IMG/VR virus record: IMGVR_UViG_2728369182_000007 | Direction: 5' to 3' (one strand) | Origin: a virus | Lineage: Duplodnaviria; Heunggongvirae; Uroviricota; Caudoviricetes | Length of the DNA: 48,325 nucleotides | Part shown: piece by piece, positions 1 to 48,325 of the stretch | How the letters are laid out: every line of letters starts with the position of its first letter | How positions within the stretch are numbered: position 1 is the stretch's first letter | The notes under the pieces: generated by a model | Told to the model about the DNA's origin: nothing | Databases searched by the model: none | What the model saw: the letters and a program-made list of their open reading frames with translations, nothing else | Program-made: the position numbers and the translations under genes

Positions 1-91
1 CACAACATCCGAGGACAGCAACACCCGATACTTTTTCCTGGCTTCCAGCAACGGGGTTTCTTCCTCCGTTGCATATACAGCTCACCTTTTT

Positions 92-385
92 TCACCCACG
101 ATTAACCAACAGCCAGACCAGCAGACACGCCACCACCGGCACAGCAAAATCCATCAGGCTTGCCACATCCCAAGCTCGCGGATCAAAACCGCCCCACCAC
201 GGCATATTCATTCGCTTGCCATGCCCGAACATTTCAATCCAGCGATATTCTGCCTGGGTATGTTCACGCGCAATGAAGAACGTACAACCGGCTATCGCTC
301 CGTAAGCCCAGTTTCCGGTAAAAAGACCAACCAGTATCTGCGCAGCCACAGCACAAAGCGCATGAAGTAAGGGGCTTATATCCAT
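92..385 (-). CDS. hypothetical small membrane protein (97 aa), last gene of tail-fibre operon
   Basis: ORF with AGGAGG 7 nt upstream of ATG at 383-385; hydrophobic N- and C-terminal segments; no family recognised. Confidence 0.45.
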   Translation of the reverse strand: MDISPLLHALCAVAAQILVGLFTGNWAYGAIAGCTFFIAREHTQAEYRWIEMFGHGKRMNMPWWGGFDPRAWDVASLMDFAVPVVACLLVWLLVNRG

Positions 386-397
386 TATTTCCTCCTT

Positions 398-676
398 TCA
401 GCTCCATTCCCGAAGCGGTGTTTCCAGCTCCACGACATAATCAGAGAATACAGAAACATCAAACAAGTCATCAAGAATGCGAATGTTGACAAAATAACCG
501 TCATTCCGGACACAGACAGGTTCTCCCTCTTCTGTTACCCCTGTTTCTGTGTAGGTGAAACCAATTTCATCGACTAACAGTTTATTCTGGAGGTCTTCAT
601 CCTCCTCCCAGTCAAGAGATGACAGGAAGGCCTTAAACTGCAGTTTGTCATGAAACTTCAAAGTTAAATCTTTCAT
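398..676 (-). CDS. hypothetical acidic protein (92 aa) immediately downstream of tail fibre; possible fibre chaperone
   Basis: ORF whose ATG overlaps the tail-fibre stop (ATGA), AAGAGG RBS; position equals tfa slot but shorter than known Tfa. Confidence 0.4.
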   Translation of the reverse strand: MKDLTLKFHDKLQFKAFLSSLDWEEDEDLQNKLLVDEIGFTYTETGVTEEGEPVCVRNDGYFVNIRILDDLFDVSVFSDYVVELETPLREWS

Positions 677-2739
677 ACGACCTCTTTTAATTGCCTGTCA
701 TTTAATTCTTTATGCCATATGCGGAAATTGCGAATATGGCCAAACAGATGTCGTTCTCCAGTATTCGTCTGCCCTCCAAATCGGATATTTTTATCAGCGG
801 TCACACCATTATATTCACAATAAACTTCATTAACCGCTTTACCATTTGTCACCACATGAAAGTGACCATCAGCTTTTGCAATACATCCAAATGTGGTTTT
901 CTCTGCAAATACATCTGTCGCTGCGCTATTAACATACAAGCCTGAAGGGTTTGACAGACTCATATATAACTTACCACTACCTCTGTTGATTGCTGCAATT
1001 GCTGATTGCCCGGTATTGGCTGCTGCTATATCCCACACGCGGGGTGCGGCGTTTGGTGCAATATCCCAGTTTTTATGAATCTCAAGTAAAAAAGTAAATG
1101 GTAACTTATAAAGATTATTTCTGGTGGGGATACTAACCAAATCACTGGCTCTTGTCGTTGCGCTGCCTCCTGAAATAATAAATGATGATACACACGGCCC
1201 ATTCTCTACTTGTGGGGTGGCAAGATAAATATAGTCACCAGATACTGTTGCCCCACCCCGCTCAGGAGAATACTGTATCTGAGAGCCTATTTTTAACTCA
1301 CCATCAATTGCCTGAATCGTTGCCTCTGCAAAAATCCAGCCTGTGGTCTTATCCTTCCTGACTCGTGCCGTAATTCTGCCGGCAGCCCCACCTGTCATAT
1401 TAATTTCAAGCGTTTGCGTATCAATGTACGCATCGCCAAGAAAAGTTGTTGCACTACCATCATACTTATCAAACCGTATACGTAACCTTACCTGTCGTTC
1501 TGTTTTAAAACGGCATGAGGTTGTCACGTACTTGTTATCGCCTGAGACATCAACTGACTTTGTTGCAGCAATTGATGCCATATTAATAGCCGAAGTTTGC
1601 CCAACCAGAGAATCGTTGCAGACAAACTTTCCATAAGTAAAACCAAAACTATCTGTCCCGGTTTCGGGCACATCCATGTTTGATGACTTCCCCCAGCTGG
1701 CTGGACTTTCCGAATTGAGCATGTAGTTCGTTCTTTGTCCCTCAATAAGCAGGCCATCACACTCAAATCGCGGCTCATTAATTTCCGCCGTTTTCAGTTC
1801 GCCAGATTTGTTGATATATGTTGCCGTTGATGCGCGACTGAAATTAACCTGTTTATCACTGGCGACCTGAACCACATCGTCACCAATAGCTATTTTTTTA
1901 TAGCCCGGAGAAAAACCCGCAATCATATCCAGTGAATCGTTAAACGGTATCCACACATCAGGCAGCGGCGGCACTATATTCGCATAGGGCTCTGCAGTCA
2001 CTTCCGCTGCGACTTCTGCGCGGTCTGCCGCCTTTTCAGCCCGTGTCGCTGCCGACAGAGCCTCATCCTTTTTCTGCCCGGCCTTTGTTGCGTCTGCTGC
2101 GGCCTCCCGCGCTTTTGTGGTGGCGACTCCGGCATTTTCAGCGGCTGACTCTGCATTACGGCGGGAAGCCTCTTCACTGTCTGCGGAGGCTTCTTCTGAC
2201 GCACGGGCATTTGTCTCTGAACGTTCTGCCGCTGTTGCTGCGTTTTGTGCGGCTGTTTTTGAAGAAGCTGCCGCTTTCGCGCTGTTACCTGCATTCGTCT
2301 CTGATGTTTTCGCCGCATTCCTGGACGATGCCGCTGCTGTTTCTGATTTCTTTGCTGCCGCTGCGCTCTGAGAGGCGGCTTCAGCGTTGCGTGCCACCTC
2401 TTCCACCATCTTTTCAAAACGATACAGTGCCTCCGGACGAACATCATCTTCTGTTGCAGCGCCCAGAAAATCATTCAATGTCCCCGGCTTAGAATCCTCA
2501 TACACGGTGATGGCCCCGGCATGTGAAGGCGGAAAACCTTCAACCAGCAGGATAACGCTGTACTGGCCATACTCGACATCCATGCTGTAACGTCCGGCTT
2601 CATCCGGATTTTCTGAGGCCACCGTGTTCACCACAACCGTGGTGCTGTTACGTTTTGCTTTGAGCTGAATGGTGCAGTTCTGTATCGGTTTTCCTGCACC
2701 GTCTTTCAGCACGCCTGAAATCTGTACTGCCATATTCAC
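673..2739 (-). CDS. stf: side tail fibre protein (Stf-like), 688 aa
   Basis: N-terminus MAVQISGVLKDGAGKPIQNCTIQLKA... closely resembles lambda Stf N-terminus as recalled; Ala/Ser-rich collagen-like repeat segment; divergent C-terminal receptor-binding part. Confidence 0.85.
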   Translation of the reverse strand: MNMAVQISGVLKDGAGKPIQNCTIQLKAKRNSTTVVVNTVASENPDEAGRYSMDVEYGQYSVILLVEGFPPSHAGAITVYEDSKPGTLNDFLGAATEDDVRPEALYRFEKMVEEVARNAEAASQSAAAAKKSETAAASSRNAAKTSETNAGNSAKAAASSKTAAQNAATAAERSETNARASEEASADSEEASRRNAESAAENAGVATTKAREAAADATKAGQKKDEALSAATRAEKAADRAEVAAEVTAEPYANIVPPLPDVWIPFNDSLDMIAGFSPGYKKIAIGDDVVQVASDKQVNFSRASTATYINKSGELKTAEINEPRFECDGLLIEGQRTNYMLNSESPASWGKSSNMDVPETGTDSFGFTYGKFVCNDSLVGQTSAINMASIAATKSVDVSGDNKYVTTSCRFKTERQVRLRIRFDKYDGSATTFLGDAYIDTQTLEINMTGGAAGRITARVRKDKTTGWIFAEATIQAIDGELKIGSQIQYSPERGGATVSGDYIYLATPQVENGPCVSSFIISGGSATTRASDLVSIPTRNNLYKLPFTFLLEIHKNWDIAPNAAPRVWDIAAANTGQSAIAAINRGSGKLYMSLSNPSGLYVNSAATDVFAEKTTFGCIAKADGHFHVVTNGKAVNEVYCEYNGVTADKNIRFGGQTNTGERHLFGHIRNFRIWHKELNDRQLKEVV

Positions 2740-2745
2740 TCCACA

Positions 2746-2772
2746 AATAAAAAAGGCGCCATTTCTGGCGCC
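2746..2772 (-). terminator. rho-independent terminator-like hairpin between J and stf
   Basis: GGCGCC-ATTTCT-GGCGCC stem-loop followed by U-tract on minus strand. Confidence 0.5.
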
Positions 2773-2791
2773 CGTATCTGGGTTATAAAAT

Positions 2792-4388
2792 TCAACTGAT
2801 ACTGATACCGGCTGTAGATTTCTTCATCACAACAACAAGAAGGTCGCTGATACTGGTCGTTGGCGTCCAGTTATTAGCACCATATGAAGAAACATTGAAA
2901 GTCAGGGTGACATGGCCGTGTCCGGCAGGCATATCAATGACTGATGAAAATACCCTGCTGACATCCGTCGCGGGTTGCTGAAAGATTTCCTGTCCGTTCT
3001 TCAGTACCTGCAGCTTACAGGTTGAATACCAGTATGACTGTTGGTTGTTGCTGTTGAAGTTTTCATGCTTACCCCCACGAAACAGAACGGGGGGGACTAC
3101 TATCTGACGGTCAAAAGCCTGGTCATCGTACACAGTGACCGTTATTGTACCGCTGGCATAACTGCCATTTCTCGGAAAGGCTTTTCCCACCGTTTTGACA
3201 ATATCACCTTCAATCTGGTTAGCTGACAGTTTTCCCAGAATCCGACAGTTCTGATTAATCGTGACGTTGTTGAGCGTCCCGGAGTTCGCGTTCACGTTAC
3301 CGCTGATATCCGCATTTTTCGCAGAAAGTCGACCATCAGGTGTCAGTGAAAACGTTGGGGGATTGCCACCGCTGGTAATGGTGGGAGCCGTCAGATATTT
3401 CAGGAACACTTCGTTCATGAATATCTGATCGCCCTGCCCAACAAACATCGGCTTTGTGTTGCCATTCGCAGGATTAATCATCGCAATCCTGTCCGCCGCC
3501 AGCAGCACCTGACTCTGCATACCGTCAGGAGTATTCTCAACACCGGCACCAATACCCGCGATATAAAGGCGTCCGTCCTGCATCTGCTGCAGCTTCACAG
3601 CCCACATGCTGTTCAGGTTATTATTTGTATCAACCTGAACCTTCTGTATCTGCTGGATCGCTGCACTCTGGTCTTCCAGTTTCTTATTGACGGTCTGCGT
3701 GATTTCATTGCTGACACCCGTAATGGACGTCCTGATTTCAGCCAGGTCAGGCGCAAGCTGACCGTTATCAATCTGCGTCCACAACTCCTGAGCCAGATGG
3801 GTTTTCCCTATCTCTCCTTTGAAAAAATTCAGATAGCCGGATGCATCATCACTCGGCTGGCCAACAGCCTCCACAAATGCCGATTTGCCAACGGTGTTCA
3901 CACTGCGGATGTAAAAATAATAATCATGGCCCGGTTTGATATTGATACTGGCGGCTATCCAGTACAGCGCCGTGCCAAGATAGCGTGCTGTGGTTTCAAC
4001 CTGCCTGATATCCGCAATCCGCTTTTCCGAGAACCAGAACTCAAACTGTACCGTCGGATCATAAACCGCAAGATGCGGCGTGGCGGTTATCTGAAAATAC
4101 CCCGGTGTCAGCTCAATCTGCGACGGCGCTGCCGGTGCGGCAATCCGGAACGATACCGATGCCGGATCGCCCTGCTGCCCCCACGCATTTACCGCCCGGA
4201 CTGTCAGCCTGTAGTTCCCCAGCGCCAGTTGCCTGAAGCGGTATGTGGTTTCCGTCGTCCGGGCCGTGCTGACCAGCCGCTCACTGCCGTCATCCGCTGC
4301 CACGGTCAGGCGAAGCATAAAGCTCACCCCCTTCACCACCTTCGGCGTGTCCCAGCGCGCCAGCACCTGATATTCCCCGCTGTCTGCG
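2792..4388 (-). CDS. J: host specificity protein J, C-terminal portion (runs into gap)
   Basis: Translation matches lambda J C-terminal region as recalled; 5' part lost in N run 4389-4466. Confidence 0.8.
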
Positions 4389-4466
4389 NNNNNNNNNNNN
4401 NNNNNNNNNNNNNNNNNNNNNNNNNNNNNNNNNNNNNNNNNNNNNNNNNNNNNNNNNNNNNNNNNN
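4389..4466. other. assembly gap (78 N)
   Basis: run of N. Confidence 1.
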
Positions 4467-5994
4467 CCCGTTATCCACGATGGCCTCTTTTTCCGGTACA
4501 TGCTGCACGGCAGTGATGGCATACGTGCCGTCATCGTTCTCACGGATACTCACACAGCGGAACAGGCGCTGGCGCAACGTTGGCAACTTCAGCCCCCACA
4601 CGCTGTATTCTGCAACGCCGTCAGGAACACGGCTCACTTTTACCTTCACGCCGTCGGTGACGGACTGGACCTCCACGCTGACCGGATTCCCCTGTCCGTC
4701 AGCCAGGCTTATCAGCGTGGTGCCGGAGGATGGCAGCGTGATTTCACGGTCGAGCGTCAGTGTCCGCGTCTGGTTGTTCACCGCCAGCACGCGCCCGCCG
4801 ATGCTGATCCCCGCATAGTCATCATCACAGATTTCAATGACATCGCCCGGTACATGGCGAAGCCCTTCTGCACCCACGCTGAAGTCCACGGTCTGCGTTT
4901 CCAGCAGCTCCGTTTTAATCAGCCACAGCCCGGCGCGGTGTGCCTGCCCCCGGCTGGTACAGCCAAAGGCATCCATCTTCGTGACGTTACGACCGTAACG
5001 GGCAATGGCCTGCGTGTCCTCCACAAGCTCTGTCGCCGTCTCCCAGCCGTTATCCGGGTCAATCCAGTTCACCTCAACGGCATTATGGCGGTCTTTCAGG
5101 GCGCTGAAGCTGTAGCGGAACGGCGCGCCATCATCCGGCATCACCACATTACTGCGGTTATAGGTCCACACCTTATCCGACGGTCGGTCCTGCACGAATG
5201 TCAGCGTCTGCCCGTTCCATACCGGCATACAGCGCATCGCCGAGCAAAAATCACTGAGCACATCCCACGCCTTGCGCTGTGTGGTCAGGTACGCATTACA
5301 GGTGATGCGCGGCTCCGTGCCGCCAAAGCCGTCCGGCACTGACTGGTCGCAATTCTGGCCGATGACATACAGCGCCCATTTATCCACATCTGCCGCACCA
5401 AGACGTTTCCCCATGCCGTAGCGCGGATGGGTCAGCATATCCCACAGACACCAGGCCATGTTGTTGCTGTATGCTGGCTTAAACGTTCCGTCCCAGATAC
5501 CGCTGTATTGCCGCGTCTGCGGGTTATAGTTCGACGGCACCTGCAGAATGCGCCCGCGAAGATGATAATTACGGCTCACCTGCTGGCTGCCGAACTGCTC
5601 CGAGTCCACCTGTACGCCGACCAGTGCCGTGTTCGGGTAGCACTGTTTCACATCGATGATTTCGGTGTATGACGACCAGAGCGTTTTGTTCTGCAACTGG
5701 TCTGTGGTGCTGTCCGGCGTCATCCTGCGCATCCGGATATTAAACGGGCGCGGCGGCAGGTTATCCACCACCACCGAGGCCAGATACTGCGACGTGGTTT
5801 TGCCCTTAATGGTGATGTCTTTTTCCGTCACCCAGCCACCGTTACGTTGAATCTGAACCAGCAGGCGGACTTCCGATGGATTCCTGTCCCCCTTTGAGGT
5901 GGTTTCCACCAGTGCCTGCACGCCGAAAGTAAAACGCAGACGGTCAATGTTTGCCGACGTGATGGTCCGGGTGATCGGCGTGTCATATTTCACT
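4467..5994 (-). CDS. J: host specificity protein J, central fragment between two gaps
   Basis: Translation ...KYDTPITRTITSANIDRLRFTFGVQALVETT... near-identical to the J copy at 6005-8143. Confidence 0.8.
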
Positions 5995-6004
5995 NNNNNN
6001 NNNN
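5995..6004. other. assembly gap (10 N)
   Basis: run of N. Confidence 1.
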
Positions 6005-8143
6005 TGCGTTAATCCGGAACGATACCGACGCCGGATCGCCCTGCTGTCCCCGGGCATTTACCGCCCGGACCGTCAGCGTGTAACGCCCCAGCGCCAGCTG
6101 CCTGAAGCGGTAAGTGGTTTCCGCCGTCCGGGCCGTGCTGACCAGCCGCTCACTGCCGTCATCCGCTGTTACGGTCAGACGGAGCAGGAAGCTCACGCCC
6201 TTCACCACCTTCGGCGTGTCCCAGCGCGCCAGCACCTGATATTCCCCGCTGTCTGCGGTGACTTCGGCAGTCAGGTGCTGCACCGCTGGCGGCGTGACAC
6301 CATTCACCGTGCCGCTCTGGTCGCCGTCAAAGTGCGCTCCGTTATCCACGATGGCCTCTTTTTCCGGTACATGCTGCACGGCGGTGATGGCATACGCACC
6401 GTCATCGTTCTCCCGGATACTCACACAGCGGAACAGGCGCTGGCGCAGCGTCGGCAGCTTCAGCCCCCACACGCTGTATTCGGCAACGCCGTCAGGAATA
6501 CGGCTCACTTTCACCTTCACGCCGTCGGTGACGGACTGGACCTCCACGCTGACCGGATTCCCACTTCCGTCAACCAGGCTTATCAGCGTGGTGCCGGAGG
6601 ATGACAGCATGATTTCACGGTCGAGCGTCAGCGTCCGGGTCTGGCTGTTCACCGCCAGCACGCGACCACCGGTGCTGATACCGGCATAGTCATCATCACA
6701 GATTTCAATGACATCGCCCGGCACATGGCGAAGCCCTTCTGCGCCGACGCTGAAATCCACGGTCTGCGTTTCCAGCAGTTCTGTTTTAATCAGCCACAGC
6801 CCGGCGCGGTGTGCCTGCCCCCGACTGGTACAGCCAAAGGCATCCATCTTCGTGACGTTACGACCGTAACGGGCAATGGCCTGCGTGTCCTCCACAAGCT
6901 CTGTCGTCGTCTCCCAGCCGTTATCCGGGTCAATCCAGTTCACCTCAACGGCATTATGGCGGTCCTTCAGGGCGCTGAAGCTGTAGCGGAACGGCGCGCC
7001 ATCATCCGGCATCACCACATTACTGCGGTTATAGGTCCACACCTTATCCGACGGTCGGTCCTGCACGAACGTCAGCGTCTGCCCGTTCCATACCGGCATA
7101 CAGCGCATCGCCGAGCAGAAATCGCTGAGAACATCCCACGCCTTACGCTGTGTGGTCAGCCAGGCATTACAGGTGATGCGCGGCTCCGTGCCGCCAAAGC
7201 CGTCCGGCACTGACTGGTCGCAGTACTGGCCGATGACATACAGCGCCCATTTATCCACATCCGCCGCACCAAGACGTTTCCCCATGCCGTAGCGCGGATG
7301 GGTCAGCATATCCCACAGACACCAGGCCATGTTGTTGCTGTATGCTGGCTTAAACGTTCCGTCCCAGATACCGCTGTATTGCCGCGTCTGCGGGTTATAG
7401 TTCGACGGCACCTGCAGAATGCGCCCGCGCAGATGATAATTACGGCTCACCTGCTGGCTGCCGAACTGCTCCGAGTCCACCTGCACGCCGACCAGTGCCG
7501 TGTTCGGGTAGCACTGTTTCACATCGATAATTTCGGTGTATGACGACCAGAGCGTTTTGTTCTGCAGCTGGTCTGTGGTGCTGTCCGGCGTCATCCTGCG
7601 CATCCGGATATTAAACGGGCGCGGCGGCAGGTTATCCACCACCACCGAGGCCAGATACTGTGAAGTGGTTTTACCCTTAATGGTGATGTCTTTTTCCGTC
7701 ACCCAGCCACCGTTACGCTGTATCTGAACCAGCAGGCGGACTTCCGACGGATTCCGGTCACCCTTTGAGGTGGTTTCCACCAGTGCCTGCACACCGAAGG
7801 TAAAGCGCAGACGGTCAATGTTTGCCGACGTGATGGTCCGGGTGATCGGCGTGTCATATTTCACTTCTGTACCGAGCACCGTCTCGGAGCCGGAGGATTC
7901 AAATCCCTCCGGCGGTGTCTGCTCCTGCTCACCGGCCCGGAACACCACCGTGACGCCGAATATATTGGTATTCCCCTCACTGTCCAGCACCGGCGTACTG
8001 TTCAGCAGCACGCTTTTTAATCCATCCACCGGACCTTCAACCGGCCCTTCGCTGATGGCGTCTATCACGCTCAGCATCTGGGATGATTTCAGGTTGTCCT
8101 TCGCTTCGCGCGGGGTATGCCCCTTACTGCTGCCTTTACCCAT
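6005..8143 (-). CDS. J: host specificity protein J, N-terminal and central part (second copy), 3' end in gap
   Basis: N-terminus MGKGSSKGHTPREAKDNLKSSQMLSVIDAISEGPVEGPVDG... typical of lambda J; ends at N run. Confidence 0.85.
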
Positions 8144-8203
8144 TCCTCATGCTCCATAAACGATAAAACCGCCCGGAGGCGGTTTCACATAAAACATTTT
8201 GCA

Positions 8204-8898
8204 TCAGCGACCAATCACCACAACCTGACCACCATCNNNNNNNNNNNNNNNNNNNNNNNNNNNNNNNNNNNNNNNNNNNNNNNNNNNNNNNNNNNNNNNN
8301 ACCCCACGCGCATTTCACCGTACAGAACCGGCAGAACATTGCCCTGGGCAACCATGTTATCCAGTGAGGAGAAATAGGTGTTCTGTTTGCCGTTATCCGT
8401 TGTCTGTGTACGGGGAGTTCTGGCTTTCGGTGCCAGCATCTGCGCCACACCACCGAGCACCATACTGGCACCGAGAGAAAACAGGATGCCGGTCATACCA
8501 CCGGCCCCAATGGCTGCCCCCCATGCTGCAAGGGTGGCTCCGGCGGTAAAGAATGATCCGGCAATGGCGGCAGCCCCCAGGACAATCTGGAATACGCCAC
8601 CTGACTTGGCCCCGGCGACTCTGGGAACAATATGAATCACAGCGCCATCAGGCAGAGTCTCATGTAACTGCGCCGTTAACCCGGACGTGCTGACGTCCCG
8701 CCCGGCAATCCGTACCTGATACCAGCCGTCGCTCAGTTTCTGACGAAACACCGGGAGCTGTGTGGCCAGTGCGCGGATGGCTTCAGCCCCCGTTTTCACA
8801 CGAAGGTCGATGCGGCGGCCAAATCGTTGTAAATCCCCGTAAAGGCAGATGCGCGCCATGCCCGGTGACGCCAGAGGGAGTGTGTGCGTCGCTGCCAT
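8204..8898 (-). CDS. I: tail assembly protein I (contains 64-N gap)
   Basis: MAATHTLPLASPGMARICLYGDLQRFGRRIDLRVKTG... lambda I-like; Gly/Ala-rich membrane segment; stop TGA at 8204-8206 after gap. Confidence 0.8.
8237..8300. other. assembly gap (64 N)
   Basis: run of N. Confidence 1.
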
Positions 8899-9539
8899 TT
8901 GTCGGTATACCTCTCTCGTTTACTCAGTTGTTCAGGAATATGGTGCAGCAGCTCGCCGTCACCACAGTAAATAGCGGCATGATTCGGCACCGATGAACCA
9001 AAGCAGCACAGCAGCACATCGCCCGGCTGCGCCGCTGACAACGGCACCTGATACAGCCCTGTGGCCTCCAGATTATCAAGATAGAGATTCTGGCCGTTAC
9101 GCCACCAGTCATCCTCACGATGAAAGTCCGGCATCTCAGTCCCCGCCAGATGGTAAGCGTCCCGGAACAGCGTGTAACAGTCCGTCACCCCGTGCTCAAA
9201 GCGCCGCCCGGTGAGATGCGGCACACAGCGGAACTTATGAATCGCCCCCCGGCAGACCAGCCACCACGGCAAATCACTCTGCACCTGCAGCCGCCGGTCG
9301 GCCTCACTCAGCCAGGGCAGACCACCGGGATGACTGTGGACCAGCGCCACAATCTCACCCTGCATCTCTGCCTGCAGCCAGTCCTCCGGAGCCATCCGGA
9401 AATACGCCTCCGGCTCACCGGAGATATTCACGCAGGGAAAATATCTTTCCCCCTCCGGCGCTCTCACCACGAAGCCGCACGACTCCGCTGGCGCACATCG
9501 CCGGGCATGCGCCAGAATCGCTGATTCTGTCTCTGTCAT
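8796..9539 (-). CDS. K: tail assembly protein K (NlpC/P60 plus JAB/MPN-like)
   Basis: 247 aa with HSHP motif and conserved Cys/His; lambda K-like; overlaps I as in lambda. Confidence 0.85.
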   Translation of the reverse strand: MTETESAILAHARRCAPAESCGFVVRAPEGERYFPCVNISGEPEAYFRMAPEDWLQAEMQGEIVALVHSHPGGLPWLSEADRRLQVQSDLPWWLVCRGAIHKFRCVPHLTGRRFEHGVTDCYTLFRDAYHLAGTEMPDFHREDDWWRNGQNLYLDNLEATGLYQVPLSAAQPGDVLLCCFGSSVPNHAAIYCGDGELLHHIPEQLSKRERYTDKWQRRTHSLWRHRAWRASAFTGIYNDLAAASTFV

Positions 9540-9544
9540 GGGAT

Positions 9545-10251
9545 TTACTGCGAAAGTTTGTTAATGGAAAGGAAGCCGCCAAAGTTGCCGACGTTATTGN
9601 NNNNNNNNNAAACTTACAGCCGCTCAGGCATTTGCTGCATTTATCCTTCGTGATATCGGAAGTCGGCTGATCATATTCATCCGCGACCGCCGGACCGTGA
9701 TAACCGCACTCATCACCGCGATAGGTCCAGGTGCAGGTATTAGCCAGCATGATGCGCCCCGGAAAAACGGCACCATCCGTTTCCGTCGGTGTGGACAGTA
9801 CAAAGGAGGCACTGACCGCACTCAGTTCGCTGCACTGCTCGATGCGCCAGCGGCTGATCACCTCCTGCTCCGGATCGGCGTCGCTGTTTCCGTTGACGAA
9901 GTTCACCGCATCCAGAAAACGGGCGTAAACCTTACGCCTGACCACCGTTCCGCCGACCAGACTCTGCAGATCTTCCACCATCCCGGTGACCATACCGTAC
10001 AGGTTAGAAACCGTCAGCGTGGGGCGCGTACTGGTGCCTTTGCCATTCAGTTCAAAACTACTCCCCTGAATGGGATACGGCTGATACTGTCGCCCCTGCC
10101 AGGTGACCGGCTCACCTTTTTCGTTCTGCTCATTACAGAAAAAATAACGTTCTCCACCGACCTCTGTCAGATCGATTTCCCAGAGCACCACGCTGGCCGA
10201 CTGCTCCGCACGGGTGCATTCATTCAATGTTTCCTGCCGGATATCCTGCAT
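9545..10251 (-). CDS. L: minor tail protein L (contains 10-N gap)
   Basis: MQDIRQETLNECTRAEQSASVVLWEIDLTEVGG... lambda L-like; C-terminal CSKCLSGCKF Cys cluster precedes gap. Confidence 0.8.
9600..9609. other. assembly gap (10 N)
   Basis: run of N. Confidence 1.
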
Positions 10252-10580
10252 CAGTTCACCACCTGTTCAAACTCTGCGCTGAACTCAACACGCAGCATAC
10301 TGACCCGCGACGACCATTTTGCGCAGGTCACCTTTATCTGCCTGTAACCATAAGGCGGCGTCCACAGAAAGGCCTTCCAGCCCCCGTGCTCAGCCAGAAA
10401 CGACTCCAGCGCCGTGGCCTCCTCACGGGAGACAGACAGCGTCACGCTGTACGTTTTCAGGTCAGCGTTCAGCCCGGCAGGCGCACGCTGGGAATAGCCA
10501 TCACCAAAGCGCACCTCCCTGACGGAAGGAGCCGATGTCACATCCATCCCGGGTTTCACTTTCCAGCGGAAGGTTTTCAT
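10251..10580 (-). CDS. M: minor tail protein M
   Basis: 109 aa MKTFRWKVKPGMDVTSAPSVREVRFGDGYSQRAPAGLNADLKTYSVTL... lambda M-like. Confidence 0.85.
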   Translation of the reverse strand: MKTFRWKVKPGMDVTSAPSVREVRFGDGYSQRAPAGLNADLKTYSVTLSVSREEATALESFLAEHGGWKAFLWTPPYGYRQIKVTCAKWSSRVSMLRVEFSAEFEQVVN

Positions 10581-11300
10581 CGTCCACCTCCGGAGAACAG
10601 ACCACCATCGCGCATCTGTGCCTGGATTTCATCACGGGCACCCTTGCGGGCCATGTCATACACCGCCTTCATCATCTGTGGACCTGGCAGACCATTCGTA
10701 CCGTCGTTCTGAATCACCACGTTGTTGTTCTGCTCAAACCTGATACCCTCTGAACGCCGCATTTGCGCCGGACTTCCGGTGCCACCGACATAACCGCCGG
10801 TGGCATAGCCGCGCATCAGCCGGTAGAGATTTCCCACGCCAATCCGGCTGGTTGCCTCCTTCGTGAAGACAAATTCACCACGGTGAACAATCCCCGCTGG
10901 CTCATATTTGCCGCCGGTTCCCGTAAATCCTCCGGTTGCAAAATGGAGTTTCGCCGCAGCGGCCTGAATGGCTGTACCGCCTGACGCGGATGCGCCGCCA
11001 CCAACAGCCCCGCCAATAGCGCTGCCGATACTCCCGACAATCCCCACCATTGCCTGCTTAAGCAGAATTTCTGTCATCATGGACAGCACGGAACGGGTGA
11101 AGCTGCGCCAGTTCTGTTCACTGCCGGTCAGCATCGCCGCCATATTCTGCGCAATACCATCAAAGGTCTGCGTGGCAGCACTTTTAACCTGCGACATACT
11201 GTCCGTGGCACTCTCTTCCCACTCACTCCAGCCGGACTTCAGGCCTGCCATCCAGTTCCCGCGAAGCAGGTCTTCAGCCGCCCAGGTCTTTTTCTGCTCT
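10577..11300 (-). CDS. H: tail tape measure protein H, C-terminal fragment (5' end in gap)
   Basis: Gly-rich C-terminal region typical of lambda H C-terminus; upstream truncated by N run. Confidence 0.75.
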
Positions 11301-11310
11301 NNNNNNNNNN
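11301..11310. other. assembly gap (10 N)
   Basis: run of N. Confidence 1.
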
Positions 11311-11586
11311 CGTACCCAGCACCGTCTCGGAGCCGGAGGATTCAAATCCCTCCGGCGGTGACTGCTCCTGCTCACCTGCCCGGAACACCACCGTGACACC
11401 GGAGATATTGGTATTCCCCTCACTGTCCAGCACTGGCGTACTGTTCAGCAGCACACTTTTTAATCCGTCCACCGGACCTTCAACCGGCCCTTCACTGATG
11501 GCGTCTATCACGCTCAGTATCTGGGATGATTTCAGGTTGTCCTTCGCTTCGCGCGGGGTATGCCCCTTACTGCTGCCTTTACCCAT
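11311..11586 (-). CDS. J: host specificity protein J, N-terminal fragment (third copy)
   Basis: MGKGSSKGHTPREAKDNLKSSQILSVIDAISEGPVEG... then gap. Confidence 0.8.
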
Positions 11587-11646
11587 TCCTCACGCTCCAG
11601 AAACGACAAAACCGCCCGCAGGCGGTTTCACATAAAACATTTTGCA

Positions 11647-12318
11647 TCAGCGACCAATCACCACAACCTGACCACCATCCCCTTCGTCTGCCGTGCTGAT
11701 CTCCTGAGAAACCACACGTGACCCCACGCGCATTTCCCCGTACAGAACAGGCAGAACATTACCCTGGGCAACCATGTTATCCAGTGACGAGAAATACGTG
11801 TTCTGTTTGCCGTTATCTGTACTGGCTGCCGTGGGCGTCCTGGCTTTCGGTGCCAGCATCTGAGCCACACCGCCGAGCACCATACTGGCACCGAGAGAAA
11901 ACAGAATGCCGGTCATACCACCGGCACCAATGGCAGCCCCCCATGCTGCAAGGGTGGCTCCGGCGGTAAAGAATGATCCGGCAATGGCGGCTGCTCCCAG
12001 GACAATCTGGAATACACCACCTGACTTGGCCCCGGCGACTCTGGGAACAATATGAATCACAGCGCCGTCAGGCAGAGCCTCATGTAACTGCGCCGTTAAT
12101 CCGGACGTGCTGACATCCTGTCCGGCAATACGCACCTGATACCAGCCGTCGCTCAGTTTCTGACGAAACGCCGGGATCTGCATGGCCAGCGCCCGGATGG
12201 CTTCGGACCCCGTTTTCACTCGAAGGTCGATGCGGCGGCCAAATCGTTGTAAATCCCCGTAAAGGCAGATGCGTGCCATGCCCGGTGACGCCAGAGGGAG
12301 TGTGTGCGTCGCTGCCAT
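11647..12318 (-). CDS. I: tail assembly protein I (second copy)
   Basis: 223 aa, near-identical to copy at 8204-8898. Confidence 0.85.
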   Translation of the reverse strand: MAATHTLPLASPGMARICLYGDLQRFGRRIDLRVKTGSEAIRALAMQIPAFRQKLSDGWYQVRIAGQDVSTSGLTAQLHEALPDGAVIHIVPRVAGAKSGGVFQIVLGAAAIAGSFFTAGATLAAWGAAIGAGGMTGILFSLGASMVLGGVAQMLAPKARTPTAASTDNGKQNTYFSSLDNMVAQGNVLPVLYGEMRVGSRVVSQEISTADEGDGGQVVVIGR

Positions 12319-12959
12319 TTGTCGGTGTACCTCTCTCGTTTGCTCAGTTGTTCAGGAATATGGTGCAGCAGCTCGCTGTCACCACAGTAAATGGCGGCAT
12401 GATTCGGCACCGATGAACCAAAACAGCACAGCAGCACATCGCCCGGCTGTGCCGCTGACAACGGCACCTGATACAGCCCTGTGGCCTCCAGATTATCCAG
12501 ATAGAGATTCTGACCGTGACGCCACCAGTCATCCTCGCGATGAAAATCCGGCATCTCAATCCCCGCCAGATGGTAAGCATCCCGGAACAGCGTGTAACAG
12601 TCCGTCACCCCGTGCTCAAAGCGCCGCCCGGAAAGATGTGGCACACAGCGGAACTTGTGAATCGCCCCCCGGCAAACCAGCCACCACGGCAAATTACTCT
12701 GCACCTGCAGCCGCCGGTCAGCCTCACTCAGCCAGGGCAGACCACCGGGGTGGCTGTGGACCAGCGCCACAATCTCACCCTGCATCTCTGCCCGCAGCCA
12801 GTCCTCCGGTGCGATACGAAAATACGCCTCCGGCTCTGCGGAAATATTCACACAAGGGATATACCGCTCCCCCTCCGGCGTGCTTATCACGAAGCCGCAC
12901 GACTCCGCAGGCGCACACCGCCGGGCATGCGCCAGAATCGCTGATTCAGTCTGTGTCAT
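12216..12959 (-). CDS. K: tail assembly protein K (second copy)
   Basis: 247 aa, near-identical to 8796-9539. Confidence 0.85.
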   Translation of the reverse strand: MTQTESAILAHARRCAPAESCGFVISTPEGERYIPCVNISAEPEAYFRIAPEDWLRAEMQGEIVALVHSHPGGLPWLSEADRRLQVQSNLPWWLVCRGAIHKFRCVPHLSGRRFEHGVTDCYTLFRDAYHLAGIEMPDFHREDDWWRHGQNLYLDNLEATGLYQVPLSAAQPGDVLLCCFGSSVPNHAAIYCGDSELLHHIPEQLSKRERYTDKWQRRTHSLWRHRAWHASAFTGIYNDLAAASTFE

Positions 12960-13654
12960 AAANNNNNNNNNNNNNNNNNNNNNNNNNNNNNNNNNNNNNN
13001 NNNNNNNNNNNNGAACTTACAGCCACTCAGGCATTTGCTGCATTTATCCTTCGTGATATCGGACGTCGGCTGATCATATTCATCCGCGACCGCCGGACCG
13101 CTATAACCGCACTCATCGCCGCGATAGGTCCAGGTGCAGGTGTTGGCCAGCATGATACGTCCCGGAAAAACAGCGCCGTCCGTTTCCGTCGGCGTGGACA
13201 GTACAAAGGAGGCACTGACCGCGCTCAGTTCGCTGCACTGCTCGATGCGCCAGCGGCTGATCACCTCCTGCTCCGGATCGGCGTCACTGTTTCCGTTGAC
13301 GAAGTTCACCGCATCCAGAAAACGGGCGTAAACCTTACGCCGGACCACCGTTCCGCCGACCAGACTCTGCAGATCTTCCGCCATCCCGGTGACCATGCCG
13401 TACAGATTAGAGACTTTAAGCGTTGGCCTAGCACTGGCTCCTTTGCCGTTCATCTCAAATCCGCTTCCCTGAATGGGATAAGCCTGATACTGCCGCCCCT
13501 GCCAGGTGACTGGTTCACCTTTTTCGTTCTGCTCATTACAGAAGAAATAACGATCTCCGCCGACCTCTGTCAGATCAATTTCCCAGAGCACGACCAGCGC
13601 GGATTGCTCCGTTTTAGTGCACTCATTGAGTGTTTCCTGCTGTATATCCTGCAT
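12956..13654 (-). CDS. L: minor tail protein L (second copy, 3' end in 50-N gap)
   Basis: MQDIQQETLNECTKTEQSALVVLWEIDLTEVGG...; gap begins at same position of L as in copy 1. Confidence 0.8.
   Translation of the reverse strand: MQDIQQETLNECTKTEQSALVVLWEIDLTEVGGDRYFFCNEQNEKGEPVTWQGRQYQAYPIQGSGFEMNGKGASARPTLKVSNLYGMVTGMAEDLQSLVGGTVVRRKVYARFLDAVNFVNGNSDADPEQEVISRWRIEQCSELSAVSASFVLSTPTETDGAVFPGRIMLANTCTWTYRGDECGYSGPAVADEYDQPTSDITKDKCSKCLSGCKFXXXXXXXXXXXXXXXXXL
12963..13012. other. assembly gap (50 N)
   Basis: run of N. Confidence 1.
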
Positions 13655-13953
13655 CAGTGAGTGACCTCTTCAAAGGTACAGTTAAAATCGGTATACATGG
13701 CATTATCCGAAATGCTCCACTCCCTGCAGACAACCCGGACAGTCCTGTTGTGTTTTGGCGGACGCCACAAAAAAGCACGAATCCCGGCATGACGGGATAA
13801 AAAACTGTCCAGCGCGGCACGGGAATATTCATCTGTGACACGAAATACCGGTTTAAACGTTTTCAGATCCGCATTCAGACCACCAGCCCGTCTCTGTTCA
13901 TATCCGTCACCAAACTTTACCGTAATAACTGATGGCTTTCGTGTCGTCTCCAT
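13654..13953 (-). CDS. M: minor tail protein M homologue (divergent allele)
   Basis: Shares ...FGDGY.QR...GLNADLKT... core with M at 10251-10580 but otherwise divergent; start placed at METTRKPSV (ORF extends to 14040). Confidence 0.7.
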   Translation of the reverse strand: METTRKPSVITVKFGDGYEQRRAGGLNADLKTFKPVFRVTDEYSRAALDSFLSRHAGIRAFLWRPPKHNRTVRVVCREWSISDNAMYTDFNCTFEEVTH

Positions 13954-13987
13954 CCCCTCACGGGGGATCCAGTTAAAAACTTCAGGC

Positions 13988-16006
13988 TCAGGCACTGTAC
14001 AATCCTCCATCCCGACGCGATGACTGCATAATTGACACAACCCTGCTGTCGATCAGATCCACCAGTCCCCTGGCTGAGCGCGCATCTATCTCGCCATTGC
14101 TCCCTTGATTCTGAATGCTGATGTGATACACGGGAGAATAAACAACCCCCCCGCCACTATTCACATTGCCAATGGCTCTGACCCCAAGAGAGCCGTCCGC
14201 TGCCCGTGTCAGTGGCATGATAGCTTCAGGCCCGGCCTCGCCCATCAGCCCGGCACCTTTCGCAAAAGCAAAATACGTCGGTGTATCCACAATAGTGTTA
14301 CTGTAAGCACTCAGATTTGCCGATGTGTAAACACCACCTTTTGCGTTTGCCACCGCCCCCGAAATCCATCCGCCGACCGTACCAAGCCACCCTCCGGCAC
14401 CGGAGAGTGACTTCAGTCCGTTAACAATGGCCGCATTCATCAGAATTTTTGAAACTTCCTGGAGAATTGAACTCCCCCAGTTTCTCCAGTCCACAACATT
14501 TCCGGCCAGCGCATCGGAAATATTTGATACCAGCCCGTCCATAGTGGAAACGACAGCATCTGCCGCCTGCGAAGCATAATCGGTGGCACTGTCTGCCCAG
14601 TTGGTCAGCCCCTCCTGGAGTCCTGCATTCCAGTTATTACGTAAAGCATCGGCCTTTGCATAATAATCCTGCTGATCGCTGAGACGCTCTTCCAGATATT
14701 TTTTATTCAGTTCTTTCTCCTGTTTCCACAGGGCTTCTTCAATTTCTCCGGCCTGATACTGTCTCAGCAGCTCGTTATTTTTCTGCTCAAACTCATGCCG
14801 GATACTCCACATTTCCTGGAGTCGTTCACGCATCCGTGAGCCTTCACCATATCCCAGTAACTGCGCGTCGTTAGACGCCCGGGTACTGGCATTACTGTCC
14901 GCCAGGCTGCTTTCATACGCAGCAAGCTGCTCACGAATCTTTTTCTGGTCGATGAGTGCTGCATTCTGCAAAAGCGTTTTTTTCTGCGCTTCTGACAGGG
15001 TTGATAATTCGCCCTGACTGACCTGATATTTCATCTTAGCCAGTTCAGTATTCTGCCCTGCCAGTGCTATCTGTTCTTTTTGCTGTTTAATCAGCCGTTT
15101 ATAAATATCTTCTGTTTTTTCCGCTTCGGTCTTTTTATGCGCTTTGGGTTTATTTGCCTGGTTATTTCGCCAGGCATCCAGTGAGTTATTGATATAATTC
15201 TGTCTGGCTGTCTGATACGCCTCTCCCACAAAGCCGAGATCATCCGCAGCATAGCCCAGTCGGGCACGCTCACGCGCTTCCCCCTTAAGGCGGGACAGAG
15301 CCAGTTCGCGCTTGCTGTTATTCAGTGCGGTCTGCTGTTTATCATCCAGGGTTGCCTGTGGTAGCCGTAACGGTACATTCACCAGCCCCTGTCGCTGCTG
15401 AAGTAATTCATTACCAAGCCCAAGAAGGCGATTAAACTCGGTATGCTGCCCATTCATGATCAACAGGGACTGATACGCTTTGTTTTGTTCCGCCGCCTGT
15501 TGACGGATCAACGCAACCCGCCGCTCCTCCAGCCCGGCAAGCACATCCTGAATGGATTGCGCTTTGCCCTGCATTTGTGTGAGACGGGACTGTTCAACTG
15601 CCAGTTGATTTGTTGCTTCTGCAAGCCCTTCTGTGACTGTTTTTACCGACGTCATGTGGTTAATCATAAAACCGTTATCGGTTGTCCAGCCCGGGTTTGC
15701 CAGCACATACTGATAGCCAGCAATTTTTTCCTGTAAGGATTTAATCTTACTTTTCTGCTCGTCAATTAACCTGTTTTGCTCATCAAGTGCCTGCCGCGTC
15801 TTTTCCTCATTATCTGACGCTTCAGGAAGCGACATTGCCGACGTTTTCTGGCGAATTTCGTCGATTGTTGCGGCATACTGGCGTGCAGATTCTCTGGCCT
15901 GCTCCTGATTCTGATACATCGTGTACCAGGCCGCGGCCCCCAGCATGACAAGCCCCGGCACCCCACCAACCAGTCCCAGTGCTCCACTTAACAGACGACT
16001 TCCCAC
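13988..16006 (-). CDS. H: tail tape measure protein, C-terminal 672-codon segment (after in-frame TAG)
   Basis: Coiled-coil rich central region and Gly-rich C-terminus; same frame as 16031-17221 ORF; GTG start only if independent. Confidence 0.75.
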   Translation of the reverse strand: MGSRLLSGALGLVGGVPGLVMLGAAAWYTMYQNQEQARESARQYAATIDEIRQKTSAMSLPEASDNEEKTRQALDEQNRLIDEQKSKIKSLQEKIAGYQYVLANPGWTTDNGFMINHMTSVKTVTEGLAEATNQLAVEQSRLTQMQGKAQSIQDVLAGLEERRVALIRQQAAEQNKAYQSLLIMNGQHTEFNRLLGLGNELLQQRQGLVNVPLRLPQATLDDKQQTALNNSKRELALSRLKGEARERARLGYAADDLGFVGEAYQTARQNYINNSLDAWRNNQANKPKAHKKTEAEKTEDIYKRLIKQQKEQIALAGQNTELAKMKYQVSQGELSTLSEAQKKTLLQNAALIDQKKIREQLAAYESSLADSNASTRASNDAQLLGYGEGSRMRERLQEMWSIRHEFEQKNNELLRQYQAGEIEEALWKQEKELNKKYLEERLSDQQDYYAKADALRNNWNAGLQEGLTNWADSATDYASQAADAVVSTMDGLVSNISDALAGNVVDWRNWGSSILQEVSKILMNAAIVNGLKSLSGAGGWLGTVGGWISGAVANAKGGVYTSANLSAYSNTIVDTPTYFAFAKGAGLMGEAGPEAIMPLTRAADGSLGVRAIGNVNSGGGVVYSPVYHISIQNQGSNGEIDARSARGLVDLIDSRVVSIMQSSRRDGGLYSA

Positions 16007-16030
16007 TGACGTGACAGTATTCAGCGTTGT

Positions 16031-17221
16031 CTATGCTGCTGTTCTGGCCGCAATATTACGGGTAAGTGATGCCTGGGCAGCAGCCAGTTTCGCTTCTGCG
16101 GCTGCCTGCCTTTCGGTACCGCGAGCAGCAACAACCGCCTGTTGCGCACGATAAACCGCCGCACGCGCCCTGGCTGTTGCTATCTGTGTCCCCCGGAGCT
16201 GCGCTTCCGCAAGAGCCACTTCGTTTCTGGCTGCAGTAATTAATCCGGCAGTTGCAGATCCAGCAGAAGACGCCATATTGCCAAAATATCGGGCTACCCC
16301 GACGGCAACCAGAGCACCGGCAGCGGTTGCCACAGTGTCAATATTGCCTGCAATACCATTCAGCACACCGGAGAGCGTCTTCGTCACTCCGCTTGCCTCG
16401 TTCGCACCACCAACCCAGGCCATAAAGGCGTTTTCAACTTTGGTTGCAGAGGATGAAACCGTATCAGGCATTGCCGCATATTCATCACGTAATGCCCCAA
16501 GCTGACTAATCAGTGCAGGAACAACCTTATCGGCGGTCAACTTTCCGTTATCCGCCATGGCCTTCAGATCCTTACGGGCAACCCCCATTCCCGCAGCCAG
16601 CGCACGAATAACACGATCGCCGTTCTCATTCACCGAGTTAAACTCTTCACCGCGCAGCACTCCCTGCGCCAGTGCCTGACTGAACTGCGTGATCACCGAA
16701 CTGGCTTCTGCTGTACTGGCACCGGATAATTTCAGGCCCGTGGAGATCGCCTCGGTGACTTTCAGTACCTCCTCAGAACTGTAACCATACTCCCGCATGG
16801 AAGCTGCAGAACGGGCAAAAAGGCTGGCGTTATCAGAAAACGCCGTCCCCGTTCTCTGGCTGATCGCCATTAATTCACGCTGTGATGCCTGAAAATCATC
16901 ACTGGACTGTGAGGCCTGCTTCAGACGGGCATTTACTGAATTCCACTCATCGGCGAAAGAAATAAGATGACCGGTAGCAAAAGCCCCGGCAAATGCCCCC
17001 GCCATATTCAGTGCCGAAGATTTAGCTGTATTTATCTGATCCGTCACTTCTGCCAGTGCACGCCGCATTTCACGGGATGCAGCAGCGGACTGCCGGCCTC
17101 CGTTCTGCATGGTACGGTAGTAATCCTGCCCCATACGCGAAGCCCGGGAGATCTCTGACTGGAATGACCGGGAATTTGCCGAGATTTTAATAATCAGTTC
17201 ACGTAATGTCGCCACACTCAT
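16031..17221 (-). CDS. H: tail tape measure protein, N-terminal 396-codon segment ending at in-frame amber codon
   Basis: N-terminal domain typical of tape measure proteins (…SDNASLFARSAASMREYGYSSEEVLKVTEAISTGLKLSGAS…); TAG at 16031-16033 on minus strand. Confidence 0.75.
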   Translation of the reverse strand: MSVATLRELIIKISANSRSFQSEISRASRMGQDYYRTMQNGGRQSAAASREMRRALAEVTDQINTAKSSALNMAGAFAGAFATGHLISFADEWNSVNARLKQASQSSDDFQASQRELMAISQRTGTAFSDNASLFARSAASMREYGYSSEEVLKVTEAISTGLKLSGASTAEASSVITQFSQALAQGVLRGEEFNSVNENGDRVIRALAAGMGVARKDLKAMADNGKLTADKVVPALISQLGALRDEYAAMPDTVSSSATKVENAFMAWVGGANEASGVTKTLSGVLNGIAGNIDTVATAAGALVAVGVARYFGNMASSAGSATAGLITAARNEVALAEAQLRGTQIATARARAAVYRAQQAVVAARGTERQAAAEAKLAAAQASLTRNIAARTAA

Positions 17222-17231
17222 TCTCCGGACG

Positions 17232-17253
17232 AAAAAAAACCGCCGAAGCGGTT
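17232..17253 (-). terminator. hairpin plus U-tract between T and tape measure genes
   Basis: ACCGC-CGAA-GCGGT stem-loop followed by T8 on minus strand. Confidence 0.35.
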
Positions 17254-17261
17254 ATGTTGAC

Positions 17262-17552
17262 TCACTGAGACACTATTAAAAGCGCGTTTTCCAGTCCGGC
17301 AAATGGATCTGATACGCCTTCTGTCTGCTCCTTCTCCCACTGAAGAAGCGCATCATTCAGTGGCACTTTGACCCCCTGCGCACCGTAAACAGCTGAAACA
17401 ATCTGGGCAGCCCGGATATCAGCCCGTTCGTCCCCCAGCGGGCTGAACCTGTCAAATTCTGCCCACATCATGATTTCTGATGCGGACATTTCCCGGCGTA
17501 ACTCTGACAATGTGCGCCCCATCCTGAGCGCCAGCATCATCAGAAAACGCAT
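17262..17552 (-). CDS. T: tail assembly chaperone T-like frameshift extension (expressed as G-T fusion)
   Basis: ORF in -1 frame relative to G, directly downstream of slippery site; position between G and tape measure. Confidence 0.7.
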   Translation of the reverse strand: MRFLMMLALRMGRTLSELRREMSASEIMMWAEFDRFSPLGDERADIRAAQIVSAVYGAQGVKVPLNDALLQWEKEQTEGVSDPFAGLENALLIVSQ

Positions 17553-17563
17553 CCCCGGAAGCG

Positions 17564-17950
17564 CTACTTTTTTTTAACCTCGCCGGCATCACTGATCAGT
17601 TCCAGAGACTGCCGAAGAAGCCGCGCATGCACCGGGCCATACACGGCAATCACCTGTTCACGATCATCCTCTGAAAATACGGGTTGCAGTCCGGTATCAC
17701 ACAGAACATCAATGAACAGTTCAACATCTGCCTCCAGATTTCGGCGGGCGCGCTCCGCAACGGATAACGGTGTCTCATCATCTTTTGCTTTAACGATCTC
17801 CTGCCAGCGCAACCAGGCTTCTGCAGAAGGTTCCCGTAACACAACCGTTGCTCCCTCCCATTCAGGCACATCAACGGTTTTATGGCGAAACCCCGACATC
17901 GTTGCCAGTGCCAGATTACGGATATTTTTAGTCATCACATCCATCCTCAT
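17564..17950 (-). CDS. G: tail assembly chaperone G-like
   Basis: 128 aa acidic protein between major tail gene and tape measure, ending ...GEVKKK* at slippery run. Confidence 0.7.
   Translation of the reverse strand: MRMDVMTKNIRNLALATMSGFRHKTVDVPEWEGATVVLREPSAEAWLRWQEIVKAKDDETPLSVAERARRNLEADVELFIDVLCDTGLQPVFSEDDREQVIAVYGPVHARLLRQSLELISDAGEVKKK
17567..17575 (-). promoter_or_regulatory. programmed -1 ribosomal frameshift slippery site (A AAA AAG)
   Basis: mRNA reads GTT AAA AAA AAG TAG; -1 slip continues into T ORF (…KKVALPGMRFLMM…). Confidence 0.6.
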
Positions 17951-18654
17951 TAACTGACGGTTACAGTGCAGGAAGTGGAGGTCACTTTGTTAACCGGGCT
18001 TGCTGAATCAGAAATCTCGCAGGTATATGCACCCGCATCACCGGATACTGCCGATGCCTTACTGAACGTTGCCGCCGTCTGTCCGGAAACAGGAGAACCA
18101 CCTTTCTTCCAGACATAAGAATAAGGCGGCACACCACCCGCAGCCTCAACCGCCATTTCAAGTTTCGCTCCGGAAGCAACCCGCAGCGTGCTTTTTAAAT
18201 CGGCCTTCACTTTCAGCGGCTCTGTCGTCAGCACAGGTTTACCTTTCAGGCGCAAGGAAAACGTTGCAGCCACAACACCATTGGTTCCTGCAGACCAGGT
18301 ATGCTGACGCACCTCTGCCATAAAGGTAAATCCGTTGCCTGACGGAAAAATAACTTTAAAGCCATACGTGGTGTCATTGTCATAGGCACTGCGCAACGCG
18401 TTCTGGGCAGCATTCAGATAAAAGTTGCCTGACATGGAAATCTCTGAAGCAGCCCCAAGGCCGTTAATATTTTCCTGCTCAACAGAACACAGCGTGGTGA
18501 CATCAATATCCTGCTTTTGTCCTGCGGTAAACTGCACCTCTTTGATTGTACAGCTCAGGCCAAGATAGCTGGCAGAATCCAGGGTTTCTGCTGTTACCGG
18601 TGCAGACGAAATCATAATTTTCGTCAGTTGCGAACGCTCAAAATTAGAGGACAT
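17950..18654 (-). CDS. V: major tail protein V with C-terminal Ig-like domain
   Basis: 234 aa; position and size; C-terminal ~80 aa resembles Big_2 Ig-like decoration domain. Confidence 0.8.
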   Translation of the reverse strand: MSSNFERSQLTKIMISSAPVTAETLDSASYLGLSCTIKEVQFTAGQKQDIDVTTLCSVEQENINGLGAASEISMSGNFYLNAAQNALRSAYDNDTTYGFKVIFPSGNGFTFMAEVRQHTWSAGTNGVVAATFSLRLKGKPVLTTEPLKVKADLKSTLRVASGAKLEMAVEAAGGVPPYSYVWKKGGSPVSGQTAATFSKASAVSGDAGAYTCEISDSASPVNKVTSTSCTVTVS

Positions 18655-18666
18655 ACTCGTCTCCTG

Positions 18667-18694
18667 AAAATAAAAAAACCCGCCAGCGGCGGGT
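18667..18694 (-). terminator. hairpin plus U-tract upstream of major tail gene
   Basis: CCCGCC-AGC-GGCGGG stem followed by T-run on minus strand. Confidence 0.4.
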
Positions 18695-18714
18695 GGGTAA
18701 AATCATTAATGACC

Positions 18715-19059
18715 TCAGGCTATTACTTGGAATTCAAGCGTGGCTCTGCTCAGACGGGAGTCAGGATCATAACCCTGCGTTTTAGAAATAACGGAGGGTG
18801 CCAGTTTTCTTACCGCATCAAGCGCCTGCTCACGAATATTATCTGCGTCATCAGGTACTGTCGCCCAGACATCGATCTGCACGGTAATTCTGGATTCAGC
18901 CTGCCCATCAAGCACATCAGATGCCGTGTCAGACACCACAGAAAACACCAGCCACGGCGGAGATACCGCAGGCTTTCCCTCCGTCAGTGGGACCACATAA
19001 GGATAAACCTGTCCTCCGGCCAGCTGAGACAACAGGGAATACAGTGTGGCCTCTCTCAT
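18715..19059 (-). CDS. tail terminator / tail completion protein (U-like)
   Basis: 114 aa ORF immediately upstream of major tail gene; assignment by position. Confidence 0.5.
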   Translation of the reverse strand: MREATLYSLLSQLAGGQVYPYVVPLTEGKPAVSPPWLVFSVVSDTASDVLDGQAESRITVQIDVWATVPDDADNIREQALDAVRKLAPSVISKTQGYDPDSRLSRATLEFQVIA

Positions 19060-19505
19060 TTACTTAAGACCTCATCAATAGCCTGATTCATTCGCTGTAT
19101 GGCAATCCGTGCTGCCAGTTCCTCTGTCGTATCGAAAGCCGGGCGAATGAATGGATGCGCGGGCATGTTTATCGTTCCCAGCTCCACAAAGCGCCAGTAA
19201 AATGCATTTCGGGGATCGCTGGCTTTCATGCTGTTATCACTGTTTCCGGTTCGCAGGTTCCGTCCGCGAATGTGGACACCCGAGATAATTTCCCCCCGAC
19301 GCTTTGAACGCTGAGTGAGAACAACCACATTTTTCTTCAGTTTCCCGGTTCGCTCCGGCGCACGTTCAACAACTGCATCCCGCATAACTTCAGCACCGGC
19401 ACGGGTGGCATCGCGCAGAACCTTATTGTTTTCTGCCCTGCTGAGCGTCTCCAAATCCCGTGCAATATCCGCCAGGCCGGAAAAATCAAGACTGAAATCC
19501 ATCAC
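19056..19505 (-). CDS. HK97 gp10-like head-tail joining/tail component protein
   Basis: 149 aa ORF in conserved position; assignment by gene order and size. Confidence 0.5.
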   Translation of the reverse strand: MMDFSLDFSGLADIARDLETLSRAENNKVLRDATRAGAEVMRDAVVERAPERTGKLKKNVVVLTQRSKRRGEIISGVHIRGRNLRTGNSDNSMKASDPRNAFYWRFVELGTINMPAHPFIRPAFDTTEELAARIAIQRMNQAIDEVLSK

Positions 19506-19840
19506 ACATTCCCCTTCAGGCTGCAGAGTATTTCAAGCCGGGTAGCGCGTGCATCCGGTATTGGTGGACCTTCTATACCCAGAATGGCCCCTTTAAATGC
19601 ACCGGTCAGCACTTTCAGACGTGAAGTCGCTGTCACATCGCGCCGGAATCTCATCCAGACTCTGACCGTAGCCTGAGCGGTTTCTGCTCCGCCTGAGATT
19701 ATCTCCCTCCCGCTGATACCCTTAACTTCTGCCCATACGGTAGCTCCCTCCGTCACCGTCTCCACCGGATGCCCTGACGGAGAGCGGGCGGTGGTGACAT
19801 TCAGAATAATTACGCGATCACGTAATCTGCCCGCCTGCAT
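19502..19840 (-). CDS. head-tail adaptor (head closure) protein
   Basis: 112 aa ORF in HK97-like order between connector and gp10-like gene. Confidence 0.5.
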   Translation of the reverse strand: MQAGRLRDRVIILNVTTARSPSGHPVETVTEGATVWAEVKGISGREIISGGAETAQATVRVWMRFRRDVTATSRLKVLTGAFKGAILGIEGPPIPDARATRLEILCSLKGNV

Positions 19841-19848
19841 GTCTCCTC

Positions 19849-20166
19849 CTACAAAGGAATAAAACGATAAGGCTCCAGCAGAGAAGAAAAACCAAACGGG
19901 ACTGGTGCCTTGCTGACATCTGAGGAATTTTCCCGGTTTTCGTACCAGTGCCCGACCAGCAACATGAGCGCCAGCAAAACATCATCAGCTATAAGCACCC
20001 CTTCAGGATCACCTTCCGGCACCGTCTCCTCATAAAGCTTACGGTTGATAAAATTTTCTGCCTTGCGGCAGGCAGCCCGGAAATACAGCATCAGTAACTC
20101 ATCATCAGTTGCATCATCTGTATCAATACGGCACTGCGCCCTGAGTTTTTCCACTATTGCTGCCAT
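19849..20166 (-). CDS. head-tail connector (HK97 gp6-like)
   Basis: Start placed at MAAIVEKL with AGGAG RBS; longer ORF would run through the capsid terminator. Confidence 0.5.
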   Translation of the reverse strand: MAAIVEKLRAQCRIDTDDATDDELLMLYFRAACRKAENFINRKLYEETVPEGDPEGVLIADDVLLALMLLVGHWYENRENSSDVSKAPVPFGFSSLLEPYRFIPL

Positions 20167-20198
20167 CAGAAACTCCTGCCCGCAACACTGTGCGGGCA

Positions 20199-20221
20199 TA
20201 AAAAAACCGCGTCGGCGCGGT
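20199..20221 (-). terminator. rho-independent terminator downstream of major capsid gene
   Basis: ACCGCG-TCGG-CGCGGT hairpin with U-tract on minus strand, preceded by a second hairpin at 20178-20197. Confidence 0.55.
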
Positions 20222-20242
20222 CTGTAACTGAACAACGAGTGG

Positions 20243-21460
20243 TTATTTGCCAGTGAGCGCCTTGATGGCTGCCACATCTTCCAGCACACAGTCAAAACGA
20301 TGGAAAGCCAGAAATGCCACCTGATCAAACTCAGCATAACGCTCAACCAGACGTTTCAGTTCCATATAAGTAACGCGGCGAATGATAAAGCGGTTGAAAT
20401 CCCCCAGGAAAATGAATTTTTTTCCGGTACCAATCCCGTCAATAGCCTGATCAATAACATAAGGGATCCCCAGCACAGTAGCCGGCGTACCGCCTGCAAT
20501 ATCCGGCAGCCATAACGGGCGTTTCTGTCCATCCTCCATCTCTTCAATAGTCTGCAATGTGGCATCATTGAATGCCCAGCGGTATTTCGGCCCACCACGA
20601 TATGCCGGATCAATGGCATGTTTCAGGGCATTCATTTCTTTCCAGGTGAAAGCGGCAGAGGCTGCAGTCTGGATGATTCCCGTCACCGACGCTGCCAGCC
20701 CTTTTGGCTGTAACGGTGATCCCGTTCCGGTCCCCTGAACCAGATATTTCGCCTCTCCACGACCAATACGCTGGGCAATACGGTTTGCCAGATAAGATTC
20801 AATATCCACCCCACTGTCCTGGAGCAGCTCATTGGACACACGAATTATTTTTGATGACAGCTTTTTAGCCCCCAGAATAGCGGTCCCGAACGTCACATCC
20901 TGTTCCGTTGCGGCTGTATTTTCCGCCAGCAGTTCGCCCTCTTCAGTCGTGCCATCAGACGTTGACCAGGTGATATCCTGCCCGGTTGATGTGGTCAGAA
21001 GTTGCGCAACACTGGCAATCCCGCCATAAGCCTTCATGGTGTCAATGATTTTGTTACGCATCTGCGTGGGCACCGTATATCCGCCCTGAGAATCCGTTGT
21101 TACACTCTGAGCCCGCAGTTCACGCATCAGATTACGCTCTTCAGCATTCAGTTCTGCAAATCCGGCACGCAGAAAACGGTTAAATGCCGCAGCGCGCTTC
21201 TCTTCCACCGCCTTTTTCCCGTTCTCCGCCTCATTATTCTGGCGCTCTTCCGGCCCGGACTCATCCACATATGCCTGATCCTGACGGCGCAACTCTTCTT
21301 CACGGGCGATTTGCTCATCCAGCGCATCCAGCTCAGCTTTCGCCCTGTTCCACTCTGCCCGTTGCTCATCAGTCCATGCGTTATCACCAATTTTTTCATG
21401 CAGTGCACGCATATCCTTTGCAATGGTGTTTCGTTTTTGCTTCATCTCATGAAGTTTCAT
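20243..21460 (-). CDS. major capsid protein, HK97 family
   Basis: 405 aa, acidic coiled N-terminal delta-like region then capsid fold-sized domain; follows protease and portal. Confidence 0.85.
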   Translation of the reverse strand: MKLHEMKQKRNTIAKDMRALHEKIGDNAWTDEQRAEWNRAKAELDALDEQIAREEELRRQDQAYVDESGPEERQNNEAENGKKAVEEKRAAAFNRFLRAGFAELNAEERNLMRELRAQSVTTDSQGGYTVPTQMRNKIIDTMKAYGGIASVAQLLTTSTGQDITWSTSDGTTEEGELLAENTAATEQDVTFGTAILGAKKLSSKIIRVSNELLQDSGVDIESYLANRIAQRIGRGEAKYLVQGTGTGSPLQPKGLAASVTGIIQTAASAAFTWKEMNALKHAIDPAYRGGPKYRWAFNDATLQTIEEMEDGQKRPLWLPDIAGGTPATVLGIPYVIDQAIDGIGTGKKFIFLGDFNRFIIRRVTYMELKRLVERYAEFDQVAFLAFHRFDCVLEDVAAIKALTGK

Positions 21461-21474
21461 CGTCAGTAGTATCC

Positions 21475-22074
21475 TTATGCATTAAGAAGGGTCAAAAGAC
21501 GCTCACGCGCCATTCGTTCGTTAACAGCTTTCTTCAGCGCACCACTCGCCCGCGCTTCCTGCCAGGCTTTCATTGAGCGGACACCAGAGTCTGCGTCCTG
21601 ATAGGCCGGATATGTCACCGGGCTGACGTCATACAGACGAGAAATGCGCGTGATTTCCCGGATAACAATCCCCTCGTCGTCTTCATACCAGCTCTCTCCA
21701 TCACGAGCGACGCGAAACGCGAACGAGGACTGATTAATGTCACCACGCAACATTGGTGACAGCACCAGGTCACAAATCGTCGGCGTATCCGGTGCAACAA
21801 TGTCGTAACGCAAACCACGTTCATCCACTGATAATGACAACGTGCCGGCAGAACTTCGTCCGAGAATGAAATTAGGATCATGATTAAACAATCCACGTAC
21901 ATCATCATTCAGCACGTCGTCAAAAGCCCCCGGCTTGATGATTTCACGAAATCCCCACAGAGGTTCTGAACGACTGTTAAATACCGAGCCATACCCCAAA
22001 ATATGAGTCGGGGCATTATCATATTGTTCTGCCCGCACTTCCCCGCTGTAACAGCGCGTTTCACGGTCATTCAT
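21475..22074 (-). CDS. prohead protease (HK97 family)
   Basis: ~200 aa ORF between portal and capsid; start placed at MNDRETR overlapping portal stop. Confidence 0.75.
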   Translation of the reverse strand: MNDRETRCYSGEVRAEQYDNAPTHILGYGSVFNSRSEPLWGFREIIKPGAFDDVLNDDVRGLFNHDPNFILGRSSAGTLSLSVDERGLRYDIVAPDTPTICDLVLSPMLRGDINQSSFAFRVARDGESWYEDDEGIVIREITRISRLYDVSPVTYPAYQDADSGVRSMKAWQEARASGALKKAVNERMARERLLTLLNA

Positions 22075-23293
22075 CGTTCTTTTCCTCTTTGCCTTTCGTA
22101 TCTTTAAAATCATTCAACGGATTTGCTGCATTTACGCTGACCAGCATTTCATCCAGACCATCAACCGGGTTCATGTCCTCAAATGCCCTCGCTTCATTCC
22201 GGCTCATCCAGCCATCTGTAATGGCAAAGTGATAAAACTGCGCACGCTCCTGTGGAGTCCCGCGGAGCAATCCTGTAAGGTTGAAACGAACGTAATACCC
22301 GGCAGCCCGTTCTGTGCGGGTAAACAGGCGACGGTTAAGCTCCTGCTCCCAGTTCGCAACCCAGGGCATCATCGTGTAGCGAACAAACTGAATCGCCTGC
22401 TGTGTAATATTCGAAAATGTGGCTTTTTCCAGGTCATTAATCATGTGCGCCGGGACATTAAAAATTCCGGCAATCATCGACCGGTTCAGCTTGGTCATAT
22501 CAATGATCTGAGCATCCACCGGAGAAACTGTCAGGGCACGGTAATCCAGTTGCGCAGGCAGCAGCATGGTTTTATTTTCCTGACTGCGAAGCGCTGTCAC
22601 CGCCCGCTGCCACATATTCTTGAGCCTGCTCCAACTCTGTTCGTTCAGTTCATTTTTCACAGAAATAATCCCGGCAGGACGGGCATTACCGTTAAAAAAA
22701 GCACTGGTATACTGCTGACCACTCATTCCCATACCAATGGTTTCAGCATGCTGCATGATCGGACTCAGTCCCATTTTCTGATTGTTTCCCAGCGCCCTGA
22801 TATGGATCATGTCGTCCGGACTTACCGCAAATGCACCCTCTTCGTTATACACACCGTAGGTATGACGCCCTCCAGTGTTAAGTAACGTGGTTTCCCATGG
22901 CATACAGCATTCAAGACTGGTAACCTCGCCACGACGATTACGTTTCACCCACGTATAACCATTGCCCCACCCCAGCACATGACGCTGCTTCAGTTCCCGC
23001 CACTTATAGCTGGTCTGCCAGGCATTCGGTTCATCATGAACGAGCCAGAACAACGGGTGATCGCGTGCCGGCTGAACATGCTCATTCGTTTTTCGCATCA
23101 CATGCAGGGGCATCTGAGCCACACTGGATGAAATAACATAAATACAGGCATAGACAGCAGCCAGCCTCATGGACGTTTCCGGACTGACATACACATCCCG
23201 GGCAAAAATATTATCCGTCTCAGCGGCCTCTCCGGTTACCGGAACCGAGGGATTTTCCAGAGGCTCACTGCGAAACAGAGCATCAAGAAGCAT
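22067..23293 (-). CDS. portal protein (HK97 family)
   Basis: 408 aa ORF downstream of large terminase. Confidence 0.8.
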   Translation of the reverse strand: MLLDALFRSEPLENPSVPVTGEAAETDNIFARDVYVSPETSMRLAAVYACIYVISSSVAQMPLHVMRKTNEHVQPARDHPLFWLVHDEPNAWQTSYKWRELKQRHVLGWGNGYTWVKRNRRGEVTSLECCMPWETTLLNTGGRHTYGVYNEEGAFAVSPDDMIHIRALGNNQKMGLSPIMQHAETIGMGMSGQQYTSAFFNGNARPAGIISVKNELNEQSWSRLKNMWQRAVTALRSQENKTMLLPAQLDYRALTVSPVDAQIIDMTKLNRSMIAGIFNVPAHMINDLEKATFSNITQQAIQFVRYTMMPWVANWEQELNRRLFTRTERAAGYYVRFNLTGLLRGTPQERAQFYHFAITDGWMSRNEARAFEDMNPVDGLDEMLVSVNAANPLNDFKDTKGKEEKNDE

Positions 23294-23423
23294 GTTTTCT
23301 CCTCATGGACACCACCAGTGCATAAAGCAGCAACAAACAGCCAGACAGCATCAGAGACGCTGGCAGACCTGCATACAGATAAACGCCAGCAGTGAGCAGA
23401 CCGAAACCGATCAGCCCGGTCAT
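23283..23423 (-). CDS. possible small hydrophobic protein (46 aa) between terminase and portal
   Basis: ATG at 23421-23423, translation MTGLIGFGLLTAGVYLYAGLPASLMLSGCLLLLYALVVSMRRKHAS; below ORF-track cutoff, not verified. Confidence 0.25.
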   Translation of the reverse strand: MTGLIGFGLLTAGVYLYAGLPASLMLSGCLLLLYALVVSMRRKHAS

Positions 23424-23440
23424 ATCAGTAATAAGCTGTT

Positions 23441-25198
23441 TCACAGAATTAACAGGTCCTCATCAGGATCAAGCGTGGACAGAAAGTCATTCACGCCCCC
23501 GCCATTTACCAGAAAGCGGCTCATGGCTGTAAAAAGCGCAACAGGGCCGTCGATTTTGGCTTCCGGCGTGGATTTATTCGGGAAGATGTTGTCGTTTTTG
23601 TCCGGTTTTACAGTAACGTTAGACATCATCCAGTTCATGACCGGATGATTGCTGTGATGGAAACGCCCGGCATAAACCAGTGATTCCGTTTCCTTCATGG
23701 CCTCTGACAGATTGCGGACCGTCTGCGGAACCTCCACCAGCGGTATCCCTTCTTCAGCCAGTGCCAGACTGAACTGCATTGCGCTCCACGGGTCAAATCC
23801 CAGTTCCCTGAGGTTTTCACCGCCAATCCATTCCAGTAAGTCACTTTTTATCTGAGCATGATCGATAACATCACCATCCGTCAGGATGAGCTTATCCATC
23901 TCCGCCCACTTCCGGTAAAGTTCTGCCTGCTGCCGCGAGCATCGTTCCAGCCGTCCTTCCGGAAGCCAGAATTTAAAATCAGCATGAACATGTCCGTTAT
24001 CGGTTCGCCAGAGTTTTGCCGCCGCACAGATATCAATCTTATGAGCAAGGTCGACGCCGACCCACATGGGATATGTTTTCAGCTCATGTTGTGGAGCAAT
24101 GTATTCGCACTTCTCCCACTTAATCATATCCATCCAGGCAGATTCGGCAGTGACCCACACATTCATGTGTTTGGTAAAAAAATTCACCCGCGCAGAGACC
24201 TGCTCCTTCGCTTTTTTCGCCAGACGACGCAGATCATCCCAGCGTTTACAGATGCCCAGGCCAGGATTCGCTTTCTGCCAGACCGTTTCATCAAACGGAT
24301 CATCTCCCTCATCGAGCGTGTAAATGATCGCAAAGTAAGAGTCGTCTTTTACAGCGCCCTCCACGTCGCTGTTATAGCCTCGCAATACCTTGATGGCGTA
24401 ATCACGCTGCTCGTAACAAATCCCTTCCTTGTTAAAGCCAGCCGTGGTGATACCAAATAACAGGGACTGCAGACGGGCACCGGTTGCCGTTTCCAGAACG
24501 TCCCACACGTCGCGGGTTTTATGTGCATGCAGCTCATCAATAATGGCGCAGTGGATGTTCAGACCGTCCAGGTTGTTTGCATCCGAGGAAAGCGGTTCAA
24601 ATTTTGATGCGCTCTGCTCCTGGTAAATCGCCAGCTTGTTGAAATCAAACAACCGCCCGAGTGTCGACCGGGCTTTTCTGACCATATTTTTGGCGTCTTC
24701 AAACACGATTCTGGCCTGGTCACGCGTGGTTGCGGCTGAATACACCTCAGCTCCGCCTTCACTATCTGCCCCCGTCATATACAGGCCGATACCCGATGAC
24801 AGGGTTGATTTTGCGTTTTTACGGGCGACTTCGTTGTACGCCGTCCGGAACCGGCGCACCATCACCGGACGTCCGCTGCCATCGCTGCGCATGACAACTT
24901 CCCCGGTTTCTTCATTGACCAGCGGAATGACAAAACCAAAAATATTAATGAGGATAAATACATGCCAGTCCATCAACTCAATGGGCTGGCCTGCCAGTGC
25001 CCCTTTTACATGAGGCACAAATTTGTAGAAATTCAGGATGTGCTGCGCACGGGGTTCACTGAAATAAATCCCCCGCTTTTCGCCGTACTTCAGATCATCA
25101 AGAAAACGCTGGCAGGCCAGGCGGACAAATTCGCCAGCAACAATTTCTCCTGCAACAACACGTTCGGCGTAGCGGATCCCGTCAGCCACTTTTGCCAT
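23441..25198 (-). CDS. terminase large subunit
   Basis: 585 aa, ATPase N-terminal and nuclease C-terminal regions; directly downstream of small subunit. Confidence 0.9.
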   Translation of the reverse strand: MAKVADGIRYAERVVAGEIVAGEFVRLACQRFLDDLKYGEKRGIYFSEPRAQHILNFYKFVPHVKGALAGQPIELMDWHVFILINIFGFVIPLVNEETGEVVMRSDGSGRPVMVRRFRTAYNEVARKNAKSTLSSGIGLYMTGADSEGGAEVYSAATTRDQARIVFEDAKNMVRKARSTLGRLFDFNKLAIYQEQSASKFEPLSSDANNLDGLNIHCAIIDELHAHKTRDVWDVLETATGARLQSLLFGITTAGFNKEGICYEQRDYAIKVLRGYNSDVEGAVKDDSYFAIIYTLDEGDDPFDETVWQKANPGLGICKRWDDLRRLAKKAKEQVSARVNFFTKHMNVWVTAESAWMDMIKWEKCEYIAPQHELKTYPMWVGVDLAHKIDICAAAKLWRTDNGHVHADFKFWLPEGRLERCSRQQAELYRKWAEMDKLILTDGDVIDHAQIKSDLLEWIGGENLRELGFDPWSAMQFSLALAEEGIPLVEVPQTVRNLSEAMKETESLVYAGRFHHSNHPVMNWMMSNVTVKPDKNDNIFPNKSTPEAKIDGPVALFTAMSRFLVNGGGVNDFLSTLDPDEDLLIL

Positions 25199-25680
25199 CA
25201 GTCTCTCGCTTTTAAAAGCTCTGCCAGCGGATCAACATTATCCGGTCCGGCGGTATTTACTTTTGCCCGGCTTGCCGGTGACATACCAAATTCTGCAAGC
25301 ATCGCCCGGATCCGCTTCCAGGCATCCGCTTTCATCGCAGCAGCCGGGTGTGCCTTAATCAGCACATCACCGTTCTGCGTTTCCGAGCGGTAGGTGTACC
25401 CCTCAACATCGAGTGTTTCGCAGTGATGCCGGTATTCGGTATAGGCTTCCACCAGTAGCTCAAGCGCACGCGCATCAAGCTGAGAAATGATCCCTTCCGC
25501 ATTCAGCTCTTCCGCCATTCGCCTGAACCAGTACTTCCCCTGCGCCCCTAAATGTTGCGGAATTTTAGGGAGACCTTTTTCATCCTTTTTAGCGGTTTTT
25601 TTGAGGTCTTTAACTGGCCGCTTTGAGGGGTTGCCTCGTATCAAATGCAGGCGTGGCGGGGTTTTCGGGGGTCCAGACAT
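25198..25680 (-). CDS. terminase small subunit (P27-like)
   Basis: 160 aa basic N-terminus; immediately upstream of large terminase. Confidence 0.7.
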   Translation of the reverse strand: MSGPPKTPPRLHLIRGNPSKRPVKDLKKTAKKDEKGLPKIPQHLGAQGKYWFRRMAEELNAEGIISQLDARALELLVEAYTEYRHHCETLDVEGYTYRSETQNGDVLIKAHPAAAMKADAWKRIRAMLAEFGMSPASRAKVNTAGPDNVDPLAELLKARD

Positions 25681-25827
25681 AATCGGTTTTACCTATCAAT
25701 CATTTAATCACATTCCAAAAAAAAGTTTTCGAACCTGCGGCGATGCGAGGAAAGGTCAGGCGGCGGTACTGAGCAGCCAGGGTTGCAGAGATTTGACCCG
25801 CCCCTCCCCTACAGATGGGAACTGTTA
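25681..25827. other. candidate cos / packaging site region
   Basis: Non-coding interval between HNH endonuclease and small terminase, the canonical cos location in HK97-like phages; exact site not resolved. Confidence 0.3.
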
Positions 25828-26178
25828 TCAATTGATGCGTTCGCGCGCTGTTTTTGCTTTATGACAGGGCCAGCACAGACTCTGCAGGTTACTGTCTGCA
25901 TCCGTGCCACCATGAGCTTTCGGAATGATGTGGTCCACAGTTCTGGCTTCAACGGCTCTCCCATTGCGCAGGCAGTTCTGACACAGATGATTATCACGCT
26001 TCAGTATGCGCGCACGTATGGCATCCCATTTCGAGCCATAGCCACGCTGGTGGCGGCTCAGTCCGCGTTGATGCTGTACCCATCCTTCGCCACGATGTTT
26101 ATCGCAGTAACCAGAACTGTCTGTGGTTGTACCTACACATCCACGCTTACGGCAGGCGCGTGGGATTCGTGATGGCAT
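25828..26178 (-). CDS. HNH endonuclease
   Basis: 116 aa with Cys-rich N-terminus and ...VDHIIPKAHGGTDADSNLQSLCWPCH... HNH motif. Confidence 0.8.
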   Translation of the reverse strand: MPSRIPRACRKRGCVGTTTDSSGYCDKHRGEGWVQHQRGLSRHQRGYGSKWDAIRARILKRDNHLCQNCLRNGRAVEARTVDHIIPKAHGGTDADSNLQSLCWPCHKAKTARERIN

Positions 26179-26220
26179 AAATACCTCATACCCTGCGAAA
26201 TGTTTACCACGATAAAAAGG

Positions 26221-26700
26221 CTACTTAATGCACTGAGTGCGGATATACTCCTGTGCCCCTTCCAGTTGCATCTGCATCGTCATCAGCCGCTCTCTGAGGG
26301 TGAAATAATCCCGTTCAGCGGTGTCTGCCAGTCGGGGGCTGGTTGCATTATCCACGCCGGAGGCGGTGGTGGCTTCACGCACTGACTGACAGACTGCTTT
26401 GATGTGCAACCGACGACGACCAGCGGCAACATCAGCGCGCAGAGTTTCATTTTCAGCTTTCGCATTGGCTAATTCTCTCGAGTACTTTGCATCGAGCGCA
26501 GCAACATCACGCTGACGCTGCTGCATGTCAGCGATGGTGGCGATCGCCTGCTTCAGCTCACTGACTTTTTTATCACGCTGTTCTTTGTAGGCGATGGCGT
26601 TATCACGGTAATGATTGACCGCCCACGACAGGCAGACGATGATGCAAATAACCAGAGCATAAATAATCGCGGCGACTCTGCTCACTGATCTATCCCCCAA
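26221..26700 (-). CDS. Rz: i-spanin Rz
   Basis: 159 aa, N-terminal TM then coiled coil; contains embedded Rz1. Confidence 0.8.
26283..26465 (-). CDS. Rz1: o-spanin Rz1 (lipoprotein embedded in Rz)
   Basis: 60 aa, lipobox LVVVGC, proline-rich PPPPPAW. Confidence 0.75.
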
Positions 26701-27215
26701 CAGGCTAATGCGCTTTCCTGGTCACGACGAATAACCTGTCCATAGCAGTTATTTGAACGTATGCGGCAATCGCGCCCACCATCTTTTATCCACCAGCGAA
26801 TCGCCTCGCATGCGCCCTTACGATCACCGGCATTCAGCCGCTTATAAAACGTCGACGGAAAACACTTACCGGGGCCAATGTTATAGGGACAGAATGACGC
26901 GATACCCGCTTTTTGTGGTTCGGTCATTGGTACTTTAATATTGCGCTCCACCCATGCCAGCGCCTTATCACGCTCAATGGCGTTGACCTGGTCGCATTTT
27001 TCCTTCGACAGTTTCATACCGGGAAAAACGGGTTTTCCATCCACCATCGTGGCACCCCGACAGATGGTCCAGATGCCGGCCCCATCGCGGTATGCCGTTG
27101 TGTGGTTACCTTCTTTTTCATCCAGAAACTGGTCAAGTATTTGAGGAGCAGACGCACCTGCAGCAATCAGCGCCAGAACCGCAGCTGACAGGCCGTATTT
27201 GATTTTTGCGCTCAT
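26682..27215 (-). CDS. R: SAR-endolysin (lysozyme, phage 21 R-type)
   Basis: 177 aa with weakly hydrophobic Ala/Gly-rich N-terminal signal-anchor-release segment followed by lysozyme-like domain; paired with pinholin. Confidence 0.8.
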
Positions 27216-27270
27216 GGATATTTATCAGGATGCTACCAATGAAAGATACTGGAAAGCCAACTGCAAAAAG

Positions 27271-27585
27271 CTAACAACCTGTAATCGAGTTATCAGAACT
27301 GTTAATTTTTATGGTATACCGCGCCTCTGAACAGGGGCGCGTTTCTGGCAACAGCTCGTCCCCTTCACATAACCCGGCAGCAACATCCAGGAAGACCTGT
27401 CTGATGCTCCTTCTGGCTGCTGCCTCATAAAACTCCAGCGCTGCACCTTCAACACGGTCCAGCGAGATGTCCAGGTCAAAAATTTCACCGTCAAAGCGTT
27501 TTTTGTCCCGTAACGCTAAAGTTACCGTAACTTTATTCTCAAAATTGCGGATCCCTTTCACAATCAGTTCATAGTTTTGAGTCAT
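27271..27585 (-). CDS. hypothetical protein (104 aa) inserted between holin and endolysin
   Basis: ORF; N-terminal ~100 aa homologous to the 297-aa protein at 35900-36793. Confidence 0.55.
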   Translation of the reverse strand: MTQNYELIVKGIRNFENKVTVTLALRDKKRFDGEIFDLDISLDRVEGAALEFYEAAARRSIRQVFLDVAAGLCEGDELLPETRPCSEARYTIKINSSDNSITGC

Positions 27586-27589
27586 TGAA

Positions 27590-27805
27590 TTACTCTCCCC
27601 GTGCAGCCTTACGCTTGTCTTCTCTGATTTTGAAGTACAGATTTGTCAGATAAGTCAGGAAGCCCAGAACCAGACTCCCCAGAACACCAATCGCAGCCCA
27701 CTGTGACGGACTGACCTGATCAAGCCACTGTAAAAACCAGTAGCCAGCACTGCCTGCGGAGGTGCCGTAGGCAATGCCCGTTGAAATTTTGTCCATGGAT
27801 TTCAT
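27590..27805 (-). CDS. S: pinholin (S21-like), dual-start MKSM
   Basis: 71 aa [71 protein letters not shown], matches phage 21 pinholin as recalled. Confidence 0.85.
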
Positions 27806-27865
27806 AGCCTCACCTCCGCAAATAACGGATGGCGTAGTTTTACACTGAGAAATGAAAGGGATTTG

Positions 27866-27890
27866 AAAAGAAAAACCCGCAAAAGCGGGC
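27866..27890 (-). terminator. terminator-like hairpin upstream of holin
   Basis: CCCGC-AAAA-GCGGG stem followed by U-tract on minus strand. Confidence 0.4.
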
Positions 27891-28097
27891 GAAACGATAT
27901 ATACAGAAAGGAAAGCACTCTATCCAACAAACCACCCACAGTTGATCGGAATAAAAGCAGAGTGCTTATGAATGATCGCCTGCCCGAAGGTTAGTATTTC
28001 TGCACAGCAATTTTGCAAAAAAAGGCGATCATTCATAACTTAAACGTCTTTCAGTCACTCCGGGATTTCCCATCATCGCAGACTGAAAGACTCTGAC

Positions 28098-28172
<75 letters not shown>

Positions 28173-28175
28173 ATA

Positions 28176-28251
<76 letters not shown>

Positions 28252-28253
28252 AC

Positions 28254-28330
28254 TGGACCGCCACCGGGGACTCGAACCTCGCACTCTCAACTTAAAGGGT
28301 TGACGCTCTTTCCTGATGAGCTAGTGGCGG
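28254..28330 (-). tRNA. tRNA-like gene with anticodon loop CCUUUAA (apparent anticodon UUU, C33)
   Basis: Manual fold: acceptor CCGCCAC/GTGGCGG, D-arm, anticodon stem TCAAC/GTTGA, T-loop TTCGAGT, CCA; non-canonical C at position 33. Confidence 0.5.
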
Positions 28331-28331
28331 T

Positions 28332-28407
28332 TGGTGGCCCTTGCTGGATTTGAACCAGCGACCTGGCGATTATGAGTCGCTCGCTCTCACCACTGAGCTA
28401 AAGGGCC
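28332..28407 (-). tRNA. ileZ: tRNA-Ile2 (anticodon CAU, ileX/ileZ-like)
   Basis: Manual fold; sequence GGCCCTTTAGCTCAGTGGTGAGAGCGAGCGACTCATAATCGCCAGGTCGCTGGTTCAAATCCAGCAAGGGCCACCA closely resembles E. coli ileX as recalled. Confidence 0.75.
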
Positions 28408-28529
28408 ATATGCGGAATAATACTTATGCCAGTTTAGCTCTGCAATACCCTACCCTGATTAAATCCTGCATATTGGCCTACACATGATAAAAGAATCTGA
28501 GCGGTCAACAGAAAGTTACTCAGGCAATA

Positions 28530-29249
28530 TTAACGAACTCTGACTACATTAATTTCAAAGTCATCAATCTGCCCGCTATTAAGTATAACGAATGCAGAAC
28601 TCCCATTACTGTACGATTTCGATAAAACCAGACGATCATCATAGCGTGCAAGAACGTAATACCAAGTATTCTCATAGTGGATCGTCTGATATTCCCTCTT
28701 AAACTGGGGTTTATACCAACCGGCAATAAGAGAGAATGTCCAGAAATAAATCATGAATCCAGCCATAATAAACTCAATTCGGTGATGGCGAATAAAAGAC
28801 ACTTCCGAAAAACATTTGACTGAAATAAGTCTTCTTCCTGACCTGACAAAAAGCGTAATTGTAAAGGCAGCAATAACACAAAAAAACAGCACATCTGGCT
28901 CAACGTGCTGATGAATTACCGAAAACTCCAGAACAGGCGGAATAAAAAGCAGCAATATTGCCAGAAAAAGTCTGATAAAACTCAAATTCTGTATATTGTT
29001 TTTTTGTTTTATGCCTAAAAAGAAAACAATACCTACTCCCCATCCAGTAAGGAATATAACGATAACGCTCACAGCATAAAACAAACTTCGGGCCACATCA
29101 TCAACGCCAACCCCGACGATCCACCATGGAAAGCCATAGTAAAAGGAAGTCCCCCATCCATAGAAATAAGCGCTTCCCCATCCAAGACAGCCCATATAAG
29201 CAATAAAAAGTGAAGAGTTCCTCAGCAGAGTGCTGTCATCCATACCCAT
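28530..29249 (-). CDS. AT-rich polytopic membrane protein of unknown function (239 aa), cargo gene between tR' and tRNA cluster
   Basis: ORF with 4-5 predicted TM segments rich in W/Y/F/G; local GC visibly lower than flanks; no family recognised. Confidence 0.55.
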   Translation of the reverse strand: MGMDDSTLLRNSSLFIAYMGCLGWGSAYFYGWGTSFYYGFPWWIVGVGVDDVARSLFYAVSVIVIFLTGWGVGIVFFLGIKQKNNIQNLSFIRLFLAILLLFIPPVLEFSVIHQHVEPDVLFFCVIAAFTITLFVRSGRRLISVKCFSEVSFIRHHRIEFIMAGFMIYFWTFSLIAGWYKPQFKREYQTIHYENTWYYVLARYDDRLVLSKSYSNGSSAFVILNSGQIDDFEINVVRVR

Positions 29250-29382
29250 CTCTCTAACAATTTTAAAACATCAACTCATCTTACATAACAAAGGAGATTC
29301 CATGCAGTCAAGAGACTTCAGAGCAGGAGAAACTCATTGCGCAATCGCCATCACGTTTAACGTTATGCACCGCTTTCCAGAT

Positions 29383-29408
29383 ATAAAAAACCCGCTCGAT
29401 GGCGGGCT
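29383..29408 (-). terminator. late terminator tR' downstream of Q
   Basis: CCCGC-TCGAT-GGCGGG hairpin followed by T6 on minus strand, ~85 bp downstream of Q stop. Confidence 0.65.
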
Positions 29409-29439
29409 GTAAAAATCCTTCTAACGTCAGGCATAAAAC

Positions 29440-29480
29440 GCCCATCGTTAGAGCAAATTTACCACAGATTCGGGAAAAAT
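29440..29480 (-). promoter_or_regulatory. candidate late promoter pR' / qut region
   Basis: Minus-strand TTGATT ... 16 nt ... TAAATT between Q stop and tR'; would make a short 6S-like transcript. Confidence 0.3.
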
Positions 29481-29488
29481 CAACAACA

Positions 29489-30310
29489 CTATCGCGTTAC
29501 CCTCTTTAACTGCCGCTCCGCCCATGCCTCTTCAATGTCAAACCGAACCACCAACGTATCGTAAAAGCGTTTCACTGATTTTTTCCACGTATCAAGCGTG
29601 ATAGCACTCGTCACTTTGCGTATGGCATTAAATGCCTCCGTTGATGGTAGTCTTTCATAGCCCCGACCGCCACAACGCTGGCAGTTCCTGATTACAGGCA
29701 TACCCCGTTTTTCCGACTCTTCACGATGAATGGCAACACCACGCCCACGGCAGTCTTTACAGGCAGTGGAAATCTCCCCCTTCCCTTTACATTCAGGACA
29801 AGAAACTTTCACCACCTCCCGGATTTTTTTCCATTCTTCCCAGTAAGACGGATACACACCTTTCGTACACTTTGCCCATACTGGCGGCTTGCCATCCGGA
29901 TACTGAACCTTGTTTGTAAAAACTTCGCTTTCAATAAATTTTTCCCCTCGGCAACAGGGGCACTGCTTTTTACTCGCTGCGCTGCGGGCATAATCCTCAA
30001 AAGCATACGAAGCCATAATGCGCATCACTGCCGGTTTTATTTCTGCCGGAAGTTTTCTTAACGCCGCCACGCGATCGCACTGACTTAATGCATAATCTGC
30101 CAGTAATTCTGTTGCCCGCGCCCTGTCATTCATACTAATACCCATTTTCCCCAGGAACGCAGAAAATCCCATCTCAGCCCGGTTTTGTGTCATACCCTGC
30201 GCAGCCATCACATCAGTGATGCTCAGCGCATCTTTTGACGTCGAGACGGATGCATCAGTCAGGCCTGGCGATTTTGGGGAATAGTATTTCGGTAAATCTT
30301 CCAGTCTCAT
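29489..30310 (-). CDS. late antiterminator Q-like protein
   Basis: 273 aa with multiple CxxC zinc-binding pairs, directly upstream of pR'/tR' and downstream of rusA as in DLP12/Qin prophages. Confidence 0.75.
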   Translation of the reverse strand: MRLEDLPKYYSPKSPGLTDASVSTSKDALSITDVMAAQGMTQNRAEMGFSAFLGKMGISMNDRARATELLADYALSQCDRVAALRKLPAEIKPAVMRIMASYAFEDYARSAASKKQCPCCRGEKFIESEVFTNKVQYPDGKPPVWAKCTKGVYPSYWEEWKKIREVVKVSCPECKGKGEISTACKDCRGRGVAIHREESEKRGMPVIRNCQRCGGRGYERLPSTEAFNAIRKVTSAITLDTWKKSVKRFYDTLVVRFDIEEAWAERQLKRVTR

Positions 30311-30684
30311 TTTTGGACCTGCCCGTCATGCATTATTTCGTAAATCTTCACGCCCAACCGACCACCAGGAACGAGCTGACCGCGCACAATATTGATTTCA
30401 TCAAACTGCTCGTCGTCTATAAGTAGTCCGGCATGCGTCAGCGCATCCAGTGGTGCTTTCAGGATATTGTCCAGGTCACGACGGCGCTTATCCGGTGGCT
30501 CTGCAATCACCTTTATCGCCAGCCTTCCGGACAGGTTTGATTTTAACCGCTGCCGGCGAACAATTAGCGCCACATCACGGCGATAACGCTCACCGACTTT
30601 TGATACAAAATATGTGTTGCCACGACGTCGCCAGTAAGTATTCACCGTCGGCGGATAAGGCAAAACAAACTCAATACGCATCAA
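30307..30684 (-). CDS. rusA: Holliday junction resolvase RusA
   Basis: 125 aa, MMRIEFVLPYPPTVNTYWRRRG... with conserved acidic residues; classic nin-region position. Confidence 0.85.
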   Translation of the reverse strand: MMRIEFVLPYPPTVNTYWRRRGNTYFVSKVGERYRRDVALIVRRQRLKSNLSGRLAIKVIAEPPDKRRRDLDNILKAPLDALTHAGLLIDDEQFDEINIVRGQLVPGGRLGVKIYEIMHDGQVQK

Positions 30685-30693
30685 TAACCTCTT

Positions 30694-31743
30694 TTACCCA
30701 AGCACGCCGGTTGCAAAGGCGTGATCAAGAAAACGAAAAATTAAATCAACCTGGGAACCATGCTTTTCTTCGAACGCCAGCGGATCCGCATGAAGTTCGT
30801 TGTGATGTTCCCGGCACAACGGTAGCGTGAAAATATCGTGGGCCTTTGTTCCCATCCCTCCCTGACCGTGACCAATCAGGTGATGGGGATCGTCGGCTGG
30901 CTGACCACAACACGCACACGGCTGTGTCTTCACCCAGCGCGTATATTTCTCATTTACCCAACGGCGACGTTTAGGTCGCCTCATGAAAGATTCCGGAGAG
31001 TCCGGATCAACGGCAATGCTGACCACCGCCTTTTCCAGTGGTGGGTTCTGTTGCTGGTGGAAGTGAGGCAACGGCGCAAGATTTTTTGTGCGCTGCTTTA
31101 GTATGCTGGTGGCGGTCTGCTCTCCCGGTACGATGTCGCTTTCGCGGTACACCGCGCGGATTTTTTCCGCACGTAACCCCAGAGAACGACGTAATACTGC
31201 CTCCGGAAGCGCGTCCGCCACTTGATTGCAGACCGCCCACCAGGATAATTCAGCCAGCGATAACTCCCGCTCCTGCGTGCCATTCATTGCATGGCGTATG
31301 ACGTCAATCATCCATGCTGCCAGGTTTTGTTGAGCAAGTTGCTCAAGTGATTCGGATGTCTGGTCACGCAGCTGGTTATCGCAGTGCCAGCACAACACCA
31401 TCGCGCCGGTGCCGTAACGATGTATGACGGTTTCACTGTGATGATAGTCACCATGAGGCCACTGGCAGGATTTGACATGACGCAACAGCCAGTCAGACAG
31501 TGCACCAGCGCCGCCAGCAGCACGAATCACACGCTCATTGCTGAAAAACCGCAGTAATGATTTATCCTCCGCCAGCGGCTGGCGAACGGCAGGGACGATG
31601 CCGGACGGCAGACCACGCATGCTTTTCGGTTCCGGCTCCACCAGCACTCGAGGGTTATGGAATACCTGCATGGATTCACGGCCTGGTTTAAGGACCACCA
31701 GCCCAAGTTCCGGTACCGGAACAGGTCGAAGTAATACCCGCAC
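30694..31743 (-). CDS. YdfU-like DUF968 protein
   Basis: 349 aa, C-terminal ...CACCGQPADDPHHLIGHGQGGMGTKAHD...PLCREHHNELH... motif; size and position match Qin ydfU. Confidence 0.75.
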   Translation of the reverse strand: MRVLLRPVPVPELGLVVLKPGRESMQVFHNPRVLVEPEPKSMRGLPSGIVPAVRQPLAEDKSLLRFFSNERVIRAAGGAGALSDWLLRHVKSCQWPHGDYHHSETVIHRYGTGAMVLCWHCDNQLRDQTSESLEQLAQQNLAAWMIDVIRHAMNGTQERELSLAELSWWAVCNQVADALPEAVLRRSLGLRAEKIRAVYRESDIVPGEQTATSILKQRTKNLAPLPHFHQQQNPPLEKAVVSIAVDPDSPESFMRRPKRRRWVNEKYTRWVKTQPCACCGQPADDPHHLIGHGQGGMGTKAHDIFTLPLCREHHNELHADPLAFEEKHGSQVDLIFRFLDHAFATGVLG

Positions 31744-31744
31744 G

Positions 31745-32020
31745 TTACCTCCAGATGCGTTGCTGGAATGTGCGGGACGGACGCGGTGGGCGCTCGGAGT
31801 ACGGCAGCCTGACGTAGATTATCCAGTGACGATAATCGAGGCTGAGGGCTTTCTTAACCTCGTATCCACGCCTGCGGTAACACTGAATTATCCATTCAGC
31901 CTGCTCTTCAGTGCATGGAGGATGCTGGAACCAGTCTGATTTGAATGCGTGAAAACGCCGTCCGCACCTGCTGGCAAAGACGGCAGAATCATTAGAATTG
32001 TGTAATTTGGTATCGTGCGC
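31745..32020 (-). CDS. hypothetical small protein (Rem-like position)
   Basis: Start placed at MAHDTKLH so the upstream terminator hairpin is outside the CDS; the six-frame ORF extends to 32152. Confidence 0.5.
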   Translation of the reverse strand, partial: AHDTKLHNSNDSAVFASRCGRRFHAFKSDWFQHPPCTEEQAEWIIQCYRRRGYEVKKALSLDYRHWIIYVRLPYSERPPRPSRTFQQRIWR

Positions 32021-32093
32021 CATCGGTTGTCTCTGCTGGCGCAGCAGGTGCCAGTTGTTCAGGCTGGCGTGCGAATTGTAAACCAGAATGCCA

Positions 32094-32121
32094 GGAAAAA
32101 ACAAAACCCGCCGAAGCGGGT
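32094..32121 (-). terminator. rho-independent terminator downstream of hok
   Basis: CCCGC-CGAA-GCGGG hairpin followed by TTTTGTTTTTT on minus strand. Confidence 0.6.
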
Positions 32122-32190
32122 TAAGTGCGGGTGCGTTGAGGATGCCTGACACATCAGAGGTGGCGAGGGATTTCTCCCCCGCCTGGTCTC

Positions 32191-32346
32191 TTACTCCTCA
32201 GGTTCGTAAGCTGTGAAGACAGCGACCTCCGTCTGGCCGGTTCGGATTCGTACCTCGCAGAGGTCTTTCCTCGTTACCAGTGCCGTCACTATGACGGTTA
32301 AACAGATGACGATCAGGGCGATTAACATCGCCTTTTGCTGCTTCAT
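32191..32346 (-). CDS. hok: Hok/Gef family type I toxin (HokD/RelF-like), 51 aa
   Basis: MKQQKAMLIALIVICLTVIVTALVTRKDLCEVRIRTGQTEVAVFTAYEPEE, Hok family signature with single TM and conserved Cys. Confidence 0.85.
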   Translation of the reverse strand: MKQQKAMLIALIVICLTVIVTALVTRKDLCEVRIRTGQTEVAVFTAYEPEE

Positions 32347-32583
32347 AGCCTGCTTCTCCTTGCCTTTCGGCACGTAAGAGGCTAACCTACATGTGTTCAG
32401 CATGGATTGAGCCTCAGATTAATGTTAAGCGTCTTGCAGGACGCGTAATGTTAACTGGGGCTTTTCTCTATCTGCCTTTTGGTGTTCATGCCTGAGGCAG
32501 ATAGCCTCAAGCACCCGCAGCAATTCTACTTAACTCACGTCACCTCGCCAATATGAAATCAATCAGAAAGGTGATCCATAAAA

Positions 32584-33270
32584 TCACTCCTTCTCTTCTT
32601 TTCCGTAGTGGAGTTGGCCAATTTTGATAAGAGGGCGCCCCTGAGATTTGCGGTGTAGATTGGTATCGCGCAGAGAATACACACAGCCACAATATTCCTG
32701 CTGATAGAATTTTTCGCGCTTGCTGATTTCAATCATACGGGACGAGCCGCCCTGCTTGCGCCAGTTATAATCCCAGTACACCATACCCGGATAATGCGCA
32801 ACAGCTCGCCGCCCACACTCGTTAACCTGCTGCATATTTTTCCAGCGTGAAATGCCCAGTGAACTGCTGATCACACTGAAACCATTTTCAGCAGCGTACA
32901 ACGCTGTCCGCTCAAAACGCATGTCAAAACACATGGTACAACGGATCCCCCTCTCAGGCTCCCATTCCATTCCTTTGGCACGTTCAAACCAGTTGTCGGT
33001 GTCGTAATCAGCATCGATAAACGGCACGCCGTGTTGTTCAGCAAAGCGAATATTTTCATCCTTACGAATTAAATACTCTTTCTGAGGATGAATGTTCGGG
33101 TTGTAGAAAAAGATGGTGTAGTCGATTCCCGAGGCCTGAAGCGCCTCCATCACTTCACCGGAACATGGAGCACAGCAAGAGTGCAGTAGTAGTTTGTTTG
33201 CCCCGTTTGGGAGCTCCAATTTAGGCCGTTTGAAATCAGCAATAGTCATAAATATTTTTATTGGGGTCAT
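32584..33270 (-). CDS. DUF208 / QueH-like protein (putative epoxyqueuosine reductase)
   Basis: 228 aa with N-terminal [14 protein letters not shown] motif and further conserved Cys ([16 protein letters not shown]); family assignment from memory. Confidence 0.5.
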
Positions 33271-33423
33271 GAAAATAGCACAGAGTGTAGCATCAGAGCA
33301 GGGCTATCGGGAATATATGTCTAAATCTGGTAATATCTGGTTTTGACGCAAAGCGGACAACCACGCTGGCTCTACCCTGCGCCATGAAAATGTCAATTCA
33401 CATCTGAACTAATGCTCTTTAAT

Positions 33424-33849
33424 CTAGTAACGTCTAAAATACCTAACATTTCCTTGATAAAATGCCAGTACACGCTGCATAGCTTCGCTCTTCCGGCACT
33501 CGCGACAGATTATATTCAGGCGCCTGTCGTAGCGGCGTATTTCGCCGTCTGGTAACGACCAGATAAGGTCCGGATCAACCGCAGATGGTTTATTCAGCTT
33601 TGCCCTTGAGAGCTTTTTACGGGCATTTTGCCAGTCCTTACGCGCCTGTTCAGACGGGAATAACCCGTAACCAGAGTTGTATACATCGCCACTGGCAACC
33701 AGCTCTCTGGCCAGAACGCTCATCAGATATCTTGTTGCCCCAGTTTTAGCTTCCAGTTGTCGTAACGTCTCGCGCCCACTCTGGCGTACGAGTTCAAGAA
33801 CCTGCCCTTTAATTTTTTCCCGCTCTTCTTGTGTAAAAACTTTTGCCAC
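33424..33849 (-). CDS. hypothetical protein (141 aa), repeated at 46191-46613
   Basis: ORF conserved in both nin regions. Confidence 0.5.
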   Translation of the reverse strand: MAKVFTQEEREKIKGQVLELVRQSGRETLRQLEAKTGATRYLMSVLARELVASGDVYNSGYGLFPSEQARKDWQNARKKLSRAKLNKPSAVDPDLIWSLPDGEIRRYDRRLNIICRECRKSEAMQRVLAFYQGNVRYFRRY

Positions 33850-33889
33850 AAGCCCTCCTGAAAATTACCTCATGACCAGAAATTAACAC

Positions 33890-34274
33890 TTACCCCCTGA
33901 AGCCCGGCGGAATTTCGTTATCCGGTTCAGAAATATGATTCACACAACGCTGGTTGTTCGTGCCGCTTACCGGGAGCAGCCAGGGGTTTTCAAAATTCCG
34001 GTCCGGTCCAAAAAACGTCGTCGCTCGCTGAACAAATTCCGTTCCCGTTTTCCCGGTAGCCGCCAGGTATCTTGCGTAACGCCTCACACCATCCAGCATG
34101 GCCTCTGGTGGCACCCCCTCGCGTAATCTGGCCTTCCAGGCACTGAAAGCGGATTTCTTCGGGTTTGCCCCAGCACGCAACGGGTATTCCCGCCAGACCT
34201 GTTCGAACACATCCGGATAATCCACTCGTCCCACAGGCTGCCCGGTGTTTTCCGGGACTACCCGATCGGCTTCC
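33890..34274 (-). CDS. C-terminal fragment of putative replication protein (copy of 46654-47040), truncated by gap
   Basis: Near-identical to the C-terminus of the 333-aa protein at 46654-47655; upstream end in N run. Confidence 0.5.
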
Positions 34275-34284
34275 NNNNNNNNNN
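34275..34284. other. assembly gap (10 N) joining nin-region fragment to a lysis cassette
   Basis: run of N; gene content either side is not contiguous in a phage. Confidence 1.
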
Positions 34285-34374
34285 CCCCGCACACTCGCGC
34301 AGAGGAGTCTCCCTGTCGGGCTGCGGTCTCTGTTAATGAGGGAATATAGCGACGATACGGCGCATCAACAAAAC

Positions 34375-34848
34375 TTATTTCAGGCACTGAGTGCGGATAT
34401 AGTCCTGTGCCCCTTCCAGTTGCTTGTGCATCGTCATCAGCCGCTCTCTGAGGGTGAAATAATCCCGTGTAACGGTGTCTGCCAGTTGGGGGCCGGTTGC
34501 ATTATCCACGCCGGAGGTGGTGGGGGCTTCACGCACGGAGCCTGGACAGGTGGCGTTGATCCGCAGGCGCTTACGACCAGCGGCAACGTCAGCGCGAAGA
34601 GTTTCATTTTCAGCTCTCGCATCGGCTAATTCCCTCGAGTATTTTGCATCGAGCGCAGCAACATCGCGCTGGCGCACCTGCATATCAGTAATGGTTGCGT
34701 TCGCCAGCTTCAGTTCACTGGCTTTGTTATCGCGCTGCGCTTTGTAGGTAATCGCGTTATCACGGTAATGGTCTGTTGCCATCCACAGCGCACCACAGGC
34801 CACCAGCAGAATAACGATAAACGCGGAAAGCATTCGGTTTATGTTCAC
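34375..34848 (-). CDS. Rz: i-spanin Rz (second lysis cassette)
   Basis: 157 aa, homologous to 26221-26700. Confidence 0.8.
34437..34622 (-). CDS. Rz1: o-spanin Rz1 (second lysis cassette)
   Basis: 61 aa lipoprotein with PPPPPAW motif embedded in Rz. Confidence 0.75.
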
Positions 34849-34976
34849 CCCAGCAACCCCGACGAAGACAACATCATCCAGGCCATGGAAAGAAAAAGAG
34901 CAACCAGCATTAGTGAAAATGAAATGCCGACAATTACACAGAGGATCTTCGCCAGCGTTATGAGTTTGTCTGACAT
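34845..34976 (-). CDS. small hydrophobic peptide (43 aa) between endolysin and Rz
   Basis: ATG at 34974-34976 preceded by AGGGAGGA RBS; [43 protein letters not shown]; stop overlaps Rz start. Confidence 0.45.
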
Positions 34977-34990
34977 GCTTAATCCTCCCT

Positions 34991-35137
34991 TCACGATTTC
35001 AACGCAATGACCAGTTTTGCCAGCCCATACAGCATCGGGGACACAGCAACACCGACCGCCACCCACTTAATGGCAAAAGCCAGTGCTCTGCTGATGTCAT
35101 CAGTTACAGGCGCTTTCAGTTCAAGGCCATTTTTCAT
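34991..35137 (-). CDS. small protein with C-terminal TM (about 48 aa) between endolysin and Rz
   Basis: ATG at 35135-35137 with GAGG RBS; alternative ATG at 35173; [48 protein letters not shown]. Confidence 0.35.
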
Positions 35138-35329
35138 AGTCAACCTCAACAGAATTCGTTTACACTTCGCCATGTTCTCCCTTGCCTTACTCAAGGTCAG
35201 AAACACAAAACCTCGCTTGGTGCCAACAAACGGGGTTTTTACTTTTATTCACTTACGTTTCGCCAGTTCGCAGGATTTCGTGTTATCCGCCCGCGTGGCC
35301 ATTCCTCATTTTTCAGCAAAATATTCTGC

Positions 35330-35863
35330 TTATCTGTCGATACCCCAGCACGCCAGCGCGCTCTCCTGGTCACGACGGGATACCTGACCGTAACAGTTGT
35401 TTGAACGAATACGGCAGTCTCTGCCACCGTCCTTAATCCACCAGCGAATCGCTTCGCAGGCACCTTTTCGATCACCAGCATTAATTCGTCTGTAAAACGT
35501 CGACGGGAAACACTTACCGGGACCAATGTTGTACGGACAGAATGACGCGATCCCCGCTTTCTGGGGTTCGGTCAGCGGCACTCTGATGTTTTTCTCCACC
35601 CACGCCAGCGCTTTATCACGCTCAATGGCGTTAACCTGGTCGCATTTTTCCTTCGACAACTTCATGCCCGGAACGACAGGTTTGCCATCCACCATGATGG
35701 CACCACGGCAGATGGTCCAGATACCTGCACCATCACGGTATGCCGTGGTGTGGTTGCCTTCCTTTTCATCCAGAAACTGGTCGAGAATGTCAGGCGCAGG
35801 CGCACCAGCGGCAATCAGCGCCAGAACGGCAGCCGACAGGCCGTATTTGATTTTGGTGTTCAT
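35330..35863 (-). CDS. R: SAR-endolysin (second copy)
   Basis: 177 aa, homologous to 26682-27215. Confidence 0.8.
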   Translation of the reverse strand: MNTKIKYGLSAAVLALIAAGAPAPDILDQFLDEKEGNHTTAYRDGAGIWTICRGAIMVDGKPVVPGMKLSKEKCDQVNAIERDKALAWVEKNIRVPLTEPQKAGIASFCPYNIGPGKCFPSTFYRRINAGDRKGACEAIRWWIKDGGRDCRIRSNNCYGQVSRRDQESALACWGIDR

Positions 35864-35899
35864 GGATATATTAAATATTCAGCCGCTGTCCCTGGCCCA

Positions 35900-36793
35900 C
35901 TAAATACGCACTTTAAGATAAGTCAGCCCCGGATGAAGCCAGTAAGCCGGCACTTTTTTAAAGGGTGGAGTATTAAAATCACGAAGAAGAGCCTCCCGCA
36001 CAATTGCATCCTTATCAGCACCACTGGCCAGCGCTTCAATCTCAGCGGCTACCTGAAGATATCCCATGCAACGGCCAACGCGCTTCATCAGCCCCTGCTT
36101 TTTATTGTTCTTCAGGTAATCAATGGCAAATTCAATGAGCTCCTCACTGTGCTGGTGCGATGGAGGTGTTACTTTCCCATTTTCTGAGATGGTTATTTTC
36201 CCAGCATCACCGGATACAACAAAGGATGGCCGGTTACACTCCCATTCCGGGTCACTGAAATTATCATTATGAATACTGAAACACTCTGCGAGATTTCTGC
36301 TCATCACTTTCCGACAATAATCGTCAAACGCAGCAAACTGCTTTTCATCGCCAGAAGGCACCAATATCGACCATTTCTTATTCAGCTCAACGACGTAGCT
36401 CTCCAGTTTTTCAATACGTGATTCAACATCATCTTTTTCTGACCGCAGTGTTGACGGCGGCATCTTCAGAGAACAAGTAATTCTTCCCGGTAGCTTTCCT
36501 TTGTAGGTTATCAACACATCCTGCGCCTCTAAAATTACGGGGCGCTTTTCCGGCAACGGTTCGTTCCATTCACATAACCCGGCAGCAACATCCATGAAAA
36601 ACTGCTTCGCCTGCTTTTTCGCCTCAGCTTCGTAAAACTCCAGCGTGGCACCTTCAGTACGGTCAAGACTAATCGCCACATCTGGCAACAACAGCGACGC
36701 TTGCCCGTCACCTTCCGACTTCACAGTAACAGTAACCTTATCCCCGTAATTATTTATCCCCTTAACAACCAGTTCATATTTTTTATTCATCAC
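35900..36793 (-). CDS. hypothetical protein (297 aa) between holin and endolysin
   Basis: N-terminal ~100 aa homologous to the 104-aa ORF at 27271-27585, plus ~190 aa extra C-terminal region. Confidence 0.55.
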   Translation of the reverse strand: MMNKKYELVVKGINNYGDKVTVTVKSEGDGQASLLLPDVAISLDRTEGATLEFYEAEAKKQAKQFFMDVAAGLCEWNEPLPEKRPVILEAQDVLITYKGKLPGRITCSLKMPPSTLRSEKDDVESRIEKLESYVVELNKKWSILVPSGDEKQFAAFDDYCRKVMSRNLAECFSIHNDNFSDPEWECNRPSFVVSGDAGKITISENGKVTPPSHQHSEELIEFAIDYLKNNKKQGLMKRVGRCMGYLQVAAEIEALASGADKDAIVREALLRDFNTPPFKKVPAYWLHPGLTYLKVRI

Positions 36794-36794
36794 T

Positions 36795-37010
36795 TTACTC
36801 TCCCCGCGCCGCCTTACGCCGGTCCTCTTTGATTTTGAAATACAGGTTAGTCAGGTACGTCAGCAGCCCAAACAGCAGACTCCCCAGCACGCCTATTGCC
36901 GCCCACTGAGACGGGGAAACCCTGTCCAGCAACTGCAGGAACCAGTAGCCCGTTCCCACCGCTGACGTGGTGTATGACACACCTGTTGTGATTTTTTCCA
37001 TCTGGTACAT
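36795..37010 (-). CDS. S: pinholin (S21-like), dual-start MYQM
   Basis: Start placed at [10 protein letters not shown]... (71 aa) by analogy with copy 1; six-frame ORF extends to 37064. Confidence 0.75.
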
Positions 37011-37086
37011 ACCCCGTCTCCCGTTATCCGGAAGCTCACAACAATATAAAGACCACCGGCACACACCGATGGTCCCTTGCGCAGGC

Positions 37087-37332
37087 TTACATCATCATGT
37101 CGCTGTCAGGTGTGGGTTCACCGCCATCTGAAGCACTCCCGTCACCCGCGATACCTTCCGGCTCCGGAACCGCTGGTACGCCCAGCAGCTCATCCAGAAT
37201 GGCATCCACTTCTGCATCAAGACGCGACTCAAGGTTCTGGCGGAGTTTCTGTTTCAGTGCGCTCAGGACTTCTTCAGAGCGCAGGACTTCCTTCACTGCC
37301 TCAGCAGTGACCAGGGATGTGATTTCTGACAT
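37087..37332 (-). CDS. hypothetical acidic protein (82 aa)
   Basis: Start placed at [16 protein letters not shown]...; between nanS-p and holin. Confidence 0.4.
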
Positions 37333-37369
37333 GGGATTTTCTCGTTGAAAGGTGTTGTCAAGAAAGTGA

Positions 37370-37552
37370 CTACGGAATGAGCGGATCTTCGGGTTTGCTT
37401 CCGGCTGACTGACTGGCGCTGATTCTCTCAGCGGCCCTTTTATCAATCTGCCTGCGCCAGAAATCGCGCACTGCCCTGTACCCACCCGAAAGAAGATACA
37501 TAACACAGACTGCCATACAGAAGTACAGCATTACCTGATGAATAAATGTCAT
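37370..37552 (-). CDS. hypothetical small membrane protein (60 aa)
   Basis: ORF with one hydrophobic segment directly downstream of nanS-p. Confidence 0.35.
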   Translation of the reverse strand: MTFIHQVMLYFCMAVCVMYLLSGGYRAVRDFWRRQIDKRAAERISASQSAGSKPEDPLIP

Positions 37553-37688
37553 AATTTCTTACCGTTATGGTTGACAATGAGAACTGTTTTCATTTAGAAA
37601 TGATTGATGTCGAAAGCATCTTTTCTTTACATTCTCCATTGGGATTACCTCCGCCAGCTTCCATTCCTGCCGCTGGCGGCTTTTTTTA

Positions 37689-39665
37689 TCATGCCGCGAT
37701 GTCCGCGTTGTTCACTTCCACCTTCACACTGTCAATCAGCAGCGTATATGTCGCCGCCTTTGATATGCCTGTCAGTTGCAGTTTGTCCGCCGCCCCTGAT
37801 GCCGGAGATTTCACCAGTGTGAACGGCGTCCCCCGTTTCTCATCCAGTACCGGCGTCACCTGAATGCTGTTGTTTCCGGCAAACTCAAAAGCCAGTGTGT
37901 GCCATCCGTTATCAAAGACCCCGAACGTTTCCAGCTTCGCATTCGGCTTCTTGTGGTGCATCGCGTTCAGGTTCGTCGCATCCGTCTGCAGAAAGAAGGA
38001 CATCAGCATGTCGTTGCCTTCCTCTGCCAGCGTCACTCCCTCCGGCAGGGACGACAACTGCCAGTAAATGCCCAGGGCAAACTGATTCGGCACCAGTGAA
38101 CCCGGCAACTTAAACCGTACGCTCACACGTCCCCCCTTCTTCAGTAACTCCACTCCCTGTCCGGCTGCATCATGCTCCAGAAACCAGATGTGGTTTTCCG
38201 GTTTATTCAGTTGCAGGGCCTTACCTCCCGTAGCCCCCGCATCACTGACCACCGCTTCAGCAATGTTTTTGTTAACATTGTCTCCGCTCGCCGGTTTGTG
38301 ATAATAGCGCCAGCCCTGTGATGCCAGGTCTTCGCCGGACGCCAGCAGACTCATCAGGGTTCGGTTACTGACCGGGGCTTCCGGCTCTCTCTCCGTACCT
38401 TCACCGGAAGGTCCGGTGGGCTTCACCGTATCAGGCTGTTTTCCGGTAATGAATTCAGCGTTTCTCCCGGCATGCACAAGAATCGCCGTTGCCAGACGGT
38501 CGGAAATAATCCCACGACGTGCCCATGATCCAAAATGCGTTTTACGGTCAGCCGTCGTCCAGGTTTTGGCGTCCGTTCGACCACCGGCTCCGTAATACCC
38601 AATATCCGCAACATCCGGATCTTCTGACGGCTCGTTGGTACCCACATTTCGCCCGTTTTCATCCGTCATAAACGGCACAAAGAAGATTTTTTTTGCGGAT
38701 TTCGTCTTGTATGCACCATACACCGCATCGTATTGCGAAGAATAAGTCTGCTTCCAGTAGTAGGTCGTGTCGCCACAAATCCAGGGAACCGATGACGGAG
38801 AGCCCCCGAGACACTGACCTCCGAATTCCGACAGGTCAGAACGATATTTTTCCACCATGGAATCAAACAGCCCCGGCTGGGTGGCGTATGCACCCTGTTT
38901 CAAATCAAACTCGCCCTGCATCCAGACCACTGCAAGCAGAATATTTTTAGGGTTGGCCTTCAGTGCGGCCTGAGTACGGGTAAGCAGGTCCTTGTACAGT
39001 GGCTTATCTACACCCCAGCGTGCCGAGGTCTCGCTTGCGCCGGTGGATTCGCTGAAGGTACCTTCATCGCCCGCCAAAAATGCAGAACCACCACGGCAGC
39101 ACGGAACCAGAAGAATACCGGCATTCGCCGGAATAAACGGCAACAATTTCTTCGCGATATGTAATCCCTGCCCCACGCATCCATACTGAGCTGCACTGGC
39201 TTTCGGGTGTGAAAACTTACTCAAATCCTGAACATCATGCAGGCAGTGGTCCGCAGGAATAATGTCATTGTAGTTACAGAACGCACCACCCGGCGTGACA
39301 GTGCTGCGACGCGCCAGCTGTTTAATACGCGGGTCCGGACGGTCATATGTCTCCGGCAGCGGAAGCCCTTCACCATACGCCATACCGTTTGACTGCCCGG
39401 CCAGGGCAACAACAAAGTAATACTCCGGGTTGCTGGTGGTGCTGATAACTGCGCCTTCTCCATCCGACGGCTTCACCACCACAGGTGTGGTGACATCACC
39501 TTCCGCCGCAATGGCCTGCATCAGGGTATAAGGCGTGATGGCCACCGGACTGCCAAATGGCTGCCACCCCTCCTTCAGTTTTTGTGTCAGTCGTTTCGCA
39601 AGGTCTGACGGCGATGCCGCCCTGACAACATCATAGTGTTTAAATGCCATGGTTCTTTCCACCAT
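37689..39665 (-). CDS. nanS-p: prophage sialate O-acetylesterase NanS-p-like (DUF1737 plus SGNH esterase)
   Basis: 658 aa; N-terminal MAFKHYDVVRAASPSDLAKRL... region and GQSNM esterase motif (…VALAGQSNGMAYG…); canonical position of this gene in Stx phages. Confidence 0.75.
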   Translation of the reverse strand: MVERTMAFKHYDVVRAASPSDLAKRLTQKLKEGWQPFGSPVAITPYTLMQAIAAEGDVTTPVVVKPSDGEGAVISTTSNPEYYFVVALAGQSNGMAYGEGLPLPETYDRPDPRIKQLARRSTVTPGGAFCNYNDIIPADHCLHDVQDLSKFSHPKASAAQYGCVGQGLHIAKKLLPFIPANAGILLVPCCRGGSAFLAGDEGTFSESTGASETSARWGVDKPLYKDLLTRTQAALKANPKNILLAVVWMQGEFDLKQGAYATQPGLFDSMVEKYRSDLSEFGGQCLGGSPSSVPWICGDTTYYWKQTYSSQYDAVYGAYKTKSAKKIFFVPFMTDENGRNVGTNEPSEDPDVADIGYYGAGGRTDAKTWTTADRKTHFGSWARRGIISDRLATAILVHAGRNAEFITGKQPDTVKPTGPSGEGTEREPEAPVSNRTLMSLLASGEDLASQGWRYYHKPASGDNVNKNIAEAVVSDAGATGGKALQLNKPENHIWFLEHDAAGQGVELLKKGGRVSVRFKLPGSLVPNQFALGIYWQLSSLPEGVTLAEEGNDMLMSFFLQTDATNLNAMHHKKPNAKLETFGVFDNGWHTLAFEFAGNNSIQVTPVLDEKRGTPFTLVKSPASGAADKLQLTGISKAATYTLLIDSVKVEVNNADIAA

Positions 39666-39910
39666 CTGAAAAATAATTCTTTAAAATACCTGACATGTAA
39701 TACAGAAAAAACACAAAACCATACCTTAAATAAAAACCTCATCATCAAGCAGATATGCATGGATAAACTACAAGACGAGATATAAACCACCCTGCATTTA
39801 AATAAACAATAAACAACATCAGAAAAATAATTCTGCTCTATGGTTTACATTCAAAAATATCATTTATACTTTTCAGAACATCACCAGCAAGACATAAACA
39901 AGGAAACTAA

Positions 39911-40246
39911 ATGAAGTGGATTGTGATTGATACAGTTATCCAGCCATCATGCGGAATATCTTTTTCAGTCATATGGAGTAAAATAAAATTAATAATCTGG
40001 TATCAATCGGATGCTTTCTTACCTCCTGAAAGTATATTTACACTGACTCACACAGGTATCATGCTCAATAACAAAGTGCTACCTGTAACCATTTACAACG
40101 TAGCACCATTCAATAAAACATTCTGGAATTTAATCAAAAACAGCCAGGAATGTCCTACAAATACAGATAACGTATTGAATGAATGCTTTAATAACCGTTG
40201 CACTCTGCAAATATGTCCTTATGGACTAAAACAACAAAGTCCATAA
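39911..40246 (+). CDS. hypothetical Cys-containing protein (111 aa), only convincing plus-strand gene
   Basis: AAGGA RBS 7 nt upstream of ATG; AT-rich; convergent with surrounding minus-strand genes. Confidence 0.4.
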
Positions 40247-40272
40247 GGAGTTTACTCACATCTGACAAAATC

Positions 40273-40294
40273 AATATAAACAGCCCCTCCGGAG
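40273..40294 (-). terminator. rho-independent terminator (minus strand)
   Basis: CAGCCCCTC-CGGAG-AGGGGCTG hairpin followed by TTTATATTGATTTT on minus strand. Confidence 0.55.
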
Positions 40295-40693
40295 AGGGGC
40301 TGGAGAGTGGCGCTATGTGCCATTGCATGGTGCCGGGTGCCTCCCGGTGAATTCAGTACCAGCACCTGAATCCGCGATTATCCCATATACCTACTCGCTG
40401 ATTGCCCCTCCGCACAGGGGGATTCACCATGCCAGTTTCTTTTAACAAACTCCCCGCAAACCAGACAACAGTCAACCGCCTGAATTGTGAAGTATTTAAA
40501 AATTTCTCCCGCTAACTGATACCCGGCTAACAGTCTGGCGTTTTCTTTTTCAGCAACGGGAAAGCAACAACCACCACACCCGCCACCAGCACACCGTCAG
40601 CCAGCACTGACATTATCCGGCTGCTGCAATGCCACTCACAAAAACAGTAAGCAATCACTTTTTACCGTAACAAGTGATAATCCAGATATGTAT

Positions 40694-41047
40694 CTACCCC
40701 AGATGAGTAATCCGAAGTTCATCCATACCACAGGTACTGGCTATTCTGTTGTACTCCTGAACAAGAGCAAATAATTCTGAATTAGCAACCATGAACTCAT
40801 CGCAAACCCTCTGTATAGCATCACTATTCAGAATAATAACGTCTCTTCCCGAAAGACGATCAGGAGTACAGAACAAAACTGTCAAACGGCTGAAGGCCTT
40901 TGCTCGTCCTGCATTGACTATATCAATACGCTGCCTAAGGATGAAACACCCCGACGCCTCATCAATATTCACTCTACCCACACCATATGAATGATAAATA
41001 TTTAATGCTGAAAAAACCATTAGACCGTATAACAAACACTCAATCAA
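40694..41047 (-). CDS. hypothetical protein (117 aa) in stx-equivalent position
   Basis: AT-rich ORF directly downstream of tRNA-Arg; no similarity to Stx subunits by eye. Confidence 0.4.
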   Translation of the reverse strand: MIECLLYGLMVFSALNIYHSYGVGRVNIDEASGCFILRQRIDIVNAGRAKAFSRLTVLFCTPDRLSGRDVIILNSDAIQRVCDEFMVANSELFALVQEYNRIASTCGMDELRITHLG

Positions 41048-41160
41048 TACTTAACAGAACTTTTATTTTTGACAAACATAAAATATTTTCAACAATATCC
41101 TGAGCCAGGTATATTTCAGTATAAGGCTCTGCCGGAAGGAATCTGGAAGAATGAATATAG

Positions 41161-41234
41161 CGCGCTGTACTGGATTCGAACCAGTGACCGATTGCTTAGA
41201 AGGCAATTGCTCTGTCCGGCTGAGCTAACAACGC
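41161..41234 (-). tRNA. tRNA-Arg (anticodon UCU), CCA not encoded
   Basis: Manual fold: acceptor GCGTTGT/ACAGCGC, anticodon stem ATTGC/GCAAT, loop CUUCUAA, T-arm CACTGG-TTCGAAT-CCAGT. Confidence 0.7.
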
Positions 41235-41247
41235 TGAATACCGATAA

Positions 41248-41327
41248 TGGACCGCCATCGGGGACCCGCCCCCGCACCAACAACCCTGTTATCGTGTCGT
41301 CTGCTCTTCCTGATAAGCTAATGGCGG
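41248..41327 (-). pseudogene. degenerate tRNA-like sequence (homologue of tRNA at 28254-28330)
   Basis: Shares acceptor and D-arm with the copy-1 tRNA but no pairable anticodon stem or canonical T-loop found by manual folding. Confidence 0.4.
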
Positions 41328-41334
41328 TTTGTGA

Positions 41335-41410
41335 TGGTGGCCCTTGCTGGATTTGAACCAGCGACCTGGCGATTATGAGTCGCTCGCTCTCACCACTGAG
41401 CTAAAGGGCC
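41335..41410 (-). tRNA. ileZ: tRNA-Ile2 (anticodon CAU), second copy
   Basis: Identical or near-identical to 28332-28407. Confidence 0.75.
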
Positions 41411-41449
41411 GGGAGCAGAATAATAACGGTCCGTAATTAATTCCGCAAT

Positions 41450-41472
41450 AAAAAACCCGCTCGGCGGCGGGT
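41450..41472 (-). terminator. late terminator tR' downstream of second Q
   Basis: CCCGC-TCGGCG-GCGGG hairpin plus T6 on minus strand. Confidence 0.6.
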
Positions 41473-41553
41473 TGTAGAAACTCTTCTAACGTCAGGCATA
41501 AAAAGCCCATTATTATGACGAATTTACCACAGATTCCGGAAAAATCAACCTTG

Positions 41554-42375
41554 TTACCTAGTTACCTTTTTTAACTGCCGCTCAGCCCATGCTTCTTCAA
41601 TATCAAACCGGGTCACCAGCGCATCATAGAATTTCTTAACTGTTTTTTCCCATGACGCGCGTGTTATCTGGTTTGTCACCTCGCATATAGCATTAAATGC
41701 CTCCGTTGATGGTAGTCTTTCATAGCCACGACCACCACAACGCTGGCAGTCTCTGATAACAGGCATACCACGTTTTACCGACTCTTCACGATGAATGGCG
41801 ACACCACGCCCACGGCAATCCTTACAGGCGGTGGAAACCTCACCCTTTCCGCCACACTCCGGACAGGCAACTTTTACCACCTCCCTGACTTTTTTCCATT
41901 CTTCCCAGTAAGACGAATACACACCTTTCGTACACTTTGCCCATACCGGCGGCTTACCATCCGGATACTGGACCTTGTTTGTAAAAACTACGCTTTCAAT
42001 AAATTTTTCCCCATAGCAACAAGGGCACTGCTTTTTACTCGCTGCGCTGCGGGCATAATCCTCAAAAGCGTACGAAGCCATAATGCGCATCACTACCGGT
42101 TTTATTTCTGCCGGAAGTTTTCTCAACGCCGCCACACGATCGCACCGACTGAGTGCATAATCTGCCAGTAATTCTGTTGCCCGCGCCCTGTCATTCATAC
42201 TGATGCCCATTTTCCCCAGGAACGCAGAAAAACCCATCTCAGCCCGATTCTGTGTCATGCCCTGCGCGGCCATCACATCAGTGATACTCAGCGCATCTTT
42301 TGACGTTGAGGCCGATGCATCGGTCAGGCCAGGGGATTTTGGGGAGTAGTATTTCGGTAAATCTTCCAGTTTCAT
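41554..42375 (-). CDS. late antiterminator Q-like protein (second copy)
   Basis: 273 aa, ~95 percent identical to 29489-30310 by eye. Confidence 0.75.
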   Translation of the reverse strand: MKLEDLPKYYSPKSPGLTDASASTSKDALSITDVMAAQGMTQNRAEMGFSAFLGKMGISMNDRARATELLADYALSRCDRVAALRKLPAEIKPVVMRIMASYAFEDYARSAASKKQCPCCYGEKFIESVVFTNKVQYPDGKPPVWAKCTKGVYSSYWEEWKKVREVVKVACPECGGKGEVSTACKDCRGRGVAIHREESVKRGMPVIRDCQRCGGRGYERLPSTEAFNAICEVTNQITRASWEKTVKKFYDALVTRFDIEEAWAERQLKKVTR

Positions 42376-42389
42376 TTTTTGACCTGCTC

Positions 42390-42752
42390 TTAATGCATTA
42401 TGGGGTAAATCTTCACCCCCAGACGTCCACCAGATACTGGCTGACCACGAACGATATTGATTTCATCAAACTGCTCATCGTCCATTAACACTCCCGCATG
42501 CGTCAGCGCATCCAGCGGTGCTTTCAGGATATTGTCCAGGTCGCGACGACGCTTATCCGGTGGCTCTGCAATCACCTTTATCGCCAGCCTTCCGGACAGG
42601 TTTAATTTCAGCCGCTGCTGGCGAACAATTAGCGCCACATCACGGCGATAACGCTTTCCGGCCTCCGAGATGAAATACGTATTGCCATGACGTCGCCAGT
42701 AGGTATTCACCGTCGGCGGGTAAGGCAAAACAAATTCTATGCGTTCAGTCAT
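42390..42752 (-). CDS. rusA: Holliday junction resolvase RusA (second copy)
   Basis: 120 aa, homologous to 30307-30684. Confidence 0.85.
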   Translation of the reverse strand: MTERIEFVLPYPPTVNTYWRRHGNTYFISEAGKRYRRDVALIVRQQRLKLNLSGRLAIKVIAEPPDKRRRDLDNILKAPLDALTHAGVLMDDEQFDEINIVRGQPVSGGRLGVKIYPIMH

Positions 42753-43813
42753 TCATGCTTTCCACTTCAGGACACCCGAATTTCTCGCGTGCATTAAAAA
42801 ACGAATCAGCAACAACAGCTGGCTGCCGTGTTTTTCTTCAAAATCTTTTACCCCGGCGTGCAGTTCGTTATGACATTTACGGCACAGCGGAATAACAAAC
42901 AAATCATCAGCCTTTGTTCCCATACCTCCCAGGCCATGATCAATGATGTGATGCGGATCATCTGCCTGATTACCGCACGTCATGCATTTCTGCGTTTTTA
43001 CCCAGCGCGTGTATACAGGCATCTCTTCCCGTTGTGGTTTCTGGCGCTGGAGATACTGAGCCGGAGACTCCGGATCAACGGCGATGCTTACTAACGTCTT
43101 TTCCTGGAGTGGGGGCTGTTGCTGGTGGACGTGAAGTGGCAGCGCAATATTTTTTGTGCGCTGCTTCAGTATGCTGGTGGCAGTCTGTTCTCCCGGTACG
43201 ATGTCACTCTCACGGTATACGGAGCGGATTTTTTCCACCGGTAATCCCAGTGAACGACACAATACAGACTCCGGAAGCGCATCAGCCACCTGATTGCAGA
43301 CCGCCCACCAGGATAATTCGGCCAGCGATAACTCCCTCTCCTGCGTACCGCTGATTGCGTGACGGATGACGTCAATCATCCATGCTGACAAGTTTTGGTG
43401 AGCAAGTTGCTCAAGTGATTCTGAGGTCTGGTCACACAACTGGTTGTCGCAGTGCCAGCACAACACCATTGCGCCGGTACCATAACGGTGAATGACGGTT
43501 TCACTGTGGTGATAATCACCGTGTGGCCACTGGCAGGATTTAATATGGCGCAACAGCCAGTCAGACAGTGCACCAGCGCCGCCAGCAGCACGAATCACAC
43601 GCTCATTGNNNNNNNNNNTGGCAGTAATGATTTATCCTCCGCCAGCGGCTGGCGAACGGCAGGGACGACTCCGGATGGCAGGCCGCACATGCTTTTCGGT
43701 TCCGGCTCCACCAGCACTCGAGGATTATGAAATATCTGTATGGATTCACGGCCCGGCTTAAGGACCACCAGCCCAAGCTCAGGCACCAGAACAGGTCTAA
43801 GTAATACCCGCAC
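42753..43813 (-). CDS. YdfU-like DUF968 protein (second copy, contains 10-N gap)
   Basis: Homologous to 30694-31743 on both sides of the gap. Confidence 0.7.
43609..43618. other. assembly gap (10 N)
   Basis: run of N. Confidence 1.
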
Positions 43814-43814
43814 G

Positions 43815-44087
43815 TTACCTCCAGATCCGTTGCTGGAAAGTGCGGGACGGACGTGGTGGGCGTTCGGAATAAGGCAGCCTGACAGAGATTATCCAGTGCC
43901 GATAGTCGAGACTGAGAGCTTTCTTAACCTCGAACCCGCGCCTGCGGTAAGAATGAATCAGCCATTCGGCCTGTTCTTCAGTACATGGTGGGTGTTGGTA
44001 CCAGTCGGTTTTAAATGCGTGTGAACGCCGCTCATGCCGGATGGCAAGGTCGGTATCAGAATTGTGAAATTTGGTTTTGTGCGCCAT
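43815..44087 (-). CDS. hypothetical small protein (Rem-like position), second copy
   Basis: 90 aa, homologous to 31745-32020. Confidence 0.5.
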   Translation of the reverse strand: MAHKTKFHNSDTDLAIRHERRSHAFKTDWYQHPPCTEEQAEWLIHSYRRRGFEVKKALSLDYRHWIISVRLPYSERPPRPSRTFQQRIWR

Positions 44088-44160
44088 CTGTTTTCTCTGC
44101 TGGCGCAGCAGGTGTCAGGTGTTCAGGCTGACGTGCGAATTGTAAACCAGAATGCCAGGA

Positions 44161-44190
44161 AAAAACAAAACCCGCCGAAGCGGGTTAAGT
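44161..44190 (-). terminator. rho-independent terminator downstream of hok (second copy)
   Basis: Same hairpin and U-tract as 32094-32121. Confidence 0.6.
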
Positions 44191-44254
44191 GCGGGTGCGT
44201 TGAGGATGCCTGACACATCAGAGGTGGCGAGGGATTTCTCCCCCGCCTGGTCTC

Positions 44255-44410
44255 TTACTCCTCAGGTTCGTAAGCTGTGAAGACAGCGACCTCCGTCTGG
44301 CCGGTTCGGATTCGTACCTCGCAGAGGTCTTTCCTCGTTACCAGTGCCGTCACTATGACGGTTAAACAGATGACGATCAGGGCGATTAACATCGCCTTTT
44401 GCTGCTTCAT
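44255..44410 (-). CDS. hok: Hok/Gef family type I toxin (second copy)
   Basis: Nucleotide sequence identical to the hok CDS at 32191-32346 over the compared stretch; ATG at 44408-44410. Confidence 0.8.
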   Translation of the reverse strand: MKQQKAMLIALIVICLTVIVTALVTRKDLCEVRIRTGQTEVAVFTAYEPEE

Positions 44411-44668
44411 AGCCTGCTTCTCCTTGACCTTTCGGTCCGTAAGAGGCTAATCTCTATGTGTCGCATAGATATGGCCTCAGATTAATGTTAAGCGTCTTGC
44501 AGGACGCGTAATGTTAACTGGGGCTTTTCTCTATCTGCCTTTTGGTGTTCATGCCTGAGACAGATAGCCTCAAGCACCCGCAGTCATTCTACTTAACTAA
44601 GATTTCCCCGCAAACCGTTTTTGTCCGGCACAGTAAATATCCAACTAAACCAATGGCGTTCGCTGTAT

Positions 44669-44848
44669 TTACCGCCAGTATTCAATGCACATGACCGCCA
44701 TGAACACCCCTAAAAAAAGGGCATTTATATATCCAAATATTAATATCAAAACATCAACTTTTTCCATATACCTTGCTGTGAAGATGATGGGCATACATGA
44801 TACGAACAACCAGAACGCAACAAACAAAAACTGCAATGCGTTTTTCAT
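44669..44848 (-). CDS. small two-TM membrane protein (59 aa), AT-rich
   Basis: ATG at 44846-44848 preceded by AGGAGG; MKNALQFLFVAFWLFVSCMPIIFTARYMEKVDVLILIFGYINALFLGVFMAVMCIEYWR. Confidence 0.5.
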   Translation of the reverse strand: MKNALQFLFVAFWLFVSCMPIIFTARYMEKVDVLILIFGYINALFLGVFMAVMCIEYWR

Positions 44849-45077
44849 TATTCCTCCTACAATCAATGTGCAATTACATTTAAACACACCTCAGTTTGGC
44901 CGGACATATAAATATCTAAACCAGAAAAAATCACTTACATAGCGTTACAAACTCTTTAGTCTAAATATTCATCGTAAAACATTCCCCATACTTATCAGCC
45001 CGTTCTGCGCCAGGTAGCTCATTGCCTTATCTGGGAATCTGTAATCAGGTTTCCGGATGCTGGTGGATTTTCGCGTT

Positions 45078-45335
45078 TTAGTTGTTCATAAAAGTGCACA
45101 GCTTTAACCAGTTCTTCTGATGTAACCGGGACTGGCGAGGCAGTGAATAAGGCCTGAATTTCATAGTTCGGCCTGTCGTTACAATCCTCTTTTTTCGGTA
45201 CATATTTCCAGTCACCAGACCACTACTTCCCCTGAAAGTCCGTAACGCCTTTTTTTTCACGTAGCGATATCGCCATGCCACTGTTTTTGCTTGCCCCGCC
45301 GTTTCATGCCCTTCCTGATAATTAACCTCGCTCAT
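45078..45335 (-). CDS. hypothetical basic protein (85 aa)
   Basis: ORF only; weak support. Confidence 0.25.
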   Translation of the reverse strand: MSEVNYQEGHETAGQAKTVAWRYRYVKKKALRTFRGSSGLVTGNMYRKKRIVTTGRTMKFRPYSLPRQSRLHQKNWLKLCTFMNN

Positions 45336-45341
45336 TCATCG

Positions 45342-45508
45342 CCCCACTCATCACAATATGCTTCGACCGGAGTTTTTCCTGCTTCATAATCATCACGCCA
45401 TGCTTCAGCATCAGCAGCACTGCCACCACGTAACTCTGCATAGTCCATTAACAGTTCATGCCATTCTTCAAAACTGACGTTGTATTTAGTTGAACCAAAA
45501 TCAGCCAT
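45342..45508 (-). CDS. hypothetical small acidic protein (55 aa)
   Basis: ATG at 45506-45508 overlapping stop of upstream ORF; MADFGSTKYNVSFEEWHELLMDYAELRGG... Confidence 0.35.
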
Positions 45509-45683
45509 TTTGTTCTTCCTCTTTGTCTTTTATTTCGTGATATGAGTAATTGCAGTAGTTAAAGAAAATATCTTTTGCTTCGTCATGTATTTCATCAGGC
45601 GTCGCATCATCATCCACTTCGAATTCATCCTCGAAATCTCCACCGGCTATTCCCGTTTCAATAATTATTTTAAACTTTCGCAT
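45501..45683 (-). CDS. hypothetical small acidic protein (60 aa)
   Basis: ORF MRKFKIIIETGIAGGDFEDEFEVDDDATPDEIHDEAKDIFFNYCNYSYHEIKDKEEEQNG. Confidence 0.35.
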   Translation of the reverse strand: MRKFKIIIETGIAGGDFEDEFEVDDDATPDEIHDEAKDIFFNYCNYSYHEIKDKEEEQNG

Positions 45684-45776
45684 TTAACTACCGCCCTTTC
45701 GGGCGGCCTCCTGATGTTCTGAGGGTGCAGAAATCCCTCCGGTTAAGGATTAAATTTTTAACAGAGCTAAATTTAA

Positions 45777-46133
45777 TTATTCAGTTCTGGATTTTGTCGC
45801 CCTGCGTATCCGCGCTTTCGCGTTACGCTCAATCTGAATTAGCTTTTCTATATTTTTTCGCCTTTCCCGCTCCTCCTGACGCAAGAGCCTTACATCATCT
45901 GCCAGTCTGGTTTCTCTTTTCGCCACAGAGAGCATCCAGTCAAATGGCTCCACAACTGCACCGCAGATTTTACAGCGGACCTGACGCTCTTTTTCGTCAA
46001 CCCGGACAGAGGCGTGATGACAATATGGTCTTTCCGATGGCTCATAAAGAAAATTAACCTGATTACGAGGGTCATCCTCTTTTACCGGAAATAAAACGAT
46101 ATTGCTTAACTCATCCTCTGGTTTTATTTCCAT
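45777..46133 (-). CDS. hypothetical protein with Cys/His cluster (about 118 aa)
   Basis: Start placed at MEIKPEDELSN...; CHH...CKICG motif suggests a zinc ribbon. Confidence 0.4.
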   Translation of the reverse strand: MEIKPEDELSNIVLFPVKEDDPRNQVNFLYEPSERPYCHHASVRVDEKERQVRCKICGAVVEPFDWMLSVAKRETRLADDVRLLRQEERERRKNIEKLIQIERNAKARIRRATKSRTE

Positions 46134-46190
46134 GCTCCTCTCCTTTGATGCGAATGCCAGCGGTAATTGAAGCCTGATAGCTAATTTCAC

Positions 46191-46613
46191 TCACAGTACC
46201 GCCTCCTGAAAATTACCCTGATAGAAAGCCAGTACACGCTGCATAGCTTCACTCTTCCGGCACTCGCGACAGATTATGTTTAGGCGACTGTCGTAGCGAC
46301 GTATTTCTCCGTCAGGTAACGACCAGATAAGGTCCGGATCAACCACAACCGGTTTCTTCAGCTTTGCCCTCGATAATTTTTTGCGGGCATTTTGCCAGTC
46401 TTTACGAGCCTGTTCAGACGGGAATAACCCGTAGCCAGAATTGTATACATCGCCACTGGCAACCAGCTCTCTGGCCAGAACGCTCATCAGATATCTTGTT
46501 GCCCCAGTTTTAGCTTCCAGTTGTCGTAACGTCTCGCGCCCACTCTGGCGTACGAGTTCAAGAACCTGCCCTTTAATTTTTTCCCGCTCTTCTTGTGTAA
46601 AAACTTTTGCCAC
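46191..46613 (-). CDS. hypothetical protein (140 aa), copy of 33424-33849
   Basis: Near-identical ORF. Confidence 0.5.
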   Translation of the reverse strand: MAKVFTQEEREKIKGQVLELVRQSGRETLRQLEAKTGATRYLMSVLARELVASGDVYNSGYGLFPSEQARKDWQNARKKLSRAKLKKPVVVDPDLIWSLPDGEIRRYDSRLNIICRECRKSEAMQRVLAFYQGNFQEAVL

Positions 46614-46653
46614 AAGCCCTCCTGAAAATTACCTCATGACCAGAAATTAACAC

Positions 46654-47927
46654 TTACCCCCTGAAGCCCGGCGGAATTTCGTTATCCGGTTCAGAAATAT
46701 GATTCACACAACGCTGGTTGTTCGTGCCGCTTACCGGGAGCAGCCAGGGGTTTTCAAAATTCCGGTCCGGTCCAAAAAACGTCGTCGCTCGCTGAACAAA
46801 TTCCGTTCCCGTTTTCCCGGTAGCCGCAAGGTATCTTGCGTAACGCCTCACGCCATCCAGCATGGCCTCTGGTGGCACCCCCTCGCGTAATCTGGCTTTC
46901 CAGGCACTGAAAGCGGATTTCTTCGGGTTTGCCCCGGCACGCAACGGGTATTCCCGCCAGACCTGTTCGAACACATCAGGATAATCCACTCGTCCCACAG
47001 GCTGCCCGGTGTTTTCCGGGACTACCCGATCGGCTTCCCGCTGAATGGCGGAATCGGCTTCAGGCTGCTGAAGTTGGTGTGATTGCTCCTGCCTTGCGGT
47101 CATCACCTGCTGCACAGCGCCCGAATCGGCTTTCAGCGCATACGCTGAATCGGCTTCCGGTGTCGTGCCTGCTGGCTGACCAAGATTGACGGTCTGAACA
47201 TCCCCTGCCTGGTTCGTGGCGTTTTTTACGCCATGGACCATAGTGTNNNNNNNNNNGGGCTGGCCAGGAGTGACGGTCTGAACATCCCCTGCCTGGTTCG
47301 TGGCGTTTTTTACGCCATGGACCATAGTGTTTTGATCTTCTTGATCTGTATCTTTATCTGTATCTTTATCTGTCGTGACTCGTCGTGACATGTGCGTGAC
47401 ATTTCGTGACGCGCCGTGACAATCGCCATTTTGTTCCCGCTTTCTTTCCCTCTCTCGCTGCGCCCTCTTGCGCTCTGCAGGAGATTTTGCGGTTTGCGAA
47501 ATATTGCCGTTGTCCTCTTTAAGCACCTGGCGTTTTTCCCATCCAGTGATTAAATCACCATCAAGTACCCGCCCCTGCATCNNNNNNNNNNCGGAGATTT
47601 TGCGGTTTGCGAAATATTGCCGTTGTCCTCTTTCAGCACCTGGCGTTTTTCCCATCCAGTGATTAAATCACCATCAAGTACCCGCCCCTGCATCGTCTGC
47701 AAAATTGAATCAATTACCTCTTCTGTCACGTCGAGCGCACTTGCCAAATCTTCTGTCGTGACATCAATGTGACCTCGCGTGACATTTCGTGACGCGCTCA
47801 CCAGGAGGTGGATATACACTGCCATCACTGTTGCAATTGGCTGCCCTGACACCCTGGCAATTGTTCGCCACTTAGGGTCATTTGGCATGTCATGCCATAA
47901 TCTGAGCCAGGCGTTAGCCATACTCAC
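46654..47927 (-). CDS. putative phage replication initiator / replisome organiser (split by two 10-N gaps)
   Basis: N-terminal MSMANAWLRLWHDMPNDPKWRTIARVSG... region; internal iteron arrays; gaps at 47247-47256 and 47582-47591 are flanked by duplicated sequence. Confidence 0.4.
47247..47256. other. assembly gap (10 N) flanked by direct duplicate of about 50 bp
   Basis: run of N; ctgaacatcccctgcctggttcgtggcgttttttacgccatggaccatagtgt present on both sides. Confidence 1.
47373..47420. repeat. iteron-like array: five CGTGAC motifs phased at 10 bp
   Basis: tCGTGACtcgtCGTGACatgtgCGTGACatttCGTGACgcgcCGTGAC; preceded by tandem tctttatctgta repeat at 47345-47372. Confidence 0.6.
47582..47591. other. 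assembly gap (10 N) flanked by direct duplicate of about 110 bp
   Basis: 47468-47581 repeats 47592-47705 almost exactly. Confidence 1.
47756..47792. repeat. second iteron-like array: four (C)GTGAC motifs phased at 10 bp
   Basis: tCGTGACatcaatGTGACctcgCGTGACatttCGTGAC plus inverted GTCACG at 47726-47731. Confidence 0.55.
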
Positions 47928-47992
47928 CTCTTCTGATACCGAATCTTTTTACTCACGAGTTGCCGGAAGCGATTCGATATGGCTATTGTCAG

Positions 47993-48310
47993 TCAATGTA
48001 CTGCCACAGCATTTCCTGCCGGGCCACCACGGTTCATCTGATTGAAACCGGCGATTGCCACTGCGACAAAATCATCAGCGTCTCTCACCAGTCGCTCCCG
48101 CGTCTCCACCAGCTCCCGAAAATAAGCTGAACTGTGGCTGCGCATTCTGGCCACCAGCAAAGGTGGCATTGCCTTTTCGATCGCTGGTAACAACGCCTGA
48201 ATTTTTTCAACTGCATCAGGGGTGTCTTTCTCTACCCAGCGGAAAATTTTCTGGGTATTGCGAGCCAGGGCTTCCGGATGGCTGTCGTCATACAGTTCCG
48301 GGAACGTCAT
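47993..48310 (-). CDS. hypothetical protein (105 aa) upstream of replication gene
   Basis: ORF only. Confidence 0.35.
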   Translation of the reverse strand: MTFPELYDDSHPEALARNTQKIFRWVEKDTPDAVEKIQALLPAIEKAMPPLLVARMRSHSSAYFRELVETRERLVRDADDFVAVAIAGFNQMNRGGPAGNAVAVH

Positions 48311-48325
48311 TCCCAGCTCGAAATA

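Follow-up and report, generated by a model that had tools for sequence, protein, structure and literature searches.

A plus-strand gene opposing the late operon

The DNA analysed here, hereafter the window, is a stretch of 48,325 nt from a Caudoviricetes record (IMGVR_UViG_2728369182_000007). As the first-pass annotation had pointed out, nearly all of its coding sequence lies on the minus strand: in the identical stretch of MCJCHV-1, RefSeq places on the plus strand one gene, iraL, and a few tiny or partial ORFs. This gene occupies positions 39911-40246 (+) and runs cleanly from ATG to TAA, encoding an RssB anti-adaptor of the IraM family with 111 amino acids. An AAGGA ribosome-binding site (39900-39904) stands 6 nt before the start codon. 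Both the ORF and its ribosome-binding site had been read correctly from the letters, as had the C-terminal peptide quoted at the time; the protein contains five cysteines, however, at positions 14, 81, 92, 97 and 102, and not seven.

The first late gene downstream of the iraL cassette is a NanS-p-like esterase of the late operon (37689 to about 39650, minus strand), with DUF1737, SASA and DUF6645 domains (PF08410, PF03629 and PF20350; phrog_143) and a RefSeq start at the MAFK ATG. Its ORF (37689-39665) is intact in the window and frameshifted in the MCJCHV-1 annotation. On the other side of iraL, beyond a small RNA gene described below, the minus strand carries a DUF3927/TciB-like ORF (40527-40658; phrog_1470, RefSeq DUF3927) and the gene of a 117-aa phage protein (40694-41047; phrog_2873, E = 7e-70), both in the slot held by stx in Stx phages. 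They are followed, on the same strand, by two phage tRNA genes (41160-41234 and 41335-41410; ARAGORN, Rfam) and by the late antiterminator gene Q (41554-42375; Pfam PF03589, E = 6e-55). Just downstream of Q, the terminator scan finds a terminator-like hairpin at 41454-41473 (-), which from its position is a candidate tR'. In the identical MCJCHV-1 stretch, the 117-aa ORF has no RefSeq annotation. ARAGORN reads the tRNAs at 41335-41410 (-) and 28332-28407 (-) as tRNA-Met (CAT); RefSeq calls the former tRNA-Ile, which fits a lysidine-modified tRNA-Ile2 as in Stx-type phages.

Taken as a whole, the window is pieced together from two segments of lambdoid prophage (26230-34770 and 41448-47038), with a junction near 34285. 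It holds a second Q/RusA/DUF968/hok-sok module (29383-32535) that is 86% identical to 41448-44598. A piece of the replication region is repeated as well (33442-34274 and 46205-47038, 96% identity), as is an Rz-type lysis gene. Four tRNA genes (Gly, Thr, Lys, Met/Ile) are clustered at 28098-28407, downstream of the second Q gene. Each prophage module also has a hok/sok type I toxin-antitoxin locus, recognised by its sok antitoxin RNA (RF01794; 32341-32516 and 44408-44579, both on the minus strand; 120 and 107 bits, respectively), and hokD is annotated at the matching MCJCHV-1 position. Tail and tail-fibre genes are duplicated within 4136-13658, where 4136-5994 resembles 6005-7865 (92-96%) and 7869-10255 resembles 11312-13658 (90-96%). 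Among 5,426 complete E. coli genomes, none extends across 32500-36500, and the best matches stop at ~34285; the junction reflects either an uncommon recombinant or tandem prophage, or a join made in assembly.

Identification of the gene as iraL

The protein matches the NCBIfam model of IraM (NF007393) over positions 1-113 of 114, with 162.4 bits against a cut-off of 121 (E = 3.7e-48). A sequence search of the PDB returns a single match, IraM in the IraM-RssB crystal 8twd (E = 2.2e-32); together, the two matches exclude a chance ORF. Phage protein family phrog_4407 of PHROGs also covers IraL end to end (E = 4e-73) under the label 'unknown function', so that phage annotations overlook a host-stress regulator. 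Pfam hmmscan gives no match to IraL, even at E <= 10, though a precomputed table assigns PF11183 to IraL homologues.

The closest characterised relative is IraL of the uropathogenic E. coli strain CFT073. The two proteins are identical at 110 of 111 residues, the sole change being V65A (valine in CFT073, alanine in the window), and the coding sequences differ at 3 of 336 nt (~99% identity). This lies well within the iraL allele group, for which at least 95% identity to CFT073 iraL across the whole coding region is required (PMC4045071). The location agrees as well, in a lambdoid prophage of the potB island type and not beside e14; CFT073 and MCJCHV-1 share the gene order Q, tRNAs, DUF3927, iraL (on the opposite strand), esterase and holin. 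The 741-bp segment 39680-40420 is present at full length in 1428 of 5426 complete E. coli genomes (megablast), where the gene is annotated 'anti-adapter protein IraM', and the iraL segment occurs in four sequenced Escherichia phages at 98% identity.

That name, used by both RefSeq and NCBIfam, would suit iraM proper, controlled by PhoP/PhoQ and induced by Mg2+ starvation as in K-12, and the MCJCHV-1 prophage does lie a few kb from phoPQ, by chromosomal coincidence. The window protein is, however, 63% identical to K-12 IraM (b1160) against 99% to IraL. The regions upstream of iraL and K-12 iraM have no alignable homology, the similarity being confined to the coding region; the absence of a common upstream region would agree with the published view that the two are differently regulated and form non-overlapping groups (PMC4045071). 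It is thus extremely unlikely that the gene is iraM itself. Because of its 99% identity to IraL, and because the similarity to K-12 iraM ends at the coding borders, we are highly confident that the plus-strand ORF is iraL, a prophage-borne paralogue of iraM carried on an AT-rich moron that opposes the late operon of a lambdoid prophage.

Promoter and leader of iraL

The iraL promoter is found at 39844-39870 (+), with a -35 element read either as TTTACA (39844-39849) or as GGTTTA (39842-39847) and the -10 element TATACT (39865-39870). The -35/-10 region is identical to that of CFT073, in which growing lysogens transcribe iraL from its own σ70-type promoter and the predicted elements resemble the σ70 consensus (PMC4045071). 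The published 5' RACE sequence of iraL, ACATCACCAGCAAGGCATAAACAAGGAAACCA (PMC4045071), matches positions 39878-39909 at 30 of 32 bases. On this match we place the transcription start at 39878: by homology to the start mapped in CFT073, the transcript would begin there and carry a 33-nt 5' UTR (39878-39910) that includes the AAGGA site.

From -100 to +33, window and CFT073 differ by three substitutions, one directly upstream of the start site and two in the UTR. With so few differences and with the RACE sequence present, the region falls within the iraL group also by its upstream definition, namely at least 96% identity to the CFT073 promoter and upstream region together with the RACE start sequence. 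A consensus promoter scan proposed 39803-39831 and 39962-39989 and missed the actual promoter; its proposals were left unused because their rate was no better than in shuffled sequences.

The copy could nonetheless be silent or decaying, as a gene of a prophage remnant: the surrounding prophage looks rearranged, frameshifts or truncations affect adjacent genes in other strains, and strain JJ1886 has a second iraL copy with a point mutation in its -35 element (PMC4045071). The intact ORF, the promoter elements shared with the functional CFT073 promoter, the single amino-acid change and the recurrence of the identical 741-bp segment in many genomes all speak against decay, which we judge very unlikely.

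The downstream hairpin and STnc100

Converging on iraL is a gene for the PasD-related sRNA STnc100, which runs from 40461 to 40272 on the minus strand. The Rfam model RF02076 matches it over its full length (1-206), scoring 132.4 bits where the gathering score is 47. Small RNAs of this kind, STnc100 and the related PasD, are known from prophages, where they frequently neighbour esterase genes (bioRxiv 10.64898/2026.05.13.724894). RefSeq also annotates, at 40317-40442 (+), a partial 'hypothetical protein' that lies wholly inside the opposite-strand STnc100; this entry is probably an artefact.

The 3' terminal stem-loop of STnc100 is an intrinsic-terminator hairpin at 40281-40302 (-), recognised in the cmscan alignment and by the terminator scan, the latter on the minus strand only. 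Its sequence, CAGCCCCTCCGGAGAGGGGCTG, forms 9 bp, 7 of them G-C, with a folding energy of -20.8 kcal/mol (z = -4.1 against shuffles), and a U-rich tail, UUUAUAUUGAUUUU, follows it on the minus strand only. In the cmscan alignment the hairpin is the last stem of the STnc100 model, followed by UUUAUAUUG, so that the full-length match includes both the terminator stem-loop and the U-tract. The strong minus-strand terminator reported by the first-pass annotation is borne out. Its geometry needs correction: the gap from the iraL stop codon is 34 nt instead of 27 bp, and the hairpin runs to 40302, past the former limit of 40294.

The same annotation had ascribed to the hairpin an insulating role. 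As a dedicated, bidirectional terminator or insulator of the iraL cassette, guarding it against antisense late transcription, the hairpin would be well placed, being so close to the stop codon. Its palindrome also folds in the plus-strand RNA (-19.0 kcal/mol), and iraL has no other terminator candidate: a scan to 41600 finds no plus-strand intrinsic terminator within 1.3 kb downstream of the gene. Yet no U-tract follows the stem on the plus strand, a complete STnc100 match ends in this very hairpin, and the hairpin is kept in phages without iraL, which means that it pre-dates the cassette. In lambdoid phages, moreover, Q-modified RNA polymerase reads through intrinsic terminators during late transcription, so that after induction the hairpin would leave iraL exposed to antisense transcripts of the late operon. 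We consider a dedicated insulator rather unlikely. Judged by its sequence and conservation, the hairpin is the STnc100 terminator, an already known element of the phage backbone. What stands of the insulation claim is that, in the lysogen, the hairpin can end minus-strand transcription by ordinary, unmodified polymerase, such as that of STnc100 itself; what does not stand is protection in the late phase.

The hairpin is also a possible 3' end of iraL. Since the gene has no terminator of its own, its mRNA would most likely end at, or be stabilised by, this same palindrome. In a weaker reading, likewise prompted by the missing terminator, the iraL mRNA would run antisense into STnc100, and the two convergent transcripts could regulate each other.

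An AT-rich cassette in an sRNA slot

The iraL moron cassette measures ~620 bp (39656-40275, plus strand) and fills the space from the start codon of the esterase gene to the terminator of STnc100. Its GC content is 32.1%, whereas the window averages 51.4% and the esterase gene 54.7%, and it aligns with CFT073 DNA along its entire length at 98% identity. When aligned with Stx1 phage 75/02 and PhiR5_1, the window shares their backbone to a few nucleotides past the ATG of the esterase gene and from ~40276 onwards (the phage matches begin at query position 597, i.e. window position 40276). Between these borders the sequences of the two phages are unrelated to that of the window. Because the alignment resumes from ~40276, we assign the hairpin and STnc100 to the backbone.

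The cassette is thus extra DNA between backbone genes, absent from related phages and of deviant composition, as expected of a moron in what is reportedly the sense of Juhala et al. 2000. Morons may be looked at for a promoter and a terminator of their own: here the promoter is assigned by homology to CFT073, and no terminator lies within the cassette, only the adjacent STnc100 hairpin.

In Stx1 phage 75/02, the equivalent slot is occupied by the sRNA AgvB (RF02702), which lies on the same anti-late strand and ends in a separate terminator directly next to the STnc100 hairpin. The stx1AB genes lie just upstream of this convergent sRNA slot, in the interval equivalent to window positions 40527-41047. 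AgvB is located in Shigella phage 75/02 Stx at 3885-3944 (+) of the compared stretch and scores 56.6 bits, the gathering score being 56; the slot of PhiR5_1 (~3780-3990 of the compared stretch) has a related terminator-bearing element, below threshold. In the phages without iraL, the slot from the esterase ATG to the STnc100 hairpin is taken by an anti-late sRNA that brings a CGGGCTTTTTTT terminator of its own. No AgvB or AsxR remnants are found in the window.

Tree et al. 2014 (PMC4104026) described arrangements of this type, at the PR' moron site in lambdoid prophages, as a 'convergent sRNA pair'. In the window, iraL substitutes for one partner of such a pair. Its presence in exactly the slot of AgvB means that the slot accepts protein cargo besides sRNA cargo.

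Predicted fold and function of IraL

An AF2 model of IraL, computed with 48 family members, has a mean pLDDT of 86, and above 90 across residues 1-78; it replaces an earlier run with 16 close homologues (pLDDT 56), which was uninformative for the tail. Foldseek superposes the model on 8twd_A with an rmsd of 1.2 Å across 77 columns and a target-normalised TM-score of 0.90, and the next structural matches are PmrD structures. Residues 1-78 of the model form a PmrD-like antiparallel β-barrel with an α-helix. The homology and structure checks called for at the outset have thus returned iraL, as an intact ORF whose model fits 8twd_A, and no pseudogene fragment.

[quoted passage not shown] Of the 14 IraM residues that contact RssB (clusters I-III, PMC10844676), ten are identical in IraL and four are replaced conservatively (T13S, H63N, I64V and L75I). 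The details of the crystal structure may still fail to transfer to IraL.

The biology of iraL is already characterised, as a prophage gene that stabilises RpoS by blocking RssB; the window adds another carrier strain. Binding to RssB and the half-life of RpoS were studied in CFT073 and S. sonnei. Deletion of iraL in CFT073 lowers RpoS in log phase and shortens its half-life from ~5 to ~2.5 min (PMC4045071). [quoted passage not shown] In CFT073, a fur mutation raises the level of IraL.

The present analysis provides the identity, fold and context of iraL and the borders of its cassette; promoter activity, RssB binding and RpoS stabilisation would carry over from published work on the CFT073 allele, which is 99% identical. 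On this analogy, host σ70 RNA polymerase would transcribe iraL in the lysogen from the gene's own promoter, starting at ~39878. The resulting 111-aa protein, predicted to consist of the β-barrel and helix (residues 1-78) and then a tail with four cysteines, would bind the ClpXP adaptor RssB and prevent the delivery of RpoS to ClpXP. RpoS and the general stress response would then be up already in growing cells. In growing uropathogenic E. coli and Shigella, IraL raises RpoS, which is thought to aid niche adaptation.

The first-pass annotation had proposed an opposite-strand moron expressed in lysogeny, for fitness or for defence. Its first half holds, as the CFT073 literature describes a stress-regulation gene of benefit to the host; no defence-system match accompanies the second. 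A role in anti-phage defence or superinfection exclusion would be in keeping with the position and orientation, which are typical of prophage accessory genes, and with the uninformative label of phrog_4407, but a specific alternative function with experimental support exists, and we give a defence role next to no credence. A defence gene was also rejected as a candidate by PADLOC, with 0 families at E <= 0.01.

A conserved four-cysteine tail

The last third of the protein carries the motif C81-x10-C92-x4-C97-x4-C102(P), encoded at 40151-40216 (+) and conserved in the family alignment. A word-indexed search for homologues retrieves Escherichia relatives only; an exhaustive profile search yields 94 representatives, ~45 of them full length. 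The family is named IraM in Salmonella, Citrobacter, Enterobacter, Kosakonia, Klebsiella and Cronobacter, and is unnamed in Franconibacter and others.

We aligned 44 family sequences, from Escherichia and the seven genera just named, reaching down to ~20% identity. Only three columns are invariant (44/44): W72, C81 and C97. Residues C92, C102 and P103 are each present in 43 of the 44, and C14 is not conserved. The four C-terminal cysteines also occur in K-12 IraM. In the 48-sequence AF2 run, the pLDDT of the tail is 57-75, not below 50. For the IraM structure, residues 79-107 had been removed, the tail being considered less conserved, proteolytically unstable and predicted to be flexible (PMC10844676). 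Set against that description, the near-invariant conservation of the four cysteines is possibly a new point. The 36-aa cysteine tail alone gives nothing significant against PDB sequences (best E 0.6), and a search of the literature library on IraM with cysteine or zinc found no statement on the tail cysteines.

We tentatively raise the possibility that the tail of IraL and IraM is a conserved functional module rather than a dispensable flexible end; the cysteines of its motif C-x10-C-x4/5-C-x4-C-P are, along with W72, the best-conserved positions of the family alignment. Such conservation reasonably fits a Cys4 metal-binding (zinc) or redox-sensitive knuckle, which could tune the stability or the activity of the anti-adaptor. 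If this is true, the four-cysteine tail would be a metal or redox input into the control of RpoS proteolysis.

Comparison with known systems

CFT073 IraL (Hryckowian et al. 2014, PMC4045071) resembles the window gene in its protein, promoter, 5' UTR and lambdoid-prophage neighbours. The esterase downstream of iraL is truncated to a DUF1737 stub in CFT073, whereas it is intact in the window, and the prophage differs to the left of ~34285.

K-12 IraM shares with IraL the family, the fold, the largely conserved RssB-contact residues and the four C-terminal cysteines. Its gene sits next to e14, in contrast, and has an unrelated promoter region. According to the literature, IraM is induced by PhoP and contacts both domains of RssB, while IraL acts in log phase; IraL also has four more C-terminal residues.

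PmrD (PDB 4hn7, 2jso and 2rqx) has the same β-barrel and helix as residues 1-78 of IraL, a likeness also noted for IraM (PMC10844676), and both proteins are small and bind a protein of the response-regulator type. The two are only 13-20% identical; PmrD has no four-cysteine tail, and its target is PmrA, not RssB.

The AgvB/AsxR pairs (PMC4104026), finally, are comparable in their site, a slot between the moron CDS region and a conserved esterase ORF, in their anti-late orientation and in having STnc100 as partner. AgvB and AsxR are anti-sRNAs of 51-60 nt, whereas the anti-late partner in the window, iraL, lacks a terminator of its own and encodes a protein.

Follow-up and report, generated by a model that had tools for sequence, protein, structure and literature searches.

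A putative replication origin within the initiator gene of a Rac/Qin-type lambdoid prophage

Background

In bacteriophage lambda the experimentally defined replication origin lies inside the initiator gene O, in the part that codes for the inter-domain linker. Its iterons, at nt 349–433 of the gene, are dyad-symmetric sequences of 18 bp spaced at 20–24 bp. Along the direction of transcription they are followed by an AT-rich tract that is rich in purines on the coding strand, and then by a palindrome. In Stx phages, extra iterons add residues to the protein (PMC7466680).

A similar layout is present in the Bacillus phage SPP1, which has a Gram-positive host. The SPP1 initiator G38P binds the direct repeats of oriL, which are inside gene 38 and beside an AT-rich unwinding element (PMC6316719). 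Four or five phased repeats of approximately 11 bp, of the AGAAACGACAC type, are found in the middle of this gene and are followed by an AT-rich 9 bp tandem repeat. Gene 38 precedes the genes for a helicase loader and a helicase, and a second origin, oriR, is located elsewhere in the SPP1 genome. RepA_N plasmids likewise have origin repeats inside the rep gene. Initiators of this type, such as RepA of a staphylococcal multiresistance plasmid (PDB 4pta), and the DnaD N-terminal domain are among the closest systems to the one described here.

An active origin, oriJ, has been reported for the Rac prophage (PMC3945230). In E. coli K-12 this prophage has the same type of gene neighbourhood as the prophage analysed here. 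Its ydaU and ydaV genes are at the position of the initiator and presumably constitute a different replication module.

The arrangement described below is thus of a known kind, but it occurs in an initiator family for which no published origin was found in the literature searched. Searches for the hexamers in combination with iteron or origin terms turned up no description of these repeats, and a Pf-5 paper concerns a different element.

Results and discussion

The initiator gene and its protein

The sequence analysed, referred to here as the window, is a 48,325 nt stretch of viral DNA. The initiator ('replisome organizer') gene is on the minus strand at positions 46654–47921, and both repeat arrays lie within this single ORF, as the preliminary description had it. 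Two artefactual insertions lengthen the ORF in the window. Without them the gene has 1071 nt and encodes 356 aa, which is the length of the translated copy in a closed genome (L002:4055–5125).

The protein matches PHROG 3729, 'replication initiation protein', with E = 6.8e-257, and is named 'phage replisome organizer' in database sources, including NCBI. The genes next to its relatives encode lambda P-like, DnaC/IstB-like, DnaB-like or primase-helicase proteins. The proposal that this gene encodes a replication initiator is supported by these matches, names and neighbours. Homology to the replisome organiser families had been put forward as a check, and the scores for PF09681 (Phage_rep_org_N) and TIGR01714 are both below threshold. 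The PF09681 alignment covers the whole model, residues 5–122 of the protein aligning to positions 1–118 of 121; the score is 12.8–16.5 bits, under the curated cut-off of 23.3, and E < 0.01 is reached by 3 of 40 homologues. For TIGR01714 the score is 15.5 bits against a cut-off of 49.8. On these scores, any relationship to the replisome organizer family of the two models would be distant at most.

The initiator begins with a winged-helix domain, which a disordered linker joins to a helical C-domain that ends in a DnaT-like tail. A first full-length AF2 model had a mean pLDDT of 50 and was superseded by a model of the N-domain, in which the predicted winged-helix fold resembles that of the DnaD N-terminal domain. 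A Foldseek search with the full-length model returned nothing below E = 1, a PDB profile search with the initiator sequence gave no meaningful match, and a Pfam scan at E ≤ 1 found no DnaT-domain match. The last ~23 residues (RCVNHISEPDNEIPPGFRG; tail SEPDNEIPPGFRG) give matches to the C-terminal end of DnaT (NF002770, E = 7e-4; 6aep_A, E = 3e-4; 9zbt_D, E = 7e-3), and the likeness to E. coli DnaT is limited to this tail. The role of the extreme C-terminal tail of DnaT was sought in a 2026 preprimosome paper, where it is not discussed.

Four copies of GAAGCCGAT at 47029–47160 were considered as further iterons and rejected. These are in frame, encoding E/K-A-D, are separated by distances divisible by 3, and accompany the C-terminal module. 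They are therefore more probably a peptide repeat.

Assembly of the initiator gene

The scaffold that forms the window is interrupted by 10 runs of N, and both gaps within the initiator gene are flanked by duplications. The first, at 47174–47256, is a redundant copy of 47258–47330 (73 nt, 96% identical) with an N10 gap at 47247–47256. The second, at 47480–47591, is a redundant copy of 47593–47694 (102 nt, 99% identical) with an N10 gap at 47582–47591. The copies are offset by 84 bp and 113 bp, respectively. In closed genomes the same region is 1204 bp, as against 1401 bp in the window, and the difference of 197 bp is the sum of the two offsets.

The possibility that mis-joined contig ends had generated the repeats was checked on closed E. 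coli chromosomes and phage isolates, which are 97–99.5% identical to this region. The arrays survive in these genomes and the duplications vanish. Since closed genomes without the duplications still contain both arrays, the duplications are assembly artefacts and the arrays are not.

Two arrays of phased cores

The first array, array L, consists of five direct GTCACG cores on the gene strand at 47374–47420, corresponding to gene nt 389–435 at the start of the region coding for the disordered linker. Their spacing on the gene strand is 10/10/11/10 bp. On the plus strand, exact CGTGAC copies start at 47374, 47384, 47395, 47405 and 47415, giving spacings of 10, 11, 10 and 10 bp. Five clustered motifs had been noted at 47373–47420; these are real, but they are not exactly 10 bp apart as had been stated.

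The second array, array N, at 47757–47793, is made up of four direct cores that read GTCAC(G/A) on the gene strand and are spaced 10/10/11 bp. An array of four motifs had been placed at 47756–47792. It is present, but only three of its members are exact CGTGAC copies on the plus strand (47757, 47778 and 47788), the fourth being a TGTGAC with one mismatch at 47768; plus-strand spacings are 11, 10 and 10 bp. This array encodes aa 43–55 (A-S-R-N-V-T-R-G-H-I-D-V-T). In the AF2 model of the winged helix these residues close helix H1, form the S1 loop and lead up to helix H2. One further core is inverted, reading GTCACG on the plus strand; it is at 47725–47730, approximately 27 bp past array N in the direction of the gene. 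The arrays are 260 bp apart, start to start, in the true gene and 373 bp apart in the window.

The hexamer itself is not over-represented, with 28 occurrences of CGTGAC in the window against 21.7 expected. It is the phasing that is exceptional. There are 7 pairs of the form GTCAC-N4-7-GTCAC in the 48 kb window against 0.40 expected, a number reached by none of 100 shuffles. All 7 fall within arrays L and N.

Conservation of the arrays

The 60 loci surveyed were collected by means of peptides conserved in the N-domain and therefore span one family only. Two arrays in the same orientation, with spacing of one helical turn, are present in 44 of the 46 species-level homologues that have at least four cores. 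Each array has a median of 3 cores and the gap between arrays has a median of 227 bp (range 158–319). In L057 and L059 array N lies elsewhere in the gene, at nt 87–107, and is still present. The inverted core is also recurrent, at gene nt 192 in many homologues, and the codon for Val65 is GTG in 100% of the sequences having Val at this position. The arrays, together with the AT-rich tract and the inverted repeat described below, are conserved at the DNA level among homologues from gamma-, beta- and alpha-proteobacteria, and length variants of the initiator map to the arrays, as is the case for the Stx phages, where the extra iterons lengthen the protein.

Different copies of the core are translated in different frames, and all three occur: G TCA CG, GTC ACG and GT CAC G. 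For invariant amino acids with at least four codons, the third-position entropy is 0.13 bits in cores and 1.71 bits outside them (18 species; MWU p = 8e-5). In the CGAACGC group the corresponding values are 0.24 and 1.18 (p = 0.005), and the codons within the cores of array N are invariant in 18 species. The use of three frames by one core, together with synonymous sites in it that are fixed in 18 species, indicates that the repeats are selected as DNA.

It is hardly credible, then, that the repeats are non-functional, whether as a side effect of peptide repetition or as a product of mis-joined contigs. The state of the scaffold, with its runs of N and its duplications at both gaps, would be in keeping with such an explanation, as would the 12 bp repeat next to array L, which does encode a peptide repeat, DKDT. 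However, the arrays are retained in closed and phage genomes that have no duplications, and this removes the assembly artefact. A peptide-repeat origin of the hexamers is rejected on the reading of the core in three frames, on spacings of 10–11 bp that are not multiples of 3, and on the synonymous positions, which are frozen inside the cores while adjacent ones vary freely.

Three core variants are found, GTCACG, GTAACG(C) and CGAACGC, and in the loci inspected the same variant is present in both arrays of a gene. The switch from GTCACG to GTAACG can be seen between loci with near-identical N-domains (L027 compared with L023 and L025), where it is synonymous in the Val-Thr frame. The variants broadly follow initiator lineages. 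The genes flanking the homologues are unrelated, forming 40 upstream and 32 downstream clusters, and a Stx phage protein that has the same C-domain and a different N-domain is without arrays. By this comparison the arrays track the N-domain, rather than the neighbouring genes or the C-domain.

Binding of the cores by another factor, either from the host or another phage protein, with a role outside replication, for example in nucleoid organisation, packaging or recombination, is very improbable. The initiator is the putative binder of the cores, which leaves some room for this explanation. Against it are the co-occurrence of the arrays with the N-domain across proteobacterial classes among unrelated neighbours, the loss of the arrays when the N-domain is replaced, and the restriction of the phased pairs to the two arrays in the 48 kb window. 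A universal host factor is further contradicted by the three core variants that change with the initiator lineage, and a host-factor site was rejected on this basis and on that of the neighbouring genes.

The AT-rich tract and the inverted repeat

Adjoining array L, at 47330–47373 on the minus strand, is a putative DNA unwinding element that is AT-rich, and purine-rich on the gene strand. An AT-rich region next to the iterons had been suggested as something to look for, and the search located the GC minimum of the initiator gene, 0.30, within this tract. The tandem repeat that had been reported as preceding the first array is here also, as 2.9 copies of TCTTTATCTGTA at 47339–47373 identified by TRF and a repeat finder. 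On the gene strand the tract holds three copies of a 12 bp tandem repeat, TACAGATAAAGA, which encode the DKDT repeats, and two GATC sites. Among 44 homologues, purines make up 75% and AT 68% of the 40 nt that follow array L, compared with 57% and 44% for whole genes.

Directly beyond the tract, at 47294–47324, is an imperfect 13 bp inverted repeat with a 5 nt loop, TGGTTCGTGGCGT TTTTT ACGCCATGGACCA, as read on the closed copy. It is kept in four relatives, with identical synonymous sites among them and one compensatory change, T:A to A:T, relative to the E. coli copy. A purine- and AT-rich tract after array L, often followed by a hairpin-forming inverted repeat, is the general layout in the homologues, and hairpins after the tract are enriched (best stem 5.92 vs 4.96 bp, p = 5e-7, 50 loci). 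An Rfam scan of 46500–48325 found no RNA family, and a sigma-70 promoter scan of the initiator gene found one weak site, equal to chance.

Gene neighbourhood and distribution

The gene following the initiator in relatives is lambda P-like in 5 loci, IstB/DnaC-like in 3 plus 4, DnaB-like in 3 and a primase-helicase in 1. In the window the initiator is instead followed by a DUF977 protein and a zinc-ribbon protein, with no adjacent gene for a helicase loader or for P. The neighbourhood of the prophage includes ydaS/cro, ydaT, DUF977, hokD, dicB and ydfD, and both arrays are within the transcribed early operon.

Of 5426 complete E. coli genomes, 2929 match part of the initiator gene region and 1647 contain most of it. 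Relatives are found in gamma-, beta- and alpha-proteobacteria and in phages of Pseudomonas, Aeromonas and Ralstonia. Some of the E. coli copies are frameshifted or deleted in the initiator region. For this reason, and because there is no adjacent loader in the element studied here, any individual prophage copy may be defective for replication.

Comparison with described origins

The parallel with lambda that had been drawn in the preliminary description applies to array L and its surroundings. The order of repeats, tract and palindrome along the direction of transcription is common to both, with the 13 bp inverted repeat occupying the position of the lambda palindrome, and array L is at nearly the same position in its gene as the lambda iterons. 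The parallel does not extend to the protein, the Pfam scan at E ≤ 1 having found no O-family match and thus no sequence homology with lambda O, nor to array N, which is in the region coding for the DNA-binding domain and has no counterpart in the annotated lambda origin. By analogy, the lambda-like unit is array L and the tract only. The cores also differ from the lambda iterons, being 6–7 bp, asymmetric and spaced at 10–11 bp, and there is no equivalent of the P gene beside the initiator.

The layout of SPP1 oriL is the same as that of array L and its tract, and the loader and helicase genes after gene 38 are similar to those that follow relatives of the initiator. The oriL sequence shows no equivalent of array N. 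Whereas the second origin of SPP1 is elsewhere in the genome, the second array of the family described here is in the same gene, and the hosts of this family are not Gram-positive. No homology between the N-domain and G38P was found when a profile of the domain was aligned to G38P using hhalign (probability 0.1).

A model for initiation

As real repeats that finished genomes retain and that are fixed as DNA across many bacterial species, the CGTGAC motifs most likely serve as binding sites in a lambda-style origin. The region is very probably a cis-acting origin of replication belonging to a Rac/Qin-type lambdoid prophage and contained in the prophage's initiator gene, as judged from its sequence features. 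In such an origin several initiators would dock their winged-helix domains on the cores along one helical face, and would oligomerise at array L into a complex like the lambda 'O-some'. Array N, approximately 230 bp upstream, would be a second cluster bridged by the same oligomer through looping, which may raise occupancy or regulate firing. The strain would melt the AT- and purine-rich tract adjoining array L, and the C-domain and tail would then recruit the replicative helicase. Relatives would load the helicase through a phage DnaC/IstB-like or P-like loader. As there is no loader gene beside the initiator in the window, it is proposed that this element uses DnaB-DnaC or primosome proteins of the host. 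Early rightward transcription from the cro/ydaS-ydaT operon would cross the site, as it does in lambda.

Iteron plasmids have extra iterons that serve in negative control. The arrays, or array N at least, could in the same way be regulatory operators, at which the bound initiator would form a roadblock to transcription and thereby autoregulate its own gene and the downstream early genes, or else a copy-control or 'handcuffing' site resembling the control iterons of plasmids. The position of array N, 230 bp from the AT-rich tract and absent from the annotated lambda origin, is in favour of this, as are the extra inverted core and the location of both arrays in a transcribed early operon. However, a pure operator would have no need of the classic unwinding-element features that flank array L. 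In addition, the two arrays share their core, orientation and spacing and switch variant together; the shared core and joint change fit one binding protein and one complex. Taken together, the two forms of regulatory explanation are improbable, and they are compatible with an origin role for array L rather than exclusive of it.

A more specific version of the origin reading is that of a distinct two-site origin, in which a winged-helix oligomer would bridge the arrays over ~230 bp and the purine strand and hairpin would be passed to the host primosome by a tail that mimics DnaT. This is considered doubtful. If true, one array would be in a permissive loop of the DNA-binding domain, where the binding site would dictate part of the protein sequence and both would change together, and the E. 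coli elements could dispense with a phage helicase loader.

Conclusions

This replication module is common in E. coli, and the cores, the unwinding tract and the hairpin give it precise candidate origin coordinates. These may be used in predicting which prophages still replicate and in building vectors, and the core variant may be used in predicting the incompatibility of prophages residing in the same cell. The repeats may likewise explain the breaks in short-read assemblies inside the initiator gene. The locus is in addition a clear case of overlapping codes. A DNA-binding site fixes which codons are used at 13 successive positions of a DNA-binding domain, and a synonymous change in a Val codon, from GTC to GTA, has extended to every copy in the two arrays.

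Phased repeats in the initiator gene

Both CGTGAC arrays lie within one coding sequence, as had been described, a single minus-strand ORF (46654–47921) that is interrupted in the window by two N10 runs. Array L, in the linker-coding part, has five plus-strand CGTGAC cores at 47374, 47384, 47395, 47405 and 47415; their spacing is 10/11/10/10 rather than exactly 10 bp, as the preliminary description had it. The second array, array N, in the part encoding the N-terminal domain, is likewise present, with three exact plus-strand copies at 47757, 47778 and 47788; the fourth of its reported motifs is a TGTGAC variant at 47768. A single inverted core is found at 47725–47730. The tandem repeat noted beside array L is TCTTTATCTGTA, in 2.9 copies at 47339–47373. 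As a word, CGTGAC shows no enrichment across the window (28 versus 21.7 expected). Seven phased GTCAC-N4-7-GTCAC pairs are present where 0.40 would be expected (0 of 100 shuffles), all of them inside arrays L and N.

The window, a draft scaffold, contains ten runs of N (4389, 5995, 8237, 9600, 11301, 12963, 34275, 43609, 47247 and 47582); duplicated flanks occur only at the two in the initiator gene. The first duplication spans 73 nt (96% identity, offset 84 bp) and the second 102 nt (99% identity, offset 113 bp). The duplicates have mismatches at 1–3 positions, which suggests that contig ends of two paralogous prophage copies were joined here. The gene region is present in two or more copies in many genomes, and this is probably the cause of both the assembly breaks and the few mismatches. 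Megablast locates the region, at 97–99.5% identity, in seven phage isolates and in complete E. coli chromosomes by the thousand, where its length is 1204 bp versus 1401 bp in the window, the difference of 197 being 84+113. Of 5426 complete E. coli genomes, 2929 have a match. An origin of the repeats in mis-joined contig ends is contradicted by the closed-genome E. coli copy (L002), in which an uninterrupted 1071-nt gene encoding 356 aa retains both arrays, the tandem repeat and the inverted core. The gaps are artefacts; the arrays are not.

Selection on the repeats as DNA

The gene-strand core is GTCACG and, because the period is 10–11 bp, it is read in three frames, as G-TCA-CG (Ser-Arg), GTC-ACG (Val-Thr) and GT-CAC-G (x-His-x). 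The cores are therefore not a peptide repeat, and this source was ruled out. For comparison, 60 homologous loci were fetched from contigs, one genome per species, with hosts including E. coli/Shigella, Aquitalea, Bordetella, Pseudomonas, Serratia, Acidovorax, Chromobacterium, Sphingomonas and others. Across the 18 species of the GTCACG group, the core-overlapping codons of the segment A-S-R/Q-N-V-T-R-G-H-x-D-V-T are essentially invariant, with Val47 GTC, Thr48 ACG, Gly50 GGT, His51 CAC, Val54 GTC and Thr55 ACG 100% fixed. In the same species four codons are used for Arg49, which lies between two cores, and four to six for invariant residues elsewhere in the protein. At the inverted core, Val65 is GTG wherever Val occurs. 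Where the amino acid is invariant and has four or more codons, third-position entropy is 0.13 bits inside the cores and 1.71 bits outside in the 18 GTCACG species (Mann-Whitney p = 8e-5), and 0.24 versus 1.18 bits in 7 species with the CGAACGC variant (p = 0.005). This codon usage indicates that the repeats are under selection as DNA.

Conservation of the two-array layout

Two same-orientation arrays are present in 44 of the 46 loci having at least four cores. In the homologous loci array N is usually at gene nt ~129–165 and array L at nt ~340–450, each with a median of three cores, separated by a median of 227 bp (range 158–319). Two Xanthomonadales loci retain array N at nt 87–107. Protein length variants coincide exactly with the two arrays. 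Conservation is limited to the 6–7 bp core, the flanking bases being variable. There are three core variants, GTCACG, GTAACG(C) and CGAACGC, and in the loci inspected the same variant occupies both arrays of each gene. This sharing is also seen in the peptides, such as VNAGVTQSNA and GNAGVTQSNA within one protein. The variants broadly agree with the N-domain tree, yet switch between close relatives: one locus (L027) differs from two others (L023 and L025) by GTC-ACG to GTA-ACG, synonymous for Val-Thr, in every copy of both arrays. Neighbouring genes across the loci are unrelated (40 upstream and 32 downstream clusters) and such arrays are absent from a Stx-phage protein sharing the C-domain but with a different N-domain; the arrays therefore travel with the N-domain.

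Homologues without the usual cores were found in a Serratia MAG (L045 3001–4191) and in Pantoea (L056 3001–4305). In both, the N-domain is followed by an inserted stretch with ACTACG/CTACGT repeats of its own (5–6 copies) and a peptide like ...VGISRNPWAR...DLK..., which may be an added domain with a different repeat set. Three E. coli entries (P0196, P0224 and P0185) are frameshift-truncated, starting within or just before array L, and the frameshift extends into the tandem repeat (...SRQIKIQIKIQIK...). In another protein (P0019) an in-frame deletion takes out most of array L and the adjoining tract. This repeat region appears to slip readily, and some copies of the prophage probably have a defective origin or initiator.

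The tract and hairpin beside array L

A search for AT-rich sequence next to the repeats, as the preliminary description had proposed, located a tract at array L, the adjoining tandem repeat being the GC minimum of the gene (0.30). Among homologues, the coding strand is 75% purine in the 40 nt that follow array L and the AT content there is 68%, versus 57% and 44% for whole genes; where hosts are GC-rich, the bias toward purines holds more clearly than the AT richness. Two GATC (Dam) sites 9 bp apart are within the tract (47330–47350), and through them the putative unwinding element could respond to SeqA or to methylation state.

Directly past the tract is an imperfect 13-bp inverted repeat (47294–47324, equivalent to L002 4611–4641). 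Four relatives with 46–52% protein identity have the hairpin stretch cTGGTTCATGGCG-aaaaaan-CGCCAGTGAACC with identical synonymous sites, and differ from the E. coli hairpin at the loop-closing pair, where the change, T:A to A:T, is compensatory. The best perfect stem in the 110 nt that follow array L has a mean length of 5.92 bp over 50 loci, compared with 4.96 bp in control windows from the same genes (p = 5e-7). The loop TCACTACGTTC is common to several loci, flanked by different yet complementary stems. Read antisense, the L002 hairpin and the T-rich complement of the tract score as intrinsic-terminator-like, and could halt antisense transcription heading into the candidate origin.

The initiator protein and its gene neighbourhood

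The protein belongs to phrog_3729 'replication initiation protein' (PHROGs, E = 6.8e-257), its C-terminal half also matching the 'DnaD-like helicase loader' and 'primosomal protein' families, and is named 'phage replisome organizer' in database sources. Alignment to PF09681 (Phage_rep_org_N) is full-length and sub-threshold (12.8–16.5 bits versus 23.3). Lambda O gave no match to the initiator in the Pfam scan and homology to SPP1 G38P was not detectable. An AlphaFold model of the N-domain built from 61 sequences, with block-mean pLDDT of 78–95 over residues 11–90, shows a predicted winged helix (helix 29–45, loop, helices 56–63 and 67–77, beta wing 78–88). Residues 129–244 are predicted to be disordered and 245–320 to form a helical domain. 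The C-terminus (46654–46725, the last ~23 codons) is RCVNHISEPDNEIPPGFRG, which matches the far C-terminal tail of DnaT, a primosomal protein of the host (6aep_A, E = 3e-4; NF002770, E = 7e-4). The likeness is confined to the tail, and hints at a host partner shared by DnaT and the phage initiator. In the linker-coding region, at 47029–47064 and 47125–47160, GAAGCCGAT occurs four times, once as AAAGCCGAT, with spacings of 24/72/24 bp. The copies are in frame, encode E/K-A-D-S and have similar counterparts in the Stx-phage protein with the same C-domain and another N-domain; a peptide motif is more likely here than a DNA site.

The gene order is cI-like, cro/ydaS-like, ydaT-like, initiator. In relatives the next gene is lambda-P-like (5 loci), IstB/DnaC-like (3 loci and all four full-length relatives fetched), DnaB-like (3 loci) or a Toprim-DnaB primase-helicase (1 locus), which places the initiator in the 'O position' of a replication module. 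With the phrog_3729 match, this bears out its earlier assignment as a replication initiator. In the window no helicase-loader gene adjoins it; minus-strand genes for a DUF977 protein (46191–46613) and a small zinc-ribbon protein (45777–46190) take the loader's place.

Comparison with known origins and proposed mechanism

Origins inside initiator genes are already well known. Lambdoid origins are in the middle of O, which binds the iterons and AT-rich ssDNA, and additional iterons lengthen the protein (PMC7466680). In SPP1, the origin-binding gp38 binds oriL direct repeats within gene 38, beside an AT-rich unwinding element (PMC6316719); in the middle of the gene sequence, phased repeats of ~11 bp precede a tandem repeat rich in AT. 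The annotated lambda record has four iterons at O-gene nt 349–433, then the purine-/AT-rich run ACAAAAGAAAAAAGAAAAGA and the palindrome GTCAGAG...CTCTGAC. Array L, tract and hairpin agree with lambda in their order, in strand asymmetry and even in where they lie within the gene. Unlike lambda and SPP1, the initiator is from an unrelated, DnaD-like family, the cores are very short and asymmetric with one-turn spacing, a second array and an inverted core are present, the array being in the S1 loop region of the winged helix (aa 43–57), and the E. coli elements have a DnaT-like tail and no adjacent loader gene.

With anatomy, DNA-level constraint, co-variation and gene context established, a mechanism can be proposed. 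The winged-helix domains would bind the cores along one helix face, and the bound initiators would oligomerise at array L into an O-some-like complex, possibly looping across to array N. This complex would melt the adjoining tract, with DnaB recruited via the phage loader in relatives and via host DnaC/primosome proteins here. Array N might instead be an autoregulatory roadblock or copy-control site, which is compatible with an origin at array L but which we consider improbable. The proposal of an origin embedded in the initiator gene is supported, at the level of sequence, by the DNA-level constraint, the layout and the gene context. They point to a new and widespread candidate member, apparently so far undescribed, of the class of origins that lie inside an initiator gene, one that has two arrays as a variant feature. 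An origin at this location is what specialists would expect; the codon-level evidence, the concerted switching of variants and the prevalence of the element make it a good and directly testable case.
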